NCBI GenBank assembly: GCA_963835085.1
Contig: CAWIED010000001.1
Span: 3,262,852 to 3,326,851, forward strand
DNA: 64,000 bases
Direction: 5' to 3'
DNA from: an uncultured Actinomycetota bacterium
GTDB lineage: Bacteria; Actinomycetota; Actinomycetes; Actinomycetales; CAWJMD01
Below are positions 1 to 64,000 of this stretch, piece after piece. How positions within the stretch are numbered: position 1 is the stretch's first letter; the number at the start of each line of letters is the position of its first letter. Below the pieces are notes generated by a model that saw only the letters and a list, made by a program, of their open reading frames with translations, was not told the DNA's origin and searched no databases. Position numbers and translations under genes: made by a program.

Positions 1-14
1 TCGGGGCGATTGCG

Positions 15-554
15 ATGCTGTGGGTCAAAGCGCCAAGCGAGGCCGACGAATCGAGCATGGTTCCGCTCGGACGTCCCGACGATGCCGCCCACACGTATGA
101 CAGGGTGATCGTCGGCTCGGACGGTACCGAGAACACGATGTTCGGTGTGCGCCGTGCCATGGAGATCGCCGAGGACACCAACGCCAAACTGACAATCGTC
201 ACCGTCTACCACCCGGAAGGATGGTCGCTCGACGACACCCACCAGGAACTCGTCGGCGAGGAGGCCGGCCGAGAGGCACTACGACGGACCGTAGAGCAAC
301 TCAACAGTGAGCGCGTACGTACGTACGACGCGCTAGTTGTACCCGGTGACGTCGCCGAAACGCTGTTGGCCGCATCCGACCACTCCCGTCGGAACCTCAT
401 CGTGGTCGGAAACCGAGGCCTCGGCGCTGAGCGGGGTGCACTCGGGTCAATTCCTGCAAAGGTCGTCCAGAATGCCGCATCAGACGTCATGGTGATTCAA
501 ACCGACGACGTCTCACACCTGGCCAAACAATTGTGGACGCGCCCCCGTAGCTAG
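15..554 (+). CDS. Universal stress protein (UspA family); 5' end uncertain
   Basis: ORF track. USP motifs DRVIVGSDGTE and VVGNRGLGAERGALGSIPAKVVQNAASDVMVI (G-x2-G-x9-G-S type). The frame stays open to the window start, so the start may be M15, M57 or upstream of the window. Confidence 0.8.
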   Translation: MLWVKAPSEADESSMVPLGRPDDAAHTYDRVIVGSDGTENTMFGVRRAMEIAEDTNAKLTIVTVYHPEGWSLDDTHQELVGEEAGREALRRTVEQLNSERVRTYDALVVPGDVAETLLAASDHSRRNLIVVGNRGLGAERGALGSIPAKVVQNAASDVMVIQTDDVSHLAKQLWTRPRS

Positions 555-579
555 AAACAACCTGAGGAAGGATTATTTG

Positions 580-1014
580 ATGAGTAAAACGAAGAATATT
601 GTCGTCGGTGTCGACGGCTCGAAAAGCAGTCTCAAGGCGCTCGAATGGGCAGCGGAAATCGCGAAGGAACGCAAGTCAGAGCTTACAGTCTTGATGGCCT
701 GGGTGCCTTCGCTTCCACCTCTGGCCGGCATGTCGCCTTCGTATTCGACTCATGACGACAGCGACCCTGCCTCGGCCACCAAACAGAAGCTGACGGAATC
801 CATTCATGCGGTTCTCGGGCCCGAACCAGCAGTTCGCGTACACCCCGTGATTCGGGCCGAGAGCGCCGCCAAAGCACTCATTGAAGCCTCCGATGATGCC
901 GACCTTCTGGTGGTTGGTCGTCGGGGACGCGGGGGTTTCAAAGGTCTGCTCCTCGGGTCTGTGAGCCATCACGTCGCGGCTCATGCACGGTGCACCGTCG
1001 TCGTCGTTCGCTGA
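580..1014 (+). CDS. Universal stress protein (UspA family)
   Basis: IVVGVDGSKSS and LLVVGRRGRGGFKGLLLGSVSHHVAAHARCTVVVV motifs. ATG at 580 is preceded by GAGGAAGGA. The track ORF starts 3 nt earlier at a TTG. Confidence 0.85.
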   Translation: MSKTKNIVVGVDGSKSSLKALEWAAEIAKERKSELTVLMAWVPSLPPLAGMSPSYSTHDDSDPASATKQKLTESIHAVLGPEPAVRVHPVIRAESAAKALIEASDDADLLVVGRRGRGGFKGLLLGSVSHHVAAHARCTVVVVR

Positions 1015-1033
1015 CCTGCTCGCCTGGTGGCCT

Positions 1034-1106
1034 CGAATTGTCACGTCTGTCATCGACTCGTTGCCAAGGTAGTGACCCATGGTTGAAGAACGTCACAGTT
1101 CGGCGG
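1034..1106. repeat. 73-bp dispersed intergenic element, copy 1
   Basis: Gapless alignment to 5051-5123 gives 54/73 identical positions by hand count. Shared block GAACGTCACAGTTCG[G/A]CGG. The element ends 3 nt from the stop codon at 1110-1112. Confidence 0.7.
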
Positions 1107-1109
1107 AAA

Positions 1110-1886
1110 CTAGTGTCCTTTGAGTCCCTTCTTACCGGGAGCCCAGTAGGGCAGGTTGGTCACCCGACGGCTCGGTACGCCGCTTGCCCGAAGCGCCCGG
1201 TAGAGGCGTTGGATCGATGATGCTCTACCGGTCAGTACGCCGTTGGCCGCTGCGATGGAGCCGAAGGCGTCCAGCACTTCGCGCTCGACCTCGTCGACGT
1301 GACAGTCGTCCCTTTCTCGCACTATGAGTTTGACGGCACCACCCATGCCGAATCGCTCAACAACAGCGCGGGACTCTTCGAGCGAATTCACCTCGAAGAT
1401 GAATCGCGATTCGCGATACTTCGGCGGCGTCTCGCGAACCGCGATGGCGGTGCTGAACGACGTCTCATCGCCAAAGAAGACCAAGGGTCGTTGTGGTTTC
1501 GGCAGCGAGAGCGCGCGCCGGGGACCCACCAGACGGCAGGGTGTGCCCGCACGCGCTGAGGCGACCCAGTCCGAGCCGGGACCGTTGCCGTGGACATACC
1601 AGAGGATCTTCGTCGTCCCGGTGCTGGGTTCGAACGCAAGCGGGGTGTAGGAGCGCAACTCCCAGGGGCCGAGCAACGCCGCCCCTGAGACGATGACCTG
1701 CACCATGTCACCTGGCGTCCACGACGCGTTCTGGAACCCGTCGGACGCCAGGGAGATCAGGCGAAAGTGCGCGCCAACGTCCTCGACGTGGCGAACCTCG
1801 GCCTCGCGTGTGGAGAGGTCCAACAACAGCGATGTCAGGCGACCCGGCCGCCGCACGATCGGTGGGTCCATAGCTGCCGAGGTCAT
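1110..1886 (-). CDS. Siderophore-interacting protein / FAD-binding ferric-reductase-like (SIP family)
   Basis: 258-aa ORF with an FAD-binding R-x-Y-T motif (LRSYTP) and a two-domain ferredoxin-reductase-like layout. Its ATG overlaps the stop of the upstream gene (ATGA at 1883-1886). Confidence 0.7.
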   Translation of the reverse strand: MTSAAMDPPIVRRPGRLTSLLLDLSTREAEVRHVEDVGAHFRLISLASDGFQNASWTPGDMVQVIVSGAALLGPWELRSYTPLAFEPSTGTTKILWYVHGNGPGSDWVASARAGTPCRLVGPRRALSLPKPQRPLVFFGDETSFSTAIAVRETPPKYRESRFIFEVNSLEESRAVVERFGMGGAVKLIVRERDDCHVDEVEREVLDAFGSIAAANGVLTGRASSIQRLYRALRASGVPSRRVTNLPYWAPGKKGLKGH

Positions 1887-3116
1887 GTCAGTCGCACAAG
1901 GCCCTGGTAGTTCTTCAGAATGAAGGGCAGCGTCAGGCTTCCGAAGTCTGGTAGGTCGCCTGTCGCGGTCTCGTCCGCGTCCGACGGTTCGCCGCCGAGA
2001 GGTGTTTGCGGCTTCGAGTTCTGCTCCAGCGCGATGGCCTGGTTCCGGATTGCATAGTCGCGCAGTTCGTCTTCGTAGGCGAGCACCCCTTTGCTCAGGT
2101 CGTCTCGGTGCGTCGCGAGTTCACCGGCCAGGACGTACGCGCCGACCATCGCGACACTGGTGGCCTGGCCTGTGCCCAGGGAGACGGCGTAGCCGGCATC
2201 GCCGACCAGCACGATCCGCCCGCGTGCCCACGTGTCCATGCAGACCTGGCTCAGCCGGTAGAAGTGGAAGTCGCTCGCATCCAACATGTGGTCCACGATC
2301 TGCGGAATCACCCAGCCCGCGTCAGCCACTCGGTCGGCAAGCAATCGCTTCTGATCGCCGATATCGCGTAGGTCGTAGTCGACCGCCTCTGGCGTGCTGA
2401 AACCGAGATAGGTCTTCGCCGGGGCCTCCTTGTCCAGGCCCATCACCAGTGCACCGACGAATGGATCCTCCCGCTGGTAGATCACCTCCCAACGCTCAAG
2501 AGCGAGGAAATTCGGCATGCTGAACACCGCGACGTGCGTGTCACCGAAAGCGCGCACGAACCGCTCGTCGGGGCCGAAGGCGATCCGCCGCACTCCCGAG
2601 CCGACCCCGTCGGCGCCGATCACCACCTCGAAGCGGCGTGGCGCAGCAGTGGCGAACGTGACATCGACCCCCGACTCGTCTTGGGTCAGCGACGCGATGG
2701 AGTCTCCGAAGATGTACTCGACCTGGTCGCCCACGGCTTGGTAGAGCACATCGCAAAGCTCGTCACGCATGACCTCGATATCAGGACTATCGAGCTGCCC
2801 GCCGGTCAAAGTGCTCAGCGTGCTCCGGAAGATTTCCTGACCAGCCGAGTCGACCATGGCTATCCCCCGTCAGTTTCGTGCTCCGATCGCGAAGAGCGGC
2901 GTCGATGCCCATTCGCTCCGCAACTTCCAGGCCAGGACCGCGCACATCGATCGCGTGACCGCCTGGGCGCAGCTGGGGCGCCACTTCCACCACCGAGACC
3001 TCGAAGCCATAGCGGGCGAGCCAATAGGCGGTGGTGAGGCCGGCAATGCTGGCACCCGAGACGAGCACCCGACGAGGGGTTGATCGAGGCCACAGTTCTT
3101 GGTTCGTGGGGGTCAT
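1883..3116 (-). pseudogene. FAD-dependent monooxygenase, split by a frameshift (or assembly error)
   Basis: The N-terminal ORF 2787..3116 carries the dinucleotide fold VLVSGASIAGLTTAYWLARYGFEV. The C-terminal ORF 1883..2857 is in another frame. The total span of 1234 nt is not divisible by 3. The frames join if one base of the C5 run 2864-2868 is removed. Confidence 0.75.
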
Positions 3117-3161
3117 GAAATCGACGGTACGTTCGCCCGGGCTGAGCTGTCCAAGACATAG

Positions 3162-3175
3162 AATGACGCGTTATT
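3162..3175. promoter_or_regulatory. Candidate LysR-type operator (imperfect palindrome AATGACGCGTTATT, contains T-N11-A)
   Basis: Palindrome in the 86-bp divergent region between the monooxygenase (start 3116) and the LysR gene (start 3203). Confidence 0.35.
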
Positions 3176-3202
3176 AGACCCTCGAAGCAACGGTTGTGAG
3201 GC

Positions 3203-4135
3203 ATGGAACTTCGACACCTGCGCTACTTCGTGACAATCGCCGAGGAGCAGAGCTTCAGCCGGGCAGCCACCAGACTGCACGTCTCACAGTCCCCGTTGAG
3301 CCGGCAGATGAAGGATCTCGAAGCGGAGATGAATGTCGAGCTCTTCGAACCCGCCGGCCGCGGGATCAAGCTCACTGCTGCCGGAAAAATCTTCGCGGAG
3401 AGCACCCGAAGCATCCTCGCGAGCGTCGACAGCGCCATCCAGGAGGCCAAAGACGTAGCCGAAGGCCGAATTGGCACCGTCGTCATCGGGTTCGAGCAAG
3501 GGGCCACCTTCACCGGCGCGCTGGCCTCACTCATGGCGGCGTTCCGGCGGCGTGCTCCGCGCATCGGTCTCCAGCTCGTTTCGATGAATAACTCAGAACA
3601 ATGGATCGCCCTGCACGATGGGACGATCTCGTTCGCCTACGGAACCAACCGGCCCACCGACGACACCTTGAGCTCCATGGAGATGACCAGCGACCGGCTC
3701 GGGCTGCTGCTCGCGTCCGGCCATCGACTGGCGTCCCGCGAGGAGATCCGGCTGCAGGACATCGGTGAAGAGCGGGTGATCCTCGAGCCCCGCGAGCTCA
3801 ATCCCCGGCTCCGCGCCGACATCGTCTCCGCCGCCCGTACGCACGACGTCACACTCGGCGGCATAGCGGAGGTTCCCGACCTGGAAGCGCTCCTGGCGCT
3901 CGTGGCGATCGGCGACGCGGTGACGTTTCTCGCGCGAAGGACAGCGGAACTGGTTACTCCGCTGAGCTCGATGGTCTGGCGCCCGGTCGTCGACCTCGAC
4001 ATCACACTCTCCGACGTGGTCACCTGGCGGACGGAACACACGGACCGGCCGGTGGTGCGAGCGCTCGTCGAGAGCGCTCGAGAGGTCCGGACCGCTGCTG
4101 CAACCCGATGCGGCCACGACCGGTCCGCCCCGTGA
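3203..4135 (+). CDS. LysR family transcriptional regulator
   Basis: N-terminal wHTH MELRHLRYFVTIAEEQSFSRAATRLHVSQSPLSRQMKDLE followed by a LysR substrate-binding-type C-terminus. Divergent from the monooxygenase gene. Confidence 0.9.
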   Translation: MELRHLRYFVTIAEEQSFSRAATRLHVSQSPLSRQMKDLEAEMNVELFEPAGRGIKLTAAGKIFAESTRSILASVDSAIQEAKDVAEGRIGTVVIGFEQGATFTGALASLMAAFRRRAPRIGLQLVSMNNSEQWIALHDGTISFAYGTNRPTDDTLSSMEMTSDRLGLLLASGHRLASREEIRLQDIGEERVILEPRELNPRLRADIVSAARTHDVTLGGIAEVPDLEALLALVAIGDAVTFLARRTAELVTPLSSMVWRPVVDLDITLSDVVTWRTEHTDRPVVRALVESAREVRTAAATRCGHDRSAP

Positions 4136-4177
4136 TAGGCCGGAGCCAGCCGATGATGAGAGCCTCGCGATCCGGGG

Positions 4178-5005
4178 CTAGATCTGTACTGGCAAGTACC
4201 CCAAGGCATCCTGAAGCTCGCCATCGTGGGAGGGAATGACGACGAGCGATGGATCGCCAGCCATCACTTCGTGGAGCCGCACCACTTGGCGGTGCGCGAG
4301 TCGGCGATCTCTATCGGCGATCCAGCTGCCCGAGAGCGATTTCGGTGCCCGAGTCTTGATGGCTGCACTGTTCCAGACTGCATCACCGCACAGGAAGTAC
4401 CTGCGACTCTTCGTTCGGGCAAACATGCCGACCGCTCCCGGCGTGTGGCCCGGAAGAGGCACCAGCACGCAGCTGCCGTCTCGGAAGATGTCATAGCTCT
4501 CCGGATATTCGCCGCATCCTGGTGGGGAGAATTCGTACGTTCTCCACTCTATCTGCGAGGAAGCCACCTGAGACGGCATCGACGCTCCCTTCAAATAGAA
4601 GGGTTCGGTGGATAGACCCTGCCGATAATGGCGCTCGTGTCCAGTGCACCAGACTTCGGCACCGGCAAAGTCAACCAATCCGCTCACATGATCCCAGTGG
4701 CCGTGGCTCATGAATATCTTTGACGGCGCCGCCAGGGCGTGGCTCTCGAGTTGGTCTACAACCGGGTTGACGTCGCGATAAGCAAGAAACGGACGTTTCC
4801 ACCGCGGCATGTCGTTGGAGTACTGCGCAGCGATCTGCCTGCCCAGTCCGGTGTCGAATAGCACGGCACCTTGGCTGGGATGCTCTATGTAAAAAGCGCT
4901 GTAGTTTATCGTGACCTTCTTGAACCAGCTTCCACCGCGGTAGGTCAAGGCCTCCAACGACCTGCTAGTGGCGGTCTTGATGATGGAGAGTCTTATCGAC
5001 GTCAC
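4178..5005 (-). CDS. MBL-fold metallo-hydrolase (lactonase-like)
   Basis: H-x-H-x-D-H motif (SHGHWDHVSG) and a downstream HTPG. 275-aa ORF. Confidence 0.8.
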   Translation of the reverse strand: MTSIRLSIIKTATSRSLEALTYRGGSWFKKVTINYSAFYIEHPSQGAVLFDTGLGRQIAAQYSNDMPRWKRPFLAYRDVNPVVDQLESHALAAPSKIFMSHGHWDHVSGLVDFAGAEVWCTGHERHYRQGLSTEPFYLKGASMPSQVASSQIEWRTYEFSPPGCGEYPESYDIFRDGSCVLVPLPGHTPGAVGMFARTKSRRYFLCGDAVWNSAAIKTRAPKSLSGSWIADRDRRLAHRQVVRLHEVMAGDPSLVVIPSHDGELQDALGYLPVQI

Positions 5006-5050
5006 TCCGCGATCCTACTCAGCAATTTCTTGCACAAAGGATGGCAGCGT

Positions 5051-5123
5051 CGAACCGTGACGTTTGTCGTCCGGCCGTTGCCAGTATGGTCACCCCTGGC
5101 CGAGGAACGTCACAGTTCGACGG
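5051..5123. repeat. 73-bp dispersed intergenic element, copy 2 (hairpin-forming)
   Basis: Same length and 54/73 identity to 1034-1106. Arms 5048-5064 and 5106-5122 are reverse complements with one mismatch. The element abuts the stop codon at 5124-5126. Confidence 0.7.
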
Positions 5124-6233
5124 TCAGCCGAGGACGCGGAGTTGAAAGGCGACAGGATCGCAGGCGCGGCCGTTGACCTGGAGCGCCACCGCGTGCTCAC
5201 CGGGGTAGTACCGCCGGGTGGTGATGGGCCGGAACTCGTGTGATCGGTCGATCGGCAACTCCTGCCCCGGGGCGAGGGTGCGCGTGGTGAGTTTGAACGT
5301 CTTGGGAGTCGTCATTCCATTGGCCTTCAAATGGTGCACCACGTAGTCGACGGCGACCCGGGCCTGCTCCCTGCCCTCGTTGCGGACGACGGCCGTGAAC
5401 CGCAGCATCCCCGGGAAGGAGATCACCGGCGTCAGTACGCGCAAGTCATACACGGACAGGTTGCCAGGGGTGAAGCCCAGAAGCACGAGGGTGGCCGGAT
5501 CACCCTTCTTCGCCAGCGTGCGCAATCCGTGACGAACCAGGGAGGCCGTAGTAGGCGCGGGGTCATCAAGCCAGCGGGCGGCGCTGGCGACCACCAGATC
5601 AGGCTGATCGCGGCTGAGATCGTTGAGGTGGTTGGCCACCGAGCGACGTACGTAGTCAGACCCGTCGCGATAGAGCGCGTCGAGGATCGGCATCGTGGCG
5701 CCAGGGTCGGCCAGCAGTCGGGGCACCCGGACCGCCCAGGGCAGGTACGGCCTCGTGCCCTCGCTCGCCAGACGGCGAAGGTGCGCATCGTCGGCCTGCG
5801 TCCAGCCTTGGACGATTCCCAGCGCCCGATCCAGGTCTGCACGCAAGAGGAGACGAAGGGCGAACTCCGCGCTCAACCGCGACGTCAGCGACGCGAGGAG
5901 AGCCATCGCATCGTCGAAGGCCTCGTTGCTGCCCTCATGCACTGCCCGCTGGGCGACGGCCACGGTCACCGGCCACACCATCCAGCCCGCCAGCGGCGCC
6001 TCGGCACTGTCGCGGGCGTGCCGCACCACCGCCGCCAGCCCTGCATAACCTCCCGGCAGATCGGTCAGCATCGCCGCGGCCAACAGGTCGACCCGCTGTC
6101 GCAGACCGAGCCCGGTCAGGTGATCGCAGGCCGAGCCCATCTCCGCAAACGACCTGCCCGGCTCCGCTGTCCGCAAGCACGTCAACAGGTCACGCGCTAC
6201 CTGCACGCCTAGCAATTCGTCCGCGGTTGGCAA
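5124..6233 (-). CDS. DNA alkylation repair protein (HEAT-like repeat, AlkC/AlkD-type) with a C-terminal beta-rich domain
   Basis: Motifs SAEFALR, EGTRPYLPWA and SDYVRRSVANHLNDLSRDQPDLV are typical of the DNA alkylation repair enzyme family. 369 aa. Confidence 0.65.
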   Translation of the reverse strand: MPTADELLGVQVARDLLTCLRTAEPGRSFAEMGSACDHLTGLGLRQRVDLLAAAMLTDLPGGYAGLAAVVRHARDSAEAPLAGWMVWPVTVAVAQRAVHEGSNEAFDDAMALLASLTSRLSAEFALRLLLRADLDRALGIVQGWTQADDAHLRRLASEGTRPYLPWAVRVPRLLADPGATMPILDALYRDGSDYVRRSVANHLNDLSRDQPDLVVASAARWLDDPAPTTASLVRHGLRTLAKKGDPATLVLLGFTPGNLSVYDLRVLTPVISFPGMLRFTAVVRNEGREQARVAVDYVVHHLKANGMTTPKTFKLTTRTLAPGQELPIDRSHEFRPITTRRYYPGEHAVALQVNGRACDPVAFQLRVLG

Positions 6234-6304
6234 TGCCCTACCTCACTTCACACAATTCACGATTCACGGCTTGCAAGGGCGATTCGAAGGACGCGAATGC
6301 AGGC

Positions 6305-6697
6305 TCATGTCCCGGCCTTGGCTGCGTCGTACGGGGACGGCTGGTTGAAGATGACCGCCAGCGAGACGATCTTGTCGCGGCGGACCGCGAAGTAACTGGT
6401 CATGATCAGCTCGTCGGGCAGGTTGGTCTTGTCGTAGCTGCCGTCATAGCGCCCGCGGACGATGATGTCGCCATAGTGTTCAAGCACCTCCACAGGATCG
6501 ACAGTGACGGAGTCGCCCACGAACTCCTTGGCCAGGAACGCACGGACTGCCTCGATCCCGCGGATCTCCCGTCTGTTGTCGTTCACATAGGCATCCTCGG
6601 CGAAGGTTGCGACGATACCGTCGAGGTCGAAGGCGTTGACGGCCCGCAGGTGCTCGCCGATCACGGCGGGAGCTTGGGCGAGAGTGATGGTCTTCAT
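6305..6697 (-). CDS. SnoaL-like / NTF2-fold protein
   Basis: About 130 aa from MKTITLAQAPAVIGEHLRAVNAFDLDGIVATFAEDAYVNDN. The ATG at 6697 is preceded by AAAGGG. The track ORF extends to 6772 without SD support. Confidence 0.6.
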   Translation of the reverse strand: MKTITLAQAPAVIGEHLRAVNAFDLDGIVATFAEDAYVNDNRREIRGIEAVRAFLAKEFVGDSVTVDPVEVLEHYGDIIVRGRYDGSYDKTNLPDELIMTSYFAVRRDKIVSLAVIFNQPSPYDAAKAGT

Positions 6698-6825
6698 GAC
6701 TGCCCTTTCGTGGCTGCTCAGAGAAGTGACTGACTTCCACCACGCTGAATGCTCGGGCCACAGGAGGGTCAAGTGCCGATCTGCTCCTGGACTCTCCCCT
6801 TGGTGGACAGTTCACACTGGTCGAC

Positions 6826-7655
6826 ATGGTGACGCTCTCCATCGGCGACTTCGCGCGCGCCACGCATTTGAGCGTCAAGACGCTGCGCTACTACCACGAA
6901 GCCCTCCTGCTGGAGCCCGCCGAGGTAGACCCGAACTCCGGCTACCGCCGTTACGACGTCGATCAGATCCCCACCGCACAGGTGATTCGCCGTTTCCGTC
7001 ACCTCGGCATGCCCGTCGAGGATGTCCGGGCGGTGTTGCACGCTCCTGACCTCGGCACCCGTAACGTGCTGATCGCACAACACCTGCGTCGCCTCGAGGA
7101 CGAATTGGGAAAGACCCAGGCCGCCATCTCGTCCCTGCGTGACCTGCTCGAGCACCCGGTCACCGACCTGCCGGTCGAACACCGCCACCTACCCGCAATG
7201 CGGGCGGCGGCCATCACCGCCACCGTCCCCACCGCCCACATCGGCGACTGGCTGCAGGGCGCCCTGGGCGAGCTCTACGCAACTGCGGCGGCGCAGGGCG
7301 TAGCCGATGACGCGCCCGGCCTCCCGGTGGGATCTACGCCAACGGGCTCTTCGAGTCCGAGGGCGGGGACGCAACCGTCTACCTGCCCCTCGCAATGCGA
7401 CCGATCGGCCGCATCCAGCAGGTAGACCTTCCGGCCGCTGATCTTGCCGTGGTCACCCATGTCGGCCCGGAGGCCGGGATCGACCGCGCCTACGGTGCCC
7501 TCGGCGCATACGTGGCCCGACACGCTCTGGGTATCGACGGCCCCATCCGGGAGCTCTACCCGGTCAACCGCCATCACACCGTCGATCCTGCCCGTTGGCG
7601 GACGGAGATCGGCTGGCCGATCTTCCCGGCCGGCCCAGCGGGCATCACAAGCTGA
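6826..7655 (+). pseudogene. MerR family regulator with GyrI-like effector domain, split by a frameshift (or assembly error)
   Basis: ORF 6826..7425 begins with a MerR HTH (IGDFARATHLSVKTLRYYHEALLLEP). The GyrI-like C-terminus continues in ORF 7395..7655 in another frame. The 830-nt span is not divisible by 3. The frame switch lies near 7312-7325. Confidence 0.75.
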
Positions 7656-7689
7656 ACGGTTCACACGTCTGGTTGTCCCAAGACAGCCC

Positions 7690-8646
7690 TCAGACTTGCC
7701 CCTGACCCCTCCGACGAAGCTCGTAGCGGCGCTCGGCGTAGGCGAGATCATCGACCCACAGCCTGCGGGCGGCGTGCCGAATACCTGCCTCGACGAGTGG
7801 CGAGACCCGGCGGGCAAGCTGAAACCCCGAATGTGGCGAAGCGGCGATCGTCGCCTCGGTCATCATCGTGCGTGGGCACCCGTCTCGATCGGGACCCAGC
7901 GGAGTGGCATGGGTCTCCACGACGCTTCCGGTGCCCTCCCCCGAGACGATGGTCATGACGATCGTCCGCCGGTCGGGGCACTCGAACGCCGCGATCACGG
8001 GTTCGGCCCACGATCTGGTCACCCGGTAGGCCACCTCGACCACGAGCCGTTCGTCGGTGCTGGCGCTCTCGTCGACGCGCAGATGCGAGAACGCGTACGG
8101 GTGAAACCAGGCCCCGTGCCACGGGTCGAGCCGGTTGGCGAGGATGTCGCGCGGCTCGCAGCGGCCCGGCACGCAGATCACCGCGGAGATCGCCGAGCCG
8201 AGAGCGGGCCGGGGTGGCAGCACCGGTGCAGGCGTGGGGACTTCGTTGCTTCCGGGCAGCTGCACCCACACCAGCACGCCGTCGTCGTACGCCGCGAACG
8301 CTTGCCAGCCCTGGCCCGCTTCAGGCCCCACCGACATCCCGTGCCACCTGCAAACGGCCGCCGACGCTCGCACCTCGCACCCGTCCAGCAGCGCCCCGAA
8401 GTGGGGGCACGCTCCTTGACCGGCCACCAGGTCACCGTCCGCCCGCCGCCACAGCGCTACTTCGCGGCCGTCGATCACCCGGGTCACGCTGCGCCGGGTG
8501 CCGATCTCTCGCGAGGCCCCGGCAACCAGCCAGCCACCTGCGTTCTTCGCCAGCGCGAGCGCCAGCGCGCGGTCGATTCTGGTGGGTCGGGCCGCTCGCC
8601 AGGTGGGGCGCAGGCTCTGTCGCGACGGCGTGGGCAGATACCTCAC
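7690..8646 (-). CDS. Rieske [2Fe-2S] domain protein
   Basis: CPHFGALLDGCEVRASAAVCRWHG (C-x-H ... C-x2-H). 318 aa. Lies 60 bp downstream of the phytoene-synthase-like gene on the same strand. Confidence 0.75.
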   Translation of the reverse strand: MRYLPTPSRQSLRPTWRAARPTRIDRALALALAKNAGGWLVAGASREIGTRRSVTRVIDGREVALWRRADGDLVAGQGACPHFGALLDGCEVRASAAVCRWHGMSVGPEAGQGWQAFAAYDDGVLVWVQLPGSNEVPTPAPVLPPRPALGSAISAVICVPGRCEPRDILANRLDPWHGAWFHPYAFSHLRVDESASTDERLVVEVAYRVTRSWAEPVIAAFECPDRRTIVMTIVSGEGTGSVVETHATPLGPDRDGCPRTMMTEATIAASPHSGFQLARRVSPLVEAGIRHAARRLWVDDLAYAERRYELRRRGQGQV

Positions 8647-8706
8647 GAGACCTCCCGATGGTCTGCTCGCGGTGGACGGCGAATGCGCTTCACAGTAGGA
8701 CGCGCC

Positions 8707-9603
8707 TCAACCGGCCAGGGCTGCCGGATCGCCGACGCCGGTGCGCGCCGACAGCGCCACCGCCGCCTTGCGCCACGTGGGCACCCGAACCCGGTCGGAG
8801 AAGACGTCGAAGTCCGCGCGCTCGATGCGGGTGAGGATGGCGGAGTAGAGCAGACGTGCCGAACGCACGCATCGCGCGGAATCCGTTGGGAGCAGCGCGA
8901 TTCCGGCGTCAGCTCGGGCGTAGAGCGCCCGGTTGCGGGCAATCTCGAACGCCATCAGCTCACGCCAGGATGCCGTGACCTCCCGCGCCCCAACGTCCAC
9001 ACCGAAGCGGCGCAGGTCCTCTTGAGGCAGGTAGATCCGGCCGCGATCGAGGTCTTCGGCCACGTCACGCAGGAAGTTCGTCAGCTGGAAGGCAACGCCC
9101 AGGTCGCGGGCGGGCCCGAAGGCGCTCTCGCTGCGGGGACGAAGCACGGGCAGCATCAGCTCTCCGATCACCGCGGCAGAACCGTCCATGTAGCCACAGA
9201 GGTCGGCCCAGGTCTCGTAACGTCCCACCTCGAGGTCGGCGAACATCGCCGTGAAGAATCGCTCAAACTTCTCCCGCGGAAGACCCAAGGTGGCCACGGT
9301 GTTCGCGATCGCCGCCATCGTCGGCCCACTCGGCGGCACCCCAGCGACCGAGGCGTACAGATCCTCGGCGAGCGCGCCCAGCCGCGCTTCGATCTGGGCG
9401 GGCGCGGCACCCGAGACGTCCACCAGGTCGTCGGCGATCCGGCACAGGGCGTAGATCGCATAGACATGTCGCCGTGCAGGACGGCTCAAGAGTGCCGCGC
9501 CCCAGTAGTACGTGGTGCCGTGCCGCCAGGTCAGGCGCGCGCAGTGCCGGTAACCGGCGGCAAGCTGCTGGCGATCCGCACGACATGACTTGGTCGACGT
9601 CAA
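8707..9603 (-). CDS. crtB: Phytoene/squalene synthase family protein
   Basis: Asp-rich motifs YALCRIADDLVD and RDVAEDLDRGRIYLPQEDL. TTG start preceded by GAGGAGG. Confidence 0.85.
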   Translation of the reverse strand: MTSTKSCRADRQQLAAGYRHCARLTWRHGTTYYWGAALLSRPARRHVYAIYALCRIADDLVDVSGAAPAQIEARLGALAEDLYASVAGVPPSGPTMAAIANTVATLGLPREKFERFFTAMFADLEVGRYETWADLCGYMDGSAAVIGELMLPVLRPRSESAFGPARDLGVAFQLTNFLRDVAEDLDRGRIYLPQEDLRRFGVDVGAREVTASWRELMAFEIARNRALYARADAGIALLPTDSARCVRSARLLYSAILTRIERADFDVFSDRVRVPTWRKAAVALSARTGVGDPAALAG

Positions 9604-9807
9604 CGCGAACCTCCTCGGGCCTGAGGCTGGTGCCCCTTCACAAGCCGTACCCCTTTATGACTGATCCATCCCAACGGATGACCAGCCTTTGGGCAACCGG
9701 ACCACAGCTGGTCACCCGCAAAGGCGGCTATGGACAGCGGACCTTGCGCCCGCGCCGTGGGTTCTTCCGCAAGCGACCGACCGAGTCTTCGCGTCAGCCA
9801 CGCCGGT

Positions 9808-11196
9808 TCACACGACGTAGGAGTCAGCCACCTCCAGAGCCTCGTCGAGGATGGCCACGCCCTCGATGACCTCCTCTGCCGTCGTGGTGCAGGGTGGCAC
9901 GACGTGGGTGCGGTTGAAGTGCGTGAAGGGCCAGAGTCCGCGTTGCTTGCATGCCGCAGCGAACGCATTCATCGGCGCCGCCGCCTCGCCCGAGGCGTTG
10001 AACGGCACCAAAGGCTCGTGCGTCGCCGGGTCGCGCACGAGCTCGAGCGCCCAGAAGACGCCCAGCCCCCGCACCTCGCCGACGCTCGGGTGCTTGGCTG
10101 CGAGCTCGGTCAGCCGTGGGCCGATCACATCCGTGCCCAGCGCTCGTGCGTGCTCGATGATGCCCTCGTCCTTCATGATCTCGATGGACGCCACCGCCGA
10201 GGCGCAGGCCAGGGGATGCCCGGAGTACGTCAGGCCGCCGGGGTAAGGGGTGCGATCGAACGTGGCGGCGATGCGCTCGGACATGATCACCCCACCAAGC
10301 GGCACGTATCCGGAATTGACCCCCTTGGCGAAGCAGATGAGATCCGGCGTGACTCCCCAATGGTCGACGGCGAACCATTCCCCGCAGCGTCCGAACCCAC
10401 TCATCACCTCGTCGGCGATCAAGACGATTCCGTGCTCGTCGCAGATCTCGCGAACCCCGGCGAGATAGCCCGGAGGCGGCACGAGAATGCCGTTGGTGCC
10501 CACCACGGTCTCCAGCAGAATGGCCGCGACCGTGTGCCCGCCTTCGACCATCAAGGTGTCACGCAGGTGCTGCAGGGCCCGTTCGCACTCGGTCGCCTCA
10601 TCCTCGGCGTGAAATGCGGAGCGATAGGGGTAGGGGCCCCAAAAGCGCACGACGCCAGGGATTCCCGGCTCCGAGGGCCACCGTCGGGGATCGCCGGTGA
10701 GCGTGATCGAACCGCCCGTGGCACCGTGGTAGCTGCGGTACATCGCGAGGATCTTCCTGCGACCGGTGTGCAGCCGCGCCATCCGGATCGCGTTCTCATT
10801 CGCCTCGGCGCCACCGTTGGTGAAGAACACCCGGTTCAGATCGCCAGGGGCCAGCTCGGCAATGAGTTGCGCAGCCCGCGACCGCACGTCGTTGGCGAAC
10901 GACGGGGCAATCGTGCACAGCCGCCCGGCCTGCTCGGCGATGGCGGCCACAAGCCGCGGATGCTGATAGCCGATGTTGACGTTCACGAGTTGGGAGGAGA
11001 AGTCGAGGTAGCGCTTGTCGTCGTAGTCCCAGAAGTACGAGCCCTCGGCCCGGGCGATCGGCAGCGGGTCGATGAGGGCCTGCGCAGACCAGGAATGGAA
11101 CACATGCTTCTTGTCGAGCTCGCGAACCTGCTGCGCCGAGAGCTCCAGGGTCGAGGCGAGCTCGCTCGAGGCGGGACGCTGGGTGGTCGTGGTCAT
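9808..11196 (-). CDS. Class-III (omega) aminotransferase, PLP-dependent
   Basis: DEVMSGFGRCGEWFAVDHWGVTPDLICFAKGVNSGYVPLGGV (PLP lysine context). 462 aa. SD GAGGGAG upstream of ATG 11196. Confidence 0.85.
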   Translation of the reverse strand: MTTTTQRPASSELASTLELSAQQVRELDKKHVFHSWSAQALIDPLPIARAEGSYFWDYDDKRYLDFSSQLVNVNIGYQHPRLVAAIAEQAGRLCTIAPSFANDVRSRAAQLIAELAPGDLNRVFFTNGGAEANENAIRMARLHTGRRKILAMYRSYHGATGGSITLTGDPRRWPSEPGIPGVVRFWGPYPYRSAFHAEDEATECERALQHLRDTLMVEGGHTVAAILLETVVGTNGILVPPPGYLAGVREICDEHGIVLIADEVMSGFGRCGEWFAVDHWGVTPDLICFAKGVNSGYVPLGGVIMSERIAATFDRTPYPGGLTYSGHPLACASAVASIEIMKDEGIIEHARALGTDVIGPRLTELAAKHPSVGEVRGLGVFWALELVRDPATHEPLVPFNASGEAAAPMNAFAAACKQRGLWPFTHFNRTHVVPPCTTTAEEVIEGVAILDEALEVADSYVV

Positions 11197-11219
11197 CTAT
11201 GACTCTCCCTCAGTTCGTT

Positions 11220-11256
11220 GGTGGGCGACTGGTCTCTGCTGGTGGGCGGCGGGTCT
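11220..11256. promoter_or_regulatory. Two 16-bp direct repeats (GGTGGGCGACTGGTCT / GGTGGGCGGCGGGTCT), 21-bp period
   Basis: 14/16 identical. Located in the 66-bp gap between the pheA stop (11263) and the aminotransferase start (11196). Confidence 0.4.
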
Positions 11257-11262
11257 GGAAGT

Positions 11263-12132
11263 TCAGTCTGGCACTGAGGCCTGGTCGGCGGGCACCGCCC
11301 GGAGCCGGTCACGATAGGGCGATCTGGGATAGACCCCGAGAATCCGTAGATCGGTCGTGAAGAAGGCCAGCTCCTCCAGCGCCAGGGCGAGCGCCCGGTC
11401 GTCGGGATGGCCTTCCACATCGGCGTAGAACTGGGTGGAGACGAACGTGCCGTCGAGCTGGTAGCTCTCCAGTTTCGTCATGTTGACGCCGTTGGTGGCG
11501 AAGCCGCCGAGGCCCTTGTATAGCGCGGCTGGAATGTTGCGCACCCGGAAGACGAACGTGGTGATGGCGGGGTTCACCGGAGTATGGGCGGGCTCGCGGG
11601 CCAGCATGACGAAACGAGTGGTGTTGTGCTGCTCGTCTTCGACATTGCGGCGCAGGATCTCGAGCCCGTAGAGCTGGGCCGCGGCCTCGGGCGCCAACGC
11701 CGCCTGGGTCCGGTCGCCCGCCTGAGCCACTTGCCGGGCCGCGCCGGCGGTATCGCCGACGTCGAACGGCTTGAGCCCGAGTTCGCGGATCAGCCGTCGG
11801 CACTGCCCGAGGGCGTGCACGTGGCTGAGCACCTTGGTCAGGTCGCCGATCTGGGTGCCGGGCAGCGCCATCAGCTGAAAGCGGATGGGTAGGAAGTACT
11901 CGCCCACAATGTGCAGACCCGACTCGGGCAGCAGGTGGTGGATGTCGGCCACGCGACCCGCCAGGGAGTTCTCGATGGGAATGACCGCGAGGTCGACGCT
12001 GGCGTCTTTCATGGCATCGAAGCAGTCTTCGAACGTGGGGGCGGCCATGGCCTGCGCCTCGGGGTAGACCCGCTGGGCGACGAGATGTGAATTGGCGCCA
12101 GGCTCACCCTGATAGACCACGCGATTAACCAT
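11263..12132 (-). CDS. pheA: Prephenate dehydratase
   Basis: MVNRVVYQGEPGANSHLVAQ N-terminus and a C-terminal ACT-like region TTFVFRVRNIPAALYKGLGGFATNGVNMTKLES. The upstream 106 codons of the track ORF are Ala/Val-rich filler, so the start is set at ATG 12132. Confidence 0.85.
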   Translation of the reverse strand: MVNRVVYQGEPGANSHLVAQRVYPEAQAMAAPTFEDCFDAMKDASVDLAVIPIENSLAGRVADIHHLLPESGLHIVGEYFLPIRFQLMALPGTQIGDLTKVLSHVHALGQCRRLIRELGLKPFDVGDTAGAARQVAQAGDRTQAALAPEAAAQLYGLEILRRNVEDEQHNTTRFVMLAREPAHTPVNPAITTFVFRVRNIPAALYKGLGGFATNGVNMTKLESYQLDGTFVSTQFYADVEGHPDDRALALALEELAFFTTDLRILGVYPRSPYRDRLRAVPADQASVPD

Positions 12133-12175
12133 GATCGCAAGGCTACGGGCGTCCTCGGCGGTTACCGTGGGGGGC

Positions 12176-12901
12176 GTGCTGAAACGCCCCGTGGTGATTG
12201 CCACCTCGCTTGTCGTCGTGGCCGGCTGCGGCCTGGCTGGCTGCTCCAGGTCCGCTTCCAGCGCCGCTTCGATGAGCAGGTCCGCCACGAACACTGAGTC
12301 TGCGACCGCCACCTCAACGGCCTCCACGGCATCGCCCACTCCTTCAGCGACCGCCAGCAGCCGGCCTACCGCATCGAGCACCAGCAAGTCCGCGACAACG
12401 GGCGCGCACACCAGCACGCCGACAGCCACGAGCACGACGGCGAGGGGCAACGCGACAGCGGGCAGCCAGCCTGGAAGTGCCGCAACGGTGACCTATCACA
12501 ACAGCACCTTCGGCTTCACCGTGAAGGCCCCCAGCGGGTGGCAGCAGAAGGGACTGCGTGCCGGTGGCAAGGGCGCCGACTTCACCGGGCCCAACGGTGC
12601 CACCGCCGCGATCTACGGGTCGAACAACCTCGTCGGAGACAGCCCCGAAGGGATCTGCCAAGACCAGACGTCGGCGCTCACCGGCGACGGCGCCAACGCC
12701 ACGTACACGATGTCGGGCAATCGCTGTTGGGTCACGTCGAGCCAGGCCGGCATCGGTCGTCAACTGGTGACGTGGACTGGCTCGGGAAGCCTCAACACCA
12801 TCGACGTCAGCTACCCGCCAAATACCGGTGCCAGCATGACCTCGGTTGTGCAGCAGCTTGTTTCCGGGTTTACCCCGGGTGATCTGAGTACTGGGCACTG
12901 A
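12176..12901 (+). CDS. Putative secreted lipoprotein with a Ser/Thr/Ala-rich linker; function unknown
   Basis: Signal-peptide-like LKRPVVIATSLVVVAGCGLAGC (lipobox) followed by a low-complexity STA-rich stretch. Alternative starts are ATG 12131 and GTG 12167. Confidence 0.6.
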   Translation: MLKRPVVIATSLVVVAGCGLAGCSRSASSAASMSRSATNTESATATSTASTASPTPSATASSRPTASSTSKSATTGAHTSTPTATSTTARGNATAGSQPGSAATVTYHNSTFGFTVKAPSGWQQKGLRAGGKGADFTGPNGATAAIYGSNNLVGDSPEGICQDQTSALTGDGANATYTMSGNRCWVTSSQAGIGRQLVTWTGSGSLNTIDVSYPPNTGASMTSVVQQLVSGFTPGDLSTGH

Positions 12902-12928
12902 GTGAGCCGCACCATTCCTGACGGCCCC

Positions 12929-14272
12929 TCAGTCAGACGGCGGGATGTTCTGGTTGTGCCGGAAGATGTTGGCGGGATCCCACGCCTTCTTGATCTGGCG
13001 AAGCCGCGCGAAGCGCGCCGGGTCGAAGGCCGTACGCACTCGCGATGCGCCCTCCGCTCCGATGTAGTTGAGATAGACGCGCCCGTTGGACCAGGGCTTC
13101 ATAGCGCCGGCCAGTCGCCTGGTAAAGGCAATGTTCTCGGCATCGCCGCCAGGATCGGGCCACATCGACAGGTAGTGGATGCTGAGGAAGGCATGCCGAT
13201 TGCCGAATGCTGTGGCCTCGTCCGGAACCCGGGCGATCGCTCCACCGCAGCAGGTCAAGATGATCTGGGTAAGTGGTGACGCCGGCGGGAAGGCGTGGGA
13301 CACCAGGGCATCGATCGCCTCGTCCGGAAGGTCGTCGTAGAAGTCGGCGGTCCAGTAGTTACGCATCCCGGGGGGATTCGCCGGATCCAGCAGCTTCTGA
13401 AGCCGCACATACGGCATGGGGCCCACCAGGTTCGCGGCAGGCGGGCCGAACTCGGTGAGTGGCGCGAGCGCGGTGCGACCGGCCTCCACCTCTCCGACGT
13501 AGCTGACCACAACACCCACACACGGCTGACCGCGAGCGGGCTCGGGGACGAAGGGAGCGTCCGGCGCTGTGATCAGGGCGACGGCCGCGCCGACCTCGTC
13601 AGGCGCCTCGCGCATGACGTCGCGCCAGTTCCGCACCACCGGTCCGGCCAGCGCCGCCGGGTACAGGAGCATCCCGGCCAGGATGAGCGGGCCGACCGGA
13701 GCCAGCCGGAAGGTGAGTTCGGTGGCGATGCCGAAATTGCCGCCGCCGCCTCGGATGGCCCAGAACAAGTCTGGATTCTCGTCCTGCGACGCGGTCACGA
13801 GGTCGCCGGCGGCGGTAACGATCTCGGCGCCGAGCAGACTGTCGCACGAGTAGCCGAGCTTGCGCTCCAGCCAGCCGCTGCCGCTGCCCAGGGCAAGCCC
13901 CGCGACGCCGGTACTGGAGACCCGTCCGCCGGTCACTGCGAGACCGTGCTCCTGGGTGGCGGCGTCCAGCTGAGCCCAGCGGGTGCCACCGCCCACGCGC
14001 GCCGTAGCCGAGCCCGGGTCGACGATGACCTGGTCCAGGCCACGCAGGTCGACGCAGACGGCCCCGTCGGCCACGGCCGAACCCGTCACACCGTGGCCTC
14101 CGCCGTACACCGAGACCGTCAATCCGTCTGCCCAGGCGGCTCGCACCGCGGCGGCGACGTCGTGAGCGTCAGCGCACCTGACGATCCAGGCCGGGCGATG
14201 GTCGACGGTTGCGTTGAACACCTGACGGGCCGCGTCGTACGCGGGGTCGCCGGGGTAGATCGTGCCGTTCAT
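12929..14272 (-). CDS. FAD-linked oxidase (PCMH FAD-binding domain plus BBE-like C-terminus), paralogue A
   Basis: VYGGGHGVTG, LFWAIRGGGGNFGIATE and C-terminal FRHNQNI motifs. Start may be ATG 14272 or 14308. Confidence 0.8.
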   Translation of the reverse strand: MNGTIYPGDPAYDAARQVFNATVDHRPAWIVRCADAHDVAAAVRAAWADGLTVSVYGGGHGVTGSAVADGAVCVDLRGLDQVIVDPGSATARVGGGTRWAQLDAATQEHGLAVTGGRVSSTGVAGLALGSGSGWLERKLGYSCDSLLGAEIVTAAGDLVTASQDENPDLFWAIRGGGGNFGIATELTFRLAPVGPLILAGMLLYPAALAGPVVRNWRDVMREAPDEVGAAVALITAPDAPFVPEPARGQPCVGVVVSYVGEVEAGRTALAPLTEFGPPAANLVGPMPYVRLQKLLDPANPPGMRNYWTADFYDDLPDEAIDALVSHAFPPASPLTQIILTCCGGAIARVPDEATAFGNRHAFLSIHYLSMWPDPGGDAENIAFTRRLAGAMKPWSNGRVYLNYIGAEGASRVRTAFDPARFARLRQIKKAWDPANIFRHNQNIPPSD

Positions 14273-14324
14273 AGATGCAGCATCCCCGCTGGGCAGGCAG
14301 CCCACCATCCCGCATTTGCGGGGG

Positions 14325-15395
14325 TCAGGGACCGTGCAACACCTCGCGCTCCAAGGCCGGCTGGACGTAATCGACGAAGATCCTTGCCACCACCTCCCCG
14401 CGGCTGTTCACGCCACACTTGCCGAGGACCGCCTTGACGTGGTCGCGCACGGTGTGCAGGGACAGCCCCAAGTCGGTGGCGATCTCCTTGTCCGCAAGCC
14501 CACGAGACAGGTGCTCGACGATGCAGACCTCGCGGGGCGTCAGCCCCAAGCTTTCCATCGCCACCGGGATCAGGTCTGTAGGTCGGGCAGGTTCGATGAT
14601 CAAGGCGACGACGTCATCGATCTCAGTGCGCGCCGCGCTCGCCCGGAACCAAGACCCGGCGGCACCTCGCACCCGCGTACTCACGACCTGACCCGACGTG
14701 GCGGCACGCGCCTGCGCCACGAGCCCTGCCAGTAGCCCCGGAATGCGTTCACTGCGAGTTGCATCGAAAAGGGGGTCACTGCACACCTCGTCCAGAAGTC
14801 GACGGGCGTCCAGGGTGGCGTGAACCACTGTGCCGTCGCGATCGAGCATCACTATCCCCGACCCAATCCCGGGCTCCGCCTGTGCGGCGGCGCACCGCTG
14901 GAGCATGGCCGCGATCGGCCGAACAAGATCCCGGACGCGAGCGATCTCCTCGGCGGCAAAGGGCTCACTGCGAAGAATGTGAGCGAATCCGCGGCATTGC
15001 CCACCTACGCGGAAGGCGACTCGAAGCTCATCGTGAAAGTGAACCGGAGCGAAGATGTCGAGATAACGTCGCGCTTGCTGCGCCTGCCCGTCAGTGGCTT
15101 GCACCAGGGTTCGGACCGGATCGTCAGCGCGCGCCAGGTCTGTGAACTTGTTGACGCCTGTCTCTGAGTACTCGGAGCGCCAGAAGTCCTCGCAGGTGTC
15201 AGCTGAGATGCCCTCCACCAGACCCGCAATCGGCAGGAGTGTCATCGGGTCTACGGGCAGGAGAGCAGCATTCGTGAAAGACACGACCTCATGGAGAGCG
15301 GCCATGGCCGCCCTGAGCGTGCTGGAAAGGCCAGGTTCTCGCGTGCCCGCATCGGTGAAGAACTTTGGTCCGGACAGTTCTGTAGGGGCCCCCAT
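14325..15395 (-). CDS. LuxR-family transcriptional regulator with an N-terminal GAF/PAS-like sensor region, paralogue A
   Basis: C-terminal HTH LTPREVCIVEHLSRGLADKEIATDLGLSLHTVRDHVKAVLGKCGV. The N-terminal ~280 aa share architecture with 18681..19835. Confidence 0.8.
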   Translation of the reverse strand: MGAPTELSGPKFFTDAGTREPGLSSTLRAAMAALHEVVSFTNAALLPVDPMTLLPIAGLVEGISADTCEDFWRSEYSETGVNKFTDLARADDPVRTLVQATDGQAQQARRYLDIFAPVHFHDELRVAFRVGGQCRGFAHILRSEPFAAEEIARVRDLVRPIAAMLQRCAAAQAEPGIGSGIVMLDRDGTVVHATLDARRLLDEVCSDPLFDATRSERIPGLLAGLVAQARAATSGQVVSTRVRGAAGSWFRASAARTEIDDVVALIIEPARPTDLIPVAMESLGLTPREVCIVEHLSRGLADKEIATDLGLSLHTVRDHVKAVLGKCGVNSRGEVVARIFVDYVQPALEREVLHGP

Positions 15396-15490
15396 CGAGA
15401 CAGCCTACGAGCCATGGCTCTGTTATCGGTGGCTTTGTCACCCGATTTTGTGATGTGCGCCGACTGAGAGGAGCACCCGGCGCGACAGCC

Positions 15491-16894
15491 TCAGCCGTGC
15501 TGGCAGGGCGAAGCCCCGGCAGGGGCTCCGGCGCCGCTCAACCAGGTGGGCACGGCAAACTCCGGAAGCCGGCGCGGGTCGCCGACCGGGGCGTAGCGGC
15601 CGTCGACCAGGTGATACCCAAGCTGGGGCCCCTCGTCGACGATGCAGCGGACGGCTGCCACCAGGCGATCGACATCCTCCGACGACGATCCCACCCCGAG
15701 GCTGGCCCGCACGGCGCCCGCGGGCAGACCCAGCTTGGCCAGCAGCGGGTGGGCGCAGAACTTGCCGTCGCGCACGCCCACGCCGTACTCGGCCGACAGC
15801 ACTGCGGCGAGCAGCCCCGGGTCGATGCCGTCGACCACGAAGGTCACCACACCGATCGACGACACACTGTCGTCCCAGATTCGCACGACGCGAACCCCAT
15901 CGACGGCCTTCAGCCCGCCCACCAGGCGCTCGCGGAGAGCGCTCTCGTGTACTTCGAGCGCACCGCTCGGCAGCTCGCTCAGGGCCTCGCACGCGGCGGC
16001 CAGCGCCACCGCACCGAGCACGTTGGGAGTCCCGCCTTCATGCCGGGCTGGGGCCGGGGCCCAGTCGACCTCGTCGAGCCGGACGTTGCGGACGGCGCCT
16101 CCACCGGCGAGGTAGGGCGCGGCTGCGTCGAGCCAGTCGCGGCGGCCCACCAACGCCCCCACGCCGTACGGCGCGTAGAGCTTGTGGCCGGAGAGCGCGA
16201 GGTAGTCGATATCGCAACCGGCCAGATCGACCGGCTGATGCGGCGCCAGCTGGGCGGCGTCGACGCAGAGCCGGGCGCCGTGCGCGTGCGCCAAGTCGGC
16301 GATGGCCCGGATGGGCAACTGCTCCCCTGTGACATTGCTCGCGCCGGTGACCGAGACGAGAGCAGCCGGAGCCTCGATCAGAGCGGCCTTCAGCCGGTCG
16401 AGGCTCTCAGCCAGTGAGGGAGCTGCGCCCACGATGCGGTGGTGGCCTCGCTGCCAGGGCAGCAGGTTCGCGTGGTGTTCGAGGTCGAAGACCACGACGT
16501 CACCCTGCTCGAAGGGCACGGCCGAGGCCAGCAGGTTGAGTGCGTCTGTGGTGTTGCGGGTGAAGACGACGACGTCGTCGTCACGGGCGCCCAGGAACCG
16601 CGCCACCACCTGCCGCGAGCCCTCGAACAGAGCGGTGCTGACCTGCGAGGCCCAGCCCGCTCCGCGGTGCACAGAGGCGTAGAACGGGCGCGCCTCGGCC
16701 AGCCGCGCCTCCACGTGGGCAAGCGCGGGAGCACTGGCTGCGTAGTCGAGATTCACGTAACGGCAAGTGTTTTCGCCATTCCTGCGGGTTGCCAGGGGAA
16801 CCTGCAGGTCGGCCCCGGTCACCTCGAGCAACGGCGCGACGGTCTGCGAAGGGTGGGTTGAGATATGGCGATTCTGGTCGATGGTGATGCTCAT
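15491..16894 (-). CDS. Class-V aminotransferase-fold PLP enzyme (cysteine-desulfurase-like)
   Basis: PLP lysine context LALSGHKLYAPYGVGALVGR. 467 aa. SD GAGGGAG before ATG 16894. Confidence 0.8.
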   Translation of the reverse strand: MSITIDQNRHISTHPSQTVAPLLEVTGADLQVPLATRRNGENTCRYVNLDYAASAPALAHVEARLAEARPFYASVHRGAGWASQVSTALFEGSRQVVARFLGARDDDVVVFTRNTTDALNLLASAVPFEQGDVVVFDLEHHANLLPWQRGHHRIVGAAPSLAESLDRLKAALIEAPAALVSVTGASNVTGEQLPIRAIADLAHAHGARLCVDAAQLAPHQPVDLAGCDIDYLALSGHKLYAPYGVGALVGRRDWLDAAAPYLAGGGAVRNVRLDEVDWAPAPARHEGGTPNVLGAVALAAACEALSELPSGALEVHESALRERLVGGLKAVDGVRVVRIWDDSVSSIGVVTFVVDGIDPGLLAAVLSAEYGVGVRDGKFCAHPLLAKLGLPAGAVRASLGVGSSSEDVDRLVAAVRCIVDEGPQLGYHLVDGRYAPVGDPRRLPEFAVPTWLSGAGAPAGASPCQHG

Positions 16895-17059
16895 CTGGGT
16901 ACTCCCTCTGCTTCAGGGACCCGTAGGCCCGCGCTTGCCGGCACCGGATTCGGTGCGGCCAGGTCGTCACCCGGGGCACCCCACCGCGGAGGAGGGTTGC
17001 CGGTCAGCAAGCCGGGGCTGTGCGCTGACACTCATGACCTATCCCGACCAGAGTGAGCG

Positions 17060-17776
17060 ATGGACTCTGACCTGTCCACCGAAACGGACTCCTCGTCTCA
17101 ATATATGGACATCCTTGGCAGGGCGGCAGCGCCCGGTAAGGTTGCCGTCACTAGCAGTTGGGCAGGGAACTCACCGGAGGCAAAGTTGGCTCAGACCGTT
17201 CTCATCACTGGATCCACGTCTGCTGTCGGGCCTATGGCCGACGCAGTTCGTGCCGCAGGCGCAACGCCGATCGTGGCCCAGACTCCCGACGAGCTCACGG
17301 CGGCGATCGCCGACCTCGAGGAAGGCGGCTTGGAGTACTACATCCAGTTGCCCTCCAGCATTCGACCCTCTGGTTCTACGGTCACCAAGCGCGTCCACGA
17401 GTTTCTCGTCGAGGGGCTGCTCGAGCGTTACCGAGCCGCTGAAGTCGTGCTGCCGGTGCTGGCCGACACCGCCCGTGTCGTACTCGTGTCGGGCAACGTC
17501 AACACCGAGACCTCGGCCCCTGACGACCGGGCGGCCCGGCTTTCCCTCGTGCACGTGCTCAAGCACGCGATGCGCGCCGACAAGTCGTCGTCCACCTTCG
17601 ACATCGAGGTTGCCGTGCCCAACACGGAGCCCGACGTCGTCGTGCGGTCGGTGCTGAACGGAACGCCCCTGGAGCCGGAGGAGACGGAGGCCCCGAAGGC
17701 TGCCGCGGTCGACCCGGGGCTTGACTACTTCAACTGGCGGATCGAGATGCTCGGCGCGATGCGGTCGGAGTTCTGA
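17060..17776 (+). CDS. Hypothetical protein, Rossmann/SDR-like N-terminus with a degenerate glycine motif
   Basis: VLITGSTSAVGPMADAV resembles the SDR TGxxxGxG motif, but no catalytic YxxxK was seen. The first ~60 codons look poorer in third-position G/C than neighbouring genes (by eye). Confidence 0.5.
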   Translation: MDSDLSTETDSSSQYMDILGRAAAPGKVAVTSSWAGNSPEAKLAQTVLITGSTSAVGPMADAVRAAGATPIVAQTPDELTAAIADLEEGGLEYYIQLPSSIRPSGSTVTKRVHEFLVEGLLERYRAAEVVLPVLADTARVVLVSGNVNTETSAPDDRAARLSLVHVLKHAMRADKSSSTFDIEVAVPNTEPDVVVRSVLNGTPLEPEETEAPKAAAVDPGLDYFNWRIEMLGAMRSEF

Positions 17777-17876
17777 GTCGACGGCTCAGCCGCGCCTCAG
17801 GCGCAGGGCCGAGGCGCGCTGAGGTTGCCGACAGCCGTCGAAGGCGGCGGCACCGACCGATCCTCGGAGACTGCAC

Positions 17877-18608
17877 ATGGCGACGACAGTGCTCGACGAT
17901 GCCGCAGTAGAGCGGGTCCTGGTGATCTCGGCCCACCCCGACGACCACGACTTCGGGGTGGCCGGCACCATCGCCGCCTGGGTCGCCTCAGGCATCGAGG
18001 TGACGATCCTTGTGCTGACAGACGGCCAGGCCGGCGGTTTCGACGAGACCATCGACCGGGCCGAGATGCCCGGCATCCGGCACCGCGAACAGCGTGCCGC
18101 TGCAGCTGCGCTCGGGGTGAGCGACGTGCGTTTCGCGGGCTACGTCGACGGCGAGCTGGAGCCGACGCTCGAGGTGGTGCGTGACATCGTCCGCGTGATC
18201 CGGCAGGTGCGTCCGCAGCGGATGGTGTTCCAGTCGTCGGTGCGCAACTACGCGCGCATCGGCGGCTCGCATCCCGATCACCTGGCGGCAGGCGAGGCCG
18301 CCGTCCGGGCGCTGTTTCCGGCCAGTCGCAACCCTTTCGCGTTCCCCGAACTGCTCGAACACGAGGGCCTGCCGCCGTGGACGGTGCCGGAGATGTGGGT
18401 GATGGCCCACAACGAGGTCAATCACTACGTCGATGTCACCGACTACCTACCGGCCAAGCTGGCCGCGCTGCGCTGCCATGTGTCGCAGCACACCGACCAG
18501 GACCAGATCGCGACCTTCGTGCAGCAGTGGATGGCCCTTTCTGCCGCCGAGGCCGGCTTGCCTGAAGGTCGGTTCGCCGAAGTGTTCGCCGTCTACCCCT
18601 GCGGTTGA
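17877..18608 (+). CDS. PIG-L family deacetylase (LmbE/MshB-like)
   Basis: VLVISAHPDDHDFG and HPDH motifs. 243 aa. Confidence 0.85.
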   Translation: MATTVLDDAAVERVLVISAHPDDHDFGVAGTIAAWVASGIEVTILVLTDGQAGGFDETIDRAEMPGIRHREQRAAAAALGVSDVRFAGYVDGELEPTLEVVRDIVRVIRQVRPQRMVFQSSVRNYARIGGSHPDHLAAGEAAVRALFPASRNPFAFPELLEHEGLPPWTVPEMWVMAHNEVNHYVDVTDYLPAKLAALRCHVSQHTDQDQIATFVQQWMALSAAEAGLPEGRFAEVFAVYPCG

Positions 18609-18680
18609 TGTCGAACGCGTACTCAGGCCGAGACCCGCGCCACATCAACAGGTTTCACGTAGCCTGACGAGCATCGCAGG

Positions 18681-19835
18681 TCAGGCGTACCAGCCCGATG
18701 GGGTGAGCGCGCCGCCCATCCTCGGGACGTACTGGTCGAAGTAGATACGGGCGATCAACTCTCGGCGCGATCGGACGTCGGCTTTGTCGAAGACCGACTT
18801 GAGATGATCTTGAATCGTGTAGGACGACAGGTGGAGCGTCCTGGCGATCTCCTTGGTATCGACGCCCTGGAGTACGAGCTGGGTCACGTCGCGTTCGCGC
18901 GGGGTGAGTCCGAACGCCGCGACCACGAGTGCCACGATCTCCGGCGGCCGCGCCTCCTCGATGGTGATCACCACATCGCCGTCGCGGTCGCCGAAGGTGC
19001 TCAGCGGCCCGCCTTGCAGCACAAGCCACATCCCGGTCGCAGTGCGCACCCGGCACCGCGGCAAGCCCTCGGTCTCGCCCCGCGCATAGCGGCGAGCGGC
19101 CCCGATGAGCGCGGCCACGGGCGACAGCGGGTCGCCATGCGCGGGACCGGTCACCAGCTGCCCGAGCCGGCGTTCGGCTGCGGGCGTCATCTGGGTGACC
19201 TGATTGTCGGGGCCGACGATGATCACCGCCGGACCGGCGCCGACCATGGACACTCCGTCATCGACGACGTCGGCGAGCCGGGTGAGCAACCCGGCCCGGA
19301 CTCCGTGGGCGAACGGAACCGCTAGGGAGGCAAGGAACTCGATCTCCGCCGCATCGAACGGCGGGTCATCGTCGCCGCGGAAGAGCGCCATCGCACCCCA
19401 CACCTCGCGACCGTCGCGAAAGGCTAGCCGGGCCTCGTCGGCATAGCCGAAGTGCGGCCTCATGAAGGTGGCCATCCGGGTTGAGCGCTCGACCTCTCCC
19501 CCGGTGACGAGGTGAACCCCGGCTGCCGCGACCGTCGCGCGGGCGAGCTCGCTGAAAGTGGTCTCTTCGACAGAGCCGTACTCCAGCAGCCCGAACTCGT
19601 GATCATGACTATTGCGCGAGTGCAGATCGCCATACTTGCGGGCGCTGGTGAGGATGTGGGTGCTCGGATCATGCGTACCCACACACGCACTCACCCACGG
19701 CACGGCGCGCCTGACCGACAACACCGCCTCTTCGAGGAACGACTCGAGCTCCAGGCCGGCGCGGGCAACGACGCCTACGTCTTGGCGCACTCGCTCGGCA
19801 GTCAATGTCTGGCCCACATCAGCAGTGTCGCGCAT
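18681..19835 (-). CDS. LuxR-family transcriptional regulator with an N-terminal GAF/PAS-like sensor region, paralogue B
   Basis: C-terminal HTH LTPRERDVTQLVLQGVDTKEIARTLHLSSYTIQDHLKSVFDKADV. Same architecture as 14325..15395. Confidence 0.8.
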   Translation of the reverse strand: MRDTADVGQTLTAERVRQDVGVVARAGLELESFLEEAVLSVRRAVPWVSACVGTHDPSTHILTSARKYGDLHSRNSHDHEFGLLEYGSVEETTFSELARATVAAAGVHLVTGGEVERSTRMATFMRPHFGYADEARLAFRDGREVWGAMALFRGDDDPPFDAAEIEFLASLAVPFAHGVRAGLLTRLADVVDDGVSMVGAGPAVIIVGPDNQVTQMTPAAERRLGQLVTGPAHGDPLSPVAALIGAARRYARGETEGLPRCRVRTATGMWLVLQGGPLSTFGDRDGDVVITIEEARPPEIVALVVAAFGLTPRERDVTQLVLQGVDTKEIARTLHLSSYTIQDHLKSVFDKADVRSRRELIARIYFDQYVPRMGGALTPSGWYA

Positions 19836-19982
19836 CTGAGCGCGCAGAGGTATCCCACATTTCTGGGTGGTGCGCTCCCCCAGAAGCGGCGTCTACCAAG
19901 TCCACAGCAGTTCGGGATAGTCCGCCGCCGCCGCAGCGTCGCAAGGTTGCCACCCGTCCACCACCTGAGGAAAAGGAACGCC

Positions 19983-21350
19983 ATGACCACTGCCCCAGAC
20001 ATCACACCCCTCACCGCCCTGGTCAGCGACTGCGAGATCCACCTTGCCGGCGACGCCGGCTACGACGCCGCGCGGATGCCGTGGAACGTCGCCATCGACC
20101 AGCGGCCGGCTGCGGTCGCCATCCCCCGCACCATCCACCAGGTGCAGGACGTGGTGCGCGCCGCCGCGGCGGCCGGCCTGAAAGTCGCACCCCAGAGCAC
20201 CGGTCACGCGGCGGCCGCCCTTGCCGAACGCCCCTTGGACGATGTCGTTCTCGTGCGTCTGTCCGAGCTGACCGGTGTCTTGGTCGAGCCGACCACTGGC
20301 ACGGCGAGAATTCTCGGCGGCACCCTGTGGCGCGACGTCATCGACGCCGCCACCGCGCGGGGCCTGACCGCGCTGCACGGCTCGTCGCCGGACGTGGCCG
20401 TCGTCGGTTACGTCCTCGGCGGAGGCTTGTCGTTCTACGGGCGCCTGCACGGGGTGGCCGCCAATTCGATCCGGTCAGTCGAGGTCGTGACCGCCGACGG
20501 CAGCCTGATCAGAGCGTCGGCAACCGAGTATCAGGAACTCTTCTGGGCGGTCAGGGGTGGCGGGGGCAACTTCGGCGTCGTCGTGGCTATCGAGCTCGAA
20601 CTGCTGCCCTACCCCGACGTCGTCGCCGGCATGCTGCTCTGGGATCGCGAGCGCGCCCCCGAGGTCGTGCGCCGCTGGGTCGAATGGAGCCGTACGGCCC
20701 CGGAGAGCGTCACCACCTCGCTGCGAGTGATGAGCTTTCCCCCAATCCCCGAGCTGCCCCCGTTTCTGTCGGGGCGCGACATCGTCGTCATAGACGGTGC
20801 AGTCGTAGAGACGGATGAGCGGACGGCCGAAGTGCTCGAGCCATTGCGTGCCCTGGCACCGGAACTGGACACCTTCGGTCGCATTCCCTCGGCGGCCTTG
20901 CTCGATGTGCACATGGACCCGCCCGGGCCGTCGCCGGTGGTCGGCGACCATTGCGTTCTCGGAGAGCTTGACGACGCGGCGGTCGAGGCCTTCTTGGCTC
21001 AGGTCGGGCCGGGAACCGGGAGCGGTCTCATTTTTGCCGAACTGCGCCAGCTCTCAGGAGCTTTCGCGCGGCCGAGCGCCGGGGGCGGAGTGCTCAGCTC
21101 AGTGGACGGCGAATACGCGCTGATGTGCGTCGCAACGGCGCCCACCCCTCAAGCCGTTGTCGAAGGCCGGGTCGCGGCCTTCTCTGCGGTGCGGGCGATG
21201 AGCCGCTGGTCGCAGGCCGGCTTGGTGCCGACCTTCACCGAGACCCGGGTTCAGGCGAGCCGCTTCTACGGCGCCGACCTGGCCGAACTGTGCCGGATCC
21301 GGGATGCGGTCGACCCGAACCGGCTCTTCGTGGCAAACCATCCCCTCTGA
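19983..21350 (+). CDS. FAD-linked oxidase (PCMH/BBE-like), paralogue B
   Basis: LFWAVRGGGGNFGVVVA and C-terminal DPNRLFVANHPL. Start set at ATG 19983 (MTTAPDITPL). The track ORF upstream of that overlaps the LuxR gene on the opposite strand. Confidence 0.85.
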   Translation: MTTAPDITPLTALVSDCEIHLAGDAGYDAARMPWNVAIDQRPAAVAIPRTIHQVQDVVRAAAAAGLKVAPQSTGHAAAALAERPLDDVVLVRLSELTGVLVEPTTGTARILGGTLWRDVIDAATARGLTALHGSSPDVAVVGYVLGGGLSFYGRLHGVAANSIRSVEVVTADGSLIRASATEYQELFWAVRGGGGNFGVVVAIELELLPYPDVVAGMLLWDRERAPEVVRRWVEWSRTAPESVTTSLRVMSFPPIPELPPFLSGRDIVVIDGAVVETDERTAEVLEPLRALAPELDTFGRIPSAALLDVHMDPPGPSPVVGDHCVLGELDDAAVEAFLAQVGPGTGSGLIFAELRQLSGAFARPSAGGGVLSSVDGEYALMCVATAPTPQAVVEGRVAAFSAVRAMSRWSQAGLVPTFTETRVQASRFYGADLAELCRIRDAVDPNRLFVANHPL

Positions 21351-21366
21351 GCTTGCCACGGCGCGC

Positions 21367-21396
21367 GCCCGGCTCCACGCTCTCGTGGAGCCGGGC
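21367..21396 (+). terminator. Hairpin after the FAD oxidase gene (12-bp perfect stem)
   Basis: GCCCGGCTCCAC-gctctc-GTGGAGCCGGGC followed by TCGTTG. Begins 17 nt after the stop at 21350. Confidence 0.55.
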
Positions 21397-21503
21397 TCGT
21401 TGCCGTGTCCGTACTGGTCACCGGTCCTCAGTTGCATTTCGCCGCGACGAAGGCACTTCCTTCGCTCATCAAGGCGTCCCACGCCCAACCTGTCATGGCA
21501 GAG

Positions 21504-21600
21504 GTTGCGCGATCTCGACTACATCGAGAGGTTCACCCTCGGCCTCCTCGTGCTCGCCACGGTCACAGATCGAGGCACGATGTAGTCCAGATTGCGCTAC
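21504..21600. repeat. ~97-bp element with terminal inverted repeats (MITE-like), copy 1
   Basis: The left end GTTGCGCGATCTCGACTACATCG is the reverse complement of the right end CGATGTAGTCCAGATTGCGCTAC with 3 mismatches in 23. A related copy lies at 50102-50199 in the opposite internal orientation. Confidence 0.7.
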
Positions 21601-21798
21601 CCCCATCGCAAGAGGACTGTGTTTCACCCCAAATCACCAACCCGACCTCACGCCTTTGCGCATCCGGCTCGATTCGGCAACCGGCGCGCACGGGGAAGAC
21701 TGTTGTGGCAACCATGGACTAATGGATCCGCCGATTTTCGGCGCGCCAACAAACCAACCCGCGTCGAAGCACAAGATTGCTCGGCTCCGGCTAGATCC

Positions 21799-23007
21799 TC
21801 ATGAGCTGGCAATCGCCTCCACGCCCGCGAGCAGCCGCTCGACGTCGTCGAGATTGGAATAGGGCACCAGCCCCGCGCGCACGGCACCTTCGTCGCCGAG
21901 GCCCAGGTGGCGCGAGGCTTGCAGCGCGTAGAAGCTACCCGCCGGAGCGTTCACGGCTCGGTCGGCGAGCTGCGCCGCCACAGCGGCGGACGGCACACCG
22001 CGCACCTCGAACAACACCGTCGGAGTACTACGTGTCGGCGACCCCACGAGACCAACTCCCGCGATCGAGCCCAGGCCCGCCACTAGATGGGCGAACAACG
22101 AGTCTTCGTAGTCGGCCAGGGCCGCGAAGGAGGCATCGAGCCGCTCACTCCTGGTGCCCTCCGTCGGCACCAGACCGGCAAGCACCTCAACCGCCGCGGT
22201 GGTGCCGGCCATGAGCTCGTATGGCAGCGTGCCCAACTCGAACCGCTCGGGAACCGCATCGCTCGACGGCACGAGCTTGTCAGGCCGCAAAGAATCCAAC
22301 AGGTCTGGCGAGGCGGCCAACACCCCACAATGTGGTCCGAGGAACTTGTATGGCGAGCAGGCCAGGAAATCGACGCCGAGGTTCGCGAGGTTCGTTCGCA
22401 CGTGCGGCACGTGGTGCACCGCGTCGAGATACACCAAGGCGCCGCTCTGGTGGGCGACTGCGGCGATCGCGGCGATGTCGGGTCGGGTGCCGACGAGGTT
22501 CGAGGCAGCGGTGAAAGCCACCAAGCGGGTCTTGTCGCTGAGCTGCGCCGACACCTGCTCGACGGCGAGATCGCCTGTCTCGGTGTCGAAGTCGACCATC
22601 CGCACGGTGGCGCCGACAGCGCTCGCCGCCGCCAGCCAGGGGCTGATATTGGAGTCATGGTCGAGCCGCGTGAGCACGAGCTCGTCGCCGGCCCGCCAGG
22701 TCTTGGCCAGCGCGCGCGAGGCGTCGTAGGCCAGAGCCGTGGCGCTACGGCCGAAGACGATGCCCGCGGGGTCGGCACCGAGAAGATCGCCCAAGGCGCT
22801 GCGGCAGTCGGCCACCACCGCGTCGGCCCGGCGGGCAGCGGCGGTCACCGGTCCCCGATTGGCGATGGCCGACGTGAGGGTCGCCGCTACGGCGTGAGCC
22901 ACCGGCGTGGGCACCTGGGTGCCCCCCGGACCGTCGAAATGGGCTGCGCCATCGCGCAGCGCCGGGAACAAGGCACGGACCCGCTCAACGTCGTAACACA
23001 CGCGCAA
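21799..23007 (-). CDS. Cysteine desulfurase-like class-V PLP enzyme
   Basis: 402 aa with the PLP lysine context FLACSPYKFLGPHCGVLAA. Class-V aminotransferase fold. Confidence 0.8.
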   Translation of the reverse strand: MRVCYDVERVRALFPALRDGAAHFDGPGGTQVPTPVAHAVAATLTSAIANRGPVTAAARRADAVVADCRSALGDLLGADPAGIVFGRSATALAYDASRALAKTWRAGDELVLTRLDHDSNISPWLAAASAVGATVRMVDFDTETGDLAVEQVSAQLSDKTRLVAFTAASNLVGTRPDIAAIAAVAHQSGALVYLDAVHHVPHVRTNLANLGVDFLACSPYKFLGPHCGVLAASPDLLDSLRPDKLVPSSDAVPERFELGTLPYELMAGTTAAVEVLAGLVPTEGTRSERLDASFAALADYEDSLFAHLVAGLGSIAGVGLVGSPTRSTPTVLFEVRGVPSAAVAAQLADRAVNAPAGSFYALQASRHLGLGDEGAVRAGLVPYSNLDDVERLLAGVEAIASS

Positions 23008-23087
23008 ACCCTAGCTGTACGAGGTCAGGACGTGGTCGACGCCAGGATGCGGCTGTCGCGCTCGATCTCTTGGCGGCGCATGGTCCG

Positions 23088-23465
23088 TTACCGGCTAGAA
23101 GCAGAGCCTGGAATCTCGTCGAGCGAGTAGTAGACCGGCAGACCTCGGCCTTGCGCGATCGCTACGTCCTGGTCGGCACCGCGGGATTCCCCAGGCAGCC
23201 GCAGCACTGCGTCACAGTGCTGCAGAAGGCGCTCGGCCGTGGGGTACATGACCTCGGCTGCCAGCGCGTCGGTCGGGCCGCTTGCTCCCGCGCTCGCCAG
23301 CACGGGCAGAGCCACCCACTCGCCGATCATCGGGACATGACCGGCCCGGAAGATCGGCCAGGCCGCCTCCTCGAGCCGCTTGAGATTCCGCGCCATCAGT
23401 TCTGAGTTGCCGCCCGTGCCCGACGCGTAGGGGCCGGCGATGAGAATCAACATAGGCTTGTTCAC
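23088..23465 (-). CDS. Hypothetical protein, nucleoside 2-deoxyribosyltransferase-like / DUF4406-like (tentative)
   Basis: 125 aa. MLILIAGPYASGTGGNSELMARNLKRLEEAAWPIFRAGHVP resembles the small flavodoxin-like family I recall as DUF4406. Divergent from the DeoR gene. Confidence 0.5.
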   Translation of the reverse strand: MNKPMLILIAGPYASGTGGNSELMARNLKRLEEAAWPIFRAGHVPMIGEWVALPVLASAGASGPTDALAAEVMYPTAERLLQHCDAVLRLPGESRGADQDVAIAQGRGLPVYYSLDEIPGSASSR

Positions 23466-23474
23466 ACTCGGAAC

Positions 23475-23503
23475 AATACAGCAAGATCAAGCAAAATACA
23501 GCA
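23475..23503. promoter_or_regulatory. Direct repeat AATACAGCA x2 (20-bp period) in an AT-rich divergent promoter region; candidate DeoR operator
   Basis: AATACAGCA occurs at 23475-23483 and 23495-23503. A CATAAT -10-like hexamer lies at 23502-23507. Confidence 0.4.
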
Positions 23504-23532
23504 TAATCATGCAACAACAGGAGGGAACCGGA

Positions 23533-24300
23533 ATGCTTGCGGCCGCCCGCAAAGACCTGCTCTTAGATCGACTGCGCCGCGACGGGCGGATCGTCGCCAA
23601 GGAGATCGCGGCAGAGCTTGGCCTCTCTGAAGACAGCATCCGCCGTGACCTACGCGAACTCGACAACGCCGGCCTGGCCGTGCGGGTGTACGGCGGCGCG
23701 CTGCCCGCATCCCCGGCCGTCGCCGACTACGCCAGTCGCGGATCCGTCGCCCCGGACAGCAAGCGACGCGTTGCTGCCGCCGCCGTAGCGCTCATCGAGC
23801 CTGGTGCCACGGTGATCCTCGACGGCGGCACCACGACCCTCGCGATGGTCGATGCCCTGCCCAGAACATTCCAATGCACCGTCATCACCCATAGTCCGAC
23901 CATCGCCGCCGCGCTGCTCGACCACGCCGCCAACGTCTTCCTGATCGGCGGCCAGCTGTTCAAACACTCCGCCGTGGCCTGCGGCGCGGCCGCCGTCGAG
24001 GCCGCGAACAAGATCAGCGCCGACCTGTTCTTCCTAGGGGTCACCGGCGTGCATCCCACCGCAGGCCTGACAACCGGCGACCCGGACGAGGCCGCGATGA
24101 AACGCGCCCTCGCCGCACGCGCAGCCGACACCTACGTACTCGCCAGCGACGAGAAGATCGGCGCGGCATCCCGTTACAGCGTCCTGCCCCTCGACGCCAT
24201 CACCGGGATCATCACCGATATGGACAAGAGCAATCCAGCTCTGCGCGAACTCGCCGCGGCTGGAATCACACTCATCCAAGCCGATCGACACGCGCGTTGA
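23533..24300 (+). CDS. DeoR/GlpR family transcriptional regulator
   Basis: HTH LLLDRLRRDGRIVAKEIAAELGLSEDSIRRDLRELDNAGL followed by a sugar-phosphate-sensor-type C-terminus. GGAGGG SD before ATG 23533. Confidence 0.85.
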   Translation: MLAAARKDLLLDRLRRDGRIVAKEIAAELGLSEDSIRRDLRELDNAGLAVRVYGGALPASPAVADYASRGSVAPDSKRRVAAAAVALIEPGATVILDGGTTTLAMVDALPRTFQCTVITHSPTIAAALLDHAANVFLIGGQLFKHSAVACGAAAVEAANKISADLFFLGVTGVHPTAGLTTGDPDEAAMKRALAARAADTYVLASDEKIGAASRYSVLPLDAITGIITDMDKSNPALRELAAAGITLIQADRHAR

Positions 24301-24310
24301 CACCAGTTGG

Positions 24311-25726
24311 TCATCTGGCCACCGCCCTGGCCACCAGCCGGGCCACCTGTGCTGCGGCCGATGCCGGCAACTGGGCATAGCCGAGCACCAGTCCGCGGGC
24401 GGATGCCTGGGTGCAGTAGGCCGACAGCGGTTCGGTCTCCATTCCCTGGTCGGCAAGCCACGACACGATGGCCACGTCGTCGGCACCCTCGTCGAGGCTG
24501 AGCACCAGATGCAGCCCCGCGTCCACCCCCAGCAGCTCGTGGTTCGGCAGCAGCCTGGTGAGTTCTCGGGCCAGCGACTGGCGGCGGTGGGCATACTCGC
24601 GGCTGGCGCGCGCCAGGTGGCGGCTGAGGGCTCCGGAGGAGATGAATCGCGCGAGCATCCGGGCGGCGGTGGGATCCACACCCAACGACAGCCGGCGGAC
24701 GGCCGTCGCAATGGGGTCGACCCAGCGCTCGGGCGCCACCACCCAGGCCAGTCGCAGCCCGGTGGTGAGCATCTTCGAGGCGGTGCCCAGATAGACCACA
24801 TGCTCGTCGCCTCCGCCGAGGGCCCGCATGGCCGGCAAAGGCGATACGCCGTAACGGAATTCACCGTCGTAGTCGTCTTCGATGATCAACGCCGAGTGCC
24901 GGGCGGCCCACGCCAGTAGATCGCTACGCCGCTCCACGGGCAACCGTCCGCCCAGGGGGTACTGATGCGCGGGCGTGACGTAGACGGCTGCGTCGTCGGC
25001 GCGCAGGAGAGCCGGGTCGAGACCGTCCGCGTCTACCGCGACACTGCGCACCGTGGCCCCCACCTCGGCAAGCGCGCTCGGCACCTCGCGATAGCCCGGA
25101 TCTTCCACGGCCACCGTCCGCCGTTGCAGGTCCAGGCCATCGAACACCGCGCGAAGGCCGGCTGCGATACCGGGCACCATGACCACCCGGCCCGGGTTCA
25201 CCACGACACCGCGAGTTCTCCGCAGGTGATCGACCAGGGCCGCGGCAAGCTCGTGATGGGCCAACGGGTCGACCGCTGTAGCCACCTGCTCTGCCGACGA
25301 CGACCAGGCACGGCGCCAGGCCCGGGCGTCGATGAGGTCGCTGTCGGGACTGCCGGCGCGCACCACCCAGCGCGGTCCGGTCGGTTCACGGCAAGGGACG
25401 GTCGTTCGGCCGGCACCACTGTCGGCCACGTGGGTGCCGGCCCCCAGCCTCGCCGCCCGGTCGGAGCCTGGCGCGACGAACGTGCCCGACCCCGCTACCG
25501 AGGTGACGTACCCGGCGGCCAGCAGCTCGTCGTAGGCATCGATCACCGCCGCCCTGCCGATGCCAAGCTGACCGGCCAGGCCGCGACTCGACGGCAGGGG
25601 GTCACCGGGACGCAACCTGCCTCCGGCGATAGCTTCGACCACCGCGTCGGCCACCCGGTGTCGCAGCGGGGCGGCACCCGGTGCGAGCGTGAAGGCGATG
25701 CTGCTGCCCTGCGGGGTGCGAGCCAT
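24311..25726 (-). CDS. MocR-type regulator (GntR HTH fused to an aminotransferase-like PLP domain)
   Basis: N-terminal GntR wHTH (GRLRPGDPLPSSRGLAGQLGIGRAAVIDAYDELLAAGYV) followed by a fold-type-I aminotransferase domain. 471 aa. Confidence 0.85.
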   Translation of the reverse strand: MARTPQGSSIAFTLAPGAAPLRHRVADAVVEAIAGGRLRPGDPLPSSRGLAGQLGIGRAAVIDAYDELLAAGYVTSVAGSGTFVAPGSDRAARLGAGTHVADSGAGRTTVPCREPTGPRWVVRAGSPDSDLIDARAWRRAWSSSAEQVATAVDPLAHHELAAALVDHLRRTRGVVVNPGRVVMVPGIAAGLRAVFDGLDLQRRTVAVEDPGYREVPSALAEVGATVRSVAVDADGLDPALLRADDAAVYVTPAHQYPLGGRLPVERRSDLLAWAARHSALIIEDDYDGEFRYGVSPLPAMRALGGGDEHVVYLGTASKMLTTGLRLAWVVAPERWVDPIATAVRRLSLGVDPTAARMLARFISSGALSRHLARASREYAHRRQSLARELTRLLPNHELLGVDAGLHLVLSLDEGADDVAIVSWLADQGMETEPLSAYCTQASARGLVLGYAQLPASAAAQVARLVARAVAR

Positions 25727-25806
25727 GACACCGGAGAATACCGGTCTCGTCAGATCACGCGATTCTGGCGCAAAGCTCTAGACCAGATAGCCGCTATCGT
25801 GACGGC

Positions 25807-26490
25807 ATGGCAACGGCTCAGAACCACGTCATCAACCGGCACCGCGAACGCTCCCGCACCGAACGGGCTCAGCTCGACGCAGTGCTCGACGCGATTCCGT
25901 ACGGCACGTTGTGCACCGTGGTCGATGGTGCACCCTGGGTGGTGCCCATGCTCTTCCACCGCGATGGTGATCGCATTCTGTTGCACGGCTCCACCGGGGC
26001 CGGCGCGCTGCGTCGGGTCGCCGCCGGCGCTCCCGCCGCGTTGTGCGTCATGATCTTCGACGGCGTGGTGGCGGCCGCCTCCACGTTCGACTCGTCGGCC
26101 AACTACCGCTCGGCGGTGGTGTACGGCACGCTCGCCCCGCTTGCGGGCGACGACAAATGGAATGCCCTCAACGCCTTGTCGGACGGTGTGATCCCTGGCC
26201 GCACACAAGAGGTGCGCGACATGACCGACAAGGAGCAGGCCGCCACGCTGGCCATGGCGCTGCCCATCACGGGAGGCGCTTGGACGGTCAAGGTCCGCAC
26301 CGGAGGCCCCGGCGAGGATGAGGAGCACGCCGGCGTGTGGGAAGGCGTCATCCCCGCGAGGATCGTCTTCGACGAACCGGTTGCCGCCCCGTGGGTGCCC
26401 ACCGACCAGGCGGTGCCCGAGTCCATCCGTCGGCTCAGCGAGCACGGTTGGCCGGGGTACTCGGCCGAGCCCGTCTGTGAGCCCGCATGA
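25807..26490 (+). CDS. Pyridoxamine 5'-phosphate oxidase family (FMN-binding split-barrel) protein
   Basis: RAQLDAVLDAIPYGTLCTVVDGAPWVVPMLFHRDGDRILLHGS is typical of this family. Divergent from the MocR gene. Confidence 0.75.
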   Translation: MATAQNHVINRHRERSRTERAQLDAVLDAIPYGTLCTVVDGAPWVVPMLFHRDGDRILLHGSTGAGALRRVAAGAPAALCVMIFDGVVAAASTFDSSANYRSAVVYGTLAPLAGDDKWNALNALSDGVIPGRTQEVRDMTDKEQAATLAMALPITGGAWTVKVRTGGPGEDEEHAGVWEGVIPARIVFDEPVAAPWVPTDQAVPESIRRLSEHGWPGYSAEPVCEPA

Positions 26491-27512
26491 CGGCCACAGA
26501 CAAGTCGGCCGAGGCGAGCCAGGCCGCGCCTGTCCTGGCTCGGCAACGAGTGGCCTGGCAACTGAAGTTTGCTGCGCTGGCGCTGATCTGGGGTTCGAGC
26601 TTCCTGCTCATCATGGTGGCGTTGCGCTCGTTCGCCCCGCTGCAGGTCACCAGTCTGCGGCTGATAGCCGGCTCGGCGACGCTGTTCGTCCTGCTCAAGG
26701 CCGCTCGAGGACGGCTCCCGCGCGGGCGCCGGGTCTGGCTGCATCTGGCCATCACCGGCCTGTTTCTCGGAGCGCTGCCGTTCACGCTGTTCGCCGTCGC
26801 CGAGACCCGGGTCTCCTCAGCGCTGGCGGGAATCGGCAACGCCACGACTCCGCTGTCGAGCGTGCTGTTCGGGCTCGCCATGCTGCCGGCGTACCGGCTC
26901 GACCGGTTGCGGCTAGCTGCTGTGGGCGTGGGGTTCGCCGGCGTCATCGTGATCCTGCAGCCGTGGCAGGCGGTCGAACGTCCCGACCCGATCGGCTTTG
27001 GTTGCGCGCTCCTCGGCGGAGCGAGCTACGGCCTGGGGTGGACGTTGGTCAAGCGCTACCTCGGCCAGGTCGATGCCGGCGGCCTGGCGCTGCCGGCGGG
27101 CCAGATGCTCGCCGCTGCCACCGAGGTGGCAGTGGTGCTGGTGGGCTGGTGGGCCGTGACGGGCACCGGTTCGACACCGTGGTCGCCGCGCGCCGATGCC
27201 AGCGGCCCGACCGGCCTGTCGTTGCTGGCGGTGCTGGTGCTGGGTGTGCTCGGCACCGGGCTTGCCATGTCTCTGCAGTTCGACGTCGTCCGGGCCACAG
27301 GCCCCACGGTGGCCACCACCGTGACGTACCTGATTCCCGTGGTGGCGGCATGCTTGGGGGTCGCGATGCTGGGTGAGCGGCTACAACCGGCCGAGATCGC
27401 TGGTGCGGCAATCATTCTCGCGTCGGCGGTGGTGATCGGCACGCCGCGCCGGCAGTCTGCTCGGCTGCGGGCTGGAGCTCAGGCCCGGGCGGGGGCGCGC
27501 CGGGTTCGGTAG
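26487..27512 (+). CDS. DMT superfamily transporter (EamA-like)
   Basis: About 10 predicted TM segments. WGSSFLLI and ALPFTLFAVAE are EamA-type repeats. The start overlaps the upstream stop (ATGA). Confidence 0.8.
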   Translation: MTATDKSAEASQAAPVLARQRVAWQLKFAALALIWGSSFLLIMVALRSFAPLQVTSLRLIAGSATLFVLLKAARGRLPRGRRVWLHLAITGLFLGALPFTLFAVAETRVSSALAGIGNATTPLSSVLFGLAMLPAYRLDRLRLAAVGVGFAGVIVILQPWQAVERPDPIGFGCALLGGASYGLGWTLVKRYLGQVDAGGLALPAGQMLAAATEVAVVLVGWWAVTGTGSTPWSPRADASGPTGLSLLAVLVLGVLGTGLAMSLQFDVVRATGPTVATTVTYLIPVVAACLGVAMLGERLQPAEIAGAAIILASAVVIGTPRRQSARLRAGAQARAGARRVR

Positions 27513-28738
27513 AGCACGAACCACACGATGCCTCCGGCGAGCAAACCCCAGAAGGCTCCGCCGATGCCCGCGAAGGCGACTCCCGAGGCGGCCACGAGGA
27601 ACGTCACCGCGGCGGCCTCCCGATGCGCGGTGTCGGCCATCGAGGCGCCGGCCGCGGCGGCGAAGGTCGTGATGAGGGCCAGCCCGGCGACCGCGGCGAT
27701 GAGGCCTGCCGGGGCCACCTGGGAGATCTTGGCGACGAAAGCAGAACACGGACCGAACATCATGTAGGTCACCCCGCAGGCGACCCCCGCGGGCCAGCGC
27801 CGGCGGCGATCGGCGTGCGCCTGCGGGCCTGCGGCCAGCGCCGCCGAGATGGCCGCCAGGTTGATGGCGTGCCCGCCGAGGAAGGCTCCGGCGCTCGTGG
27901 CGGCTCCCGTGTAGATCAAGGGCGGCCCGGTGGGCGGCCGGTAGCCCAGCGAACCGAGCACCGCGAAGCCGGCGATGTTCTGGCTGGTCATCGTGACGAG
28001 GAAGAGGGGCAGCCCTAGGGCGACGAGCGCGCCCGGATCCCACTCGGGGTGTACGAACACCGGCGCCGGCAGAGCCACCGCCCCCATCTGGGAGAACGCT
28101 CCCACCACCGCCATCGCGATCAACGCCGCCGCCAACGCCGCCGGCACCGCCCAGCGCGGTGCCACTCGCAGCACCACGAGCCAGGTCAGCAGTACCGGCG
28201 CGAGCACGGCCGGGGCGTGCACAAGGGCCTGGAACGGCACGACGCACAGCGTCAGGAGCACTCCCGCGAGCATGGCGTTGGCCAGCGTGATGGGAATGGC
28301 ATTGACGAGCCGCCCCAACGGACGCAAAACACCGCAGGCCATCACGAGCACTCCGACGAGGATGAAGGCGCCCACCGCCCCGCCGAAGCCGTGCTCGGGG
28401 GTGGCAGAGGTCGCCAGGAGCGCCGCGCCCGGCGTCGACCAGGCCATGGTGATCGGCATCCGGTAGCGCAGGGAGAACAGCACACAGCCCAGGCCCATCG
28501 TGAGACTGAGCACGGCCAGGCCTGAGGCCGCCTGGGCCGGGTCGGCGCCTACCGCGCGCAACCCGGCCAGTACGACGGCAAACGAGCTCGTCCAGCCGAC
28601 CAATGCCGAGACCACTCCGGCCAGCACCGGCTGCAGCCAGCCGCGGTCGGTCTCTGGCTCTGACGCGGGGTCGTCGATCGAACTCACCGGCTGGCTGGCT
28701 GACACCCGGCACAGAGTAAAGGGCGCGACGGGAAACAA
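27479..28738 (-). CDS. BenE-family benzoate/H+ symporter-like transporter
   Basis: 419-aa polytopic membrane protein with BenE-like segments GWTSSFAVVLAGL and TMTSQNIAG. The 3' end overlaps the EamA gene by 34 bp (convergent). Confidence 0.75.
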   Translation of the reverse strand: MFPVAPFTLCRVSASQPVSSIDDPASEPETDRGWLQPVLAGVVSALVGWTSSFAVVLAGLRAVGADPAQAASGLAVLSLTMGLGCVLFSLRYRMPITMAWSTPGAALLATSATPEHGFGGAVGAFILVGVLVMACGVLRPLGRLVNAIPITLANAMLAGVLLTLCVVPFQALVHAPAVLAPVLLTWLVVLRVAPRWAVPAALAAALIAMAVVGAFSQMGAVALPAPVFVHPEWDPGALVALGLPLFLVTMTSQNIAGFAVLGSLGYRPPTGPPLIYTGAATSAGAFLGGHAINLAAISAALAAGPQAHADRRRRWPAGVACGVTYMMFGPCSAFVAKISQVAPAGLIAAVAGLALITTFAAAAGASMADTAHREAAAVTFLVAASGVAFAGIGGAFWGLLAGGIVWFVLYRTRRAPARA

Positions 28739-28802
28739 GCACAGTGGTCATTTCCTGGCGCACCCTCACCGCACTACCCGGCCAAGGACGCGCAACAAGA
28801 CA

Positions 28803-28831
28803 GGCCGCACCACCCGAAGGGCGGTGCGGCC
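28803..28831 (-). terminator. Intrinsic-terminator-like hairpin after pgm
   Basis: GGCCGCACC(A/G)CCC-gaa-GGGCGGTGCGGCC. On the minus strand it is followed by TGTCTTGTTG. Confidence 0.6.
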
Positions 28832-28860
28832 TGCTGGCGTCTCGGGACAGCCTGTCCTCG

Positions 28861-30504
28861 TCAGGCGCCCAGTGCGGCCGAGACCACCTCACGGGCGGCC
28901 TGCTGCACCTGCGCAAGGTGCTCGGGGCCCTTGAACGACTCGGCGTAGATCTTGTAGACGTCTTCGGTGCCCGAGGGACGGGCGGCGAACCAGGCCGACT
29001 CGGTGACCACTTTGAGGCCCCCGATGGCTGCACCGTTGCCGGGCGCCTTGGTGAGCGTGGCGGTGATCGGCTCGCCGGCCAGCTCGGTGGCGGTGACATC
29101 GGCGGGCGACAGCTTGGCCAGCTTGGCCTTCTGCTCGCGATTGGCAGGTGCGTCGACCCGAGCGTAGGCCGAGGAGCCGAATTTGTCGGTCAGAGCCTTG
29201 TAGTGCTCGCTCGGTGACTTGCCGGTGACGGCCTGGATCTCCGAGGCCAGCAGGCAGAGCAGGATGCCGTCCTTGTCGGTGGTCCACACCGTGCCGTTCT
29301 TGCGCAGGAACGATGCACCCGCCGACTCCTCGCCTCCGAAGCCCACCGAGCCGTCGAGCAGGCCGGGCACGAAGTACTTGAAGCCCACCGGCACCTCGAG
29401 CAGCTTCTTGCCGAGGTCGGCCACCACCCGGTCGATCATGGACGACGACACCAGCGTCTTGCCCACCGCCACCTCGGGACCCCAGCCGTCGCGGTGCGAG
29501 AAGAGGTACTGAATGGCCACGGACAGGTAATGGTTCGGGTTCATCAGGCCACCGTCCGGGGTGACGATGCCGTGCCGGTCGGCGTCGGTGTCGTTGCCCG
29601 TGGCGATCTGGAACGAGTCCTTGTTCTTGATGAGCGACGCCATCGCATTGGGCGAGGAGCAGTCCATCCGGATCTTGCCGTCAGTGTCGAGCGTCATGAA
29701 CCCGAACTGCGGGTCGACCTTCGGGTTCACGACGGTTACGTCGAGACCCAGCCGCTCGCCGATCGCGCCCCAATAGTCGACCGAGGCCCCGCCCATCGGG
29801 TCGGCACCGATGTGTACCCCGGCGGCCCGGATCGCGTCGATGTCGAGGACGTTGACCAGATCGTCGATGTAATGACCCAGGAAGTCGTAGCTGCCGGCGT
29901 GCTCGCGTGCGGTCGCGAAGTCGACGCGCTTGACCTTGCCCACGCCCTCGGCGAGCAGCTCGTTCGCGCGGTCGGCGATCCAGCCGGTGGCGTCGGAGTC
30001 GGCCGGGCCACCATGTGGCGGGTTGTACTTGAAGCCGCCGTCGCGCGGGGGGTTGTGGGAAGGCGTGATGACGATGCCGTCGGCGGCGCCGGCACCGGTC
30101 TTGGTTCCACCATCGTTCAGCCGGAGGATCGCGTGCGAGACGGCGGGGGTGGGGGTATAGCCGTCTGCGGAGTCGACGAGAACCTCGACGTCGTAGGCCG
30201 CCAGCACCTCCAGAGCCGTGCGCCAGGCGGGCTCGGAGAGGGCATGGGTATCGCGGCCCATGAGCAGCGGGCCCGTGGTGCCCTGCCCGGCGCGGTATTC
30301 GCAGATGGCCGCGGTGGTCGCGACGATGTGATCTTCGTTGAACGAGGTAGACAGGCTCGACCCACGGTGTCCGGAGGTGCCGAACACCACCCGCTGACCC
30401 GGATCGTCGAGATCGGGGTGCAGATCGGCATAGGCATCAAGAAGTGCCGAGACGTCTACGAGGTCTTCGGGTTGGGCGGGTTGACCAGCGCGCGGATGTG
30501 CCAT
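28861..30504 (-). CDS. pgm: Phosphoglucomutase, alpha-D-glucose phosphate-specific
   Basis: Active-site [19 protein letters not shown]. Start set at ATG 30504 ([15 protein letters not shown]) with a GAAAGGA SD. The track ORF extends a further 75 codons upstream. Confidence 0.9.
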
Positions 30505-30659
30505 GGTGCGAATCCTTTCACTGCCGCCTAGGTGGCGGCGTGGTGTGTCTGAGCCAAACTCTCCGCCGAGACTGTGGAGCAACTGTCGGCCGAACGCAAG
30601 GTCGGCAACGGCTCCTGGCACGAGTCGATCACACCGCCATACGACCGAAAAGCGTCTCT

Positions 30660-30668
30660 TGCTATAAT
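30660..30668 (+). promoter_or_regulatory. Extended -10 promoter element TGCTATAAT
   Basis: A perfect TATAAT (30663-30668) with an upstream TG, in the 559-bp pgm/bldC intergenic region. It would give a leader or separate transcript of about 390 nt before bldC. Confidence 0.45.
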
Positions 30669-31063
30669 CGTTCGAATTGCGATTCGCCCACCACTCTGAG
30701 TAATCGACACAGGTGTGAACGAGTGACATCGAGGGGTAATTGAGGCCTCAAGCAACCCAACCGGACTACCCGCGGGTAGCCGCGGCGTGCCGACCGGCCA
30801 GCCCTGGCTGAAAAGGCCGGTGCGGACATCTACCCTGACACAATGACGTGGCAAGGTCGCATTCGCGGTGGGGGACAACGGGCATCCGGGCCCGTTGCCC
30901 GCGCGCACGTGCTCCAGCGCCCCGGCAACGGAGTAGTCCACCCCGCTGGACAGACTGAGCTGGCAGGAACAGTGCATCGCGAGGCTGCTCGTACGTACTC
31001 GTCTTGGGCTCAATCCAGCCGTGCTACAACCAAAATTGAGCACGAAAACGAAACGGAGAACCA

Positions 31064-31288
31064 ATGAGCACGCGCGCAAACGACAACGAGCGACTGCTAA
31101 CCCCGGGCGAGGTCGCGGACATGTTCCGGGTCAGCCCGAAGACCGTCGCCCGCTGGGCATCAGCCGGCAAGATCACCGCCGTTCGCACGCTCGGTGGCCA
31201 CCGCCGCTACCGCGAGTCGGAGGCCCTGGCACTGCTGGCGCACAGCACCAGCGAAGCCAGCGATGAGATGCCCACTCGGGATATCTGA
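31064..31288 (+). CDS. bldC: BldC-type small MerR-like DNA-binding developmental regulator
   Basis: LLTPGEVADMFRVSPKTVARWASAGKITAVRTLGGHRRYRESE closely matches the Streptomyces BldC sequence as I recall it. Confidence 0.85.
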   Translation: MSTRANDNERLLTPGEVADMFRVSPKTVARWASAGKITAVRTLGGHRRYRESEALALLAHSTSEASDEMPTRDI

Positions 31289-31300
31289 GACACTTTCGGC

Positions 31301-32206
31301 ATGAATCGGACGCTCGAACAGGCCGGCTGGACTCACACCTACTCCGGCAAGGTGCGTGACTTGTTCGTCCGATCGGATGAGCCCGAATGGGTGTTAGTGG
31401 TCGCGAGCGATCGGGTCAGTGCTTTCGACCACATCTTATCGACGCCCATCCCGGACAAGGGTCGAATCCTCACGGCGATGTCGTTGTGGTGGTTTGACCG
31501 GTTGGCCGATGCGGTCACGGTCGGAGGCCGCCCGCTGACCAACCACGTGCTGTCGCTCGACGTGCCTGACGAGCTCGCCGGGCGCGCCATGATCTGCCGG
31601 CGACTCGACATGATTCCGGTGGAATGCGTGGCTCGGGGATATCTGACCGGGTCGGGTCTTTCAGACTACCGGGCCACCGGCGAGATCTGCGGAGTGCGGC
31701 TTGGTCCCGGGCTGGTCGACGGCTCCCGGTTGCCCGAACCGATCTTCACGCCGGCCAGCAAGGCCGCGCTGGGAGAGCATGACGAGAACGTCAGTCTCGG
31801 CCAGGTTGCGGCTGCGGTGGGTGTCTCCGTGGCCGACGACCTGCGCGAGGCCACGTTGGACGTCTACCGGGCGGCGGAGGTGATCGCGAGACAGGCCGGC
31901 ATCATCCTCGCCGACACCAAGCTCGAGTTCGGGACGGTGCCCGGCGGCGACGGCCGGCTTGTGCTCGCCGACGAGGTGCTGACTCCGGACTCGTCCCGGT
32001 ACTGGCCGGCCGAGAGTTGGCAGCCTGGCCAGGCCCAAGCCAGCTTCGACAAGCAGTTCGTCCGAGACTGGCTGACGAGCCCGGCCTCAGGGTGGGACCG
32101 GGGCGGCACCGAGCCGCCTCCGGCACTGCCCGACGAGGTGGTCGAACGCACCAGAGACCGCTACCTGGAGGCTTACCGCCGGCTCACCGGTCAGGCCTGG
32201 CGTTAG
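31301..32206 (+). CDS. purC: Phosphoribosylaminoimidazole-succinocarboxamide (SAICAR) synthase
   Basis: YSGKVRDLF, ASDRVSAFD, ILADTKLEFG and FDKQFVRDWL motifs. Confidence 0.9.
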   Translation: MNRTLEQAGWTHTYSGKVRDLFVRSDEPEWVLVVASDRVSAFDHILSTPIPDKGRILTAMSLWWFDRLADAVTVGGRPLTNHVLSLDVPDELAGRAMICRRLDMIPVECVARGYLTGSGLSDYRATGEICGVRLGPGLVDGSRLPEPIFTPASKAALGEHDENVSLGQVAAAVGVSVADDLREATLDVYRAAEVIARQAGIILADTKLEFGTVPGGDGRLVLADEVLTPDSSRYWPAESWQPGQAQASFDKQFVRDWLTSPASGWDRGGTEPPPALPDEVVERTRDRYLEAYRRLTGQAWR

Positions 32207-32286
32207 GCCGTCGCTTCCTGGATCGGGCGCCTGACCCTCAAGGACTCTCGGCCTCGTGCCGATCCGACCGTGACGAACGGCGGTGA

Positions 32287-35064
32287 ATGAGGACGGGGCA
32301 GAAGGTCGTGCAACAGGGTGACAGGCTGACGGCGCTTCACCTCCGGTTGGAGGATGCCCTGCTGTGCGCCGATCCCGCCCGGGCCGCGGGCCTGGTGCTG
32401 CCCATCCCGCTCGACCGTCGGGAGGCCACGTTCAGACCCACCTTCGCCCGGGTGCAGGGCACCCTGGCCGACTACCCCACCAGCGTGCACGCCGCGCTGC
32501 TTCTGATCCGGGCGATGGCGAGCACCGACGCCGCCCAGGCGGCCGCCGAACTGGGTGAGCAGGACGCGGCCGGCCTCGACCAGCGCGTGCTCACCCTCGC
32601 ACTGGCCGACCGGTTGCCCACCTGGATCGCCGAGCTCATCTGGCATCTGGGCGAGGAGGTCTGCGACGCCGCCGATCACCGGCTCGTCACCATCGAGACC
32701 CTGTGCGTGGAGTGGGGGCTCCCGCGACCCAGCGCGCCCGACTACCTGTTCGCCCTCGTGTCGGCACTCGGCGACGCTGACGCCTCCCACGGTGGGGGCG
32801 CACTCGCCGCCCTGCTGTCGGCCGACCCCGGCCTCTGCGAGCTCATCCCCGATCTGCTCGCTGCCCCCGGAGTAGGCCGGGTGTTCGCGCGCGGCAGCTG
32901 GGCACAGGCCATCGCCGAGGTGAGCTCAGCAGGACTCATCGACCGCGACAGCCTGCTCGATCTGACCTTGATCCATCGCACCAGCGACGAACTCGACCAT
33001 CAGCGCTGGTTCCACGAGCTGCACCGCGAACTCGATCCCAGCGACGCCGAGATGATGGCGCGCTCCGACGCCTATCTGCGGCTGCTCGCCGATCCGCAGC
33101 CAGAGGTCAAGGCCGCAGTGATTGCCGGCCTCTACCAACGCGACGCCCGCCGGCCACTGCCACTCGACCTCGTCACTCAGGCGACTTCGATCATCCTCGA
33201 GGCCGGTAGCAGCGCCATGGTCAAGGCGCACCTCGCCTGGCTGAAGGGTGCAGCCCAGCGCCATCCCGGCAGCGCAGGGTCGCTCGCGCTCGCCCTCAGC
33301 GAAGCCTTCGGCTCCGCCGACCAGACGCTGGTAACCGGCAGTCTCGACGCGGTGCTGGCCATCCTGGACGTGGCCGACATCGACGTCATCGAGGGCATCG
33401 CTGAGCCCCTACGGCAAGCGGCTAGCCAGCTTCCGCCGGTCTTGGCTGAGCGGGCCGTCCGAGCCTGGGGCCCACTGGCCACTGCCGGCACCGGCCGTTC
33501 GGCCAGGCGCCAGGCGGATACGCCAGCCATCGGCACCACCTCGAGCACGGCAGCAGGAGCGGCCTGCTCGAACGAGCTGGCCGCGGCGACGGCACCGATC
33601 ACAGCGCGCCTGGAGGCGCCCCGGCACAAAGCTCCGCGGCCGGCCTTCGTCCGACCGGACTCCGCCCCGGGGCGAGCACGCACGCTGCCCGAACTGGCGG
33701 CGGCGGCCGAGGCCTTCCTCGTGGAACTCGACCCCCAGCTCGGCGAGGTCGTCCTCGACGCAGTGGCGGCCCTGGCCGGCCGCGATCTCGGGGCCACCCG
33801 CGCCGCCCTGGCCGGGTTGCACGGTCTGCTCGCCGACGCCGTCCAGGCCGGCGACCAGGCCGAGCCGGCCCTATGGCTGGGCGAGCGGCCGGTGCTGGCC
33901 GTGCTCGCCCGCCTCGCGCTGCCGGCCGACCACGCCGTGCACGGCTACGCGTGGCGCACTCCACCGGGCCCTATCGGCTGCCTCACCATGCGGGCACAGG
34001 AAGTACTGAGCCGGGCCCTTGCGGGAGGCACCCAGGAGCTGCTGGCGCTACCGACTGAGGCGAGCGGGGAGATCAGCCCCGAGGCTCTCGTCCAGCGAAT
34101 CGCGGCCGCGGCCGAAACCGGTTCTGCCGCCTGGCCCATGGACGTCGAGCAGGCTTTGCTGCGGGCACACCGCGATCTCGACAATGCCACCCTGACCGAA
34201 GTGGTCTCGGCTCTCGCCCGGATCAACTCCCGATTGGCCCGCTCGGTCGAGCGCAGACTGCGGCTCGGCGTGCTGGCCAGGCCCGCCATCAAAGTGGGCT
34301 TCGAAGCAGGCAGGCCCCGGGTCATCGCCTCCACACTGACGCGCCAGCAAGACGGCCAGCTGACCCGACAGGCCTTCGATCTCTCGCTGGTGTCGAGTTA
34401 CGCGGTGGAGGGCTCGGCGCTGGTGGCGCTGATGGCGTTGCCGCACCATAGAGAGGTCACCTCGGCCTACCTGATCGGGCCGCTCTGCGCGTCCGAACGC
34501 CGCCAGCTCATCCAGAACCTGCGCGCTCTGTCGCTGCTGGGCGACGCCCGCGGGCGTACCGGCGACGCCACCGCCGCGGCACTGCTGTTCGGCGCCTGCC
34601 TGCATGCCCCTGAAGACCGCTCAGCCGCAGTGGCCGCACTGTGCCGGTTGACGGAGGACTGGTTCGACGCCCAAGCCTGCGGCCGCCTGTGGGCCACCGC
34701 GATCGACGCCTGCCCCTGGCTCGACCTCACGAAGCTGGCCGCCACCCTGCGCGACGTGGTGCGCCAGACGAGCGATCCGAGGCTGGTCTGGGCGCTCCTG
34801 CATGCACTGCTCGACGTCCTTGGTGACACCAACCCGTCCGATGACACCAAGCGGGCCGATGACAACGAGCGGACCGATGATTACGAGCGGACCGATGATT
34901 GCGAGCGGGCCGGTATCGCCGAGCTTCGCGAGATCGAGCGCAGCACCGCTGAGTTGACCGGGGTGCGCTTCGGACGCCTCCCGGTGCCCAAACAGGCAGT
35001 CCCGGTGCAGACGGCACCCGGGCAGGTCCTCCGGCCGGAGGCCATCAGCCTTGGCCAAGCCTGA
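32287..35064 (+). CDS. Large (925 aa) hypothetical all-alpha, Ala/Leu-rich protein
   Basis: One long ORF with consistent codon usage. I recognise no catalytic or nucleotide-binding motif. Possibly related to large actinobacterial DUF proteins usually found next to SWIM-domain genes (recollection only). Confidence 0.6.
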   Translation: MRTGQKVVQQGDRLTALHLRLEDALLCADPARAAGLVLPIPLDRREATFRPTFARVQGTLADYPTSVHAALLLIRAMASTDAAQAAAELGEQDAAGLDQRVLTLALADRLPTWIAELIWHLGEEVCDAADHRLVTIETLCVEWGLPRPSAPDYLFALVSALGDADASHGGGALAALLSADPGLCELIPDLLAAPGVGRVFARGSWAQAIAEVSSAGLIDRDSLLDLTLIHRTSDELDHQRWFHELHRELDPSDAEMMARSDAYLRLLADPQPEVKAAVIAGLYQRDARRPLPLDLVTQATSIILEAGSSAMVKAHLAWLKGAAQRHPGSAGSLALALSEAFGSADQTLVTGSLDAVLAILDVADIDVIEGIAEPLRQAASQLPPVLAERAVRAWGPLATAGTGRSARRQADTPAIGTTSSTAAGAACSNELAAATAPITARLEAPRHKAPRPAFVRPDSAPGRARTLPELAAAAEAFLVELDPQLGEVVLDAVAALAGRDLGATRAALAGLHGLLADAVQAGDQAEPALWLGERPVLAVLARLALPADHAVHGYAWRTPPGPIGCLTMRAQEVLSRALAGGTQELLALPTEASGEISPEALVQRIAAAAETGSAAWPMDVEQALLRAHRDLDNATLTEVVSALARINSRLARSVERRLRLGVLARPAIKVGFEAGRPRVIASTLTRQQDGQLTRQAFDLSLVSSYAVEGSALVALMALPHHREVTSAYLIGPLCASERRQLIQNLRALSLLGDARGRTGDATAAALLFGACLHAPEDRSAAVAALCRLTEDWFDAQACGRLWATAIDACPWLDLTKLAATLRDVVRQTSDPRLVWALLHALLDVLGDTNPSDDTKRADDNERTDDYERTDDCERAGIAELREIERSTAELTGVRFGRLPVPKQAVPVQTAPGQVLRPEAISLGQA
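34840..34911 (+). repeat. In-frame 18-bp tandem repeat x4 (DDTKRA/DDNERT/DDYERT/DDCERA)
   Basis: GATGACACCAAGCGGGCC, GATGACAACGAGCGGACC, GATGATTACGAGCGGACC, GATGATTGCGAGCGGGCC. Confidence 0.9.
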
Positions 35065-35156
35065 ACTGCTCAGCTGGGCCAGCCGTCCGGCCCTTGCCGT
35101 GCCATTCGCAGCGAGGTGCGCGGCGCAGGGCTACCTGGCAGCGTGAGACCGCGGCC

Positions 35157-35798
35157 TCAGGGCGCGACCTCCTGACGCCCTGCCCCGGCAAGATCGGTGA
35201 CAGCCGCATTGCCCAGGGCGGTGAGCTGCCTCAGGTACAACGCGCGGCCGATCTGGGAGAGCAGCGCATCGTGGATCGGCACGACCACACCGGGCGCCAC
35301 GGCCCGAGTGAACTCGACCGTCTCCTTGAACGCACACCAGGGCGCATTGAGCGGGACGGCGAGCACATCGACCCCCGAGGGTGCGTACTCGTAGGCATCA
35401 CCCGGGTGAAACAGCGTGGGCTCGCCGCTGGCCGCCACCACGACACCGAGATTGCCCACTCGAGGGATGTCGGCGTGGATCACCGCATGCCGGCCGCCCA
35501 CCGGGGTGATGGTGACGCCGCCGAGGTCGAGCGACGCACCGGCGACGCTGGCCCGTGCGGAGCCACCCACCAACTCGACGGCAGCCGGTTCGGCGAGCAC
35601 CGCCGCCTGCGGGTTGGCGGCCACGAGGGCAGGGACGTTGGCCGGATCGATGTGATCGGGATGCTGATGGGTCACCACGATGGCATCGAGGTCGGTGACC
35701 GCGTGCCAGTCGGTGGAGAAGGCGCCGGGGTCGATCAGGATGCGTTTGCCGCCGGTCTCGACGAGCAGGCACGAATGGCCAAGGTGCGTCAACTGCAT
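35157..35798 (-). CDS. MBL-fold metallo-hydrolase
   Basis: MQLTHLGHSCLLVETGGKRILIDPG and VVTHQHPDHID (HxHxDH). Start set at ATG 35798. Confidence 0.8.
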   Translation of the reverse strand: MQLTHLGHSCLLVETGGKRILIDPGAFSTDWHAVTDLDAIVVTHQHPDHIDPANVPALVAANPQAAVLAEPAAVELVGGSARASVAGASLDLGGVTITPVGGRHAVIHADIPRVGNLGVVVAASGEPTLFHPGDAYEYAPSGVDVLAVPLNAPWCAFKETVEFTRAVAPGVVVPIHDALLSQIGRALYLRQLTALGNAAVTDLAGAGRQEVAP

Positions 35799-36098
35799 GG
35801 TTCCAACATGCCACGAGCAACCCGCGACCGTGCGAATGCGGTGCGCCTGGATACCGTGCCCGGTCCAGGGCTCGTGCCCACTCAGCGGCTGGCGAGCATC
35901 GAGCAAGGTCACGAGCTGCATGTCGGATGATCTGTCCGGAGCTCGTGCCCTAGGAGCGGCTGGCGACGATGCTTGCCGCGCCGGAAGTGCACGAGCGACT
36001 GAGTGCGTACGACTCGCCTAAACGGCCGAAGCGGGCATTATTGACTTGCCGAGTGTCGGCAACTAGCGCCGCAGTCGTCCGAGGGTCACGATGGACGG

Positions 36099-37355
36099 AT
36101 GAGCAACCAGGCCGATCCCTCCCGCGGCCGGCGCCCGACGGGTCGGCATGCCACGGAAGACAACCTGGCGAACGCCGAGCCCAGCCAGGCGAGCCTGCAG
36201 GCTGTGGCGGCGGAGGCAGCACGCGACGCGGGGCTGGCCGACGCAGAGCTGCTCGGCGACTTCCTCGCGACGGTGTTGGCGGTCGCCGCCGCCCGGCGCC
36301 GGTTGAACGACAGCGAACTGCGGGCGTGCACGCAGGCCGGTGCGCGGGCGGCTGCGGCCGGAACGGCTGCTCGGGCTGCGGTGGACCTCTATCTGTCGGC
36401 GGCCTGGCGGTTGTGGCGGGACGGCCCGCCAGCCGTGGATCCGAGCGACCCCCGGGAGGCTGCGCTTTGGGTGTTGCGAGCTGCGGACGACGGCGTGGCA
36501 GCCCTCATCGAGGGCTTCCAGCTTGCCCGGGCGGACCTCGTCCGACTCGAAGAGGCCACCCGGCACCAGGTGGTCGATGCCCTGTTGGCCGGCGGCCGAC
36601 AGGCGTTGGAAGCGTCTGCGACGGCCGAAGAGCTCGGCCTGCCGATTGCCGGTCCCCTCGTTGTGGTGCTGGCCTCGAGCTCACCTCGCATCGATGGTCC
36701 GGCCACGGCGCGCCTGCCGGCGGCAGTCGAGACCGCCCTACGGGGCCGGCTCGCCGACGCGTCTCCCCTTGTGGTCTTTCGCGACTCGCGGCTGCTGACG
36801 ATTGCCGCCGCCCCCAACCGGCGCGCGGGTATCGACGTCGCGGACGCGATCGCCGACGTGCTGCGCGACGCCTTGGGCCCGTACGGCTCAGCCGGGACGG
36901 ACTGGCTGGTTGCCGTGTCGAACTTACGAGTGGGGCCGGTGGCGGTGCGCGCCAGCCGCGCCGAGGCCGAAGAGAGCCTGTACCTGGCCCGCCGCGCGGG
37001 CATCGCAGGCCCGGTGGTGACGGCCGATGAGCTGGGCGTCTACCGCGTGCTGCTGCGTGATCGCGATGCGGCCCGGCAGTTCGTCGAGGCGACCCTGTCG
37101 GGGCTGCTGGAGGCACGCGGCGGGCCACACGACCTGCTCGCCACGCTGGAGGCCTTCTACACCTGCGGCGGCAACGCCACCGCAACAGCCTCCCGCCTGC
37201 ACCTGTCGGTGCGCGCGGTCACCTATCGGCTGCACCGGGCAGCCGAGCTGATCGGACGCGATCCGCACGATGCCGAGGCCAGGTTGACGTTGCACGCAGC
37301 CGTCACCGCAGCGCAGTTGCTGGGCTGGCCCGACGACGCCGAGCCGCTCCCCTGA
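36099..37355 (+). CDS. PucR/CdaR-family transcriptional regulator
   Basis: C-terminal PucR HTH TLEAFYTCGGNATATASRLHLSVRAVTYRLHRAAELIG. Confidence 0.8.
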   Translation: MSNQADPSRGRRPTGRHATEDNLANAEPSQASLQAVAAEAARDAGLADAELLGDFLATVLAVAAARRRLNDSELRACTQAGARAAAAGTAARAAVDLYLSAAWRLWRDGPPAVDPSDPREAALWVLRAADDGVAALIEGFQLARADLVRLEEATRHQVVDALLAGGRQALEASATAEELGLPIAGPLVVVLASSSPRIDGPATARLPAAVETALRGRLADASPLVVFRDSRLLTIAAAPNRRAGIDVADAIADVLRDALGPYGSAGTDWLVAVSNLRVGPVAVRASRAEAEESLYLARRAGIAGPVVTADELGVYRVLLRDRDAARQFVEATLSGLLEARGGPHDLLATLEAFYTCGGNATATASRLHLSVRAVTYRLHRAAELIGRDPHDAEARLTLHAAVTAAQLLGWPDDAEPLP

Positions 37356-37366
37356 CCCCAGGACCT

Positions 37367-37441
37367 GCTGGGGATTCACGCGAGAAAATTGCCGACTTCC
37401 GGCAAAGTAATCACCAGTCTTTGACCGACTCTCGACCCAGC
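37367..37441 (+). promoter_or_regulatory. Candidate yybP-ykoY-like (Mn2+) riboswitch leader of terC; tentative
   Basis: GCUGGG (37367-72) pairs with CCCAGC (37436-41). GGGGAUUCAC resembles the conserved GGGGAGUAG. Hairpin UUGCCG-acuuc-CGGCAA lies at 37389-37405. CUUUGACCGA resembles the conserved CUUUGUUGACAUA. The element ends in GACC plus the closing stem. It is shorter than typical family members. Confidence 0.35.
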
Positions 37442-37501
37442 TCCGAGGTCGTGCTCTCGCCACCATGGAGGAAACGCAACCCCCTCCTGAAAGGCAAGCG
37501 C

Positions 37502-38452
37502 ATGCTCGACGTTCCTGTGTGGTTATGGCTCACCTTCGCAGCCATCGTCATCGTCGCATTGACGATCGATCTCCTCGCCCACCGCGGCGACCACGTCATC
37601 GGCTTCAAGGAGGCCGCCGCCTGGAGCGGTGTCTGGGTCGCGCTGGCGCTTGCCTTCGGCGGACTCGTCTGGTTCGTTCTGGGCAGCAATGCGGCCGTCG
37701 AATACACCACGGCCTGGCTACTGGAGAAGAGCCTGTCGGTCGACAACCTCTTCGTCTTCGCTCTGATCTTCGGCTACTTCGCCGTGCCACGGCAGTACCA
37801 GCACCGGGTGCTCTTCTACGGCGTGATCGGAGCGCTGCTCTTCAGGGCGATCTTCATCTCCGCCGGCGTGGCCATCGTCTCCCAGTTCAGCTTCATCCTC
37901 TTCGGCTTCGCCGCGATCCTGCTCTACAGCGCCTACAAGCTGATGAAGGACTCCGACGAGGACGAGTACGACCCCGGCAAGAATGTCGCCGTCCGCGCCC
38001 TGCGCAAACTCGTGCCGATGCGCGACGAGTACGCCGGCACCAGGTTCTTCGTGAAGGATGCCGGCGCCTGGGTGGCCACTCCTCTGCTGGCCGTGGTGGT
38101 GGCCATCGAGGCCGCTGACCTCATCTTCGCGGTGGACAGCGTTCCGGCGGTGCTCGCGGTGAGCGACGACACGTTCATCGTCTACTCCTCCAACGCGTTT
38201 GCCATCCTGGGCCTCCGCGCCCTGTACTTCCTGCTCGCGGGGATGCTCGACCGCTTCCATTACTTGGGCAAGGGCCTCGCGATCATCCTCGGCTTCATCG
38301 GGGTCAAGCTGGTGCTCCAGGCCGCGCACAAGACGTTCAGCACCTCGATTCCCGAGATCCCCTCCCTGGTCAGCCTCGTTGTCGTGGTGGTGGTCTTGGC
38401 CGGGTCGGTGGTCTTGAGCCTGCGCAGACCCGCGGAGCAACTCACCAGCTGA
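37502..38452 (+). CDS. TerC family integral membrane protein
   Basis: EKSLSVDNLFVFALIF and FAVDSVPAVLAVS, the duplicated TerC signature. Start set at ATG 37502. Confidence 0.85.
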   Translation: MLDVPVWLWLTFAAIVIVALTIDLLAHRGDHVIGFKEAAAWSGVWVALALAFGGLVWFVLGSNAAVEYTTAWLLEKSLSVDNLFVFALIFGYFAVPRQYQHRVLFYGVIGALLFRAIFISAGVAIVSQFSFILFGFAAILLYSAYKLMKDSDEDEYDPGKNVAVRALRKLVPMRDEYAGTRFFVKDAGAWVATPLLAVVVAIEAADLIFAVDSVPAVLAVSDDTFIVYSSNAFAILGLRALYFLLAGMLDRFHYLGKGLAIILGFIGVKLVLQAAHKTFSTSIPEIPSLVSLVVVVVVLAGSVVLSLRRPAEQLTS

Positions 38453-38589
38453 CTGATGGCACCAAGGGGTCGGGTGCACGCTCTACGGCGCACACCCGAC
38501 CCCTCACGTGCCTGGCTGGAACCCTGGCCGAACCGACGGACTCACTAGTCGGCGTGCACCTTGGTCGACCTTGAATTGCGACCTAGGCG

Positions 38590-38678
38590 TGTCCCTTTTC
38601 CGACACGAATTCTGTGGCGGCTCCGGATCTCGTGCTCAGCCGACCTCGCAGGCTTCGATTCGTGTCGGAAAAGGGACA
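38590..38678. repeat. Perfect 21-bp inverted repeat with a 47-nt spacer
   Basis: TGTCCCTTTTCCGACACGAAT (38590-38610) is the exact reverse complement of ATTCGTGTCGGAAAAGGGACA (38658-38678). Located between the convergent terC and a hypothetical gene. Confidence 0.85.
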
Positions 38679-38735
38679 GCGACCGGGTCCGCCCCGCGGA
38701 GAGCCGCGCCCGACGCGGGCATCGAGGGCCTGGGC

Positions 38736-39344
38736 TCAGCGTTGCTTGGTGGCGCGGAGGCCGCTGATACCGGCCGTGAGCACCAACAGGACACCGGCCA
38801 CACCGGCCACGAGAGCCGCCGTCAGCACCGGGTCGAGCCGCCAGTTGGTCACCGCGTCTACCAGTCCGAGCACGGCCAATGCCACCAGCACCAATCCCCA
38901 CACCACGGTGGGGGCGCTCACTCCCGTCGGTACCTGCAGAGCAGGCGACCCGGTGTCCTTGCCGACTTGTTCCACTGCGATCGCACCGGAGACCGGGCCA
39001 GGCGCCGGGGGCGGTCCTGCTACGTCGGCCGGGCCCAACTCCAGGCCCCCGGGATCTGGGGCCGACGGAGGCGAATGCTGCCCGCTCGGTCCCGCAGAGG
39101 ACTCGATCGAGCGATCGGCGGCAGCCTCGCCAGGCGAGTCGATCGGAGGTCCGTCGATGCCGGGTTCTCGCGCCGACAGGTCGAGCCCGCGACGCACCAC
39201 CGCGGTGTCGTCGTAGTTCGTCTCGCCGAAGTCGCCGTGGCCGGCGGGAGCGTCGAGGTCACCCGGCCGGGCGCGCTGATCCGCGGCGGACTTGTCGTCG
39301 TCGGTGAATCGAGGTCCGAATTCGCTGCGGTCGCTGTCGTTCAT
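38736..39344 (-). CDS. Hypothetical Pro/Asp-rich protein with two C-terminal TM segments
   Basis: 202-aa ORF starting 5 nt after the PspC-domain gene stop, so probably co-transcribed. C-terminal VVWGLVLVALAVLGLV and LTAALVAGVAGVLLVLTAGI. Confidence 0.55.
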   Translation of the reverse strand: MNDSDRSEFGPRFTDDDKSAADQRARPGDLDAPAGHGDFGETNYDDTAVVRRGLDLSAREPGIDGPPIDSPGEAAADRSIESSAGPSGQHSPPSAPDPGGLELGPADVAGPPPAPGPVSGAIAVEQVGKDTGSPALQVPTGVSAPTVVWGLVLVALAVLGLVDAVTNWRLDPVLTAALVAGVAGVLLVLTAGISGLRATKQR

Positions 39345-39349
39345 CTGCC

Positions 39350-40885
39350 TTACCTGCTCTCGATCGAAATGTCGCCGGCCAGGGCGGTGCCGACCAGCCG
39401 CACCGCGGGATCGCCGCTCGGCCCGAGCACGGTCACGACGTGATCGCTGGTCGACACACTCGCGCCGGCGACCGCCTGGGGGTTCTGTCCGTCGACTTGC
39501 ACGTCGCCGGCGCGCTCGTTCAGGTCGATGGCAATCGTCTGCCCCTTGGGCACTAGAACGGTCATATCGCCGGCGGCTGCCTCCACCGAAATGGTGTGTA
39601 CCGGCTGGCCCACGGGCAGGGCGGAGATGCCGGTCAGATCGAGGCGCCCGTCGCCTGCGGTGGCGATGTAGGACTCGTCATGCACCACAGGGCCGCTCAG
39701 CGTCCACTGCCGATCGTCCATCCCGGACGTGTGCCGATAACCGGAGTCGGTGGCCGCGATGTAGGGCCTGAAGCGATCGAGCCGACCCTGCCCCACCTGC
39801 GAGGCCACCAGGCCCACCATCACCAACGGCACGCACAGCACGGCGAGGCCGATCAGCCCACCCGCCCGGCGGCCGAGCAGACCGACGATCATGGTGGCCA
39901 GCCCGATCACGGCCACCACGCTCATCGCGGCCCACAGCAGCAGGCCGCCCGACGGCCGCCAGCCGAAGAAGAAGCCGAGTCCGCCCACGCCGGCCATCGC
40001 GATGAGTGCCAGGCCGGCAACTGCAGCCACGATCCGCGGCCCCGCGGGACGGCGGCGCGGACGTCGCGGTGCAACCGGTGGCGGCACTGAGTTTCGCGGC
40101 GGCACTGAGTTTTGTTGCTGCGCAGAGTTGTTTTGTTGCTGCGCAGAGTTTTGCGGTGGGACGTACGGCGGCGGCGCGTTGTATTGCCACCCCGCTTGCG
40201 GTGCCGCACCTGTGTGCTGGTCTGCGCCTGCGGCATGTGTTTTGGTCAGATCGACTGGGTTATCAGCGGAATGCCCGCCGGTCGCAGGAGTTCCGGTGGA
40301 ACGCGAGCCGGTCCAGGCAGGGCCGGCACCCGGCCCGGCATGCCGCGACCGGTACACCACGAAGCTGACGATCGCCGCCGCCACCAGGAACCAGAAAAAC
40401 GGCCAGCGGGGGCCGTGGTCCGCGCCGAGATTGAAGCTGCCCAGGCCCCCGAACCCGACAACGATCAGCACTGCGGAACCGACGAACCCCCCGCTGAGCC
40501 GTCCCCTCCTCAGGAACTCCTCGGCATGAATCCGGCCATCGGCCTCAGGCAGCAGCAGCCACGCCAGACCGTAGACCAGCACACCGAGCGCTCCCATCAG
40601 CGCGAACACCACGAACGCGAGCCGCACGATCAGCGGATCGAGCCCCCAGCGATCACCGATGGCCCGGCAGACACCGGGCCCGCTACGGGGAATCGGTCGC
40701 ACCAATCCCCAACTGCGAACCCGGTCAAAGAATCCAGACAGGAGCGGCGGCTGGCTGCCAGGCTGCTGCGCTCCGGACGTGGGTGGCTCCGGGGGTAGCG
40801 GCGGAGGTTGGTAGGGCGGTTGATTCGGAGGTGGGTAGGTGGCGTTCACCTGACCAACTCTGGTCGCGATGGTGGCCGCCCGCAT
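39350..40885 (-). CDS. PspC domain-containing membrane protein
   Basis: PspC domain GVCRAIGDRWGLDPLIVRLAFVVFALMGALGVLVYGLAWLLLP. Pro/Gln-rich N-terminus. The start is uncertain (40885 up to 40963). Confidence 0.8.
   Translation of the reverse strand: MRAATIATRVGQVNATYPPPNQPPYQPPPLPPEPPTSGAQQPGSQPPLLSGFFDRVRSWGLVRPIPRSGPGVCRAIGDRWGLDPLIVRLAFVVFALMGALGVLVYGLAWLLLPEADGRIHAEEFLRRGRLSGGFVGSAVLIVVGFGGLGSFNLGADHGPRWPFFWFLVAAAIVSFVVYRSRHAGPGAGPAWTGSRSTGTPATGGHSADNPVDLTKTHAAGADQHTGAAPQAGWQYNAPPPYVPPQNSAQQQNNSAQQQNSVPPRNSVPPPVAPRRPRRRPAGPRIVAAVAGLALIAMAGVGGLGFFFGWRPSGGLLLWAAMSVVAVIGLATMIVGLLGRRAGGLIGLAVLCVPLVMVGLVASQVGQGRLDRFRPYIAATDSGYRHTSGMDDRQWTLSGPVVHDESYIATAGDGRLDLTGISALPVGQPVHTISVEAAAGDMTVLVPKGQTIAIDLNERAGDVQVDGQNPQAVAGASVSTSDHVVTVLGPSGDPAVRLVGTALAGDISIESR
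40080..40157 (-). repeat. In-frame short tandem duplications (18 bp x2, then 21 bp x2) inside the PspC-domain gene
   Basis: GGCGGCACTGAGTTTCGC/GGCGGCACTGAGTTTTGT, then TGCTGCGCAGAGTTGTTTTGT/TGCTGCGCAGAGTTTTGCGGT. These encode NSAQQQN and NSVPP repeats. Confidence 0.85.
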
Positions 40886-40990
40886 CCGGGTAAACCCCCA
40901 CCCACCCCTGGACGCCGCGCCGGTGTCGTAGGGGCAGTCCGCGGGGCGCACCCGGGCGCACAATCACGTCCAGCGGGAGAAGATGGACGG

Positions 40991-42541
40991 GTGCCCGCAC
41001 GTCACCCTGACCCAGCCAGCTTTGCGCCATGGCTGACTGCGCCTGCCGGCGCCCAGCCGGGGCCAGCCGCGGAGTCGGGGCCAGCCGCAGAACCAGGGCC
41101 GGGCGCAGCGCCGTCTCGGGGCGCATCCTCGCAGGCGGCAGGGTCGAGCTCGCCCCAGTCAGGACAGGCACAGTCCGGGCCACAGCAGTCCGGGCCACAG
41201 CAGTTCGGGCCACAGCAGTTCGGGCCACAGCAGGCTGGTCCACAGCAGTCCGGGCCACAGCAGTCAGGCCCGGCCAATCGAGTACAGCCTCCCCGCCGTC
41301 TGCAACGGCCCAGCAGCCGTCGCCTGGTGGCCGGCGTGGCCCAGGGCCTGGCCGATCACCTCAACCTTCCCGTGCTGGTGATCAGGATCGCCTTCCTGGC
41401 GCTCACTGCCGTCAACGGCGTCGGGGTCATCGTCTACGTGCTGCTGTGGGCCGTCATCCCGCAAGACGACGCCGACCTACGCGCCGCGTCCAAGCAACTG
41501 CGCACCGGCCCGAGCACGGGCCGGCCGGCAGCCAGCGTGCACGCGCGCCAGGTCCTACGGGATTTCGGTTATCACGACGAGAACGTACGAGCCCTGGTGC
41601 TCGGGGTGGCGCTCATCGCGGGCGCCGTCATCGTCGTGATCAGCCGGTTCTCCGACACGGTGCAACTGTCGGTGGCCGTTCCGGTGAGCGTCGTGCTGGC
41701 CGGCGCTGCCCTGGGCCTCGGCCAGCTCGATCGCGCCGAACGCGAACGCTGGCTGATGTCGGTGTCGTTCGCCGGCCGATGGGGCGCCTTACGGGTGGCC
41801 GCCGGGCTGCTGCTCGTAGTGGCCGGGGTCGTGCTGCTGCTGGCGCCGAGACTGGGGCCGGGAGCGCTGCTTGTTCTGGGCGTGGCATTGCTCGCCGTCC
41901 TTGCGGGAGTGGCGATCGTGCTGGCTCCCTGGGGTCGGCGACTGCTGCAAGACCTCGAGCGCGAGCGCGGCGAGCGGGTGCGCCAGGAGGAGCGCGCGGA
42001 GATCGCCGCTCATCTGCACGACTCCGTGCTGCAGACGCTCGCGCTCATCCAGCGGCGCGCCCACGACGCCGAAACTGTCGCCCGGCTCGCCCGCGCCCAG
42101 GAGCGGCAATTGCGCGAGTACCTCTATGGCGCAGGCGAAGTGGCTACTCACGACGAGTCGCTCGTGGCGGCCGTGCGCCGGATCTGCGGGGAGGTCGAGG
42201 ACGATCACGGCACCCCGATCGAGCTGGTCAGCGTGGGCGACATCGACGTGACGCCCGGCACCCAGTCGCTCCTGCAGGCGCTGCGCGAGGCCTTGCTCAA
42301 CGCCGCCCGGCACGGCAAGGCCGGCGTCTCGGTCTACGTGGAGTGCACGGGCGGGGCCGTGGAGGCCTTCGTCCGTGACCGGGGTGCGGGTTTCGATCTT
42401 GCCGCCGTGCCTGCCGACCGGCTCGGCGTGCGGGAGTCGGTGATCGGCCGGATGCAGCGCGCCGGCGGTTCGGCCACCGTGCGGGCCGCACCCGGTGGCG
42501 GCACCGAGGTGAGCCTGCGGCTGCCTGTCCCGGCAGGTTGA
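40991..42541 (+). CDS. PspC domain-containing sensor histidine kinase (HisKA_3 / HATPase_c)
   Basis: PspC domain VAGVAQGLADHLNLPVLVIRIAFLALTAVNGVGVIVYVLLWAVIPQ. H-box ERAEIAAHLHDSVLQTLALI. ATPase region NAARHGKA...DRGAGF. Start uncertain (GTG 40991 with upstream GGAGAAG; the track ORF starts at 40808). Confidence 0.8.
   Translation: MPARHPDPASFAPWLTAPAGAQPGPAAESGPAAEPGPGAAPSRGASSQAAGSSSPQSGQAQSGPQQSGPQQFGPQQFGPQQAGPQQSGPQQSGPANRVQPPRRLQRPSSRRLVAGVAQGLADHLNLPVLVIRIAFLALTAVNGVGVIVYVLLWAVIPQDDADLRAASKQLRTGPSTGRPAASVHARQVLRDFGYHDENVRALVLGVALIAGAVIVVISRFSDTVQLSVAVPVSVVLAGAALGLGQLDRAERERWLMSVSFAGRWGALRVAAGLLLVVAGVVLLLAPRLGPGALLVLGVALLAVLAGVAIVLAPWGRRLLQDLERERGERVRQEERAEIAAHLHDSVLQTLALIQRRAHDAETVARLARAQERQLREYLYGAGEVATHDESLVAAVRRICGEVEDDHGTPIELVSVGDIDVTPGTQSLLQALREALLNAARHGKAGVSVYVECTGGAVEAFVRDRGAGFDLAAVPADRLGVRESVIGRMQRAGGSATVRAAPGGGTEVSLRLPVPAG
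41157..41275 (+). repeat. In-frame 15-bp tandem repeat, about 7-8 units (QSGPQ)n
   Basis: CAGTCCGGGCCACAG repeated from 41171 with variants CAGTTCGGGCCACAG and CAGGCTGGTCCACAG, inside the kinase N-terminal region. Confidence 0.9.
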
Positions 42542-42608
42542 CGATGCCGATCCACGTCCGCAGAAACCACCCTTCGAACCAACCAGACCCTTCGAGGACG
42601 CCGAACCC

Positions 42609-43283
42609 ATGACCCGCCTCTCGCTCCTTCTCGTCGACGACCACCGGCTCTTCCGCACGGGGGTGCGTGCCGAGCTCGCCGACACCGATCCCGAGCTCGA
42701 CGTGGTGGGTGAGGCGGCCACCGTGGAGGAGGCCATCGCACGCGTCACCGCCACCCGACCCCAGGTGGTGCTGCTCGACGTCCACCTACCCGGAGGCGAC
42801 GGGGGCGGTGGCGCGGAAGTGCTTCGACGGTGTGGCGCCCTGACCACCGAGGCGGGCGATCCAGTGCGTTTCCTGGCGCTGTCGGTCAGTGACGCCGCGG
42901 ACGATGTGATCGCCGTCATCCGCGGCGGGGCAAGGGGTTACGTCACGAAGTCGATCTCCGGACCCGACCTCGCCGCGGCCATCCGGCGGGTGGCCGCCGG
43001 CGATGCGGTGTTCAGCCCACGGCTGGCCGGCTTCGTGCTCGACGCCTTCGGCGCCACCGCGGGCGACGTGGCCCAGATCGACGCCGAACTCGACCGGCTC
43101 TCGGCGCGCGAACGTGAGGTGATGCGGCTGATCGCCCGTGGTTATGCCTACAAGGAAGTTGCCAAGGAGCTCTTCATCTCGGTCAAGACGGTGGAGACCC
43201 ACGTGTCGTCCGTGCTGCGCAAGCTTCAATTGTCATCCCGACACGAACTGACGAAGTGGGCTGCCGACCGACGCCTGCTCTGA
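42609..43283 (+). CDS. LuxR/NarL-family response regulator
   Basis: Receiver domain LLLVDDHRLFRTG...VVLLDVHLPGGDG. C-terminal HTH LSAREREVMRLIARGYAYKEVAKELFISVKTVETHVSSVLRKLQ. Confidence 0.9.
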   Translation: MTRLSLLLVDDHRLFRTGVRAELADTDPELDVVGEAATVEEAIARVTATRPQVVLLDVHLPGGDGGGGAEVLRRCGALTTEAGDPVRFLALSVSDAADDVIAVIRGGARGYVTKSISGPDLAAAIRRVAAGDAVFSPRLAGFVLDAFGATAGDVAQIDAELDRLSAREREVMRLIARGYAYKEVAKELFISVKTVETHVSSVLRKLQLSSRHELTKWAADRRLL

Positions 43284-43308
43284 GCGGAGGGGCCTGCCGG
43301 GCGCGCCC

Positions 43309-44211
43309 TTACGACAGCCGCAACCCCGCCAGCTGATGCCCGGTGGCCACCAGCGCGCCGGTGCTGTCCCACACGTCGCAGGTCTCATCGACAGTGGCGG
43401 TGCGCCTCGACGGCCCGGTGCCGGCTGCGATGCACCGAGCTACCTGGCGCACGAGCAACCGTCCGGGAGCGGGCTGGGCGCGCAGGAGGGCGGAGAGCTG
43501 AATGGTGGGAGTCCACCCGCCCTGGCCGAGGTCGAACGTGGCCGGCGGCAGCGCGTCGACGGCGAGCACCAGTGCCACCGGGTCGAACTGCCTGCCGTCC
43601 ACGAACCGCACCCAGGCACGGATTTCGCCGACGCCCCGCGGCCGGCTCACAATCCAGCCGAGACCGGCGGGGTCGCAGTACTCCTCCAGCTCGTCCATCA
43701 GCCGTACGTCGAACCCGGCGCCGTGCCGCGTCAACAGCATGCAATCGGCGGGGTCGGGCATGTCGGCGGGTCTGGGCAACGAGTGGGGCTGGGTTTCGCC
43801 TACCCCTGGCAGCGCACCACAGGTCACGCTCGCCACGAGATACACCTGCGAAGCGTCGACCGACTGCATGCGCACATCGCAGACACTGGTGGAGCGTCCG
43901 GCGCGTAACACCTGCACCACCAGGTCAACCGGCTCCGCTGGTGCCGACGCGAGATAGCTGCCCGCGATCGCCAGCGGTTCGCTGTGCCGGGTCTGCTCTC
44001 CCAGGCTGGCGACGGCTGCCTTGGCGGCCAGCGCGAGGGCGTAACCGCCGTTCGTCTTGCCCACGATCGAATAGCCGGGTGCCACCTCCGCCCGCCAGCG
44101 CCCTGAGCCGAGGTCGCGCAGCTGCGTGGCGGCGTCCCAGCTGCTCAGGGTGTCTCGGTTGCCCGGTGCTCTGTCGGGCCGTTCCTTGGGTCCGACGTCG
44201 TCAACGGGCAC
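43309..44211 (-). CDS. Acyl-CoA thioesterase-like (double hotdog) protein
   Basis: [16 protein letters not shown] and a second half typical of TesB-like thioesterases. Start uncertain (GTG 44211 chosen; the track ORF reaches 44322 and would overlap the next gene). Confidence 0.6.
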
Positions 44212-44308
44212 CCTGTCAGTGTGCCCGACACTGCGGTTTCGCTGTCTGGTCCGGACGCAGGCGAGGCGCCGGTTTTCAGAGCCGAGGCGCCCGCGCGACC
44301 ATGGACGG

Positions 44309-44665
44309 ATGCCACGTTTCACCGTGACCCCCCAAGGAGCTGCAGCGCTGTCGCAATGGAGGGCGGCTCCTCAGACGGTGGACCGCCCGGTGATCGCCGC
44401 TGCCGTGCGGTACACCCTGGCGGTTCTGGCAGAGCGCCGTCCGGGCAACTCGGTGGAGGTGCGGGTGCCGCCGTTCGGCGTGGTGCAGTGCGTGGCCGGA
44501 CCGCGGCACACCCGGGGCACGCCGCCCGCGGTGGTGGAGACCGACCCCGACACCTGGCTACGCATCGCGACCGGAGAGCTTGCCTGGACGATGGCGGCGC
44601 AGGCCGGAACCCTGCATGCCAGCGGTCAGCGCACCGACCTCTCGGACGTGATGCCGCTTGGGTAG
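44309..44665 (+). CDS. Sterol carrier (SCP2-like) family protein
   Basis: 118 aa. C-terminal [37 protein letters not shown] resembles the actinobacterial sterol-carrier family. Confidence 0.65.
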
Positions 44666-44799
44666 GCGCTCGTCCCACGGCTGACCTCACCGCGGGACGT
44701 GGACCGCGCGGAGGGGACATCCCCATCCCGGGAGGGGGACAGCGCCTCCGGGAGGTTGACGCGGCATAGTTGCGTTCCGAGTTCGGCGAGTCGGGCGCG

Positions 44800-44805
44800 T
44801 AGAGT
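44800..44805 (+). promoter_or_regulatory. -10 element TAGAGT placed for a leaderless transcript
   Basis: A TANNNT hexamer ends 6 nt before GTG 44812. No SD lies between them. Confidence 0.4.
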
Positions 44806-44811
44806 CGGAAC

Positions 44812-45048
44812 GTGCAAGAAGCCCCCGAGGAGATCGTCGTCCGCCGCCGCCGTCTTGCGCCGCGGTATCGGATCTTCATCGGCGCAGGGGTGCTGCTCGG
44901 AGTAGCGGTGGCAGGGTTCCTCACGCTCGCATTCAGCAACCCGGACGAGTACAGCGTGTCGTCTGTTCTGGGCTACATGGCCGTGCTGTGCGGGCTCGTC
45001 GGAGGCTTTGCCGGTGGCCTTCTAGCCGTGCTGCTCGACCGGCCCTGA
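44812..45048 (+). CDS. Small membrane protein (2 TM), function unknown
   Basis: 78 aa with RRRRLAPRYRIFIGAGVLLGVAVAGFLTLAF and LGYMAVLCGLVGGFAGGLLAVLL. Confidence 0.5.
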   Translation: MQEAPEEIVVRRRRLAPRYRIFIGAGVLLGVAVAGFLTLAFSNPDEYSVSSVLGYMAVLCGLVGGFAGGLLAVLLDRP

Positions 45049-45296
45049 GCCCGGCGCCCAAACACCTCTGCCGTGGGCATCGCGCGATACACGCCTGCAC
45101 GACCGCTCCGCAGCTGCGGCTCCCAGCACGAGACAGCGGCGGCATCCGCGGTACCCGCAGACCAAGCCGGCGTGACATCGACCGGCCCGGCTCCCTGCGC
45201 CCCTCCAGCCATCGCCGACCGCATCCGCAGCTCTGTTCATACCGCTCAAACCGGGCGGGCGCGTTGATCCGACCCGGGACGTGTCACCATGGACCC

Positions 45297-46871
45297 ATGG
45301 CACGCGGCGACGGTCGACTGTCCCACGACCTCCTTCCCGGCGAAAAGGGTCCACAAGACGCCTGCGGCGTCTTCGGAGTCTGGGCACCCGGTGAGGACGT
45401 TGCGAAACTCACCTACTACGGGCTCTACGCCCTGCAGCACCGCGGCCAAGAGTCTGCGGGCATCGCGGTATCGAACGGCAAGCACCTGCTTGTCTACAAG
45501 GAGATGGGCCTGGTGGCCCAAGTCTTCGATGAGCGCTCCCTGGCACCGCTCAAGGGTCATCTGGCCATCGGGCACACCCGCTACTCCACCACCGGGGGCA
45601 GCAGCTGGCAGAACGCCCAGCCCACCCTCGGCAACACCGCCACCGGCACAGTGGCTCTCGGCCACAACGGCAATCTCACCAATCCGCACCAGCTGCGCGA
45701 TCTGGCCGAACGGCTGCACGGCCCGGCCGTGCGTGGCGAGCTCGCCCGCGGCAACACCACCGACACCGCGCTCATCACGGCACTCCTCGCGGGCAGCCCC
45801 GATCGCACGCTCGAGGCGACCGCGGTCGAGATCCTCCCGCAGCTGCAGGGGGCGTACTGCCTCGTCTTCATGGACGAGCACACGCTCTACGCGGCTCGCG
45901 ACCCGCACGGCATCCGTCCGCTTGTGCTGGGCCGGCTCGACTCCGGCTGGGTGGTGGCGTCGGAGACGGCAGCCCTCGACATCGTGGGCGCCTCCCCGGT
46001 ACGCGAGATCGAGCCGGGCGAACTGATCGCCATCGACGCGGACGGTCTGCGCAGCACGCGGTTCGCGCCGGCCGAGCCGAAGGGGTGTGTATTCGAATAC
46101 GTCTACCTGGCGCGTCCCGACACGACCATCGCCGGCCGCGGCGTGCACGCCTCGCGCGTGGAGATGGGACGGATCCTCGCCCGCGAGCATCCGGTGGAGG
46201 CCGACCTCGTCATCCCCACACCTGAATCGGGCACCCCTGCGGCCATCGGCTACGCCGATGCCTCGGGCATTCCGTACGGGCAGGGCCTGGTGAAGAACGC
46301 CTATGTCGGACGCACCTTCATCCAGCCGTCGCAGACGATCCGCCAGTTGGGCATCCGGCTCAAGCTCAATCCACTGCGCGAGGTGATCGCCGGCAAACGG
46401 CTCGTGGTGGTCGACGACTCCATCGTGCGCGGCAACACCCAGCGCGCGCTGGTACGCATGCTGCGCGAGGCCGGTGCTCGCGAGGTGCACGTGCGGATCT
46501 CCTCGCCGCCCGTGCGCTGGCCCTGCTTCTATGGCATCGACTTCGCCACCCGAGCCGAACTGATCGCGGCGGGCCTCGACGCCTCGGAGGTCTGCGCCTC
46601 ACTGGGCGCCGACTCCCTGGGATATATCAGCGAAGCCGGCATGATCGAGGCGACGCGGCAACCCGTGCAGAACCTCTGCACTGCCTGTTTCACAGGCCAC
46701 TACCCCACGCCTGCACCCGAGGGCGGCGGCAAGCAGGCCCTTGAGCAGGCCTCGCTCTTCGACAGCCTCGTGAACGACTCCGGAGACGGCCCCCGTCCCG
46801 GCTTCGATCTCGACGGGGTGCCCGCCGGAGTGCGTGGTGGCGGCGCTGCCGACGCGGTGCTGCGCCCCTGA
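45297..46871 (+). CDS. purF: Amidophosphoribosyltransferase
   Basis: N-terminal nucleophile context ACGVFGVW. LQHRGQESAGIA. PRTase motif LVVVDDSIVRGNT. Start set at ATG 45297. Confidence 0.92.
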   Translation: MARGDGRLSHDLLPGEKGPQDACGVFGVWAPGEDVAKLTYYGLYALQHRGQESAGIAVSNGKHLLVYKEMGLVAQVFDERSLAPLKGHLAIGHTRYSTTGGSSWQNAQPTLGNTATGTVALGHNGNLTNPHQLRDLAERLHGPAVRGELARGNTTDTALITALLAGSPDRTLEATAVEILPQLQGAYCLVFMDEHTLYAARDPHGIRPLVLGRLDSGWVVASETAALDIVGASPVREIEPGELIAIDADGLRSTRFAPAEPKGCVFEYVYLARPDTTIAGRGVHASRVEMGRILAREHPVEADLVIPTPESGTPAAIGYADASGIPYGQGLVKNAYVGRTFIQPSQTIRQLGIRLKLNPLREVIAGKRLVVVDDSIVRGNTQRALVRMLREAGAREVHVRISSPPVRWPCFYGIDFATRAELIAAGLDASEVCASLGADSLGYISEAGMIEATRQPVQNLCTACFTGHYPTPAPEGGGKQALEQASLFDSLVNDSGDGPRPGFDLDGVPAGVRGGGAADAVLRP

Positions 46872-47178
46872 GCCGACCGTCCGATCGGCTCGACCACAGG
46901 ACTCGGACCTCCGCGATCTGCTATGACGGATTGCTCACACTGGTGCGGCAATCGAGCCACTTCTTCACGCGCGGGCACCCGAGCCGCACGCCCGTCTCCG
47001 CGGTCAATTTCCCACGGACGCAATGTCTACCGCCCAGATCTATCGATCCCCGGCGCCCCCGTGAAGAATTCTTGTCAGATTGTGATAAATCCTGCGGTCG
47101 ACATCCACCGCTTGCACTCGGACGATGAAGGCGAGAGGTTGATTTGATGACCGATCGGACGTAGTCGCCAACCAGTGC

Positions 47179-47208
47179 TTGACTTACTGCGCATCAGGCG
47201 CGTAGTAT
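47179..47208 (+). promoter_or_regulatory. Strong sigma-70 (HrdB)-type promoter: TTGACT-18 nt-TAGTAT
   Basis: -35 at 47179-47184 and -10 at 47203-47208, about 95 nt upstream of ATG 47302, which has an AAGGAG SD. Confidence 0.55.
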
Positions 47209-47301
47209 TTCAATCAACGGTTCGGAGCACCTCCCGAAGGGTCCCGGACAATCCCAGACCACCGTCCGCCGAAGAGGCGGACACATACAAGGAGCACAAC
47301 G

Positions 47302-47826
47302 ATGAGCACCCCGCAGGAGCAGTACCTGGACGCCATGAACGCTGCCGCTGACAGCTGGGCCAAGGCTGCGCAGCAGTTCTTCACCACCACCCCGCAGACC
47401 TCGTTCCCGGTGAGCTCGGTCGACCCCGCCGAGGTCATCGACCAGGTCTTCGACTTCGCCGAGCAGTTCCTCTCCGCTCAGCGCCAGTTCGCCAAGAGCC
47501 TCGCCTCCGCGAGCTCCACCGTGGCCGACACCATGCGCAACCAGGCCGAGACGATCCAGACCACGATCACCGACGCCGCCGAGCGCAACGTGGCCGCCAC
47601 CCAGAAGCTGGTCGACTCCAACACCGCCATCACCCAGGGTGCGGCCGAGGTCGTTCAGAGCCACGCTGAGAAGGTCGGCAACGACGTGAAGGCCGCCACC
47701 GAAGCGGCTGCCAAGTCGGCCACCCCCGCGGCTGCGGCCACCACCGCAGCCGACACCGAGGCCCCCACTCCGGCCCGCAAGACCACCCCGCGCAAGACCA
47801 CTACGCGCGCGGCCAAGAAGGCCTGA
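47302..47826 (+). CDS. Coiled-coil protein with a basic Lys/Thr/Ala-rich C-terminal tail (HbhA/phasin-like), function unknown
   Basis: 174 aa, helical Ala/Gln-rich body, tail PARKTTPRKTTTRAAKKA. Strongly G/C-ending codons and a good SD. Confidence 0.6.
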   Translation: MSTPQEQYLDAMNAAADSWAKAAQQFFTTTPQTSFPVSSVDPAEVIDQVFDFAEQFLSAQRQFAKSLASASSTVADTMRNQAETIQTTITDAAERNVAATQKLVDSNTAITQGAAEVVQSHAEKVGNDVKAATEAAAKSATPAAAATTAADTEAPTPARKTTPRKTTTRAAKKA

Positions 47827-47851
47827 ACCCTCTCCGGTTCTTCCCTGTGAC

Positions 47852-47898
47852 AACGCCGAATGGCGGGCACCCACCCCGGGTGCCCGCCATTCGGCGTT
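47852..47898. terminator. Bidirectional hairpin, 21-bp perfect stem
   Basis: AACGCCGAATGGCGGGCACCC-acccc-GGGTGCCCGCCATTCGGCGTT, between convergent genes ending at 47826 and 47940. Confidence 0.65.
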
Positions 47899-47939
47899 CG
47901 GGCCCGGCCCCACCGACCGGTCGACAGCCCGTCAACCGG

Positions 47940-48290
47940 TCAGCCCCAACCGAGTTCGTGTAGACGAGCCTCGTCGATGCCGAAGTAGTGCGCGATCTCA
48001 TGCACGATCGTGACGGCCACCTCACGCTTGACGTCGGCGTCGGTGGCGCACTGGGCCAGCGTCGGATTGCGGAAAACCGTGATCCGGTCGGGCAGCGCGC
48101 CCGCCGCCCACCACGAATCACGCTCGGTCAGCGGTGTTCCCTCGTAGAGGCCCAGCAGGTCGCTCTCGCCGGGAGGCGGGTCGTCCTCGACCACGAACAC
48201 CAGGTTCCGCACCTGCCGCATCAACTCGGGTGGAACCAGATCGAGCGCGTCGCCCACCGCTTCCTCGAAGGCTTCCCGGGTCATCTCCAC
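47940..48290 (-). CDS. Small zinc metallopeptidase family protein
   Basis: HEIAHYFG (HExxH) near the C-terminus. 116 aa. Confidence 0.8.
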   Translation of the reverse strand: MEMTREAFEEAVGDALDLVPPELMRQVRNLVFVVEDDPPPGESDLLGLYEGTPLTERDSWWAAGALPDRITVFRNPTLAQCATDADVKREVAVTIVHEIAHYFGIDEARLHELGWG

Positions 48291-48320
48291 CGACTCAACG
48301 CCACCCAGGTCACCACCGGC

Positions 48321-49355
48321 TCAACGCCGGGGTAGTCGGGCCAGGCTGGCGAGATCAGCGCTGGCGCGCCGGCCCACCGCGCGGCCGTCCCGGCGCAGCC
48401 ATTCCTGCGCGGCCTCGCGGCCCTTCAGCTTGAGCGACTCCAGGAACGGGCCATGGGCGATCATCCGCGTCTCAGCTGCCAGCTCGCCGAGTGCGGGGCC
48501 GGCGTCGAGCAGATGCCAGCGGATCCGGGCCAGACGACGATCGAGCGCCCCACGCAGCAGTTGGGGCGTGGCGAGCGCGCGCCGCGAGGCTGCCGCCAGC
48601 AACTCCGATTCACGGAGGAAGCTGGACGTGAACGCGAACTCCGCCTCTCGCGCCCTGATCGAATCGCTTGTCTTGGGAATGCCCTCGTGCCGCACCGGAC
48701 AGATCAGCACCATGAGCACGTCGCGGGCCGGGCCGTAGAGCAAGGGCCACAGGGGCGGATTGGCACTGTACCCGCCATCCCAGTACGGCTCATCGTCGAC
48801 GATCACCGCCTGGTGCATGGCGGGCAGACAGGCTGACGCCAACACGGCGTCAACACTGAGCACGGTGTTGTCGAAGATCCGGAGCCGGCCGGTGAGGGCA
48901 TTGGTGGCGGCGATTCCCACCCTGGGGGCCGACGGTGAGCGCAGCAGCTCGAAGTCGATCGAGCGCTCGAGGATGTCCTTCAACGGGTCCGTCCCGAGCG
49001 GATTGAGCTGATACGGCGACAGCGAGCGAGAAAGCCGAACCGCGGCCTTCGCGGGCGGAATGAGGCTCGGGTCTGTGTCGGTGCCCGCCACCAGCCACCG
49101 CGCGGGGCCGGCTTCCCCCACAGCCGACCAGACGTCGTGCAGGACCCGTCTCGCCGCGGCGGGGCCGCCCTCGGCCAGCCCGGCTGCCAGAGCCACCGAG
49201 TTGATGGCACCGGCGCTCGTGCCGGTAATGGCTGTGGCATCGAACCGACCGGATTCCAGCAGCCGATCGAGCACGCCCCACGTGAAGGCGCCGTGGGCAC
49301 CACCGCCCTGCAGGGCCAGGCTCAGAGGGCGCCGCCGCCCAGTCACACCGATCAC
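48321..49355 (-). CDS. Patatin-like phospholipase family protein
   Basis: Oxyanion GGGAHGAF, nucleophile elbow GTSAGA, and DGG in YWDGGYS. Confidence 0.85.
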   Translation of the reverse strand: MIGVTGRRRPLSLALQGGGAHGAFTWGVLDRLLESGRFDATAITGTSAGAINSVALAAGLAEGGPAAARRVLHDVWSAVGEAGPARWLVAGTDTDPSLIPPAKAAVRLSRSLSPYQLNPLGTDPLKDILERSIDFELLRSPSAPRVGIAATNALTGRLRIFDNTVLSVDAVLASACLPAMHQAVIVDDEPYWDGGYSANPPLWPLLYGPARDVLMVLICPVRHEGIPKTSDSIRAREAEFAFTSSFLRESELLAAASRRALATPQLLRGALDRRLARIRWHLLDAGPALGELAAETRMIAHGPFLESLKLKGREAAQEWLRRDGRAVGRRASADLASLARLPRR

Positions 49356-49475
49356 ACCTCATGCTCGCACCTCGGGCTGCCTGCGCACCGTCTCGCCCCG
49401 CCCACCGGAAGGAGAGTCACGACACGGTCGGCAACCACCCGGCCCCGGTCTCAACGGCGCCTGCGAGTAACCGCT

Positions 49476-49505
49476 TTGGAGAATGGCCCCGCGACCCCCT
49501 ATGAT
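49476..49505 (+). promoter_or_regulatory. Candidate promoter of the tRNA cluster: TTGGAG-18 nt-TATGAT
   Basis: Hexamers at 49476-49481 and 49500-49505, about 75 nt upstream of tRNA-Glu. Confidence 0.45.
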
Positions 49506-49580
49506 CTTCAAGTCCTCGACGGATCGCGCCTGACGGTCGTGGGCGGTGGTTGTCAGTCAAGGACAAGTCAGTCATGACGG

Positions 49581-49653
49581 GCCCCCATCGTCTAGCGGCC
49601 TAGGACACCGCCCTTTCAAGGCGGCAGCGCCGGTTCGAATCCGGTTGGGGGTA
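49581..49653 (+). tRNA. tRNA-Glu (anticodon UUC)
   Basis: Acceptor GCCCCCA/UGGGGGU, anticodon stem CCGCC/GGCGG with loop CUUUCAA, T-arm GGTTCGAATCC. Confidence 0.9.
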
Positions 49654-49693
49654 CGCACGACCCTTGTGTAGATGCAAGGCTGTGTACACGCAA

Positions 49694-49767
49694 GGCCCTG
49701 TAGCGCAGTTGGTTAGCGCGCCGCCCTGTCACGGCGGAGGTCGCGGGTTCGAGTCCCGTCAGGGTCG
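49694..49767 (+). tRNA. tRNA-Asp (anticodon GUC)
   Basis: Acceptor GGCCCUG/CAGGGUC, anticodon loop CUGUCAC, T-arm GGTTCGAGTCC. Confidence 0.9.
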
Positions 49768-49794
49768 CTCGTCGGACGGAGTCTCGTCCGGCTC

Positions 49795-49870
49795 GGCCAG
49801 ATAGCTCAGTTGGTAGAGCGTCCGACTGAAAATCGGAAGGTCAGCGGTTCGACCCCGCTTCTGGCCACCA
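49795..49870 (+). tRNA. tRNA-Phe (anticodon GAA), CCA encoded
   Basis: Acceptor GGCCAGA/UCUGGCC, D-arm AGCTCAGTTGGTAGAGC, anticodon loop CUGAAAA, T-arm GGTTCGACCCC, 3' ACCA. Confidence 0.9.
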
Positions 49871-49876
49871 CCCTCG

Positions 49877-49916
49877 AACCGCAGGTCACACCCGATGTGA
49901 CCTGCGGTTTCTTGTT
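49877..49916 (+). terminator. Intrinsic terminator after tRNA-Phe
   Basis: AACCGCAGGTCACA-cccga-TGTGACCTGCGGTT followed by TCTTGTT. Confidence 0.75.
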
Positions 49917-50101
49917 GGGCCGTCGGTCTCGGTGTGCCGGGAAACAGGGAGCGCTTCACTCCTCCTCCGGGCCATGCGGCTCGTACTGCAGGTACTTCAT
50001 CGTCCCTCCCCGCCTCACTGCCTCAGCCCGGGAGTCGGATACGACCCGGGCGCGGCCTCGCCAAGAAGAACCTGGGCGAAATGCGGCCGGTGGCGGCCGA
50101 G

Positions 50102-50199
50102 GTAGCGCAATCTCGACTACATCGAGAATGCGTCAGCGTCCGCGGTGAGCACGCCGAGGATGGGGTTCACCTTCTGGATGTGGTCGAGATTGCGCTACG
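50102..50199. repeat. ~97-bp element with 22-bp terminal inverted repeats (MITE-like), copy 2
   Basis: GTAGCGCAATCTCGACTACATC (50102-50123) against GATGTGGTCGAGATTGCGCTAC (50178-50199) gives 21/22 complementary. The interior matches copy 1 (21504-21600) on the opposite strand, at about 38/60 over the 60-nt segment running from inside one terminal repeat through the interior to the other (hand count). Confidence 0.7.
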
Positions 50200-50445
50200 T
50201 GTCGGCACCCACTACGCATGGCGATTCCTGCCTTCGGGATGAGGCGGCCGGCGAAAGCCCTTAACCGACCAGGCAGGGCGAGATCGCCTAGGCCTTGCCG
50301 GCTAGCGAGCAACTCCTCCCCGGCGCAGCCTGATGCGGGAATAAGGTGCTCTTCAGTGGGGCCTCCGCATCTCGGCTCGGGTTTCCAAGACGCCCGCTCG
50401 GGATCCCCACTGGTCTGCCTGACCCGTTTAGTTGAAGGTCTGGGG

Positions 50446-52215
50446 GTGGGGAGCCTGATCTACGTCCGCCGGAGCGCCGCCACCGGGGTCATCCGGGCCG
50501 GGCGGGATCTGTGGCTGGTCCTCGCGACGCTCACCCCCACCTTTGCCGTCTTGGCCGGAGTCGGGCTGCTGGCCCTGTTCCGCGACAGTCCCATCGTGGG
50601 TGCGGCCACAACCGCATTGGCCGTCAGCCTGTTCGCCATCGGCATCGTCCTCCTCGCCGAGCCCGGGCAGGCGCGCACTGGTGTCGCCATGATCTTCGCG
50701 GCCGTCCTCCTCGTGGCGAGCTGGGCGAACGAGTGGCAGGTGGGCCCGCTCCCGCTCTTGTCGCAGGTCGTCGGGCCGACCTGGTTTGTGGCCGCAGGGT
50801 GGGCTCTCTACCGATATCCGGACGAGGCCACGGCAAGGGGGGATCGATGGATCTTCGGCGTCATGCTGGCCTGGGTCGTGGTGACGCCGTGGCTGACGAC
50901 GGTTGTCTCCCTGCCCGAGTGGTACGGCTTCGCGCCCGGTGCGTGGTGGCCAACTCTGTGGCCCAATCTGCACGCCCTGATCCTCATCCAAGACGTCGCC
51001 AACGTGGGCAATGTGGTTTTGCTCGTGCTCTACGCCCTTGTCTGGGCGGGAAAGCTTGCTCGCAGCAAGCCCGGACTGCGCCGGCTGAAGGCACCCACGG
51101 GCGTGGCCGCCATCTTTGCAGGCGCTCTGGTCTCGCTGGTTCCCATCGGCTCTTTGCTGGGGTTTGGGGACCCAGAGATGAATGTCGTCTACGCCGTCTC
51201 AGCCCTGGGGACGCTGGCTGTGCCCACGGCCTTTCTCGTCTGCGTCCTGCGCCGGTTGCTGGCTCGCGCGGCGGTGGCCGAACTGGTCCTGCACCTGCAC
51301 GCGCGGCCAACGCCAGACGAGGTCGTCCACGTCCTGCGGCAGGCGTTGAAAGACCCGTCGGCGCAGATCGCCTACTGGTCTGCCGCCGATAGCGTCTACC
51401 TGCTGCCCACCTGGGAGCCGCTGGCGTCTACCCCGGATGCCCGCACCCTCGTGGTCGACGTCGCCGCATCCGACGGCAAGCCCTTGGCGCGGGTAAGGAC
51501 CGACCCGCTGATCGTCCGGGACGGCGAACTGGTGGCGGCTACGGTGGCCGCCTTCAGCCTGAGCCTGGAGAACGCCTTGTTGTTGGCCACCACCCAGGCC
51601 CAGCTCCGCGAGTTGCAGGCCGCGAGCGCCCGCACGGTCCAGGCGGCCGACGCCGAGCGTCGCCGGATCGAGCAGAACCTGCACGACGGGGCCCAGCAGA
51701 AGTTCCTGGCCCTCGGGCTGCAGATCGCCACAGCCGAGGCCACCATGACCGACCCGTCCGGCAGGCAGGCGCTCGGCGTGATGCGCAGTCAACTCCAGGA
51801 TGCTTTGGCCGACCTACGCGAGCTGGCGCAGGGGCTCAATCCCCCGGCGCTGCGCCTCGGGCTCGCCGCAGCCGTACACGACGCCACCAGGCATTATCCC
51901 TTCGACGTCGAACTGCAGCTCCCGGCCGAGAAGTTGCCCGAGACCACGTCCTTGACCGCCTATTACGCGATCTGCGAGGCGGTGGCCAACGCGGCCAAGC
52001 ACGCCTCGGCAACTCGCGTGAGCGTCTGCGGTTCAGTGGACGACGGGCACCTGAGCGTGCTCATCGTCGACGACGGTCGCGGCGGGGCACACGTCGGTAC
52101 CGGCCGGGGTCTGGACGGCATTGTCGCCCGCGTGACGGCCCTCGGCGGCATCAGCCATCTGCACAGCCCACCGGGAGTGGGGACGACACTAAGACTGAGG
52201 ATCCCATGCGTGTAG
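50446..52215 (+). CDS. Membrane sensor histidine kinase (HisKA_3 type)
   Basis: Multiple N-terminal TM segments. H-box ERRRIEQNLHDGAQQKFLAL. ATPase region NAAKHASA...DDGRGGA...GRGLDGI. Start uncertain (GTG 50446; the track ORF starts at 50218). Confidence 0.75.
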   Translation: MGSLIYVRRSAATGVIRAGRDLWLVLATLTPTFAVLAGVGLLALFRDSPIVGAATTALAVSLFAIGIVLLAEPGQARTGVAMIFAAVLLVASWANEWQVGPLPLLSQVVGPTWFVAAGWALYRYPDEATARGDRWIFGVMLAWVVVTPWLTTVVSLPEWYGFAPGAWWPTLWPNLHALILIQDVANVGNVVLLVLYALVWAGKLARSKPGLRRLKAPTGVAAIFAGALVSLVPIGSLLGFGDPEMNVVYAVSALGTLAVPTAFLVCVLRRLLARAAVAELVLHLHARPTPDEVVHVLRQALKDPSAQIAYWSAADSVYLLPTWEPLASTPDARTLVVDVAASDGKPLARVRTDPLIVRDGELVAATVAAFSLSLENALLLATTQAQLRELQAASARTVQAADAERRRIEQNLHDGAQQKFLALGLQIATAEATMTDPSGRQALGVMRSQLQDALADLRELAQGLNPPALRLGLAAAVHDATRHYPFDVELQLPAEKLPETTSLTAYYAICEAVANAAKHASATRVSVCGSVDDGHLSVLIVDDGRGGAHVGTGRGLDGIVARVTALGGISHLHSPPGVGTTLRLRIPCV

Positions 52216-52856
52216 CCATCGCCGAAGACAACATCTTCTACCGCACCGGGCTGGTGCAGCTGCTCGAGGTCGCGGACGCCACCGTCCTGCACGCTTGCGC
52301 GTCTGGCCAGGAGTTGCTCACTTACCTGGCGGAGGGAGATCTGCCCGACGTCGCCCTGCTCGACAACCGGATGGGCGGCCGCGAGGACGAGGGGCTGGAG
52401 ACGGCATTGGTGATCCGCCGGACGTATCCGGACGTCGGGGTCCTCCTCCTGTCCGCCTATCGCGAACCCAGCTACGCCGAACGCCTCTTCGCCGACGGCG
52501 CCGCAGGCAAGGGCTACCTGCTCAAAGACAACCTCAACAATGTGGCCGAACTGAAGGAGGCCCTCAATCGCGTGCACCGCGGCCAGACCTACAGCGACGC
52601 CACGATCGTCGACGACCTGATCGCCCGGCAACGCACCAGCCGGCTCCACGACAGGCTCACCGCACGAGAGGTGCAGATCCTCACGCACCTCGCCCGCGGG
52701 TTGTCCAACGGCGCCATCGCCACCGCCGCGCACACCACCACGGGGGCGATCGAGGCAGCCGTCTCCACGATCTACAGCAAGCTCGACATCTCTGACGCCC
52801 CCGACTACAACCGCCGCGTCCTGGCCGTCATCCGTTGGCTCGACAACACCGGCTGA
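52206..52856 (+). CDS. LuxR/NarL-family response regulator
   Basis: Receiver MRVAIAEDNIFYRTG...VALLDNRM. HTH LTAREVQILTHLARGLSNGAIA. Overlaps the kinase stop by 10 nt. Confidence 0.85.
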   Translation: MRVAIAEDNIFYRTGLVQLLEVADATVLHACASGQELLTYLAEGDLPDVALLDNRMGGREDEGLETALVIRRTYPDVGVLLLSAYREPSYAERLFADGAAGKGYLLKDNLNNVAELKEALNRVHRGQTYSDATIVDDLIARQRTSRLHDRLTAREVQILTHLARGLSNGAIATAAHTTTGAIEAAVSTIYSKLDISDAPDYNRRVLAVIRWLDNTG

Positions 52857-53218
52857 GTCCCCGCTGCCTCAGGACCCGCACTCGCCGCGAACTCGGAAAC
52901 CTGAGGTTCTGGCCTAAGAACACTCGCTAAGCCGGCCCAGAGATCAGGGTCGTCCGGTCGACGTAGAAAACCGATACTTGGGCTCGTCGTCGGCACCCGC
53001 CTGGGCTCGAACCCATCGGTGCGTCGAGCCGATCACCTGCCGAGCCCACACGGCTTCGCCAGTACACCGCCGGGACCGTGGAGGGGACGCGTCCGGGCTG
53101 GGTGCTGTCGATGGTTGTGGGCGCCGGATTGTGGGCAGAGTTCCCCTGACAAACGTCACCCCGCAGAAATGACGCAACACCGCGGTGCCGGGGGGCGCCG
53201 GCAGACAGACTCCTTGTC

Positions 53219-54145
<927 letters not shown>

Positions 54146-54177
54146 TCTTTCGGCCAACGTTCACCCCTCAAACTTTC

Positions 54178-54996
54178 TTGGAGTCAACCGTGAGCACCAT
54201 CAGCCTGGCCGACCGACCGGCCCCAGCCCTCGGCGGCCTCAACGCCACCGTCCTGAAGATCGAGTTGCGCAGACTACTGCGCAACCGCCGGACCCTGATC
54301 TTCACGATGATCTTTCCGGTGGTCATGTTCCTGCTCGTCAACAGCAGCGTGCCCGATCAGCCGTTGTTCCGCGGCGCCGTGGCGAACGTCGCCGCCTACG
54401 TCATGGTCAGCATGGCCCTCTACGGAGCGGCGATGGCCTCCACCTCGGGCGGGGCGTCGGTCTCCATCGAACGCGCCAGCGGCTGGAGCCGGCAACTGCG
54501 ACTGACCCCGCTGAACCCGCTCGCCTACATCATGCTCAAGGTGCTGGTGTCGGTGATTCTGGGCGGCCTGTCCTTGGGCGCCACGTTCCTCGTGGGCAAC
54601 TTCGTCGGTCACGCCCACATGAGCACCACAGCCTGGGTGCAGGCGGGAGCCATCATCCTCGTCGGATCGCTCGTCTTCGCCGCCTTCGGGCTCTTTATGG
54701 GGTATCTCATTCCGAGCGCCAACGTGATGCAGATCCTTGGCCCGATGATGGCTGTGCTCGGCTTCCTCGGCGGGCTCTTCCAGGGTCCGGTGGACACCGG
54801 CACCGTGATCGGCAAGATCCAGTCGTTCACCCCGATCTACGGCCTCGCTCAGATCGCCCACTGGCCGCTGACCCGCACCTCCACCGGCGACCTCGCGGCC
54901 TTCGACTGGTGGTGGGTCGTGAACCTCGCCGTCTGGGGAACGATCTTCGTGGCCGGCGCCGTGTGGCGGTTCCGCAAGGACACCGCACGGGTCTGA
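54178..54996 (+). CDS. ABC-2 type transporter permease
   Basis: Six predicted TM segments immediately after the ATPase gene. TTG 54178 or GTG 54190 start. Confidence 0.8.
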   Translation: MESTVSTISLADRPAPALGGLNATVLKIELRRLLRNRRTLIFTMIFPVVMFLLVNSSVPDQPLFRGAVANVAAYVMVSMALYGAAMASTSGGASVSIERASGWSRQLRLTPLNPLAYIMLKVLVSVILGGLSLGATFLVGNFVGHAHMSTTAWVQAGAIILVGSLVFAAFGLFMGYLIPSANVMQILGPMMAVLGFLGGLFQGPVDTGTVIGKIQSFTPIYGLAQIAHWPLTRTSTGDLAAFDWWWVVNLAVWGTIFVAGAVWRFRKDTARV

Positions 54997-55041
54997 CCTG
55001 GGACACGGACCTGCGCGGGGCACAGTCTGGACACGACGAAA

Positions 55042-55068
55042 GCGGGAGGCCGATACCTGGCCTCCCGC
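55042..55068. terminator. Hairpin between convergent genes (10-bp stem)
   Basis: GCGGGAGGCC-gatacct-GGCCTCCCGC, between the permease stop (54996) and the dctA stop (55108). Confidence 0.5.
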
Positions 55069-55107
55069 CTCGTCGAAGCCGCGCGAACGGGTCCTAGCCC
55101 GCCGGGT

Positions 55108-56487
55108 TCATACCGACGAGCCAACGGGGATGGGCGCTGAGCTGACCACTGCCTTGACAGGGTGGTCTGTTGCGAAGGTGCGTTCCATCTTCGCGTAGTC
55201 GAGCTGGTTCTCCCATTTGGCGACCACGAAGGTCGCCACACAGTTGCCTAGCAGATTGACGGCCACGCGCATGGAATCCATGATCCGGTCGGCGCCGAGC
55301 AGCAGGGCGACACCCGCAACCGGGAAGATCCCGAGAGCTCCCGCCGTGGCCGAGAGTGCGAGGAACGATGAACCAGGCACACCGGCCATGCCCTTGGACG
55401 TGAGCAGCAGCACGCCCAGCGCCGCCAGCTGCTGGCCGAGGTCGAGATGAACTCCGAAAGCCTGCGACAGGAACACCAGCGAGATCGACAGGTAGATCGC
55501 CGCGCCGTCGAGGTTGAACGAATACCCGGTGGGCATCACCAGCCCGGCGACGGCACGGGAAGCGCCGGCGTCGGTCAGCTTGGTGATCATCCGGGGCAGC
55601 ACCGACTCGGTCGAGGCCGTACCGAGGGCGAGGCTGAACTCCGCGCGGGAATACCGCACGAACTTCCACAGCGGCACGCGAGCGACGAACCACGCGATGG
55701 TGAACAGCACCCCGATGAACAGCACGGCAGCCCCATAGCAGGCGGCGATGAGCTTGACGTACGTGCCGAGCGTCGCGATGCCGTACTGGCCGATGACGAA
55801 CGCCATCGCGCCGAAGGTGCCGATCGGCGCAAGCCGCATGATCCAGCCCATGATCTTGAAGATGATCGCGAGGAACGACTCCATCACATCGAGCAGTGGC
55901 CGCACCTTCTCCTGCCCGATGACGACCACCGCAGCGCCGACGAAGACCGAGAAGAAGAGCACCTGCAGCAGCGCGTTCTGGGCGAACGCATCGATGACGC
56001 TGGTCGGGATGACGTTGAGGATGAAGGTCGCGGCGTCCGTCGGCTCGGCGCCGCCGGTCTGGGCGTCCATCGCCTTGACGTCGAGGGTCGCAGGGTTGAT
56101 GTGCAATCCGGCCCCTGGCTGGACGATGTTGCCGACGAGCAGCCCGAAGAGCAGCGCGAACGTCGTTACGGAGAGGAAGTAGATCAGGGCCTTTGCGCCG
56201 ACCCGGCCGACCGCCTTGACATCGCCCATGTGCGCGATGCCGGTGATGATGACCAGGAAGATCAGCGGCGCGATGATCATCTTGATCAGCCGAATGAAGC
56301 CGTCGCCCAACGGCTTCAGCGACGAGCCGAGCCCGGGGAAGAGCACCCCGACGGTGACTCCCAAGACAATCGCCACGACGATCTGGAAGAAGAGGGACTT
56401 GTACAAGGGCTGTTTCAGTTGCAAGGTCTCCGGTGCTGCCGGAACCTCCTCGAAGAGACCCTCGGAAACCGGTGTGTGTGGCGCCAT
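55108..56487 (-). CDS. dctA: Dicarboxylate/amino acid:cation symporter (DctA-like)
   Basis: DAACS family segments PLGDGFIRLIKMIIAPLIF, SSFLALSATAGALG and ADRIMDSMRVAVNLLGN. Start set at ATG 56487. Confidence 0.85.
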   Translation of the reverse strand: MAPHTPVSEGLFEEVPAAPETLQLKQPLYKSLFFQIVVAIVLGVTVGVLFPGLGSSLKPLGDGFIRLIKMIIAPLIFLVIITGIAHMGDVKAVGRVGAKALIYFLSVTTFALLFGLLVGNIVQPGAGLHINPATLDVKAMDAQTGGAEPTDAATFILNVIPTSVIDAFAQNALLQVLFFSVFVGAAVVVIGQEKVRPLLDVMESFLAIIFKIMGWIMRLAPIGTFGAMAFVIGQYGIATLGTYVKLIAACYGAAVLFIGVLFTIAWFVARVPLWKFVRYSRAEFSLALGTASTESVLPRMITKLTDAGASRAVAGLVMPTGYSFNLDGAAIYLSISLVFLSQAFGVHLDLGQQLAALGVLLLTSKGMAGVPGSSFLALSATAGALGIFPVAGVALLLGADRIMDSMRVAVNLLGNCVATFVVAKWENQLDYAKMERTFATDHPVKAVVSSAPIPVGSSV

Positions 56488-56610
56488 GAGCTCGTCCTCC
56501 TGTTCACTTGCTGAGAATGGTTGGGACGAGTCAGACGGCTCTGCGTTTCTTGAGCCATGGCCCACCGTTACGGGCGGGTTAACTCTCGGATATATCTGGC
56601 GGGCCCGATC

Positions 56611-57969
56611 ATGAGGCGCGAGCCCAGTGGCCCTATTGGCGATTCACCGTCGGATTGCCACACTGGTCGGGTGAGCTTCTGGAGCTGGTCGACTCCCCAA
56701 GGCGAGAACCTGCTCGGGCCGCACCTGCGTTCGCGCCTTGATTTCATCGCCGACCTACGCTCGCGCATCTTGTTCCTGTTCGTCGCCGGCATCTGGCTGG
56801 TCTTCCTGGTTCGTCCCGTGCAAGAGGCCTGGGCAGCTACCGGGGTGAGGAAGTATCTCGGCACCACGGTGATCCTCGCCTTCGCGATCTGTTATCTATG
56901 GCACTTCCAGAGATCGCGGCGGTTCGCCTGGTCGGGCCATTGCCCGCCGGCCTCGTCGGGACGCGGCGGGCGGCTGGCACGTTGGGGTCTGCTGTTGGTC
57001 TTGGCGGTGGTCAGTACCCTGCTGACGGGTCAAGATGCCGCGGGCACGATGAGTGTCTTCCTCGGCGTGGCGGCGTTGTGGACGTTCCGCATGCCGGTGG
57101 CGCTGCCCGTGGCGGCCGTGCTGGCGACCGGCTACTACGTGGCAACCCTCAAGGTGTCGGGGTGGCAGCCGGACGCGTCCACCTCCGTCAGCATGGCGCT
57201 GTCGATCCTGGCTGTGATGGGCGGCATCCTGTCCGCCCGTAGGGGGGCGGCGCTGTCGGCGGCACGGCAGGAGAACGCGTTGCTGGCCATCGAGGAGGAG
57301 CGCAACCGGGTAGCGCGCGACGTGCACGACATCCTCGGCCACACCCTCACCGTGATCCGGGTCAAGGCCGAGTTGGCGGCTGCGCTCATCGACGTCTCAC
57401 CCGAGCGGGCCAAGGCCGAGGTGCTGGCGTTGGAGGAACTGTCCCGCGAGGCGTTGTCCGATGTGCGAAGGGCAGTTGAAGGCTTCCGAGAGATCTCACT
57501 GCCTGGCGAGCTCGCCCGGGCCCGGAGGGCGCTAGCCGCCGCCGACATCACGGCGTCGGTGCCCGGGAGCGTCGACGAGGTGCCGGCCGACCTGCGCGAG
57601 CTGTACGCCTGGGCTGTGCGCGAGGCAACGACGAACGTGGTGCGGCACAGCGCTGCGAGCGCCTGCTCGATCTCCTTCGATCACAGTGGGCTCACCATCT
57701 CCGACAACGGTCGCGGCGCCGACCCGGATCGGGCGCGCCAGGGTTTGGTAGGGCTGCGCGAGCGGGCCCACGCAGGCGGTGCCGTGGTGATCACTCGCTC
57801 GCTGGACCCTGGTTTCGAGCTGACCGTGCGACCGACTCGACCGGCCTCGCCACGACCTGCCCCGCAATCCCGCGGGGTCAACGTCGTGAAGTCCGGCTCG
57901 ACGGCTCGGACCGCAGCCGGCGGCACTCAGGCAGCGGGCACGAGGCCTGCTGGGAATCCCGCTTCATAG
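56611..57969 (+). CDS. Membrane sensor histidine kinase (HisKA_3, DesK-like)
   Basis: H-box ERNRVARDVHDILGHTLTVI. ATPase region NVVRHSAA...DNGRGA...GLVGLRERA. Start is ATG 56611 or upstream. Confidence 0.8.
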   Translation: MRREPSGPIGDSPSDCHTGRVSFWSWSTPQGENLLGPHLRSRLDFIADLRSRILFLFVAGIWLVFLVRPVQEAWAATGVRKYLGTTVILAFAICYLWHFQRSRRFAWSGHCPPASSGRGGRLARWGLLLVLAVVSTLLTGQDAAGTMSVFLGVAALWTFRMPVALPVAAVLATGYYVATLKVSGWQPDASTSVSMALSILAVMGGILSARRGAALSAARQENALLAIEEERNRVARDVHDILGHTLTVIRVKAELAAALIDVSPERAKAEVLALEELSREALSDVRRAVEGFREISLPGELARARRALAAADITASVPGSVDEVPADLRELYAWAVREATTNVVRHSAASACSISFDHSGLTISDNGRGADPDRARQGLVGLRERAHAGGAVVITRSLDPGFELTVRPTRPASPRPAPQSRGVNVVKSGSTARTAAGGTQAAGTRPAGNPAS

Positions 57970-57994
57970 CGTGTCCTGTTCATAGAGTGTCCTG
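57963..57994. repeat. 16-bp tandem duplication at the kinase stop / regulator start junction
   Basis: TTCATAGCGTGTCCTG then TTCATAGAGTGTCCTG (15/16). The first unit contains the kinase TAG stop. GTG 57995 follows directly. Confidence 0.85.
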
Positions 57995-58609
57995 GTGAGC
58001 GAGTCCATCAAGGTAGCCATCGTCGACGACCAGGCGCTCATCCGTGGGGCCCTCGCCGCCCTGCTCGACCTCGAGCCCGACCTCACGGTGGTGGGCGAGG
58101 CAGGCTCGGGTGAGGACGCGCTGGCGATGGTGCGGGCCAGCCGTCCAGACGTGGTGTTGATGGACGTCGAGCTGCCAGGCATCGACGGCATCGAGGCCAC
58201 CGAGCAGATCGTCAAGGCCCGGCTGGGCACGAGAGTCCTGGTGGTCACGACGTTCGGTCGGCCGGGCTACCTTCGCCGGGCCCTGCAGGCGGGCGCCTCG
58301 GGCTTCATGGTCAAGGACACCCCGGCCAAGCAACTCGCCGACGCCGTCCGGCGCATTCAGAGCGGTCTGCGGGTGGTCGATCCCGACCTGGCAGCCGACT
58401 CGCTGGTCTCCGGGGAATCCCCGCTGACGAGCCGTGAGACGGAGGTTCTGCGGGCCGCCCGGCAAGGCGGGACCGTCAGCGACATCGCCAAGGGGGTACA
58501 CCTGTCGGAGGGCACCGTGCGCAACCACCTGTCAGCGGTGATCGGCAAGACCAATGCCCGCAACCGCGCCGACGCCGTCCGCATCGCCGAAGCGAACGGC
58601 TGGCTCTGA
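57995..58609 (+). CDS. LuxR/NarL-family response regulator (DesR-like)
   Basis: Receiver IKVAIVDDQALIRG...VVLMDVELPGIDG. HTH LTSRETEVLRAARQGGTVSDIAKGVHLSEGTVRNHLSAVIGKT. Confidence 0.9.
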   Translation: MSESIKVAIVDDQALIRGALAALLDLEPDLTVVGEAGSGEDALAMVRASRPDVVLMDVELPGIDGIEATEQIVKARLGTRVLVVTTFGRPGYLRRALQAGASGFMVKDTPAKQLADAVRRIQSGLRVVDPDLAADSLVSGESPLTSRETEVLRAARQGGTVSDIAKGVHLSEGTVRNHLSAVIGKTNARNRADAVRIAEANGWL

Positions 58610-59020
58610 GCGGTCAACCTGCGCAACGCTCGCGGTCAGTCGCCGGTGGGCGCCACCTTCCCCCAGCAGTCGACGCTGCGCCTCGAAGGCTTGGGGTCGC
58701 CCGTTCTGGGCTTAATAGCGACTTGGTTTCAAGGTTAGGCGATTCGCGGGGTAACTCCCTCCACTGACGGGGGGTTTTGAGTCGCTATGGCGGTGCCCCA
58801 CGTGGCGGGGCATCGACATAGCGCCCGAAGCCCATCGTGTTTCCTCGGCCTGCGGTTAGCAATCGCCCGTAACGGATGAGCTCTTCGGTGCCCCGAACGC
58901 CTGCTGCGGTCGGCGATGTGCCGCTAGGTGACCTCGGGGACGCATCGGCGCAGCCCGGAACCGCAGCAGCCTGCGAAAGTCACGGGCAGCGATCCGGGCG
59001 GGCCTGGTTGACTGTGTGCC

Positions 59021-60241
59021 ATGCGACCGATCGTTCAGAGCAAGAAGCTGCAGCATGTCCGCTACGACGTCAGGGGTCCGATCCTCGTCGAGGCCCAGCG
59101 GTTGGAGGCAGAGGGCCACAAGATTCTCAAGCTGAACATCGGCAACACCGCACCGTTCGGGTTCGAGGCGCCCGAGGCGATTCTCGCGGACATGATCCAT
59201 CACCTGCCCAACGCCCAGGGCTACTCCGATTCGCGCGGCATCTACAGCGCTCGCACAGCGGTTGCGCAGTACTACCAGTCGCGCGGGCTCACCGGCACTC
59301 AGGTGGACGATGTCTACATCGGCAATGGCGTCTCCGAGCTGATCTCGATGGTGCTGCAGACGTTCATCGATGACGGCAACGAGATTCTCGTGCCCGCGCC
59401 CGACTACCCGCTCTGGACGGGCGCCATCTCGCTGTGTGGAGGCACCCCGGTGCACTATCGCTGCGATGAGGAGAACGGCTGGAACCCCGATCTGGCCGAC
59501 ATCGAGGCCAAGATCACTGACAAGACCCATGCGCTCGTGGTGATCAACCCGAACAACCCGACGGGGGCGGTGTACAGCAAGGAGACGGTGAAGGCCCTCG
59601 TCGACATCGCCCGGCGGCACGAGCTCGTGATCATGGCCGACGAGATCTACGAGAAGATCATCTTCGACGATGCCGCGCACCACCACGTGGCCACCTACGC
59701 CGGCGACGACGTTCTCTGCCTGACGTTCTCGGGCCTGTCCAAGGCGTACCGGGTGTGCGGCTATCGGGCCGGCTGGGTGATGATCTCGGGGCCGAAGCAC
59801 ATGGCCACCGACTTCCTGGAGGGCCTCACTCTCTTGGCCAACATGCGCATGTGCGCCAATGTGCCGGCTCAACACGCCATTCAGACCGCACTCGGCGGCT
59901 ACCAGTCCGTCACCGAATTGACTGTGCCCGGCGGCCGCTTCTACGAGCAGTCGAAACTGGCGTCGAAGCTCCTCAACGAGATTCCCGGCGTCAGTTGTGT
60001 AGAGCCCAAGGGTGCGCTCTATTGCTTTCCCAGGCTTGACCCCGAGGTCTACCCCATTACCGACGACGAGGCTTTCGTCATCGATCTGCTGCGGGCCAAG
60101 AAGATCCTGGTCACCCACGGCACCGGCTTCAACTGGTTCGAGCCCGACCACTTCAGGCTGGTCACGTTGCCCGACCTAGACATGCTCACGGAGGCCATCG
60201 GGCGCATCGCCGACTTCCTCAGCACCCGCCGGGTGGGCTGA
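59021..60241 (+). CDS. PLP-dependent aminotransferase, AlaA-like (class I/II)
   Basis: NIGNTAPFGF, INPNNPTGAVY and the PLP lysine context FSGLSKAYRVCGYRAGW resemble alanine/glutamate-pyruvate aminotransferases. Confidence 0.85.
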   Translation: MRPIVQSKKLQHVRYDVRGPILVEAQRLEAEGHKILKLNIGNTAPFGFEAPEAILADMIHHLPNAQGYSDSRGIYSARTAVAQYYQSRGLTGTQVDDVYIGNGVSELISMVLQTFIDDGNEILVPAPDYPLWTGAISLCGGTPVHYRCDEENGWNPDLADIEAKITDKTHALVVINPNNPTGAVYSKETVKALVDIARRHELVIMADEIYEKIIFDDAAHHHVATYAGDDVLCLTFSGLSKAYRVCGYRAGWVMISGPKHMATDFLEGLTLLANMRMCANVPAQHAIQTALGGYQSVTELTVPGGRFYEQSKLASKLLNEIPGVSCVEPKGALYCFPRLDPEVYPITDDEAFVIDLLRAKKILVTHGTGFNWFEPDHFRLVTLPDLDMLTEAIGRIADFLSTRRVG

Positions 60242-60292
60242 CGGCGCCGCTGGTCGCCGTCGGGCTTGCGACTGTGCAGGTCCCGGCGGCGA

Positions 60293-61324
60293 TCAGGCGG
60301 GCACAGCGGGTGTGAGCTCGCGCAGCCCTGGCACGACCTGCTCGGTGAACGTGCGCAGGAAACGTCGCTGGTCGTGGCCGGGGCCGTGAAACACCAGGTG
60401 GTCGAAGCCGAGGTCGGTGTACTCCTTGACCGCGGCCACGACCTCTTCCGGCCGGGACGACACGATCCACCGCTTGGCCACCTGCTCGATCGGCAATTCG
60501 TCGGCCGCCTTCTCCATCGCCGCCGGCGAATCGAGCGAGTGCTTCTGCTCGGCGCTCAACGACAACGGAGCCCAGAACCGGGTGTTCTCCAAGGCCAATT
60601 CGGGGTCGGGATCGAAAGAGACCTTGATCTCGATCATGCGGTCGATGGCGTCCGGCTGCCTGCCCGCCTTGGCCAGGCCCTCGTCCACAGCAGGAATGAG
60701 CTGGTCGGCGTATAGCGAGTGGCCCTTGCCCGAGGTGCAGATGAAACCGTCGCCCACGCGACCGGCGTAGCGGGCGACCAGGGGGCCGCCGGCGGCCACG
60801 TAGACCAACACGGGCCGGTCGGGGCGGTCATAGATGGCAGCATCGTGCGTCTGGTAGTACTCGCCATCGAAGTCGACGCGGTCTTTCGTCCAGAGTTCGC
60901 GCATCAGGCGCACCGATTCGCGGAGCCGAGCGAATCGCTCTTTGAAGTCTGGCCACGAACCGTCGGACACCGAGCCCACAGCGATCTCGTTGAGCGCCTC
61001 CCCCGAGCCCACGCCGAGCATCACCCGGCCGGGTGCCAGGCAGGCCAGGGTGGCGAACGACTGGGCGATGACGGCCGGGTTGTACCGGAAGGTAGGGGTG
61101 AGTACGGATGTGCCGAGCAGCACCCGCTCGGTACGCGCTGCCACGTACGAGAGCCATACCAAGGAGTTCGGCGCGTGCCCGCCCTGCAGTCGCCAAGGCT
61201 GGAAGTGGTCGGAGATCGTCACCGAGTCGAGACCCAGCTCCTCTGCCAGCACCGCGTAGCCGGCCAGTTGTACCGGGTCGAACTGCTCCGCCGAGGCCTT
61301 GTAACCGATTCGAAGTTCACCCAT
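60293..61324 (-). CDS. fgd: F420-dependent glucose-6-phosphate dehydrogenase (LLM class)
   Basis: [50 protein letters not shown] and [14 protein letters not shown] closely match mycobacterial Fgd1 as I recall it. Confidence 0.85.
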
Positions 61325-61440
61325 CGCACGCACCGCCTGTCTCGCCCGGTTTTCGTCCGTTCTCCACCTTAGTGCGACGGCTCTTCACAGCTTCGCCGTG
61401 CGGTTGAAGCGGGCCCGCTGGGGCTGAGCAGGTTCCTGCG

Positions 61441-62181
61441 TCACCCGAGGGTGTGGGCTCCGTTGACCGTGATCCGCTGGCCGCTGACGAAGCCGGCGGC
61501 ATCGGAGGCCAGATAACCGACCATACCTGCTATGTCAGCCGGCGTGCCCATGCGGCCGATCGGCACGTCGCGACGATAGGCCTCGGTATCGGCTCCGACA
61601 TGCCGCTCCACCGGAATGAACCCCGGCGCGACGAGATTGACTGTGACGCCGTGCGGGCCAAGCTCGCGGGACCACACCTTGACCAGCCCGTGTTGCGCCG
61701 CTTTCGCCGCGCTATAGGCCGACCACAACGGCTTGGCCCGGTCGACCATGTCCGACCCGACGAGGATGACCCGGCCGAAGTGATGCTCCTTCATCGTCGG
61801 CAGCGCTGCCTGGACCAGAAGCGTCGGGCTCTTCACGAAGTAGGTCAACTGGTCGAGGTGGGTCTGCCAACTCAGCTCTTCCACCGGCGTCGGCGGCTGC
61901 GGACCGGTCGCGTTGGCAACCACCGCCAGCACCGGCCCCAGCTCCGTTCCAGCCCGCGAGACCAACTCGGCGACGTCGGCCTCCTCGGTTGCGTCGCCAC
62001 GGTAGGCGGCAGCCCGCCCACCGGCTGCCCGGATGCCCGCCACCACTGCGTCGGCAGCTTGGACGTCGTTGCGATAGTTGATCGCGACTGCCCAGCCCTC
62101 GTCGGCTAGCGTGCGCGCGATCACCGCGCCCAATCCACGAGAGGCACCGGTCACGACCGCCGTTCGAGTCACGATCGCCAC
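61441..62181 (-). CDS. SDR family oxidoreductase (FabG-like)
   Basis: TGASRGLG cofactor motif, catalytic YSAAKAA, and a PG motif. Confidence 0.85.
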   Translation of the reverse strand: MAIVTRTAVVTGASRGLGAVIARTLADEGWAVAINYRNDVQAADAVVAGIRAAGGRAAAYRGDATEEADVAELVSRAGTELGPVLAVVANATGPQPPTPVEELSWQTHLDQLTYFVKSPTLLVQAALPTMKEHHFGRVILVGSDMVDRAKPLWSAYSAAKAAQHGLVKVWSRELGPHGVTVNLVAPGFIPVERHVGADTEAYRRDVPIGRMGTPADIAGMVGYLASDAAGFVSGQRITVNGAHTLG

Positions 62182-62365
62182 CTTAAGACCAATTCTTGCA
62201 AGCGCAGCCCAGAAGGACCCTTGTCTGTGGCAATCCGGCAGTCATGACCCCTGATTCGTTCGTGCTCGAGTGGACGTGCTTGGTTGGTGCCAACCGCGTG
62301 AAAAACGCTGCGTCCGGCACCCCCAAGCCACGCCACCACGGCACGGCCTACTTCGCCGGTGCTGA

Positions 62366-62660
62366 GCGCGGGCGCTGGCGGAGTGCCTGGCAAGGCGGAG
62401 TCGCGAGGGCGTGGCGGAGCCACGTCGATCGACGACAACACCGCCAGGTGCCCACCCCCTGGCCAAGCAGCGCGCGGGCGCTGGCGGAGTGCCTGGCAAG
62501 GCGGAGTCGCGAGGGCGTGGCGGAGCCACGTCGATCGACGACAACACCGCCAGGTGCCCACCCCCTGGCCAAGCAGCGCGCGGGCGCTGGCGGAGTGCCT
62601 GGCAAGGCGGAGTCGCGAGGGCGTGGCGGAGCCACGTTGAGTGACGACAACGCCGCCAGG
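62366..62660. repeat. Non-coding 106-bp tandem repeat, about 2.8 copies
   Basis: Units 62366-62471 and 62472-62577 are identical. The third unit (from 62578) matches for about 60 nt and then diverges with substitutions. The period is not a multiple of 3. Each unit carries GGCGGAG three times. Confidence 0.9.
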
Positions 62661-62764
62661 CGCTCCGCCAGCGCCCGCGCACGTATCCATTTGGCAAGGG
62701 GGTGGCGGAGCGGGCAGGGTGTGAGGGTCGCCACCTGGCGGCCCGATGAGCGAGGTGAGGATGT

Positions 62765-62950
62765 ATGTCCGAAGAGAAACCTGCCACCGACGCCCTGGCT
62801 GACCAGAAGGCGAAGATGCGAGAAGCGCTGGACCGCAAGAAGTCCAAGGAACACGCCACAGCCGAAGGGGCCCGCAACACCGGCTCTGTGCACGGTACGG
62901 AACTGCCCGGTTCGGCGGGGCCCAAGATGTTCCGTCGCAAGTCAGGCTGA
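62765..62950 (+). CDS. Small conserved actinobacterial protein (DUF5302-like)
   Basis: 61 aa. MREALDRKKSKEHATAEG...PKMFRRKSG matches the family pattern as I recall it. SD GAGGTGAGGA upstream. Confidence 0.7.
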   Translation: MSEEKPATDALADQKAKMREALDRKKSKEHATAEGARNTGSVHGTELPGSAGPKMFRRKSG

Positions 62951-62966
62951 TCACTCTCAGCCTGAC
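62941..62966 (+). terminator. Hairpin spanning the stop codon of the small gene (10-bp perfect stem, no U-tract)
   Basis: GTCAGGCTGA-tcactc-TCAGCCTGAC. Confidence 0.4.
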
Positions 62967-62983
62967 TGCCCCGGCTCGGGCCC

Positions 62984-63015
62984 GCGGCACGCCGTTCTGA
63001 GCGCAGGCGTGCCGC
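62984..63015. terminator. Hairpin between convergent genes (10-bp perfect stem)
   Basis: GCGGCACGCC-gttctgagcgca-GGCGTGCCGC. Ends 7 nt before the stop at 63022. Confidence 0.45.
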
Positions 63016-63021
63016 TCCCGG

Positions 63022-64000
63022 CTACAGCGGCGTCGTCCACCAGCGCAGCTCGGCCACGGGCTCGGGCTCGCATCGGCAGATCACGCTCAGCCGATGCGGA
63101 GAGGCCACGAACACCACATCGAACGCGAAGACCTGAGGTTCGACCCAGCCGCCTGCCACAGCCACGTCAGGCAGGGTGCGGGCGAACCGGTCCGCCTCCA
63201 CCAGGTCGGGCCAGCTGTTCAGCTGCCAGTCGGATGTCAGGTCGAGGTCGAGCAGCCGGCCGTCGCGCCAGCAGAGAGTGAGCGATCCGCTCGCGTCAGC
63301 CGTTCGGGCGGGCCCGACCTCTATCCAGGCAAGGTCGAGGAACGGTTTCCGCTCGGCGATCGGAAAGCGTTGCCGCGCAATGCCTGTGGCCGCCACAGTG
63401 GAATCCACGTTCGGCGGCGGGGCGATTGCCAGGGCCGTGGTCTCCCAGGCGGCCGCGCTGCCCCCGGATCCATCGGTTGCAGTCGCTGGTGCGAACTCCC
63501 CGACCTCAGAGCTTCCGGGCTCTGCCGGCACAGCGTCAAGGCCTGGCAACAGGTACTGCCAGAACAGGTCGGCCAGCGCCTGCATCTGTTCAGTCTGTGA
63601 CGTGGTGACGATGACCAGATCGGCCCACGGCACGACCACCATGAATTGCCCGAAGGCCCCGTCGCCGCGGTAGGCATCGTGCCGGCAGCGCCACAGCTGA
63701 AAGCCGTAGCCCTGCTGCCAGTCGACGTTCTCCTGCCGGCTGGCGTTGGCCACCTGAGCCCGGCTGGCCTCTGCCACGAACCACTCGGGCAGCAGTTGCT
63801 GGTGTCCCCACCGACCGTGCTGCAGATACAGCAGGCCGAGGCGGGCAATGTCCGACGTCCGGGCGTGCAGCCCAGAAAAGCCCTGCTCCAGCGAACCGAG
63901 CAGCTTCCAGTGCACGTCAGCGATCCCGATCGGATCGAACAACCGGGGACGCAGGTACGCGCTCAACTGCTCGCCTGTGGTCTCGGCCACGATGGCCGAC
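63022..64000 (-). CDS. Serine hydrolase (beta-lactamase family), 5'-truncated by the window end, with an extra C-terminal domain
   Basis: YGFQLWRCRHDAYRGDGAFGQFMVVVP is typical of the class-C beta-lactamase/esterase fold C-terminal region. The reading frame remains open to base 64000. Confidence 0.75.
   Translation of the reverse strand, partial: SAIVAETTGEQLSAYLRPRLFDPIGIADVHWKLLGSLEQGFSGLHARTSDIARLGLLYLQHGRWGHQQLLPEWFVAEASRAQVANASRQENVDWQQGYGFQLWRCRHDAYRGDGAFGQFMVVVPWADLVIVTTSQTEQMQALADLFWQYLLPGLDAVPAEPGSSEVGEFAPATATDGSGGSAAAWETTALAIAPPPNVDSTVAATGIARQRFPIAERKPFLDLAWIEVGPARTADASGSLTLCWRDGRLLDLDLTSDWQLNSWPDLVEADRFARTLPDVAVAGGWVEPQVFAFDVVFVASPHRLSVICRCEPEPVAELRWWTTPL

Follow-up and report, generated by a model that had tools for sequence, protein, structure and literature searches.

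The window, a 64,000-nucleotide stretch of DNA from an uncultured Actinomycetota bacterium, contains at 12929-23007 two LuxR-type regulators, two BBE-like flavoprotein oxidases and two class-V PLP enzymes, together with a PIG-L family gene, a small SDR-like gene and several regulatory elements. All the genes named in an earlier note on this DNA are real open reading frames with high GC3 and lie at or near where they had been placed, and their family assignments are borne out by Pfam and NCBIfam profiles. The features are as follows.

12929..14272, minus strand: oxidase A, a BBE-like covalent flavoprotein oxidase, EncM-like, second gene of pair A (Pfam FAD_binding_4 and BBE)
14325..15395, minus strand: LuxR A, a GAF-PAS-LuxR (HTH) one-component regulator, first gene of pair A (GerE domain at residues 285-336)
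15491..16894, minus strand: class-V PLP enzyme A (Aminotran_5, 286 bits)
16926..17039, minus strand: SAM-IV riboswitch in the PLP A leader (Rfam RF00634, full model, 114 bits with a gathering score of 38, E 5e-21)
17186..17776, plus strand: small protein of 196 aa, predicted to be SDR/Rossmann-like (AlphaFold2 pLDDT 81)
17877..18608, plus strand: PIG-L family deacetylase/amidase (PIG-L, 97 bits)
18681..19817, minus strand: LuxR B, a GAF-PAS-LuxR (HTH) one-component regulator of pair B (C-terminal GerE domain)
19824..19829, minus strand: -10-like hexamer GACACT, putative luxR B promoter, 6 nt upstream of the GTG start
19852..19869, no strand assigned: candidate operator site 2, a conserved palindrome ATCCCA-N6-TGGGAT (window copy CACCCAGAAATGTGGGAT)
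19901..19918, no strand assigned: candidate operator site 1, ATCCCG-N8-CGGGGA (window copy ATCCCGAACTGCTGTGGA), ~73 bp upstream of the oxidase B ATG
19983..21350, plus strand: oxidase B, a BBE-like covalent flavoprotein oxidase, McrA-like, of pair B, divergent from luxR B (Pfam FAD_binding_4)
21368..21395, plus strand: perfect 12-bp stem-loop CCCGGCTCCACG-CTCT-CGTGGAGCCGGG, directly 3' of the oxidase B stop, read from the sequence
21799..23007, minus strand: class-V PLP enzyme B (Aminotran_5; TIGR01976 'cysteine desulfurase-like', 443.7 bits with a cutoff of 352)

Two starts were revised. The small SDR-like frame, formerly 17060-17776, is now begun at TTG 17186, and orthologue alignment points to GTG 19817 as the most likely start of LuxR B in place of ATG 19835, translation probably proceeding from a leaderless mRNA that begins at this GTG. 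For oxidase A, the start at 14272 (447 aa) is probably to be preferred to that of the longest open reading frame (14308), because the orthologue at locus L134 is also 447 aa long.

The region had been read as a triad of families repeated twice. The three families are indeed each present twice within 10 kb, but no three-gene module is repeated: gene order and orientation are not alike between the two supposed modules, a search of 12500-23200 found no direct DNA repeat, and pairwise protein identity is low (30% across the full length for the regulators, 32% for the oxidases and 32% for the PLP enzymes). The HTH regions, once described as nearly identical, share 29 of 64 residues (45%). The 30-32% identity, together with the absence of a DNA-level repeat, shows that the paralogue pairs did not arise by recent duplication. 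As the earlier note had stated, no PKS, NRPS or RiPP core enzyme lies within 12929-23007.

The regulators and the flavin oxidases

In pair A (12929-15395) the regulator is followed by the oxidase on one strand, and pair B (18681-21350) is divergent. The regulators carry no receiver domain in Pfam, and the GAF/PAS-like sensor attributed to them agrees with a predicted fold of GAF, PAS and LuxR HTH. For the AlphaFold2 model of LuxR B (pLDDT 89.3, pTM 0.86), Foldseek matched a GAF domain (DosS GAF-A, TMt 0.71) and a predicted PAS-HTH part resembling EL222 and VqmA. At E<=1e-10, the sensor family amounts to 557 clusters (50% identity), most of them 360-390 aa long. The nearest relatives of LuxR A are 59-60% identical, and LuxR B orthologues (51-83% identical) are found in Nocardioides, Nocardia, Pimelobacter and metagenomes.

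Both oxidases contain the GGGGNFG motif reported for them. The BBE-type C-terminus, also ascribed to both, is recognized by Pfam in oxidase A, whereas oxidase B matches FAD_binding_4 only, though its C-terminal part can be aligned with McrA's BBE tail. Oxidase A carries the GGGH covalent-His motif, and its top PDB match is EncM (351 bits), followed by McrA (249 bits). The top PDB match of oxidase B is McrA (9R43, 204 bits). In the alignment, His75 of oxidase B falls opposite McrA's covalent His64, and D/E298, D308, E339 and R341 are retained, but R256 and F367 are not. Oxidase A is nearest to EncM and oxidase B to McrA, neither being an orthologue. Orthologues of oxidase B (52-74% identical) adjoin LuxR B orthologues. 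The stem-loop behind oxidase B is likely a terminator, which a consensus terminator scan missed because it has no T-tract.

In NCBIfam, both oxidases and both regulators match bagremycin/ferroverdin families best, including a full-length match of LuxR A to NF041232 (BagY/FevT) at 177 bits, under the cutoff. The gri and nsp clusters, too, contain homologues of these families, and the accession numbers of NspT and NspA are consecutive (PMC6692506). The pairs might then be remnants or satellites of a specialised-metabolite pathway, with LuxR regulating pathway genes elsewhere and the oxidase acting in biosynthesis or tailoring, a role proposed for GriA, NspA, BagK and BagG and shown for EncM; the presence of both families in the gri, nsp and bag/fev clusters and the EncM score of oxidase A agree with this. 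However, the NCBIfam scores are 146-290 bits with family cutoffs of 700-850, the flanks in the window and at related loci are devoid of AHBA synthase, PKS or other core enzymes, neighbours vary from locus to locus with the oxidase mostly monocistronic, and the pairs occupy terminator gaps in a primary-metabolism backbone. We therefore consider a specialised-metabolite origin unlikely.

Pairing and synteny across related loci

The co-occurrence of regulator and oxidase suspected from the window holds in gene neighbourhoods, where adjacency is far above chance and the pairing is kept across genera. LuxR B relatives of at least 51% identity occur at 23 distinct loci whose upstream DNA is informative; 22 of these loci carry an oxidase B orthologue divergently upstream, and the identities of LuxR and oxidase to their window counterparts co-vary (Spearman rho 0.85, P 2e-6, n=20). 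In the wider LuxR family, an oxidase is adjacent at 14 of 80 genome loci, where the local background would predict 1.3 (Poisson P 2e-10). The neighbourhoods sampled are those of best-scoring matches rather than random ones, and the metagenome contigs include near-duplicates. For pair A, pairing outside the window is represented by one example, L134, where a LuxR A relative (59%) is followed after 51 bp by an oxidase A orthologue (71%), in otherwise unrelated surroundings; no oxidase was found near the other closest LuxR A relative (59%), from Propioniciclava.

Roughly 80% of the wider LuxR family lacks an adjacent BBE oxidase, and other neighbours occur instead, including a PF13454 flavoprotein at 12 loci and a cupin at 4, indicating that the family is not oxidase-specific. 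This association with further redox enzymes, and the predicted nearness of the sensor to cofactor-binding structures (DosS GAF-A, cyanobacteriochrome and phytochrome GAFs, and the EL222 LOV domain), would fit regulators that respond to a physical or redox cue (O2, NO, light, or redox state via a GAF/PAS cofactor), the oxidase being one output among many. Yet the residues listed as conserved family-wide include no invariant Cys or His suggesting a heme, bilin or flavin adduct, and one-to-one co-inheritance with one enzyme gene, with co-varying identities, is typical of substrate-responsive local regulators, making such a sensor quite unlikely.

The genes around LuxR B-oxidase pairs differ at every locus examined, and no class-V PLP gene was found near the LuxR gene in ~130 related loci. 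In 11 pair-B relatives the oxidase operon contains or adjoins a RidA-like gene. The link drawn to PIG-L enzymes retains one point in its favour: the window PIG-L is a backbone gene, but a different PIG-L gene (33% identical to it) sits inside the oxidase operon at three pair-B-related loci (L087, L088 and L090, two of which are the same sequence).

The backbone runs, in window order, PDT, lipoprotein, SAM-IV/PLP A, SDR-like, PIG-L, PLP B, MocR, Pyridox_ox_2 and EamA. PDT, PLP A, the SDR-like protein and PIG-L are present in L136, L138 and L139 in the same order and orientation, as are PLP B, MocR, Pyridox_ox_2 and EamA additionally in L136, with protein identities to the window of 49-83% (only 38-40% for the lipoprotein). 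PLP A, 73-74% identical in the three loci with no LuxR or oxidase gene near, is SufS-like yet under the family cutoff (TIGR01979, 292 vs 475) and keeps the PLP Lys and the Cys in 'FCAHP'. PLP B, 70% identical in L136, has a Tyr at that position (FYALQ opposite FCAHP); its gene converges with that of oxidase B and diverges from a DeoR gene. In L136 and L138 the PLP A orthologues are likewise preceded by the SAM-IV riboswitch, a conserved cis-regulator that belongs to PLP A and to neither pair. The window PIG-L scores under the cutoffs of BshB1, BshB2, Mca and MshB, and its L136 orthologue (83% identical) is directly convergent with PLP B. The small SDR-like protein, for which Pfam and NCBIfam searches of frame 17060-17776 gave no match, had been called Rossmann-like with a degenerate cofactor motif, consistent with its predicted SDR/Rossmann-like fold (top Foldseek matches are short SDRs, TM ~0.5) and with TGSTSAVG where the glycine-rich motif would stand. 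Its family is very rare (15 homologues among 5.8 billion proteins), and the gene lies near PIG-L in 4/4 contigs examined and near PLP A wherever the contig extends there.

Both LuxR-oxidase pairs are absent from the backbone loci of L136, L138 and L139. DNA homology to L136 ends at ~12817 and returns at ~15501, a gap filled by pair A (~12.9-15.5 kb), and ends again at 18602 and returns at 21819 around pair B (~18.6-21.8 kb); each gap is flanked by convergent genes. The pairs appear to be two separate insertions into the backbone; the argument for insertion here over loss in the relatives is that the pairs are found in many unrelated contexts.

Since the syntenic backbone exists without either pair, the PIG-L and class-V PLP genes are not part of the pairs, and the idea that these enzymes act with the pairs on an amino-sugar or thiol conjugate is unsupported. 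Two modules of regulator, oxidase and class-V PLP enzyme, cooperating with PIG-L, would account for the three doubled families, for the PIG-L genes inside oxidase operons, and for luxR A and oxidase A following PLP A on its own strand after a 95-bp gap. Nevertheless, besides the backbone loci and the ~130 LuxR loci, the riboswitch of PLP A, the convergence of oxidase B and PLP B, the backbone orthology of the window PIG-L and the different subfamilies of the PLP enzymes all speak against cooperation, which is largely refuted by synteny and very improbable.

Control region and proposed working of pair B

The divergent region between luxR B and oxidase B (19.8-20.0 kb), previously flagged as a promoter region, contains conserved candidate operator palindromes. 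Site 2 keeps its position across the orthologous intergenic regions that were compared, showing 0-2 mismatches in all but L122, and is the sole match within the 64-kb window at <=2 mismatches. Measured from start to start, sites 1 and 2 are 49-50 bp apart in the window and in 8 distinct orthologous loci. More distant LuxR-oxidase pairs have a site 1-like GATCCCG..CGGGGA and a CCCCC-N6-GGGGG analogue of site 2. Moreover, the window and 9 distinct orthologous loci share a [CG]ACA[CA]T hexamer 21-23 nt past site 2, with ATG/GTG 6-7 nt further, suggesting that GACACT is a luxR B promoter element. An operator was sought for pair A as well, and none was definable.

In the most likely model for the working of pair B, LuxR B, a presumed cytoplasmic one-component transcription factor, would bind as a dimer to the two palindromes in the 165-bp divergent region, site 1 on the oxidase side and site 2 on the luxR side, the latter centred at about -43 from the putative leaderless luxR start. 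A small molecule binding the GAF/PAS module would switch the transcription of both the oxidase gene and the regulator's own gene, and the oxidase, BBE-like and probably covalently flavinylated, would then oxidise the same molecule or a close relative with O2. We infer the role of the palindromes as LuxR B sites, the sign of regulation and the equation of ligand with substrate alike. The most speculative part of the model is that a redox-active aromatic amine or hydroquinone, for example an aminophenol or aminoquinol, may serve as substrate, as suggested by the similarity to McrA and EncM, by best NCBIfam matches from clusters based on 3-amino-4-hydroxybenzoate (3,4-AHBA), and by the RidA-like and PIG-L insertions in the oxidase operon of many pair-B relatives. 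The absence of McrA R256 and F367 from oxidase B counts against this indirect guess.

In summary, gene content, synteny, the conservation of the pairing and of the palindromes, and predicted folds are established by this analysis. The region is likely a conserved backbone of sulfur/PLP metabolism into which two copies of a self-contained LuxR-oxidase two-gene unit were independently acquired. The LuxR-oxidase pairing is real and common in actinobacteria, and as a regulator next to an enzyme it is an ordinary kind of arrangement.

Gene content of the region and the apparent repeat

The region consists of two independently placed members of a widespread, uncharacterised pair of a one-component regulator and a BBE-type oxidase, set in a conserved backbone. 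Third-position GC gave a single clear reading frame per gene in the window, which has a GC content of ~68%, and the family assignments of an earlier note on this DNA were borne out by Pfam and NCBIfam searches. The features are listed below.

Features of the region and its flanks
12929-14272/14308, minus strand: oxidase A, FAD_binding_4 and BBE domains
14325-15395, minus strand: LuxR A, C-terminal GerE HTH, first ~280 amino acids without a Pfam match
15491-16894, minus strand: PLP A, Aminotran_5 domain, SufS-like but under the cutoff
16926-17039, minus strand: predicted SAM-IV riboswitch (RF00634)
17060-17776, start revised to TTG 17186, plus strand: small protein without a family match
17877-18608, plus strand: PIG-L protein, under the BshB, Mca and MshB cutoffs
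18681-19835, likely start GTG 19817, minus strand: LuxR B, architecture as LuxR A
19983-21350, plus strand: oxidase B, FAD_binding_4 domain
21799-23007, minus strand: PLP B, TIGR01976 "cysteine desulfurase-like", over the cutoff
Flank on one side: prephenate dehydratase (PDT), class-III aminotransferase and carotenoid genes
Flank on the other side: DeoR, MocR-type GntR-aminotransferase, Pyridox_ox_2, EamA and BenE

The earlier note had described a triad of LuxR-GAF regulator, BBE-type oxidase and class-V PLP enzyme that occurs twice around a PIG-L deacetylase. The genes and families of this description stand, but the repeat unit does not. Identity between the paralogues is 30% for the regulators and 32% for both the oxidases and the PLP enzymes, and the HTH segments of LuxR A and LuxR B, which had been called nearly identical, are 45% identical. 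No direct DNA repeats were found in the 12.5-23.2 kb interval. The first set runs in the order PLP, LuxR, oxidase on one strand, while in the second LuxR B and oxidase B are divergent and PLP B is convergent to oxidase B. The lack of a DNA repeat, the 30-32% protein identity and the unlike orientations rule out a recent segmental duplication, and the synteny described below shows the triad to be a coincidence of position. Elsewhere in the 64-kb window, these oxidase, PLP and PIG-L families have no additional members.

Carotenoid-type genes encoding a phytoene/squalene synthase and a Rieske-DUF5914 protein lie at 7690-9603 (minus), 3.3 kb from pair A (LuxR A and oxidase A), so the statement that no terpene enzyme is present holds only for the stretch from oxidase A to PLP B. 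PKS genes are absent from the flanks of the pairs, PADLOC gave only weak HTH matches when searched for anti-phage defence, and consensus scans for promoters and terminators were uninformative in this high-GC DNA. The 448 bp 3' of oxidase B (21351-21798) contain no convincing ORF, have a GC content of 62% against 68% around them, and open with a perfect 12-bp hairpin (21368-21395); this segment has no Rfam match.

The conserved backbone and its predicted SAM-IV riboswitch

The small protein belongs to a very rare family, with 15 homologues among 5.8 billion proteins and no Pfam model, and contigs from related actinobacteria bearing these homologues were used for comparison of the backbone. In L136, a contig from an "Actinomycetales bacterium" MAG, backbone order and orientation are as in the window, with identities of 80% for PDT, 38% for the lipoprotein-like ORF, 74% for PLP A, 66% for the small protein, 83% for PIG-L, 70% for PLP B, 49% for MocR, 66% for Pyridox_ox_2 and 61% for EamA. 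An additional PNPOx-like gene separates the small protein from PIG-L in this contig, and LuxR, BBE oxidase and DeoR are all absent from its syntenic locus. Two other contigs, L138 and L139, carry PDT, lipoprotein, PLP A, small protein and PIG-L, likewise without oxidase or LuxR.

DNA homology to L136 extends at the pair B site (LuxR B and oxidase B) up to 18602, at the end of PIG-L, and resumes from 21819, at the end of PLP B; at the pair A site it extends up to ~12817 and resumes from ~15501. These breaks at gene ends indicate that each LuxR-oxidase pair fills the gap between two convergent backbone genes. No insertion scars such as repeats or leftover homology were found at the pair boundaries, where homology stops at the gene ends. 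The region therefore offers a caution for genome mining: a seemingly repeated "cluster" can be a positional coincidence, here of two small, apparently mobile regulator-enzyme pairs that landed in terminator gaps beside two paralogous backbone genes.

The backbone includes a gene that is predicted to be controlled by a SAM riboswitch, an element missed by the earlier note. The SAM-IV match (16926-17039, minus strand) covers the full RF00634 model with 114 bits against a gathering score of 38 and lies in the 5' leader of PLP A, 32 nt upstream of its start. It is kept before the PLP A orthologues of L136 (5235-5348, minus) and L138 (2864-2977, minus), at 110-114 bits across loci. Such a leader implies that PLP A may act in S-adenosylmethionine, methionine or sulfur metabolism. 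PLP A scores 292 bits against TIGR01979 (SufS; cutoff 475) and retains in the alignment the PLP-binding Lys (SGHK) and the Cys (FCAHP). Given the pair-less synteny in relatives and PLP A's own riboswitch, the PLP enzymes and PIG-L are taken as a separate conserved unit, which probably has a role in sulfur or PLP metabolism. Of the interpretation offered earlier, the coupling of regulator and oxidase is thus retained, and the role given in it to the PLP enzymes and PIG-L is not.

The small protein, 196 aa long from TTG 17186 behind GGAGG, has a predicted SDR/Rossmann-like fold (pLDDT 81; best TM ~0.5, to short SDRs), supporting its previous description as Rossmann-like with a degenerate motif. 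Its gene lies beside PIG-L in 4/4 contigs examined, and those contigs that extend far enough also have the riboswitch-controlled PLP gene close by. The combination of a SAM-IV riboswitch, a SufS-like PLP enzyme, a very rare SDR-like protein and PIG-L forms a lead of its own, pointing to sulfur metabolism.

Several further observations concern the backbone. The longest PDT ORF (11263-12450, minus) encodes 395 aa, and its N-terminal extension of ~100 aa shares DNA with a lipoprotein-like, Ser/Thr/Ala-rich ORF of the opposite strand (12131-12901, plus); since the L136 orthologue has 284 aa, the true start of PDT is probably near 12150. DeoR (23440-24300, plus) lies between PLP B and MocR, which adjoin each other in L136, and its presence or absence is a third indel in the same backbone. 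At 24311-27512, the gene of the MocR-type GntR-aminotransferase regulator (471 aa; its L136 counterpart has 572 aa) diverges from those of Pyridox_ox_2 and the EamA transporter. L136 and another contig, L137, keep this arrangement, which looks like a PLP/vitamin-B6-related regulatory unit of its own.

Regulator-oxidase pairing and its candidate regulatory DNA

Close relatives of LuxR B, at 67-83% identity, are numerous in Nocardioides, Nocardia and Pimelobacter. In all three LuxR B orthologue contigs with Pfam-labelled genes, a FAD_binding_4 gene of 453-460 aa lies divergently upstream, and all other neighbours differ. A metagenome scan added 47 loci. Of the 23 distinct loci where LuxR reaches 51% identity or more to LuxR B and the upstream DNA is informative, 22 encode an oxidase B orthologue (52-74% identical) on the other strand; only a Miltoncostaea megaplasmid (LuxR 51%) does not. 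Relatives in the 49% group are without oxidase. The identities of LuxR and oxidase to their window counterparts co-vary (Spearman 0.85, P 2e-6, n = 20), as expected of co-inherited partners. LuxR relatives on actinobacterial megaplasmids are at most ~51% identical and oxidase-less, and thus give no direct sign of plasmid mobility.

LuxR A has few close relatives. Of the two closest, both at 59%, one (L134) is followed after 51 bp by a co-oriented oxidase A orthologue (71%), a pair that stands in an unrelated context and is also isolated, and the other, from Propioniciclava, has no oxidase nearby. In the wider LuxR family, a BBE-type oxidase lies within 700 bp in 14 of the 80 best genome loci, divergently upstream in 13 of them, against ~1.3 expected if such oxidase genes were as dense there as they are beyond 3 kb in these loci (Poisson P 2e-10). 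As the GC3-based gene caller missed the LuxR gene in 20/80 loci, these adjacency counts rest on tblastn coordinates. The co-occurrence of regulator and oxidase is thus found well beyond this genome, both in the pair-B loci and in the wider family. The association of PLP enzymes with the pairs is not: a class-V PLP gene was found in the flanks of 0/80 genome loci and 0/51 pair-B-related loci, and backbone orthologues exist without the pairs.

In 12 loci the divergent partner of the LuxR gene is a PF13454 FAD/NAD(P)-binding protein and in 4 others a cupin, so that the LuxR family seems to partner with different redox enzymes. The PF13454 protein, of ~500-560 aa, replaces the BBE oxidase at ~6.2-7.9 kb in each of 12 Nocardia or Streptomyces loci (L015, L023, L024, L037, L040, L044, L046, L049, L059, L062, L079 and L080). 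In pair-B relatives the oxidase is usually monocistronic. In 11 of them (L090, L093, L095, L096, L097, L099, L100, L101, L105, L107 and L108) the oxidase strand carries a RidA/L-PSP gene immediately upstream of LuxR; on every contig that extends to the oxidase, this gene separates oxidase from LuxR. In three loci (L087, L088 and L090) a PIG-L gene, 33% identical to the PIG-L of the window, occupies the same place. Pair B of the window has neither insertion. These insertions hint at imine or N-acetyl-amine chemistry. A tandem second LuxR paralogue (63-65% identical to LuxR B) is present in Pimelobacter simplex and in one metagenome contig (L082 9128-10270 and L086 1893-2570).

Alignment of the orthologous divergent intergenic regions of pair B revealed three conserved elements.

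Conserved elements between luxR B and oxidase B
19901-19918: site 1, palindrome ATCCCG-N8-CGGGGA, ~73 bp upstream of the oxidase B ATG
19852-19869: site 2, palindrome ATCCCA-N6-TGGGAT
19824-19829: -10-like hexamer [CG]ACA[CA]T, 21-23 nt after site 2

The distance from the start of site 1 to the start of site 2 is 49-50 bp in eight distinct loci and the window. The LuxR start codon follows 6-7 nt past the hexamer (likely GTG 19817 in the window), a spacing that implies a leaderless luxR mRNA, and with this start the centre of site 2 would fall near -43 of the luxR B promoter. The oxidase B ATG is preceded by a GGAAAAGGAA ribosome-binding region. Distant LuxR-oxidase pairs have two analogous palindromes (GATCCCG..CGGGGA and CCCCC-N6-GGGGG). 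The palindromes are putative binding sites of the regulator. A search of the window for site 2 with up to two mismatches, made to tie pair A or the backbone to LuxR B, returned only site 2 itself, which fits the different recognition helix of LuxR A. No shared palindrome was found upstream of luxR A in comparison with its few orthologues (L133 and L134). With its candidate operators and predicted leaderless promoter, the regulator is ready for ligand screening or biosensor work.

The regulators, the oxidases and their possible function

PF00196 is the sole significant Pfam domain of LuxR A and LuxR B (HTH_23 on LuxR A is under cutoff). No Response_reg (receiver) match was found by Pfam in either protein, so the database name "response regulator" is misleading for these regulators and their annotation is corrected here. 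GAF and PAS are likewise without Pfam sequence matches in the two proteins; some homologues carry precomputed GAF, GAF_2 or PAS_4 matches. The AlphaFold2 model of LuxR B, built on a 43-sequence alignment (pLDDT 89.3, pTM 0.86), supports the sensor region proposed earlier, with predicted GAF-like and PAS-like folds. Foldseek matched the N-terminal domain to GAF domains (DosS GAF-A 2w3g, TMt 0.71; 6oap; cyanobacteriochrome and phytochrome GAFs) and the rest to the PAS/LOV-LuxR HTH regulators EL222 and VqmA; no structural analogue spanned the whole protein (TMq at most 0.34). Like the LuxR B model, VqmA (PAS-LuxR HTH, ligand DPO) and EL222 (LOV-LuxR HTH) are cytoplasmic one-component regulators with a PAS-type sensor and a C-terminal LuxR/GerE HTH. 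Compared with them, the window regulators have an additional predicted N-terminal GAF-like domain, and sequence similarity is limited to the HTH. The 295-aa sensor module is found in 557 clusters (50% identity) at E ≤ 1e-10, mostly of 360-390 aa.

The best NCBIfam matches of all four pair proteins are bagremycin/ferroverdin families, with scores 4-5 times under the curated cutoffs. Both oxidases match NF041226 and NF041227, and both regulators match NF041232 (BagY/FevT) over the full length (LuxR A 177 bits, LuxR B 146 bits; curated cutoff 700), placing the regulators by score in the broad family of NF041232 and not among its equivalogs. The LuxR proteins GriT, NspT, BagY and FevT and the FAD oxygenases GriA, NspA, BagK and BagG, from the 3-amino-4-hydroxybenzoate (3,4-AHBA)-derived grixazone, nitrosobenzamide and bagremycin/ferroverdin clusters, belong to the same two protein families as the window pairs. 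The presence of both families in the grixazone and nitrosobenzamide clusters is documented (PMC6692506), and the consecutive accession numbers of nspT and nspA suggest that the two genes are neighbours (PMC6692506). The Gri, Nsp, Bag and Fev genes are parts of multi-gene biosynthetic clusters that include SARP regulators; the window pairs, by contrast, stand alone as two genes each within a backbone of primary metabolism. The papers searched describe neither an operator nor a regulatory link for GriT or NspT, and literature searches on the regulator-oxidase pair found no describing paper.

Both oxidases match PF01565 (FAD_binding_4; oxidase A 96 bits, oxidase B 80 bits, cutoff 26.4). Oxidase A also matches PF08031 (BBE) over cutoff, with 44 bits; oxidase B has no PF08031 match, and its C-terminal end, YGADLAELCRIRDAVDPNRLF, can be aligned to the BBE tail of McrA. 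In the alignments, the His predicted to bind FAD covalently (8-alpha) is present in both (oxidase B His75 = McrA His64; oxidase A GGGH = EncM GGGH). In the PDB, oxidase A matches EncM best (351 bits, E 1e-103, full length). This flavin-N5-oxide oxygenase, which acts in enterocin biosynthesis, shares with oxidase A the GGGH motif and the BBE C-terminal domain. At what we take to be the EncM substrate-binding positions, Y249, E355 and N383 are Ala, Ile and Ile in oxidase A, and only Q353 is kept. Unlike EncM, oxidase A has no type II PKS or other enc genes nearby. An EncM orthologue was therefore rejected, given flanks free of PKS genes and a similarly isolated pair in L134.

Among PDB entries, oxidase B matches best to 9R43 (204 bits, full length), the mitomycin radical oxidase McrA from Streptomyces lavendulae and a BBE-like VAO/PCMH flavoprotein of similar length (~450 aa). 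Of the acidic and basic residues in the McrA pocket, D308, E339 and R341 are kept in oxidase B and E298 is conserved as Asp, but the mitomycin-contacting R256 and F367 are Asp and Ala there; roles have been proposed for R256, E298, D308, E339 and F367 (bioRxiv 10.1101/2025.11.28.691146). With only ~35% identity and R256 and F367 not kept, oxidase B was not accepted as a McrA orthologue. The window contains no mitomycin genes. Oxidases ~50% identical to McrA adjoin this LuxR family divergently in two Streptomyces loci (L022 and L045). McrA works as a single enzyme: it re-oxidises a reduced quinone drug and so protects the cell, which matches the self-contained layout of the pair.

From the RidA/PIG-L hint, the McrA link and the 3,4-AHBA-cluster link, we would guess, with low confidence, that the oxidase substrate is of the aminophenol, aminoquinol or hydroquinone type. 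The oxidase is a candidate McrA-like detoxification enzyme. A further reading, which we consider rather improbable, is that the pair is a widespread mobile actinobacterial sense-and-oxidise resistance unit, in which an aromatic is sensed, the oxidase is induced and the oxidised form is restored, with two specificities in this genome. The sensed aromatic would then be one that is activated by reduction or undergoes redox cycling, for example an antibiotic of the aminoquinol, aminophenol or hydroquinone type; the induced oxidase would turn it back into a harmless oxidised form, and the RidA-like or PIG-L genes of some versions would handle quinone-imine or N-acetylated forms. The two sensors of this genome would differ in specificity, one being EncM-like and the other McrA-like. 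Conservation of the pair extends over Nocardioides, Nocardia, Pimelobacter, Streptomyces and other actinobacteria, and such a sense-and-oxidise unit, if real, would generalise the McrA "redox relay".

Follow-up and report, generated by a model that had tools for sequence, protein, structure and literature searches.

Two copies of a 97-bp intergenic inverted-repeat element, possibly MITE- or REPIN-like, in the genome of an uncultured actinobacterium

Two intergenic gaps in a 64-kb window (the whole stretch of DNA analysed, from an uncultured Actinomycetota bacterium) each hold a 97-bp element bounded by inverted repeats. Copy 1 (21504-21600) lies between convergent genes, a FAD-linked oxidase gene (+ strand, ending at 21350) and a cysteine desulfurase-like gene (21799-23007, - strand), whose 3′ ends both face it; the gene for a 384-aa LuxR-type regulator (18681-19835, - strand) belongs to the same block. 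Copy 2 (50102-50198) has a tRNA-Glu/Asp/Phe cluster (49581-49870, + strand) on one side and a HisKA_3 histidine kinase ORF on the other. It ends 20 nt before the first ATG of that ORF (50218) and 157 nt before the called kinase start (50356), and the kinase forms an operon with a NarL-type response regulator (52206-52856). We regard both sites, the convergent 3′ ends and the gap between tRNA cluster and kinase, as neutral landing sites. A Pfam scan of the ~50 window ORFs found ordinary metabolism and regulators and no transposase, integrase, RAYT or Y1 transposase (PF01797-type), which upholds for these ORFs the original prediction that the window has no transposase.

Some further features of the window lie apart from the two elements. 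A SAM-IV riboswitch (16926-17039, - strand, 114 bits) is found directly 5′ of a class-V aminotransferase-fold gene (15491-16894, - strand). A tandem array at 62361-62680, in the gap between SDR and beta-lactamase-fold genes, has ~2.8-3 copies of a 106-bp unit with 97% matches, and the first 26 nt of the unit recur inverted at 62655-62680. The N-terminal part of a PspC-domain histidine kinase ORF contains 6.3 copies of the 15-nt tandem repeat CAGTCCGGGCCACAG (41156-41265). In a relative, another 15-nt unit, GGCCCGAATCAGACC, is repeated in ~6 tandem copies (3440-3525) just 3′ of the cysteine desulfurase-like gene.

Each element consists of 22-nt terminal inverted arms (consensus GTAGCGCAATCTCGACYACATC) enclosing a 53-nt interior, and the distance from arm start to arm start is exactly 75 nt in both copies. 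The left arm of copy 1 (21504-21525, + strand) is GTTGCGCGATCTCGACTACATC, with two mismatches to the consensus, and its right arm (21579-21600) reads GTAGCGCAATCTGGACTACATC on the - strand, with one. In copy 2, the left arm (50102-50123, + strand), GTAGCGCAATCTCGACTACATC, is identical to the consensus, and the right arm (50177-50198), reading GTAGCGCAATCTCGACCACATC on the - strand, has no mismatch to the degenerate consensus. The interiors are at 21526-21578 (+ strand, 66% GC) and 50124-50176 (- strand, inverted relative to copy 1). GC content is 52% in the arms, 64-66% in the interiors and 67.7% in the window. Scanning the window for GTAGCGCAATCTCGACYACATC with up to 3 mismatches gave four matches, where none is expected by chance, in agreement with the original prediction of two intergenic sites sharing a terminal-inverted-repeat build. 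Window-wide mismatch scans and nhmmer searches with arm and whole-element profiles revealed no further copy in the 64 kb; the next nhmmer match (E = 0.08) falls within coding sequence.

Since both copies are 97 bp long with the same 75-nt arm-to-arm geometry, copy 2 ends at 50198 and not at 50199 as first given. Its arms are complementary at 21 of 22 positions, the count reported originally, or at 25 of 27 with inward extension, as self-complementarity of the interior lengthens the stem to 27 nt. For copy 1 the earlier count of 20 of 23 becomes 19 of 22 Watson-Crick pairs, or 21 of 24 when one base is added outwards and one inwards. Two Logan contigs from run ERR11523670 match the window at 100% identity across copy 1 and copy 2, so the element is not an assembly artefact. 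Logan assembly uses k = 31, and on that premise the unbroken contigs suggest that ERR11523670 contains no near-identical sister of either copy.

When one interior is inverted, the two align without gaps at 32 of 53 identical positions (shuffled null 14.2 ± 3.1, maximum 27 among 20,000 shuffles), against 12 of 53 in direct orientation, which bears out the claim that the copies are in opposite internal orientation. The 60 nt on either side of copy 1 are unrelated to those around copy 2; with homologous interiors between unrelated flanks, the boundaries are sharp at the outer ends of the arms. Differences between the copies number 4 in the 44 arm positions and 21 in the 53 interior positions (Fisher p = 0.0009), and despite this 40% divergence there is no indel between the interiors. 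Divergence of that size means that neither copy comes from a recent burst. Since arm sequence and spacing were kept while the interior drifted, recognition of the arms by a protein is indicated, and since the interior is homologous too, the whole 97-bp unit was copied, beyond a mere binding motif. A small hairpin beside one arm (21526-21540 in copy 1, 50162-50176 in copy 2) has its 5-nt loop reverse-complemented between the copies with the stem kept (GAGG-TTCAC-CCTC versus GAAG-GTGAA-CCCC); the TTCAC/GTGAA inversion looks like a hairpin-flip event.

As far as sequence comparison goes, conserved arms around an interior 40% diverged would fit REPIN-like populations or sites selected in place, and arm conservation in place fits a resident functional site equally. 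We weighed the possibility that the arms are paired protein-binding sites working where they stand, bound for example by neighbouring LuxR/NarL-type (GerE helix-turn-helix) regulators, with the 75-bp spacing (~7 helical turns) allowing a small DNA loop that would control nearby transcription. The arms are conserved as sequence rather than through pairing alone, their spacing is fixed, copy 2 stops just short of the first ATG of the histidine-kinase/NarL-type regulator operon, and the LuxR-type regulator gene at 18681-19835 lies in the block of copy 1. Copy 1, however, sits between convergent 3′ ends, where there is no gene for it to regulate, and the LuxR/oxidase promoter region is 1.7 kb away. 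The other GerE-regulator operons of the window have no arm, one arm by itself lacks the palindromic form that GerE-type dimers bind, and the copying of the interior along with the arms exceeds what binding sites would call for. Homologous kinase/regulator operons in three relatives also have no upstream inverted repeat, and on the same evidence we reject an autoregulatory site, as well as a leader or operator conserved with the histidine kinase. We consider paired sites of this kind unlikely.

Each copy folds into one long hairpin, with RNA folding energies of -47 to -62 kcal/mol and z-scores of -4.7 to -9.2 versus shuffles; folded as DNA, the two copies have z = -4.6 and -8.9. On its own, a 22-nt arm has little tendency to fold (-2.4 kcal/mol, z = -1.7), and the left arm of copy 1 does not fold at all. 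That arm together with the next 6 nt can form the 6-bp stem TCTCGA-CTACA-TCGAGA, and the same local hairpin occurs at the left arm of copy 2. The original description of a perfect-stem hairpin RNA thus holds as to a long hairpin and overstates copy 1, whose arms have three non-Watson-Crick positions. The four deviations from the arm consensus yield two G·U pairs and two mismatches and are not consistent as to strand. Beyond tiny hairpins, the two interiors have no structure in common and no meaningful covariation. Six-frame translation gave stops or copy-specific peptides and no shared reading frame; a small protein gene is rejected, as a 26-aa frame in copy 1 has no counterpart in copy 2 (5 of 19 identical in a hand alignment, with a stop upstream). 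Neither a sigma-70-type promoter consensus nor a terminator consensus was found in the element. An Rfam scan matched no family at gathering threshold, the only hits being generic microRNA-precursor models at 21-28 bits against thresholds of 70-168, and thus ruled out a known RNA family.

Two other hairpins of the window were recorded. One, at 38590-38678, has a like build and unrelated sequence, with perfect 21-nt inverted arms (TGTCCCTTTTCCGACACGAAT) and a 47-nt spacer; it occurs at a single locus in the window, between the convergent TerC gene and ORF 38736-39344, and folds at -54 kcal/mol (z = -5.9). The other, at 47852-47898, has a perfect 21-bp stem and a 5-nt loop and lies between the convergent ORF 47302-47826 (+ strand) and Zincin_1 gene 47940-48290 (- strand); it looks like a terminator, though without a T-tract call.

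The stability of the hairpins raises the question of a role at the RNA level, as a factor-independent terminator, an insulator, a 3′-end stabiliser or an RNase III substrate, duplicated once and kept for its structure. Position speaks for this in that each copy follows a transcription unit read from the + strand, the oxidase gene for copy 1 and the tRNA operon for copy 2, and that copy 1 shares with the hairpins at 38590-38678 and 47852-47898 a place between convergent genes. A role in structure alone, however, leaves the sharing of one arm sequence by two loci unexplained: it is the arm sequence itself that is conserved, with no compensatory changes, and the deviations lie on opposite strands relative to interior orientation. 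The interiors share no structure, the element has no U-tract besides lacking the terminator consensus and an Rfam family, and the upstream units already have GC-rich hairpins of their own (21364-21399 and ~50029-50052). An RNA-level role seems to us about as improbable as the paired binding sites.

Protein neighbours put the genome in the Actinomycetales, with the closest relatives only 50-74% identical. The nearest syntenic relative is a MAG (GCA_047974565.1, contig JBKECN010000085.1; 63-72% identical), which is collinear with the window through PDT, the cysteine desulfurase-like gene, PGM, purF, patatin and the tRNA cluster ending at tRNA-Phe. Compared with it, the window has an extra 3.2-kb block (18609-21798) consisting of the LuxR regulator, the FAD oxidase and copy 1, and synteny stops right after tRNA-Phe, where copy 2 and the kinase/regulator/ABC genes start. 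Neither orthologous site in the MAG has an arm-like sequence or an inverted repeat, at a level of identity that is too distant for a base-by-base alignment of empty sites. The comparison of orthologous regions proposed with the original prediction therefore finds the element missing at both sites, and not conserved in synteny as a fixed RNA or operator would be. The gene pairs at 12929-15395 and 18681-21350, each a LuxR-type regulator with a FAD/BBE-type oxidase, are both missing from the otherwise collinear MAG contig, and it is the second pair that ends with copy 1. A homologous kinase/regulator pair on a 1.7-Mb contig of another genome is flanked by Tn3-family transposase genes (observed at 891-3880 and 10591-13602), so this module is mobile elsewhere.

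That the copies are remnants of recombination sites, left at the edges of acquired gene blocks where a site-specific recombinase joined foreign modules, is highly doubtful: copy 1 does lie at one edge of the extra block, copy 2 exactly at the end of synteny beside the kinase/regulator/ABC block, and the homologous pair elsewhere is Tn3-flanked, yet no element marks the opposite edge of the block (18609-18680), no recombinase is encoded in the window, no repeat of the tRNA-Phe 3′ end follows downstream, and the ends, GTWGCGC...GCGCWAC, have a layout that is the reverse of integron attC. Since breakpoints make up ~6 of the ~25 intergenic gaps that were compared, it is not unlikely by chance that both copies fall at one. 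Integron attC sites have the layout RYYYAAC...GTTRRRY, from which the element differs by its reversed core-site layout and by the lack of an integrase in the window.

Larger structures were also rejected. The copies do not bound a composite transposon or genomic island, as the intervening 28.6 kb (purC, purF, PGM, a PspC kinase/regulator and tRNAs) are housekeeping, collinear with the MAG and not inverted. Integration at a tRNA-Gly near copy 1 was dismissed because the ARAGORN call (19339-19413) is inside the LuxR-type ORF and has no Rfam support, and is probably a false positive. An attR repeat of tRNA-Phe 3′ of copy 2 was searched for downstream and none was found.

Public collections were scanned with the exact degenerate arm pattern, except for IMG/VR, where a shorter 19-mer pattern was used. 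There were 2 matches in 185,579 species genomes (GTDB), both in Bacteroidota, 7 in JGI metagenomes and 15 in IMG/VR viral contigs; BLAST against PLSDB plasmids and INPHARED phages found no arm match. All collection matches are single arms with no partner, in coding regions encoding R-[ND]-L-D-[YH]-I, and we rejected them as relatives: they are chance matches in coding sequence, examples being a phage protein family and an ORF that we read as a leucyl-tRNA synthetase. A 14-nt arm match in a relative's contig was likewise a chance match in coding sequence. GTDB genomes, JGI metagenomes, IMG/VR, PLSDB and INPHARED thus contain no IS end or further copy with these arms, and a literature search for the arm sequence found no paper. 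As the matches are all partnerless and coding, the family is lineage-restricted as far as public data show. Within its own genome, it would be very improbable for a total of just two randomly placed copies both to fall in the 1.8% that the window represents, in an inference that is biased by the way the finding was selected.

Target-site duplication and a transposase with matching ends were both looked for, as suggested with the original prediction. At copy 1 no flanking direct repeat of 2-10 bp was seen at any boundary shift tested, and the flanks of copy 2 offer only TA, which is ambiguous, with two copies to compare, and requires the element to be read as GCGC...GCGC; no duplication of at least 3 bp occurs at either copy. 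No transposase with such ends was found among the ~50 window ORFs or beside the arm matches in the collections scanned.

Several known kinds of small repeat resemble the element. It has the terminal inverted repeats of a MITE, 97 bp without coding capacity, and a presence/absence difference versus the MAG. Correia elements of Neisseria and other bacterial MITEs are likewise ~100 bp with 22-27 nt terminal inverted repeats and no coding capacity, and those of the Correia type are likewise intergenic, in either orientation, and capable of folding into a long hairpin once transcribed. Correia and other DDE-derived MITEs have a target-site duplication (TA for Correia), however, whereas here there is only the possible TA at copy 2. 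MITE copies are usually near-identical over their full length, whereas these interiors are 40% different. Neither the window nor the collections scanned yielded a parent IS with such ends, and in sequence the element does not resemble Correia elements. ERIC/IRU, RUP and similar families are likewise intergenic imperfect palindromes of ~100-130 bp with no known transposase, probably co-transcribed with neighbouring units; they differ in being multi-copy, conserved over their full length within species, found in Enterobacteria and Firmicutes, and dissimilar in sequence.

REPINs consist of conserved REP units around spacers that are not conserved, no two spacers being identical (Bertels & Rainey 2011, PMC3337134), and GTAG-tagged REP units form dimers, head to head and 20-100 bp apart, each dimer folding as a single large stem-loop (Di Nocera et al. 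2013, PMC3733652). The element shares with both (PMC3337134, PMC3733652) the inverted conserved units with outer GTAG, the less conserved spacer in the 20-100 bp range, the extragenic location and the lack of target duplication, and like a REPIN it is an inverted doublet that folds as a whole into a single hairpin. In our test for a GT[AG]G tag on each unit, which we counted as positive, the outer ends read GTAG at three and GTTG at one. The resemblance is weaker at the level of the single unit. A REP unit is an imperfect palindrome, with a 5-13 bp stem beside the tag, and the 22-nt arm is not clearly palindromic: the TCTCGA/TCGAGA stem is present at 2 of the 4 ends only and begins 5 nt after the tag. 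One end is GTTG, there is no RAYT among the ~50 window ORFs, and two copies were seen. Neither of the two papers (PMC3337134, PMC3733652) mentions Actinobacteria.

The unclear unit palindrome and the lack of a RAYT among the window ORFs thus argue against filing the element as a REP or REPIN, and the missing target duplication and the failure to find a parent IS argue against a classical MITE. Since each set of features is partly absent, we describe it as MITE/REPIN-like and infer its mobility. What we observe is a discrete, bounded, non-coding element at two unlinked sites in opposite orientation, with arms more conserved than the interior, that is missing at the orthologous sites of the MAG. 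A 97-bp unit with sharp ends and this distribution behaves as an inserted repeat. The two copies are at unrelated loci within the window, with unrelated flanks, and none further is present in the public collections scanned; the hairpin of the same build at 38590-38678 is counted in favour of this assignment. The MITE-like mobile element originally proposed is borne out in being discrete, non-coding, bounded by inverted repeats, located at unrelated sites and missing from the MAG, and goes unsupported as regards a duplication of at least 3 bp, a parent transposase, which our searches did not find, and the 40% interior divergence. On balance, our best explanation, which we put at about an even chance, is that both copies belong to a family of small, non-coding, lineage-restricted inverted repeats, MITE-like or equally REPIN-like in build.

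Under the MITE- or REPIN-like assignment, the genome would encode at some other locus a transposase, perhaps a domesticated one, that recognises the 22-nt arm at both ends and moves or copies the 97-bp unit to intergenic places, inserting it either way round. Elements would stay recognisable only with both arms and their spacing intact, a demand that would keep the arms and the 75-nt geometry while the interior drifts. Once inserted, an element would add a stem of 22-27 bp to any transcript crossing it and could pause, end or stabilise that transcript.

A more specific version would be a REPIN-like system outside Proteobacteria: an Actinomycetales population of GTAG-ended hairpin doublets, vertically inherited and maintained by a domesticated enzyme, present in single copy, that would recognise the 22-nt arms in single-stranded hairpin DNA without target duplication. 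Selection acting on arms and spacing only would account for shared arms and geometry together with the 40% interior difference. We think this scenario improbable as a whole.

Most likely the sequence family is new and the kind of element already known, with modest interest unless the family is large and has a single-copy partner enzyme. At present it is an ordinary intergenic repeat, with at most a putative effect on neighbouring genes. Were the family to turn out multi-copy, a poorly sampled actinobacterial lineage would gain a new small repeat of mobile or hairpin type, useful as a strain marker and perhaps supplying terminators or sites of RNA processing. With a single-copy partner enzyme, the element would count as a rare REPIN-like replicator outside Proteobacteria.
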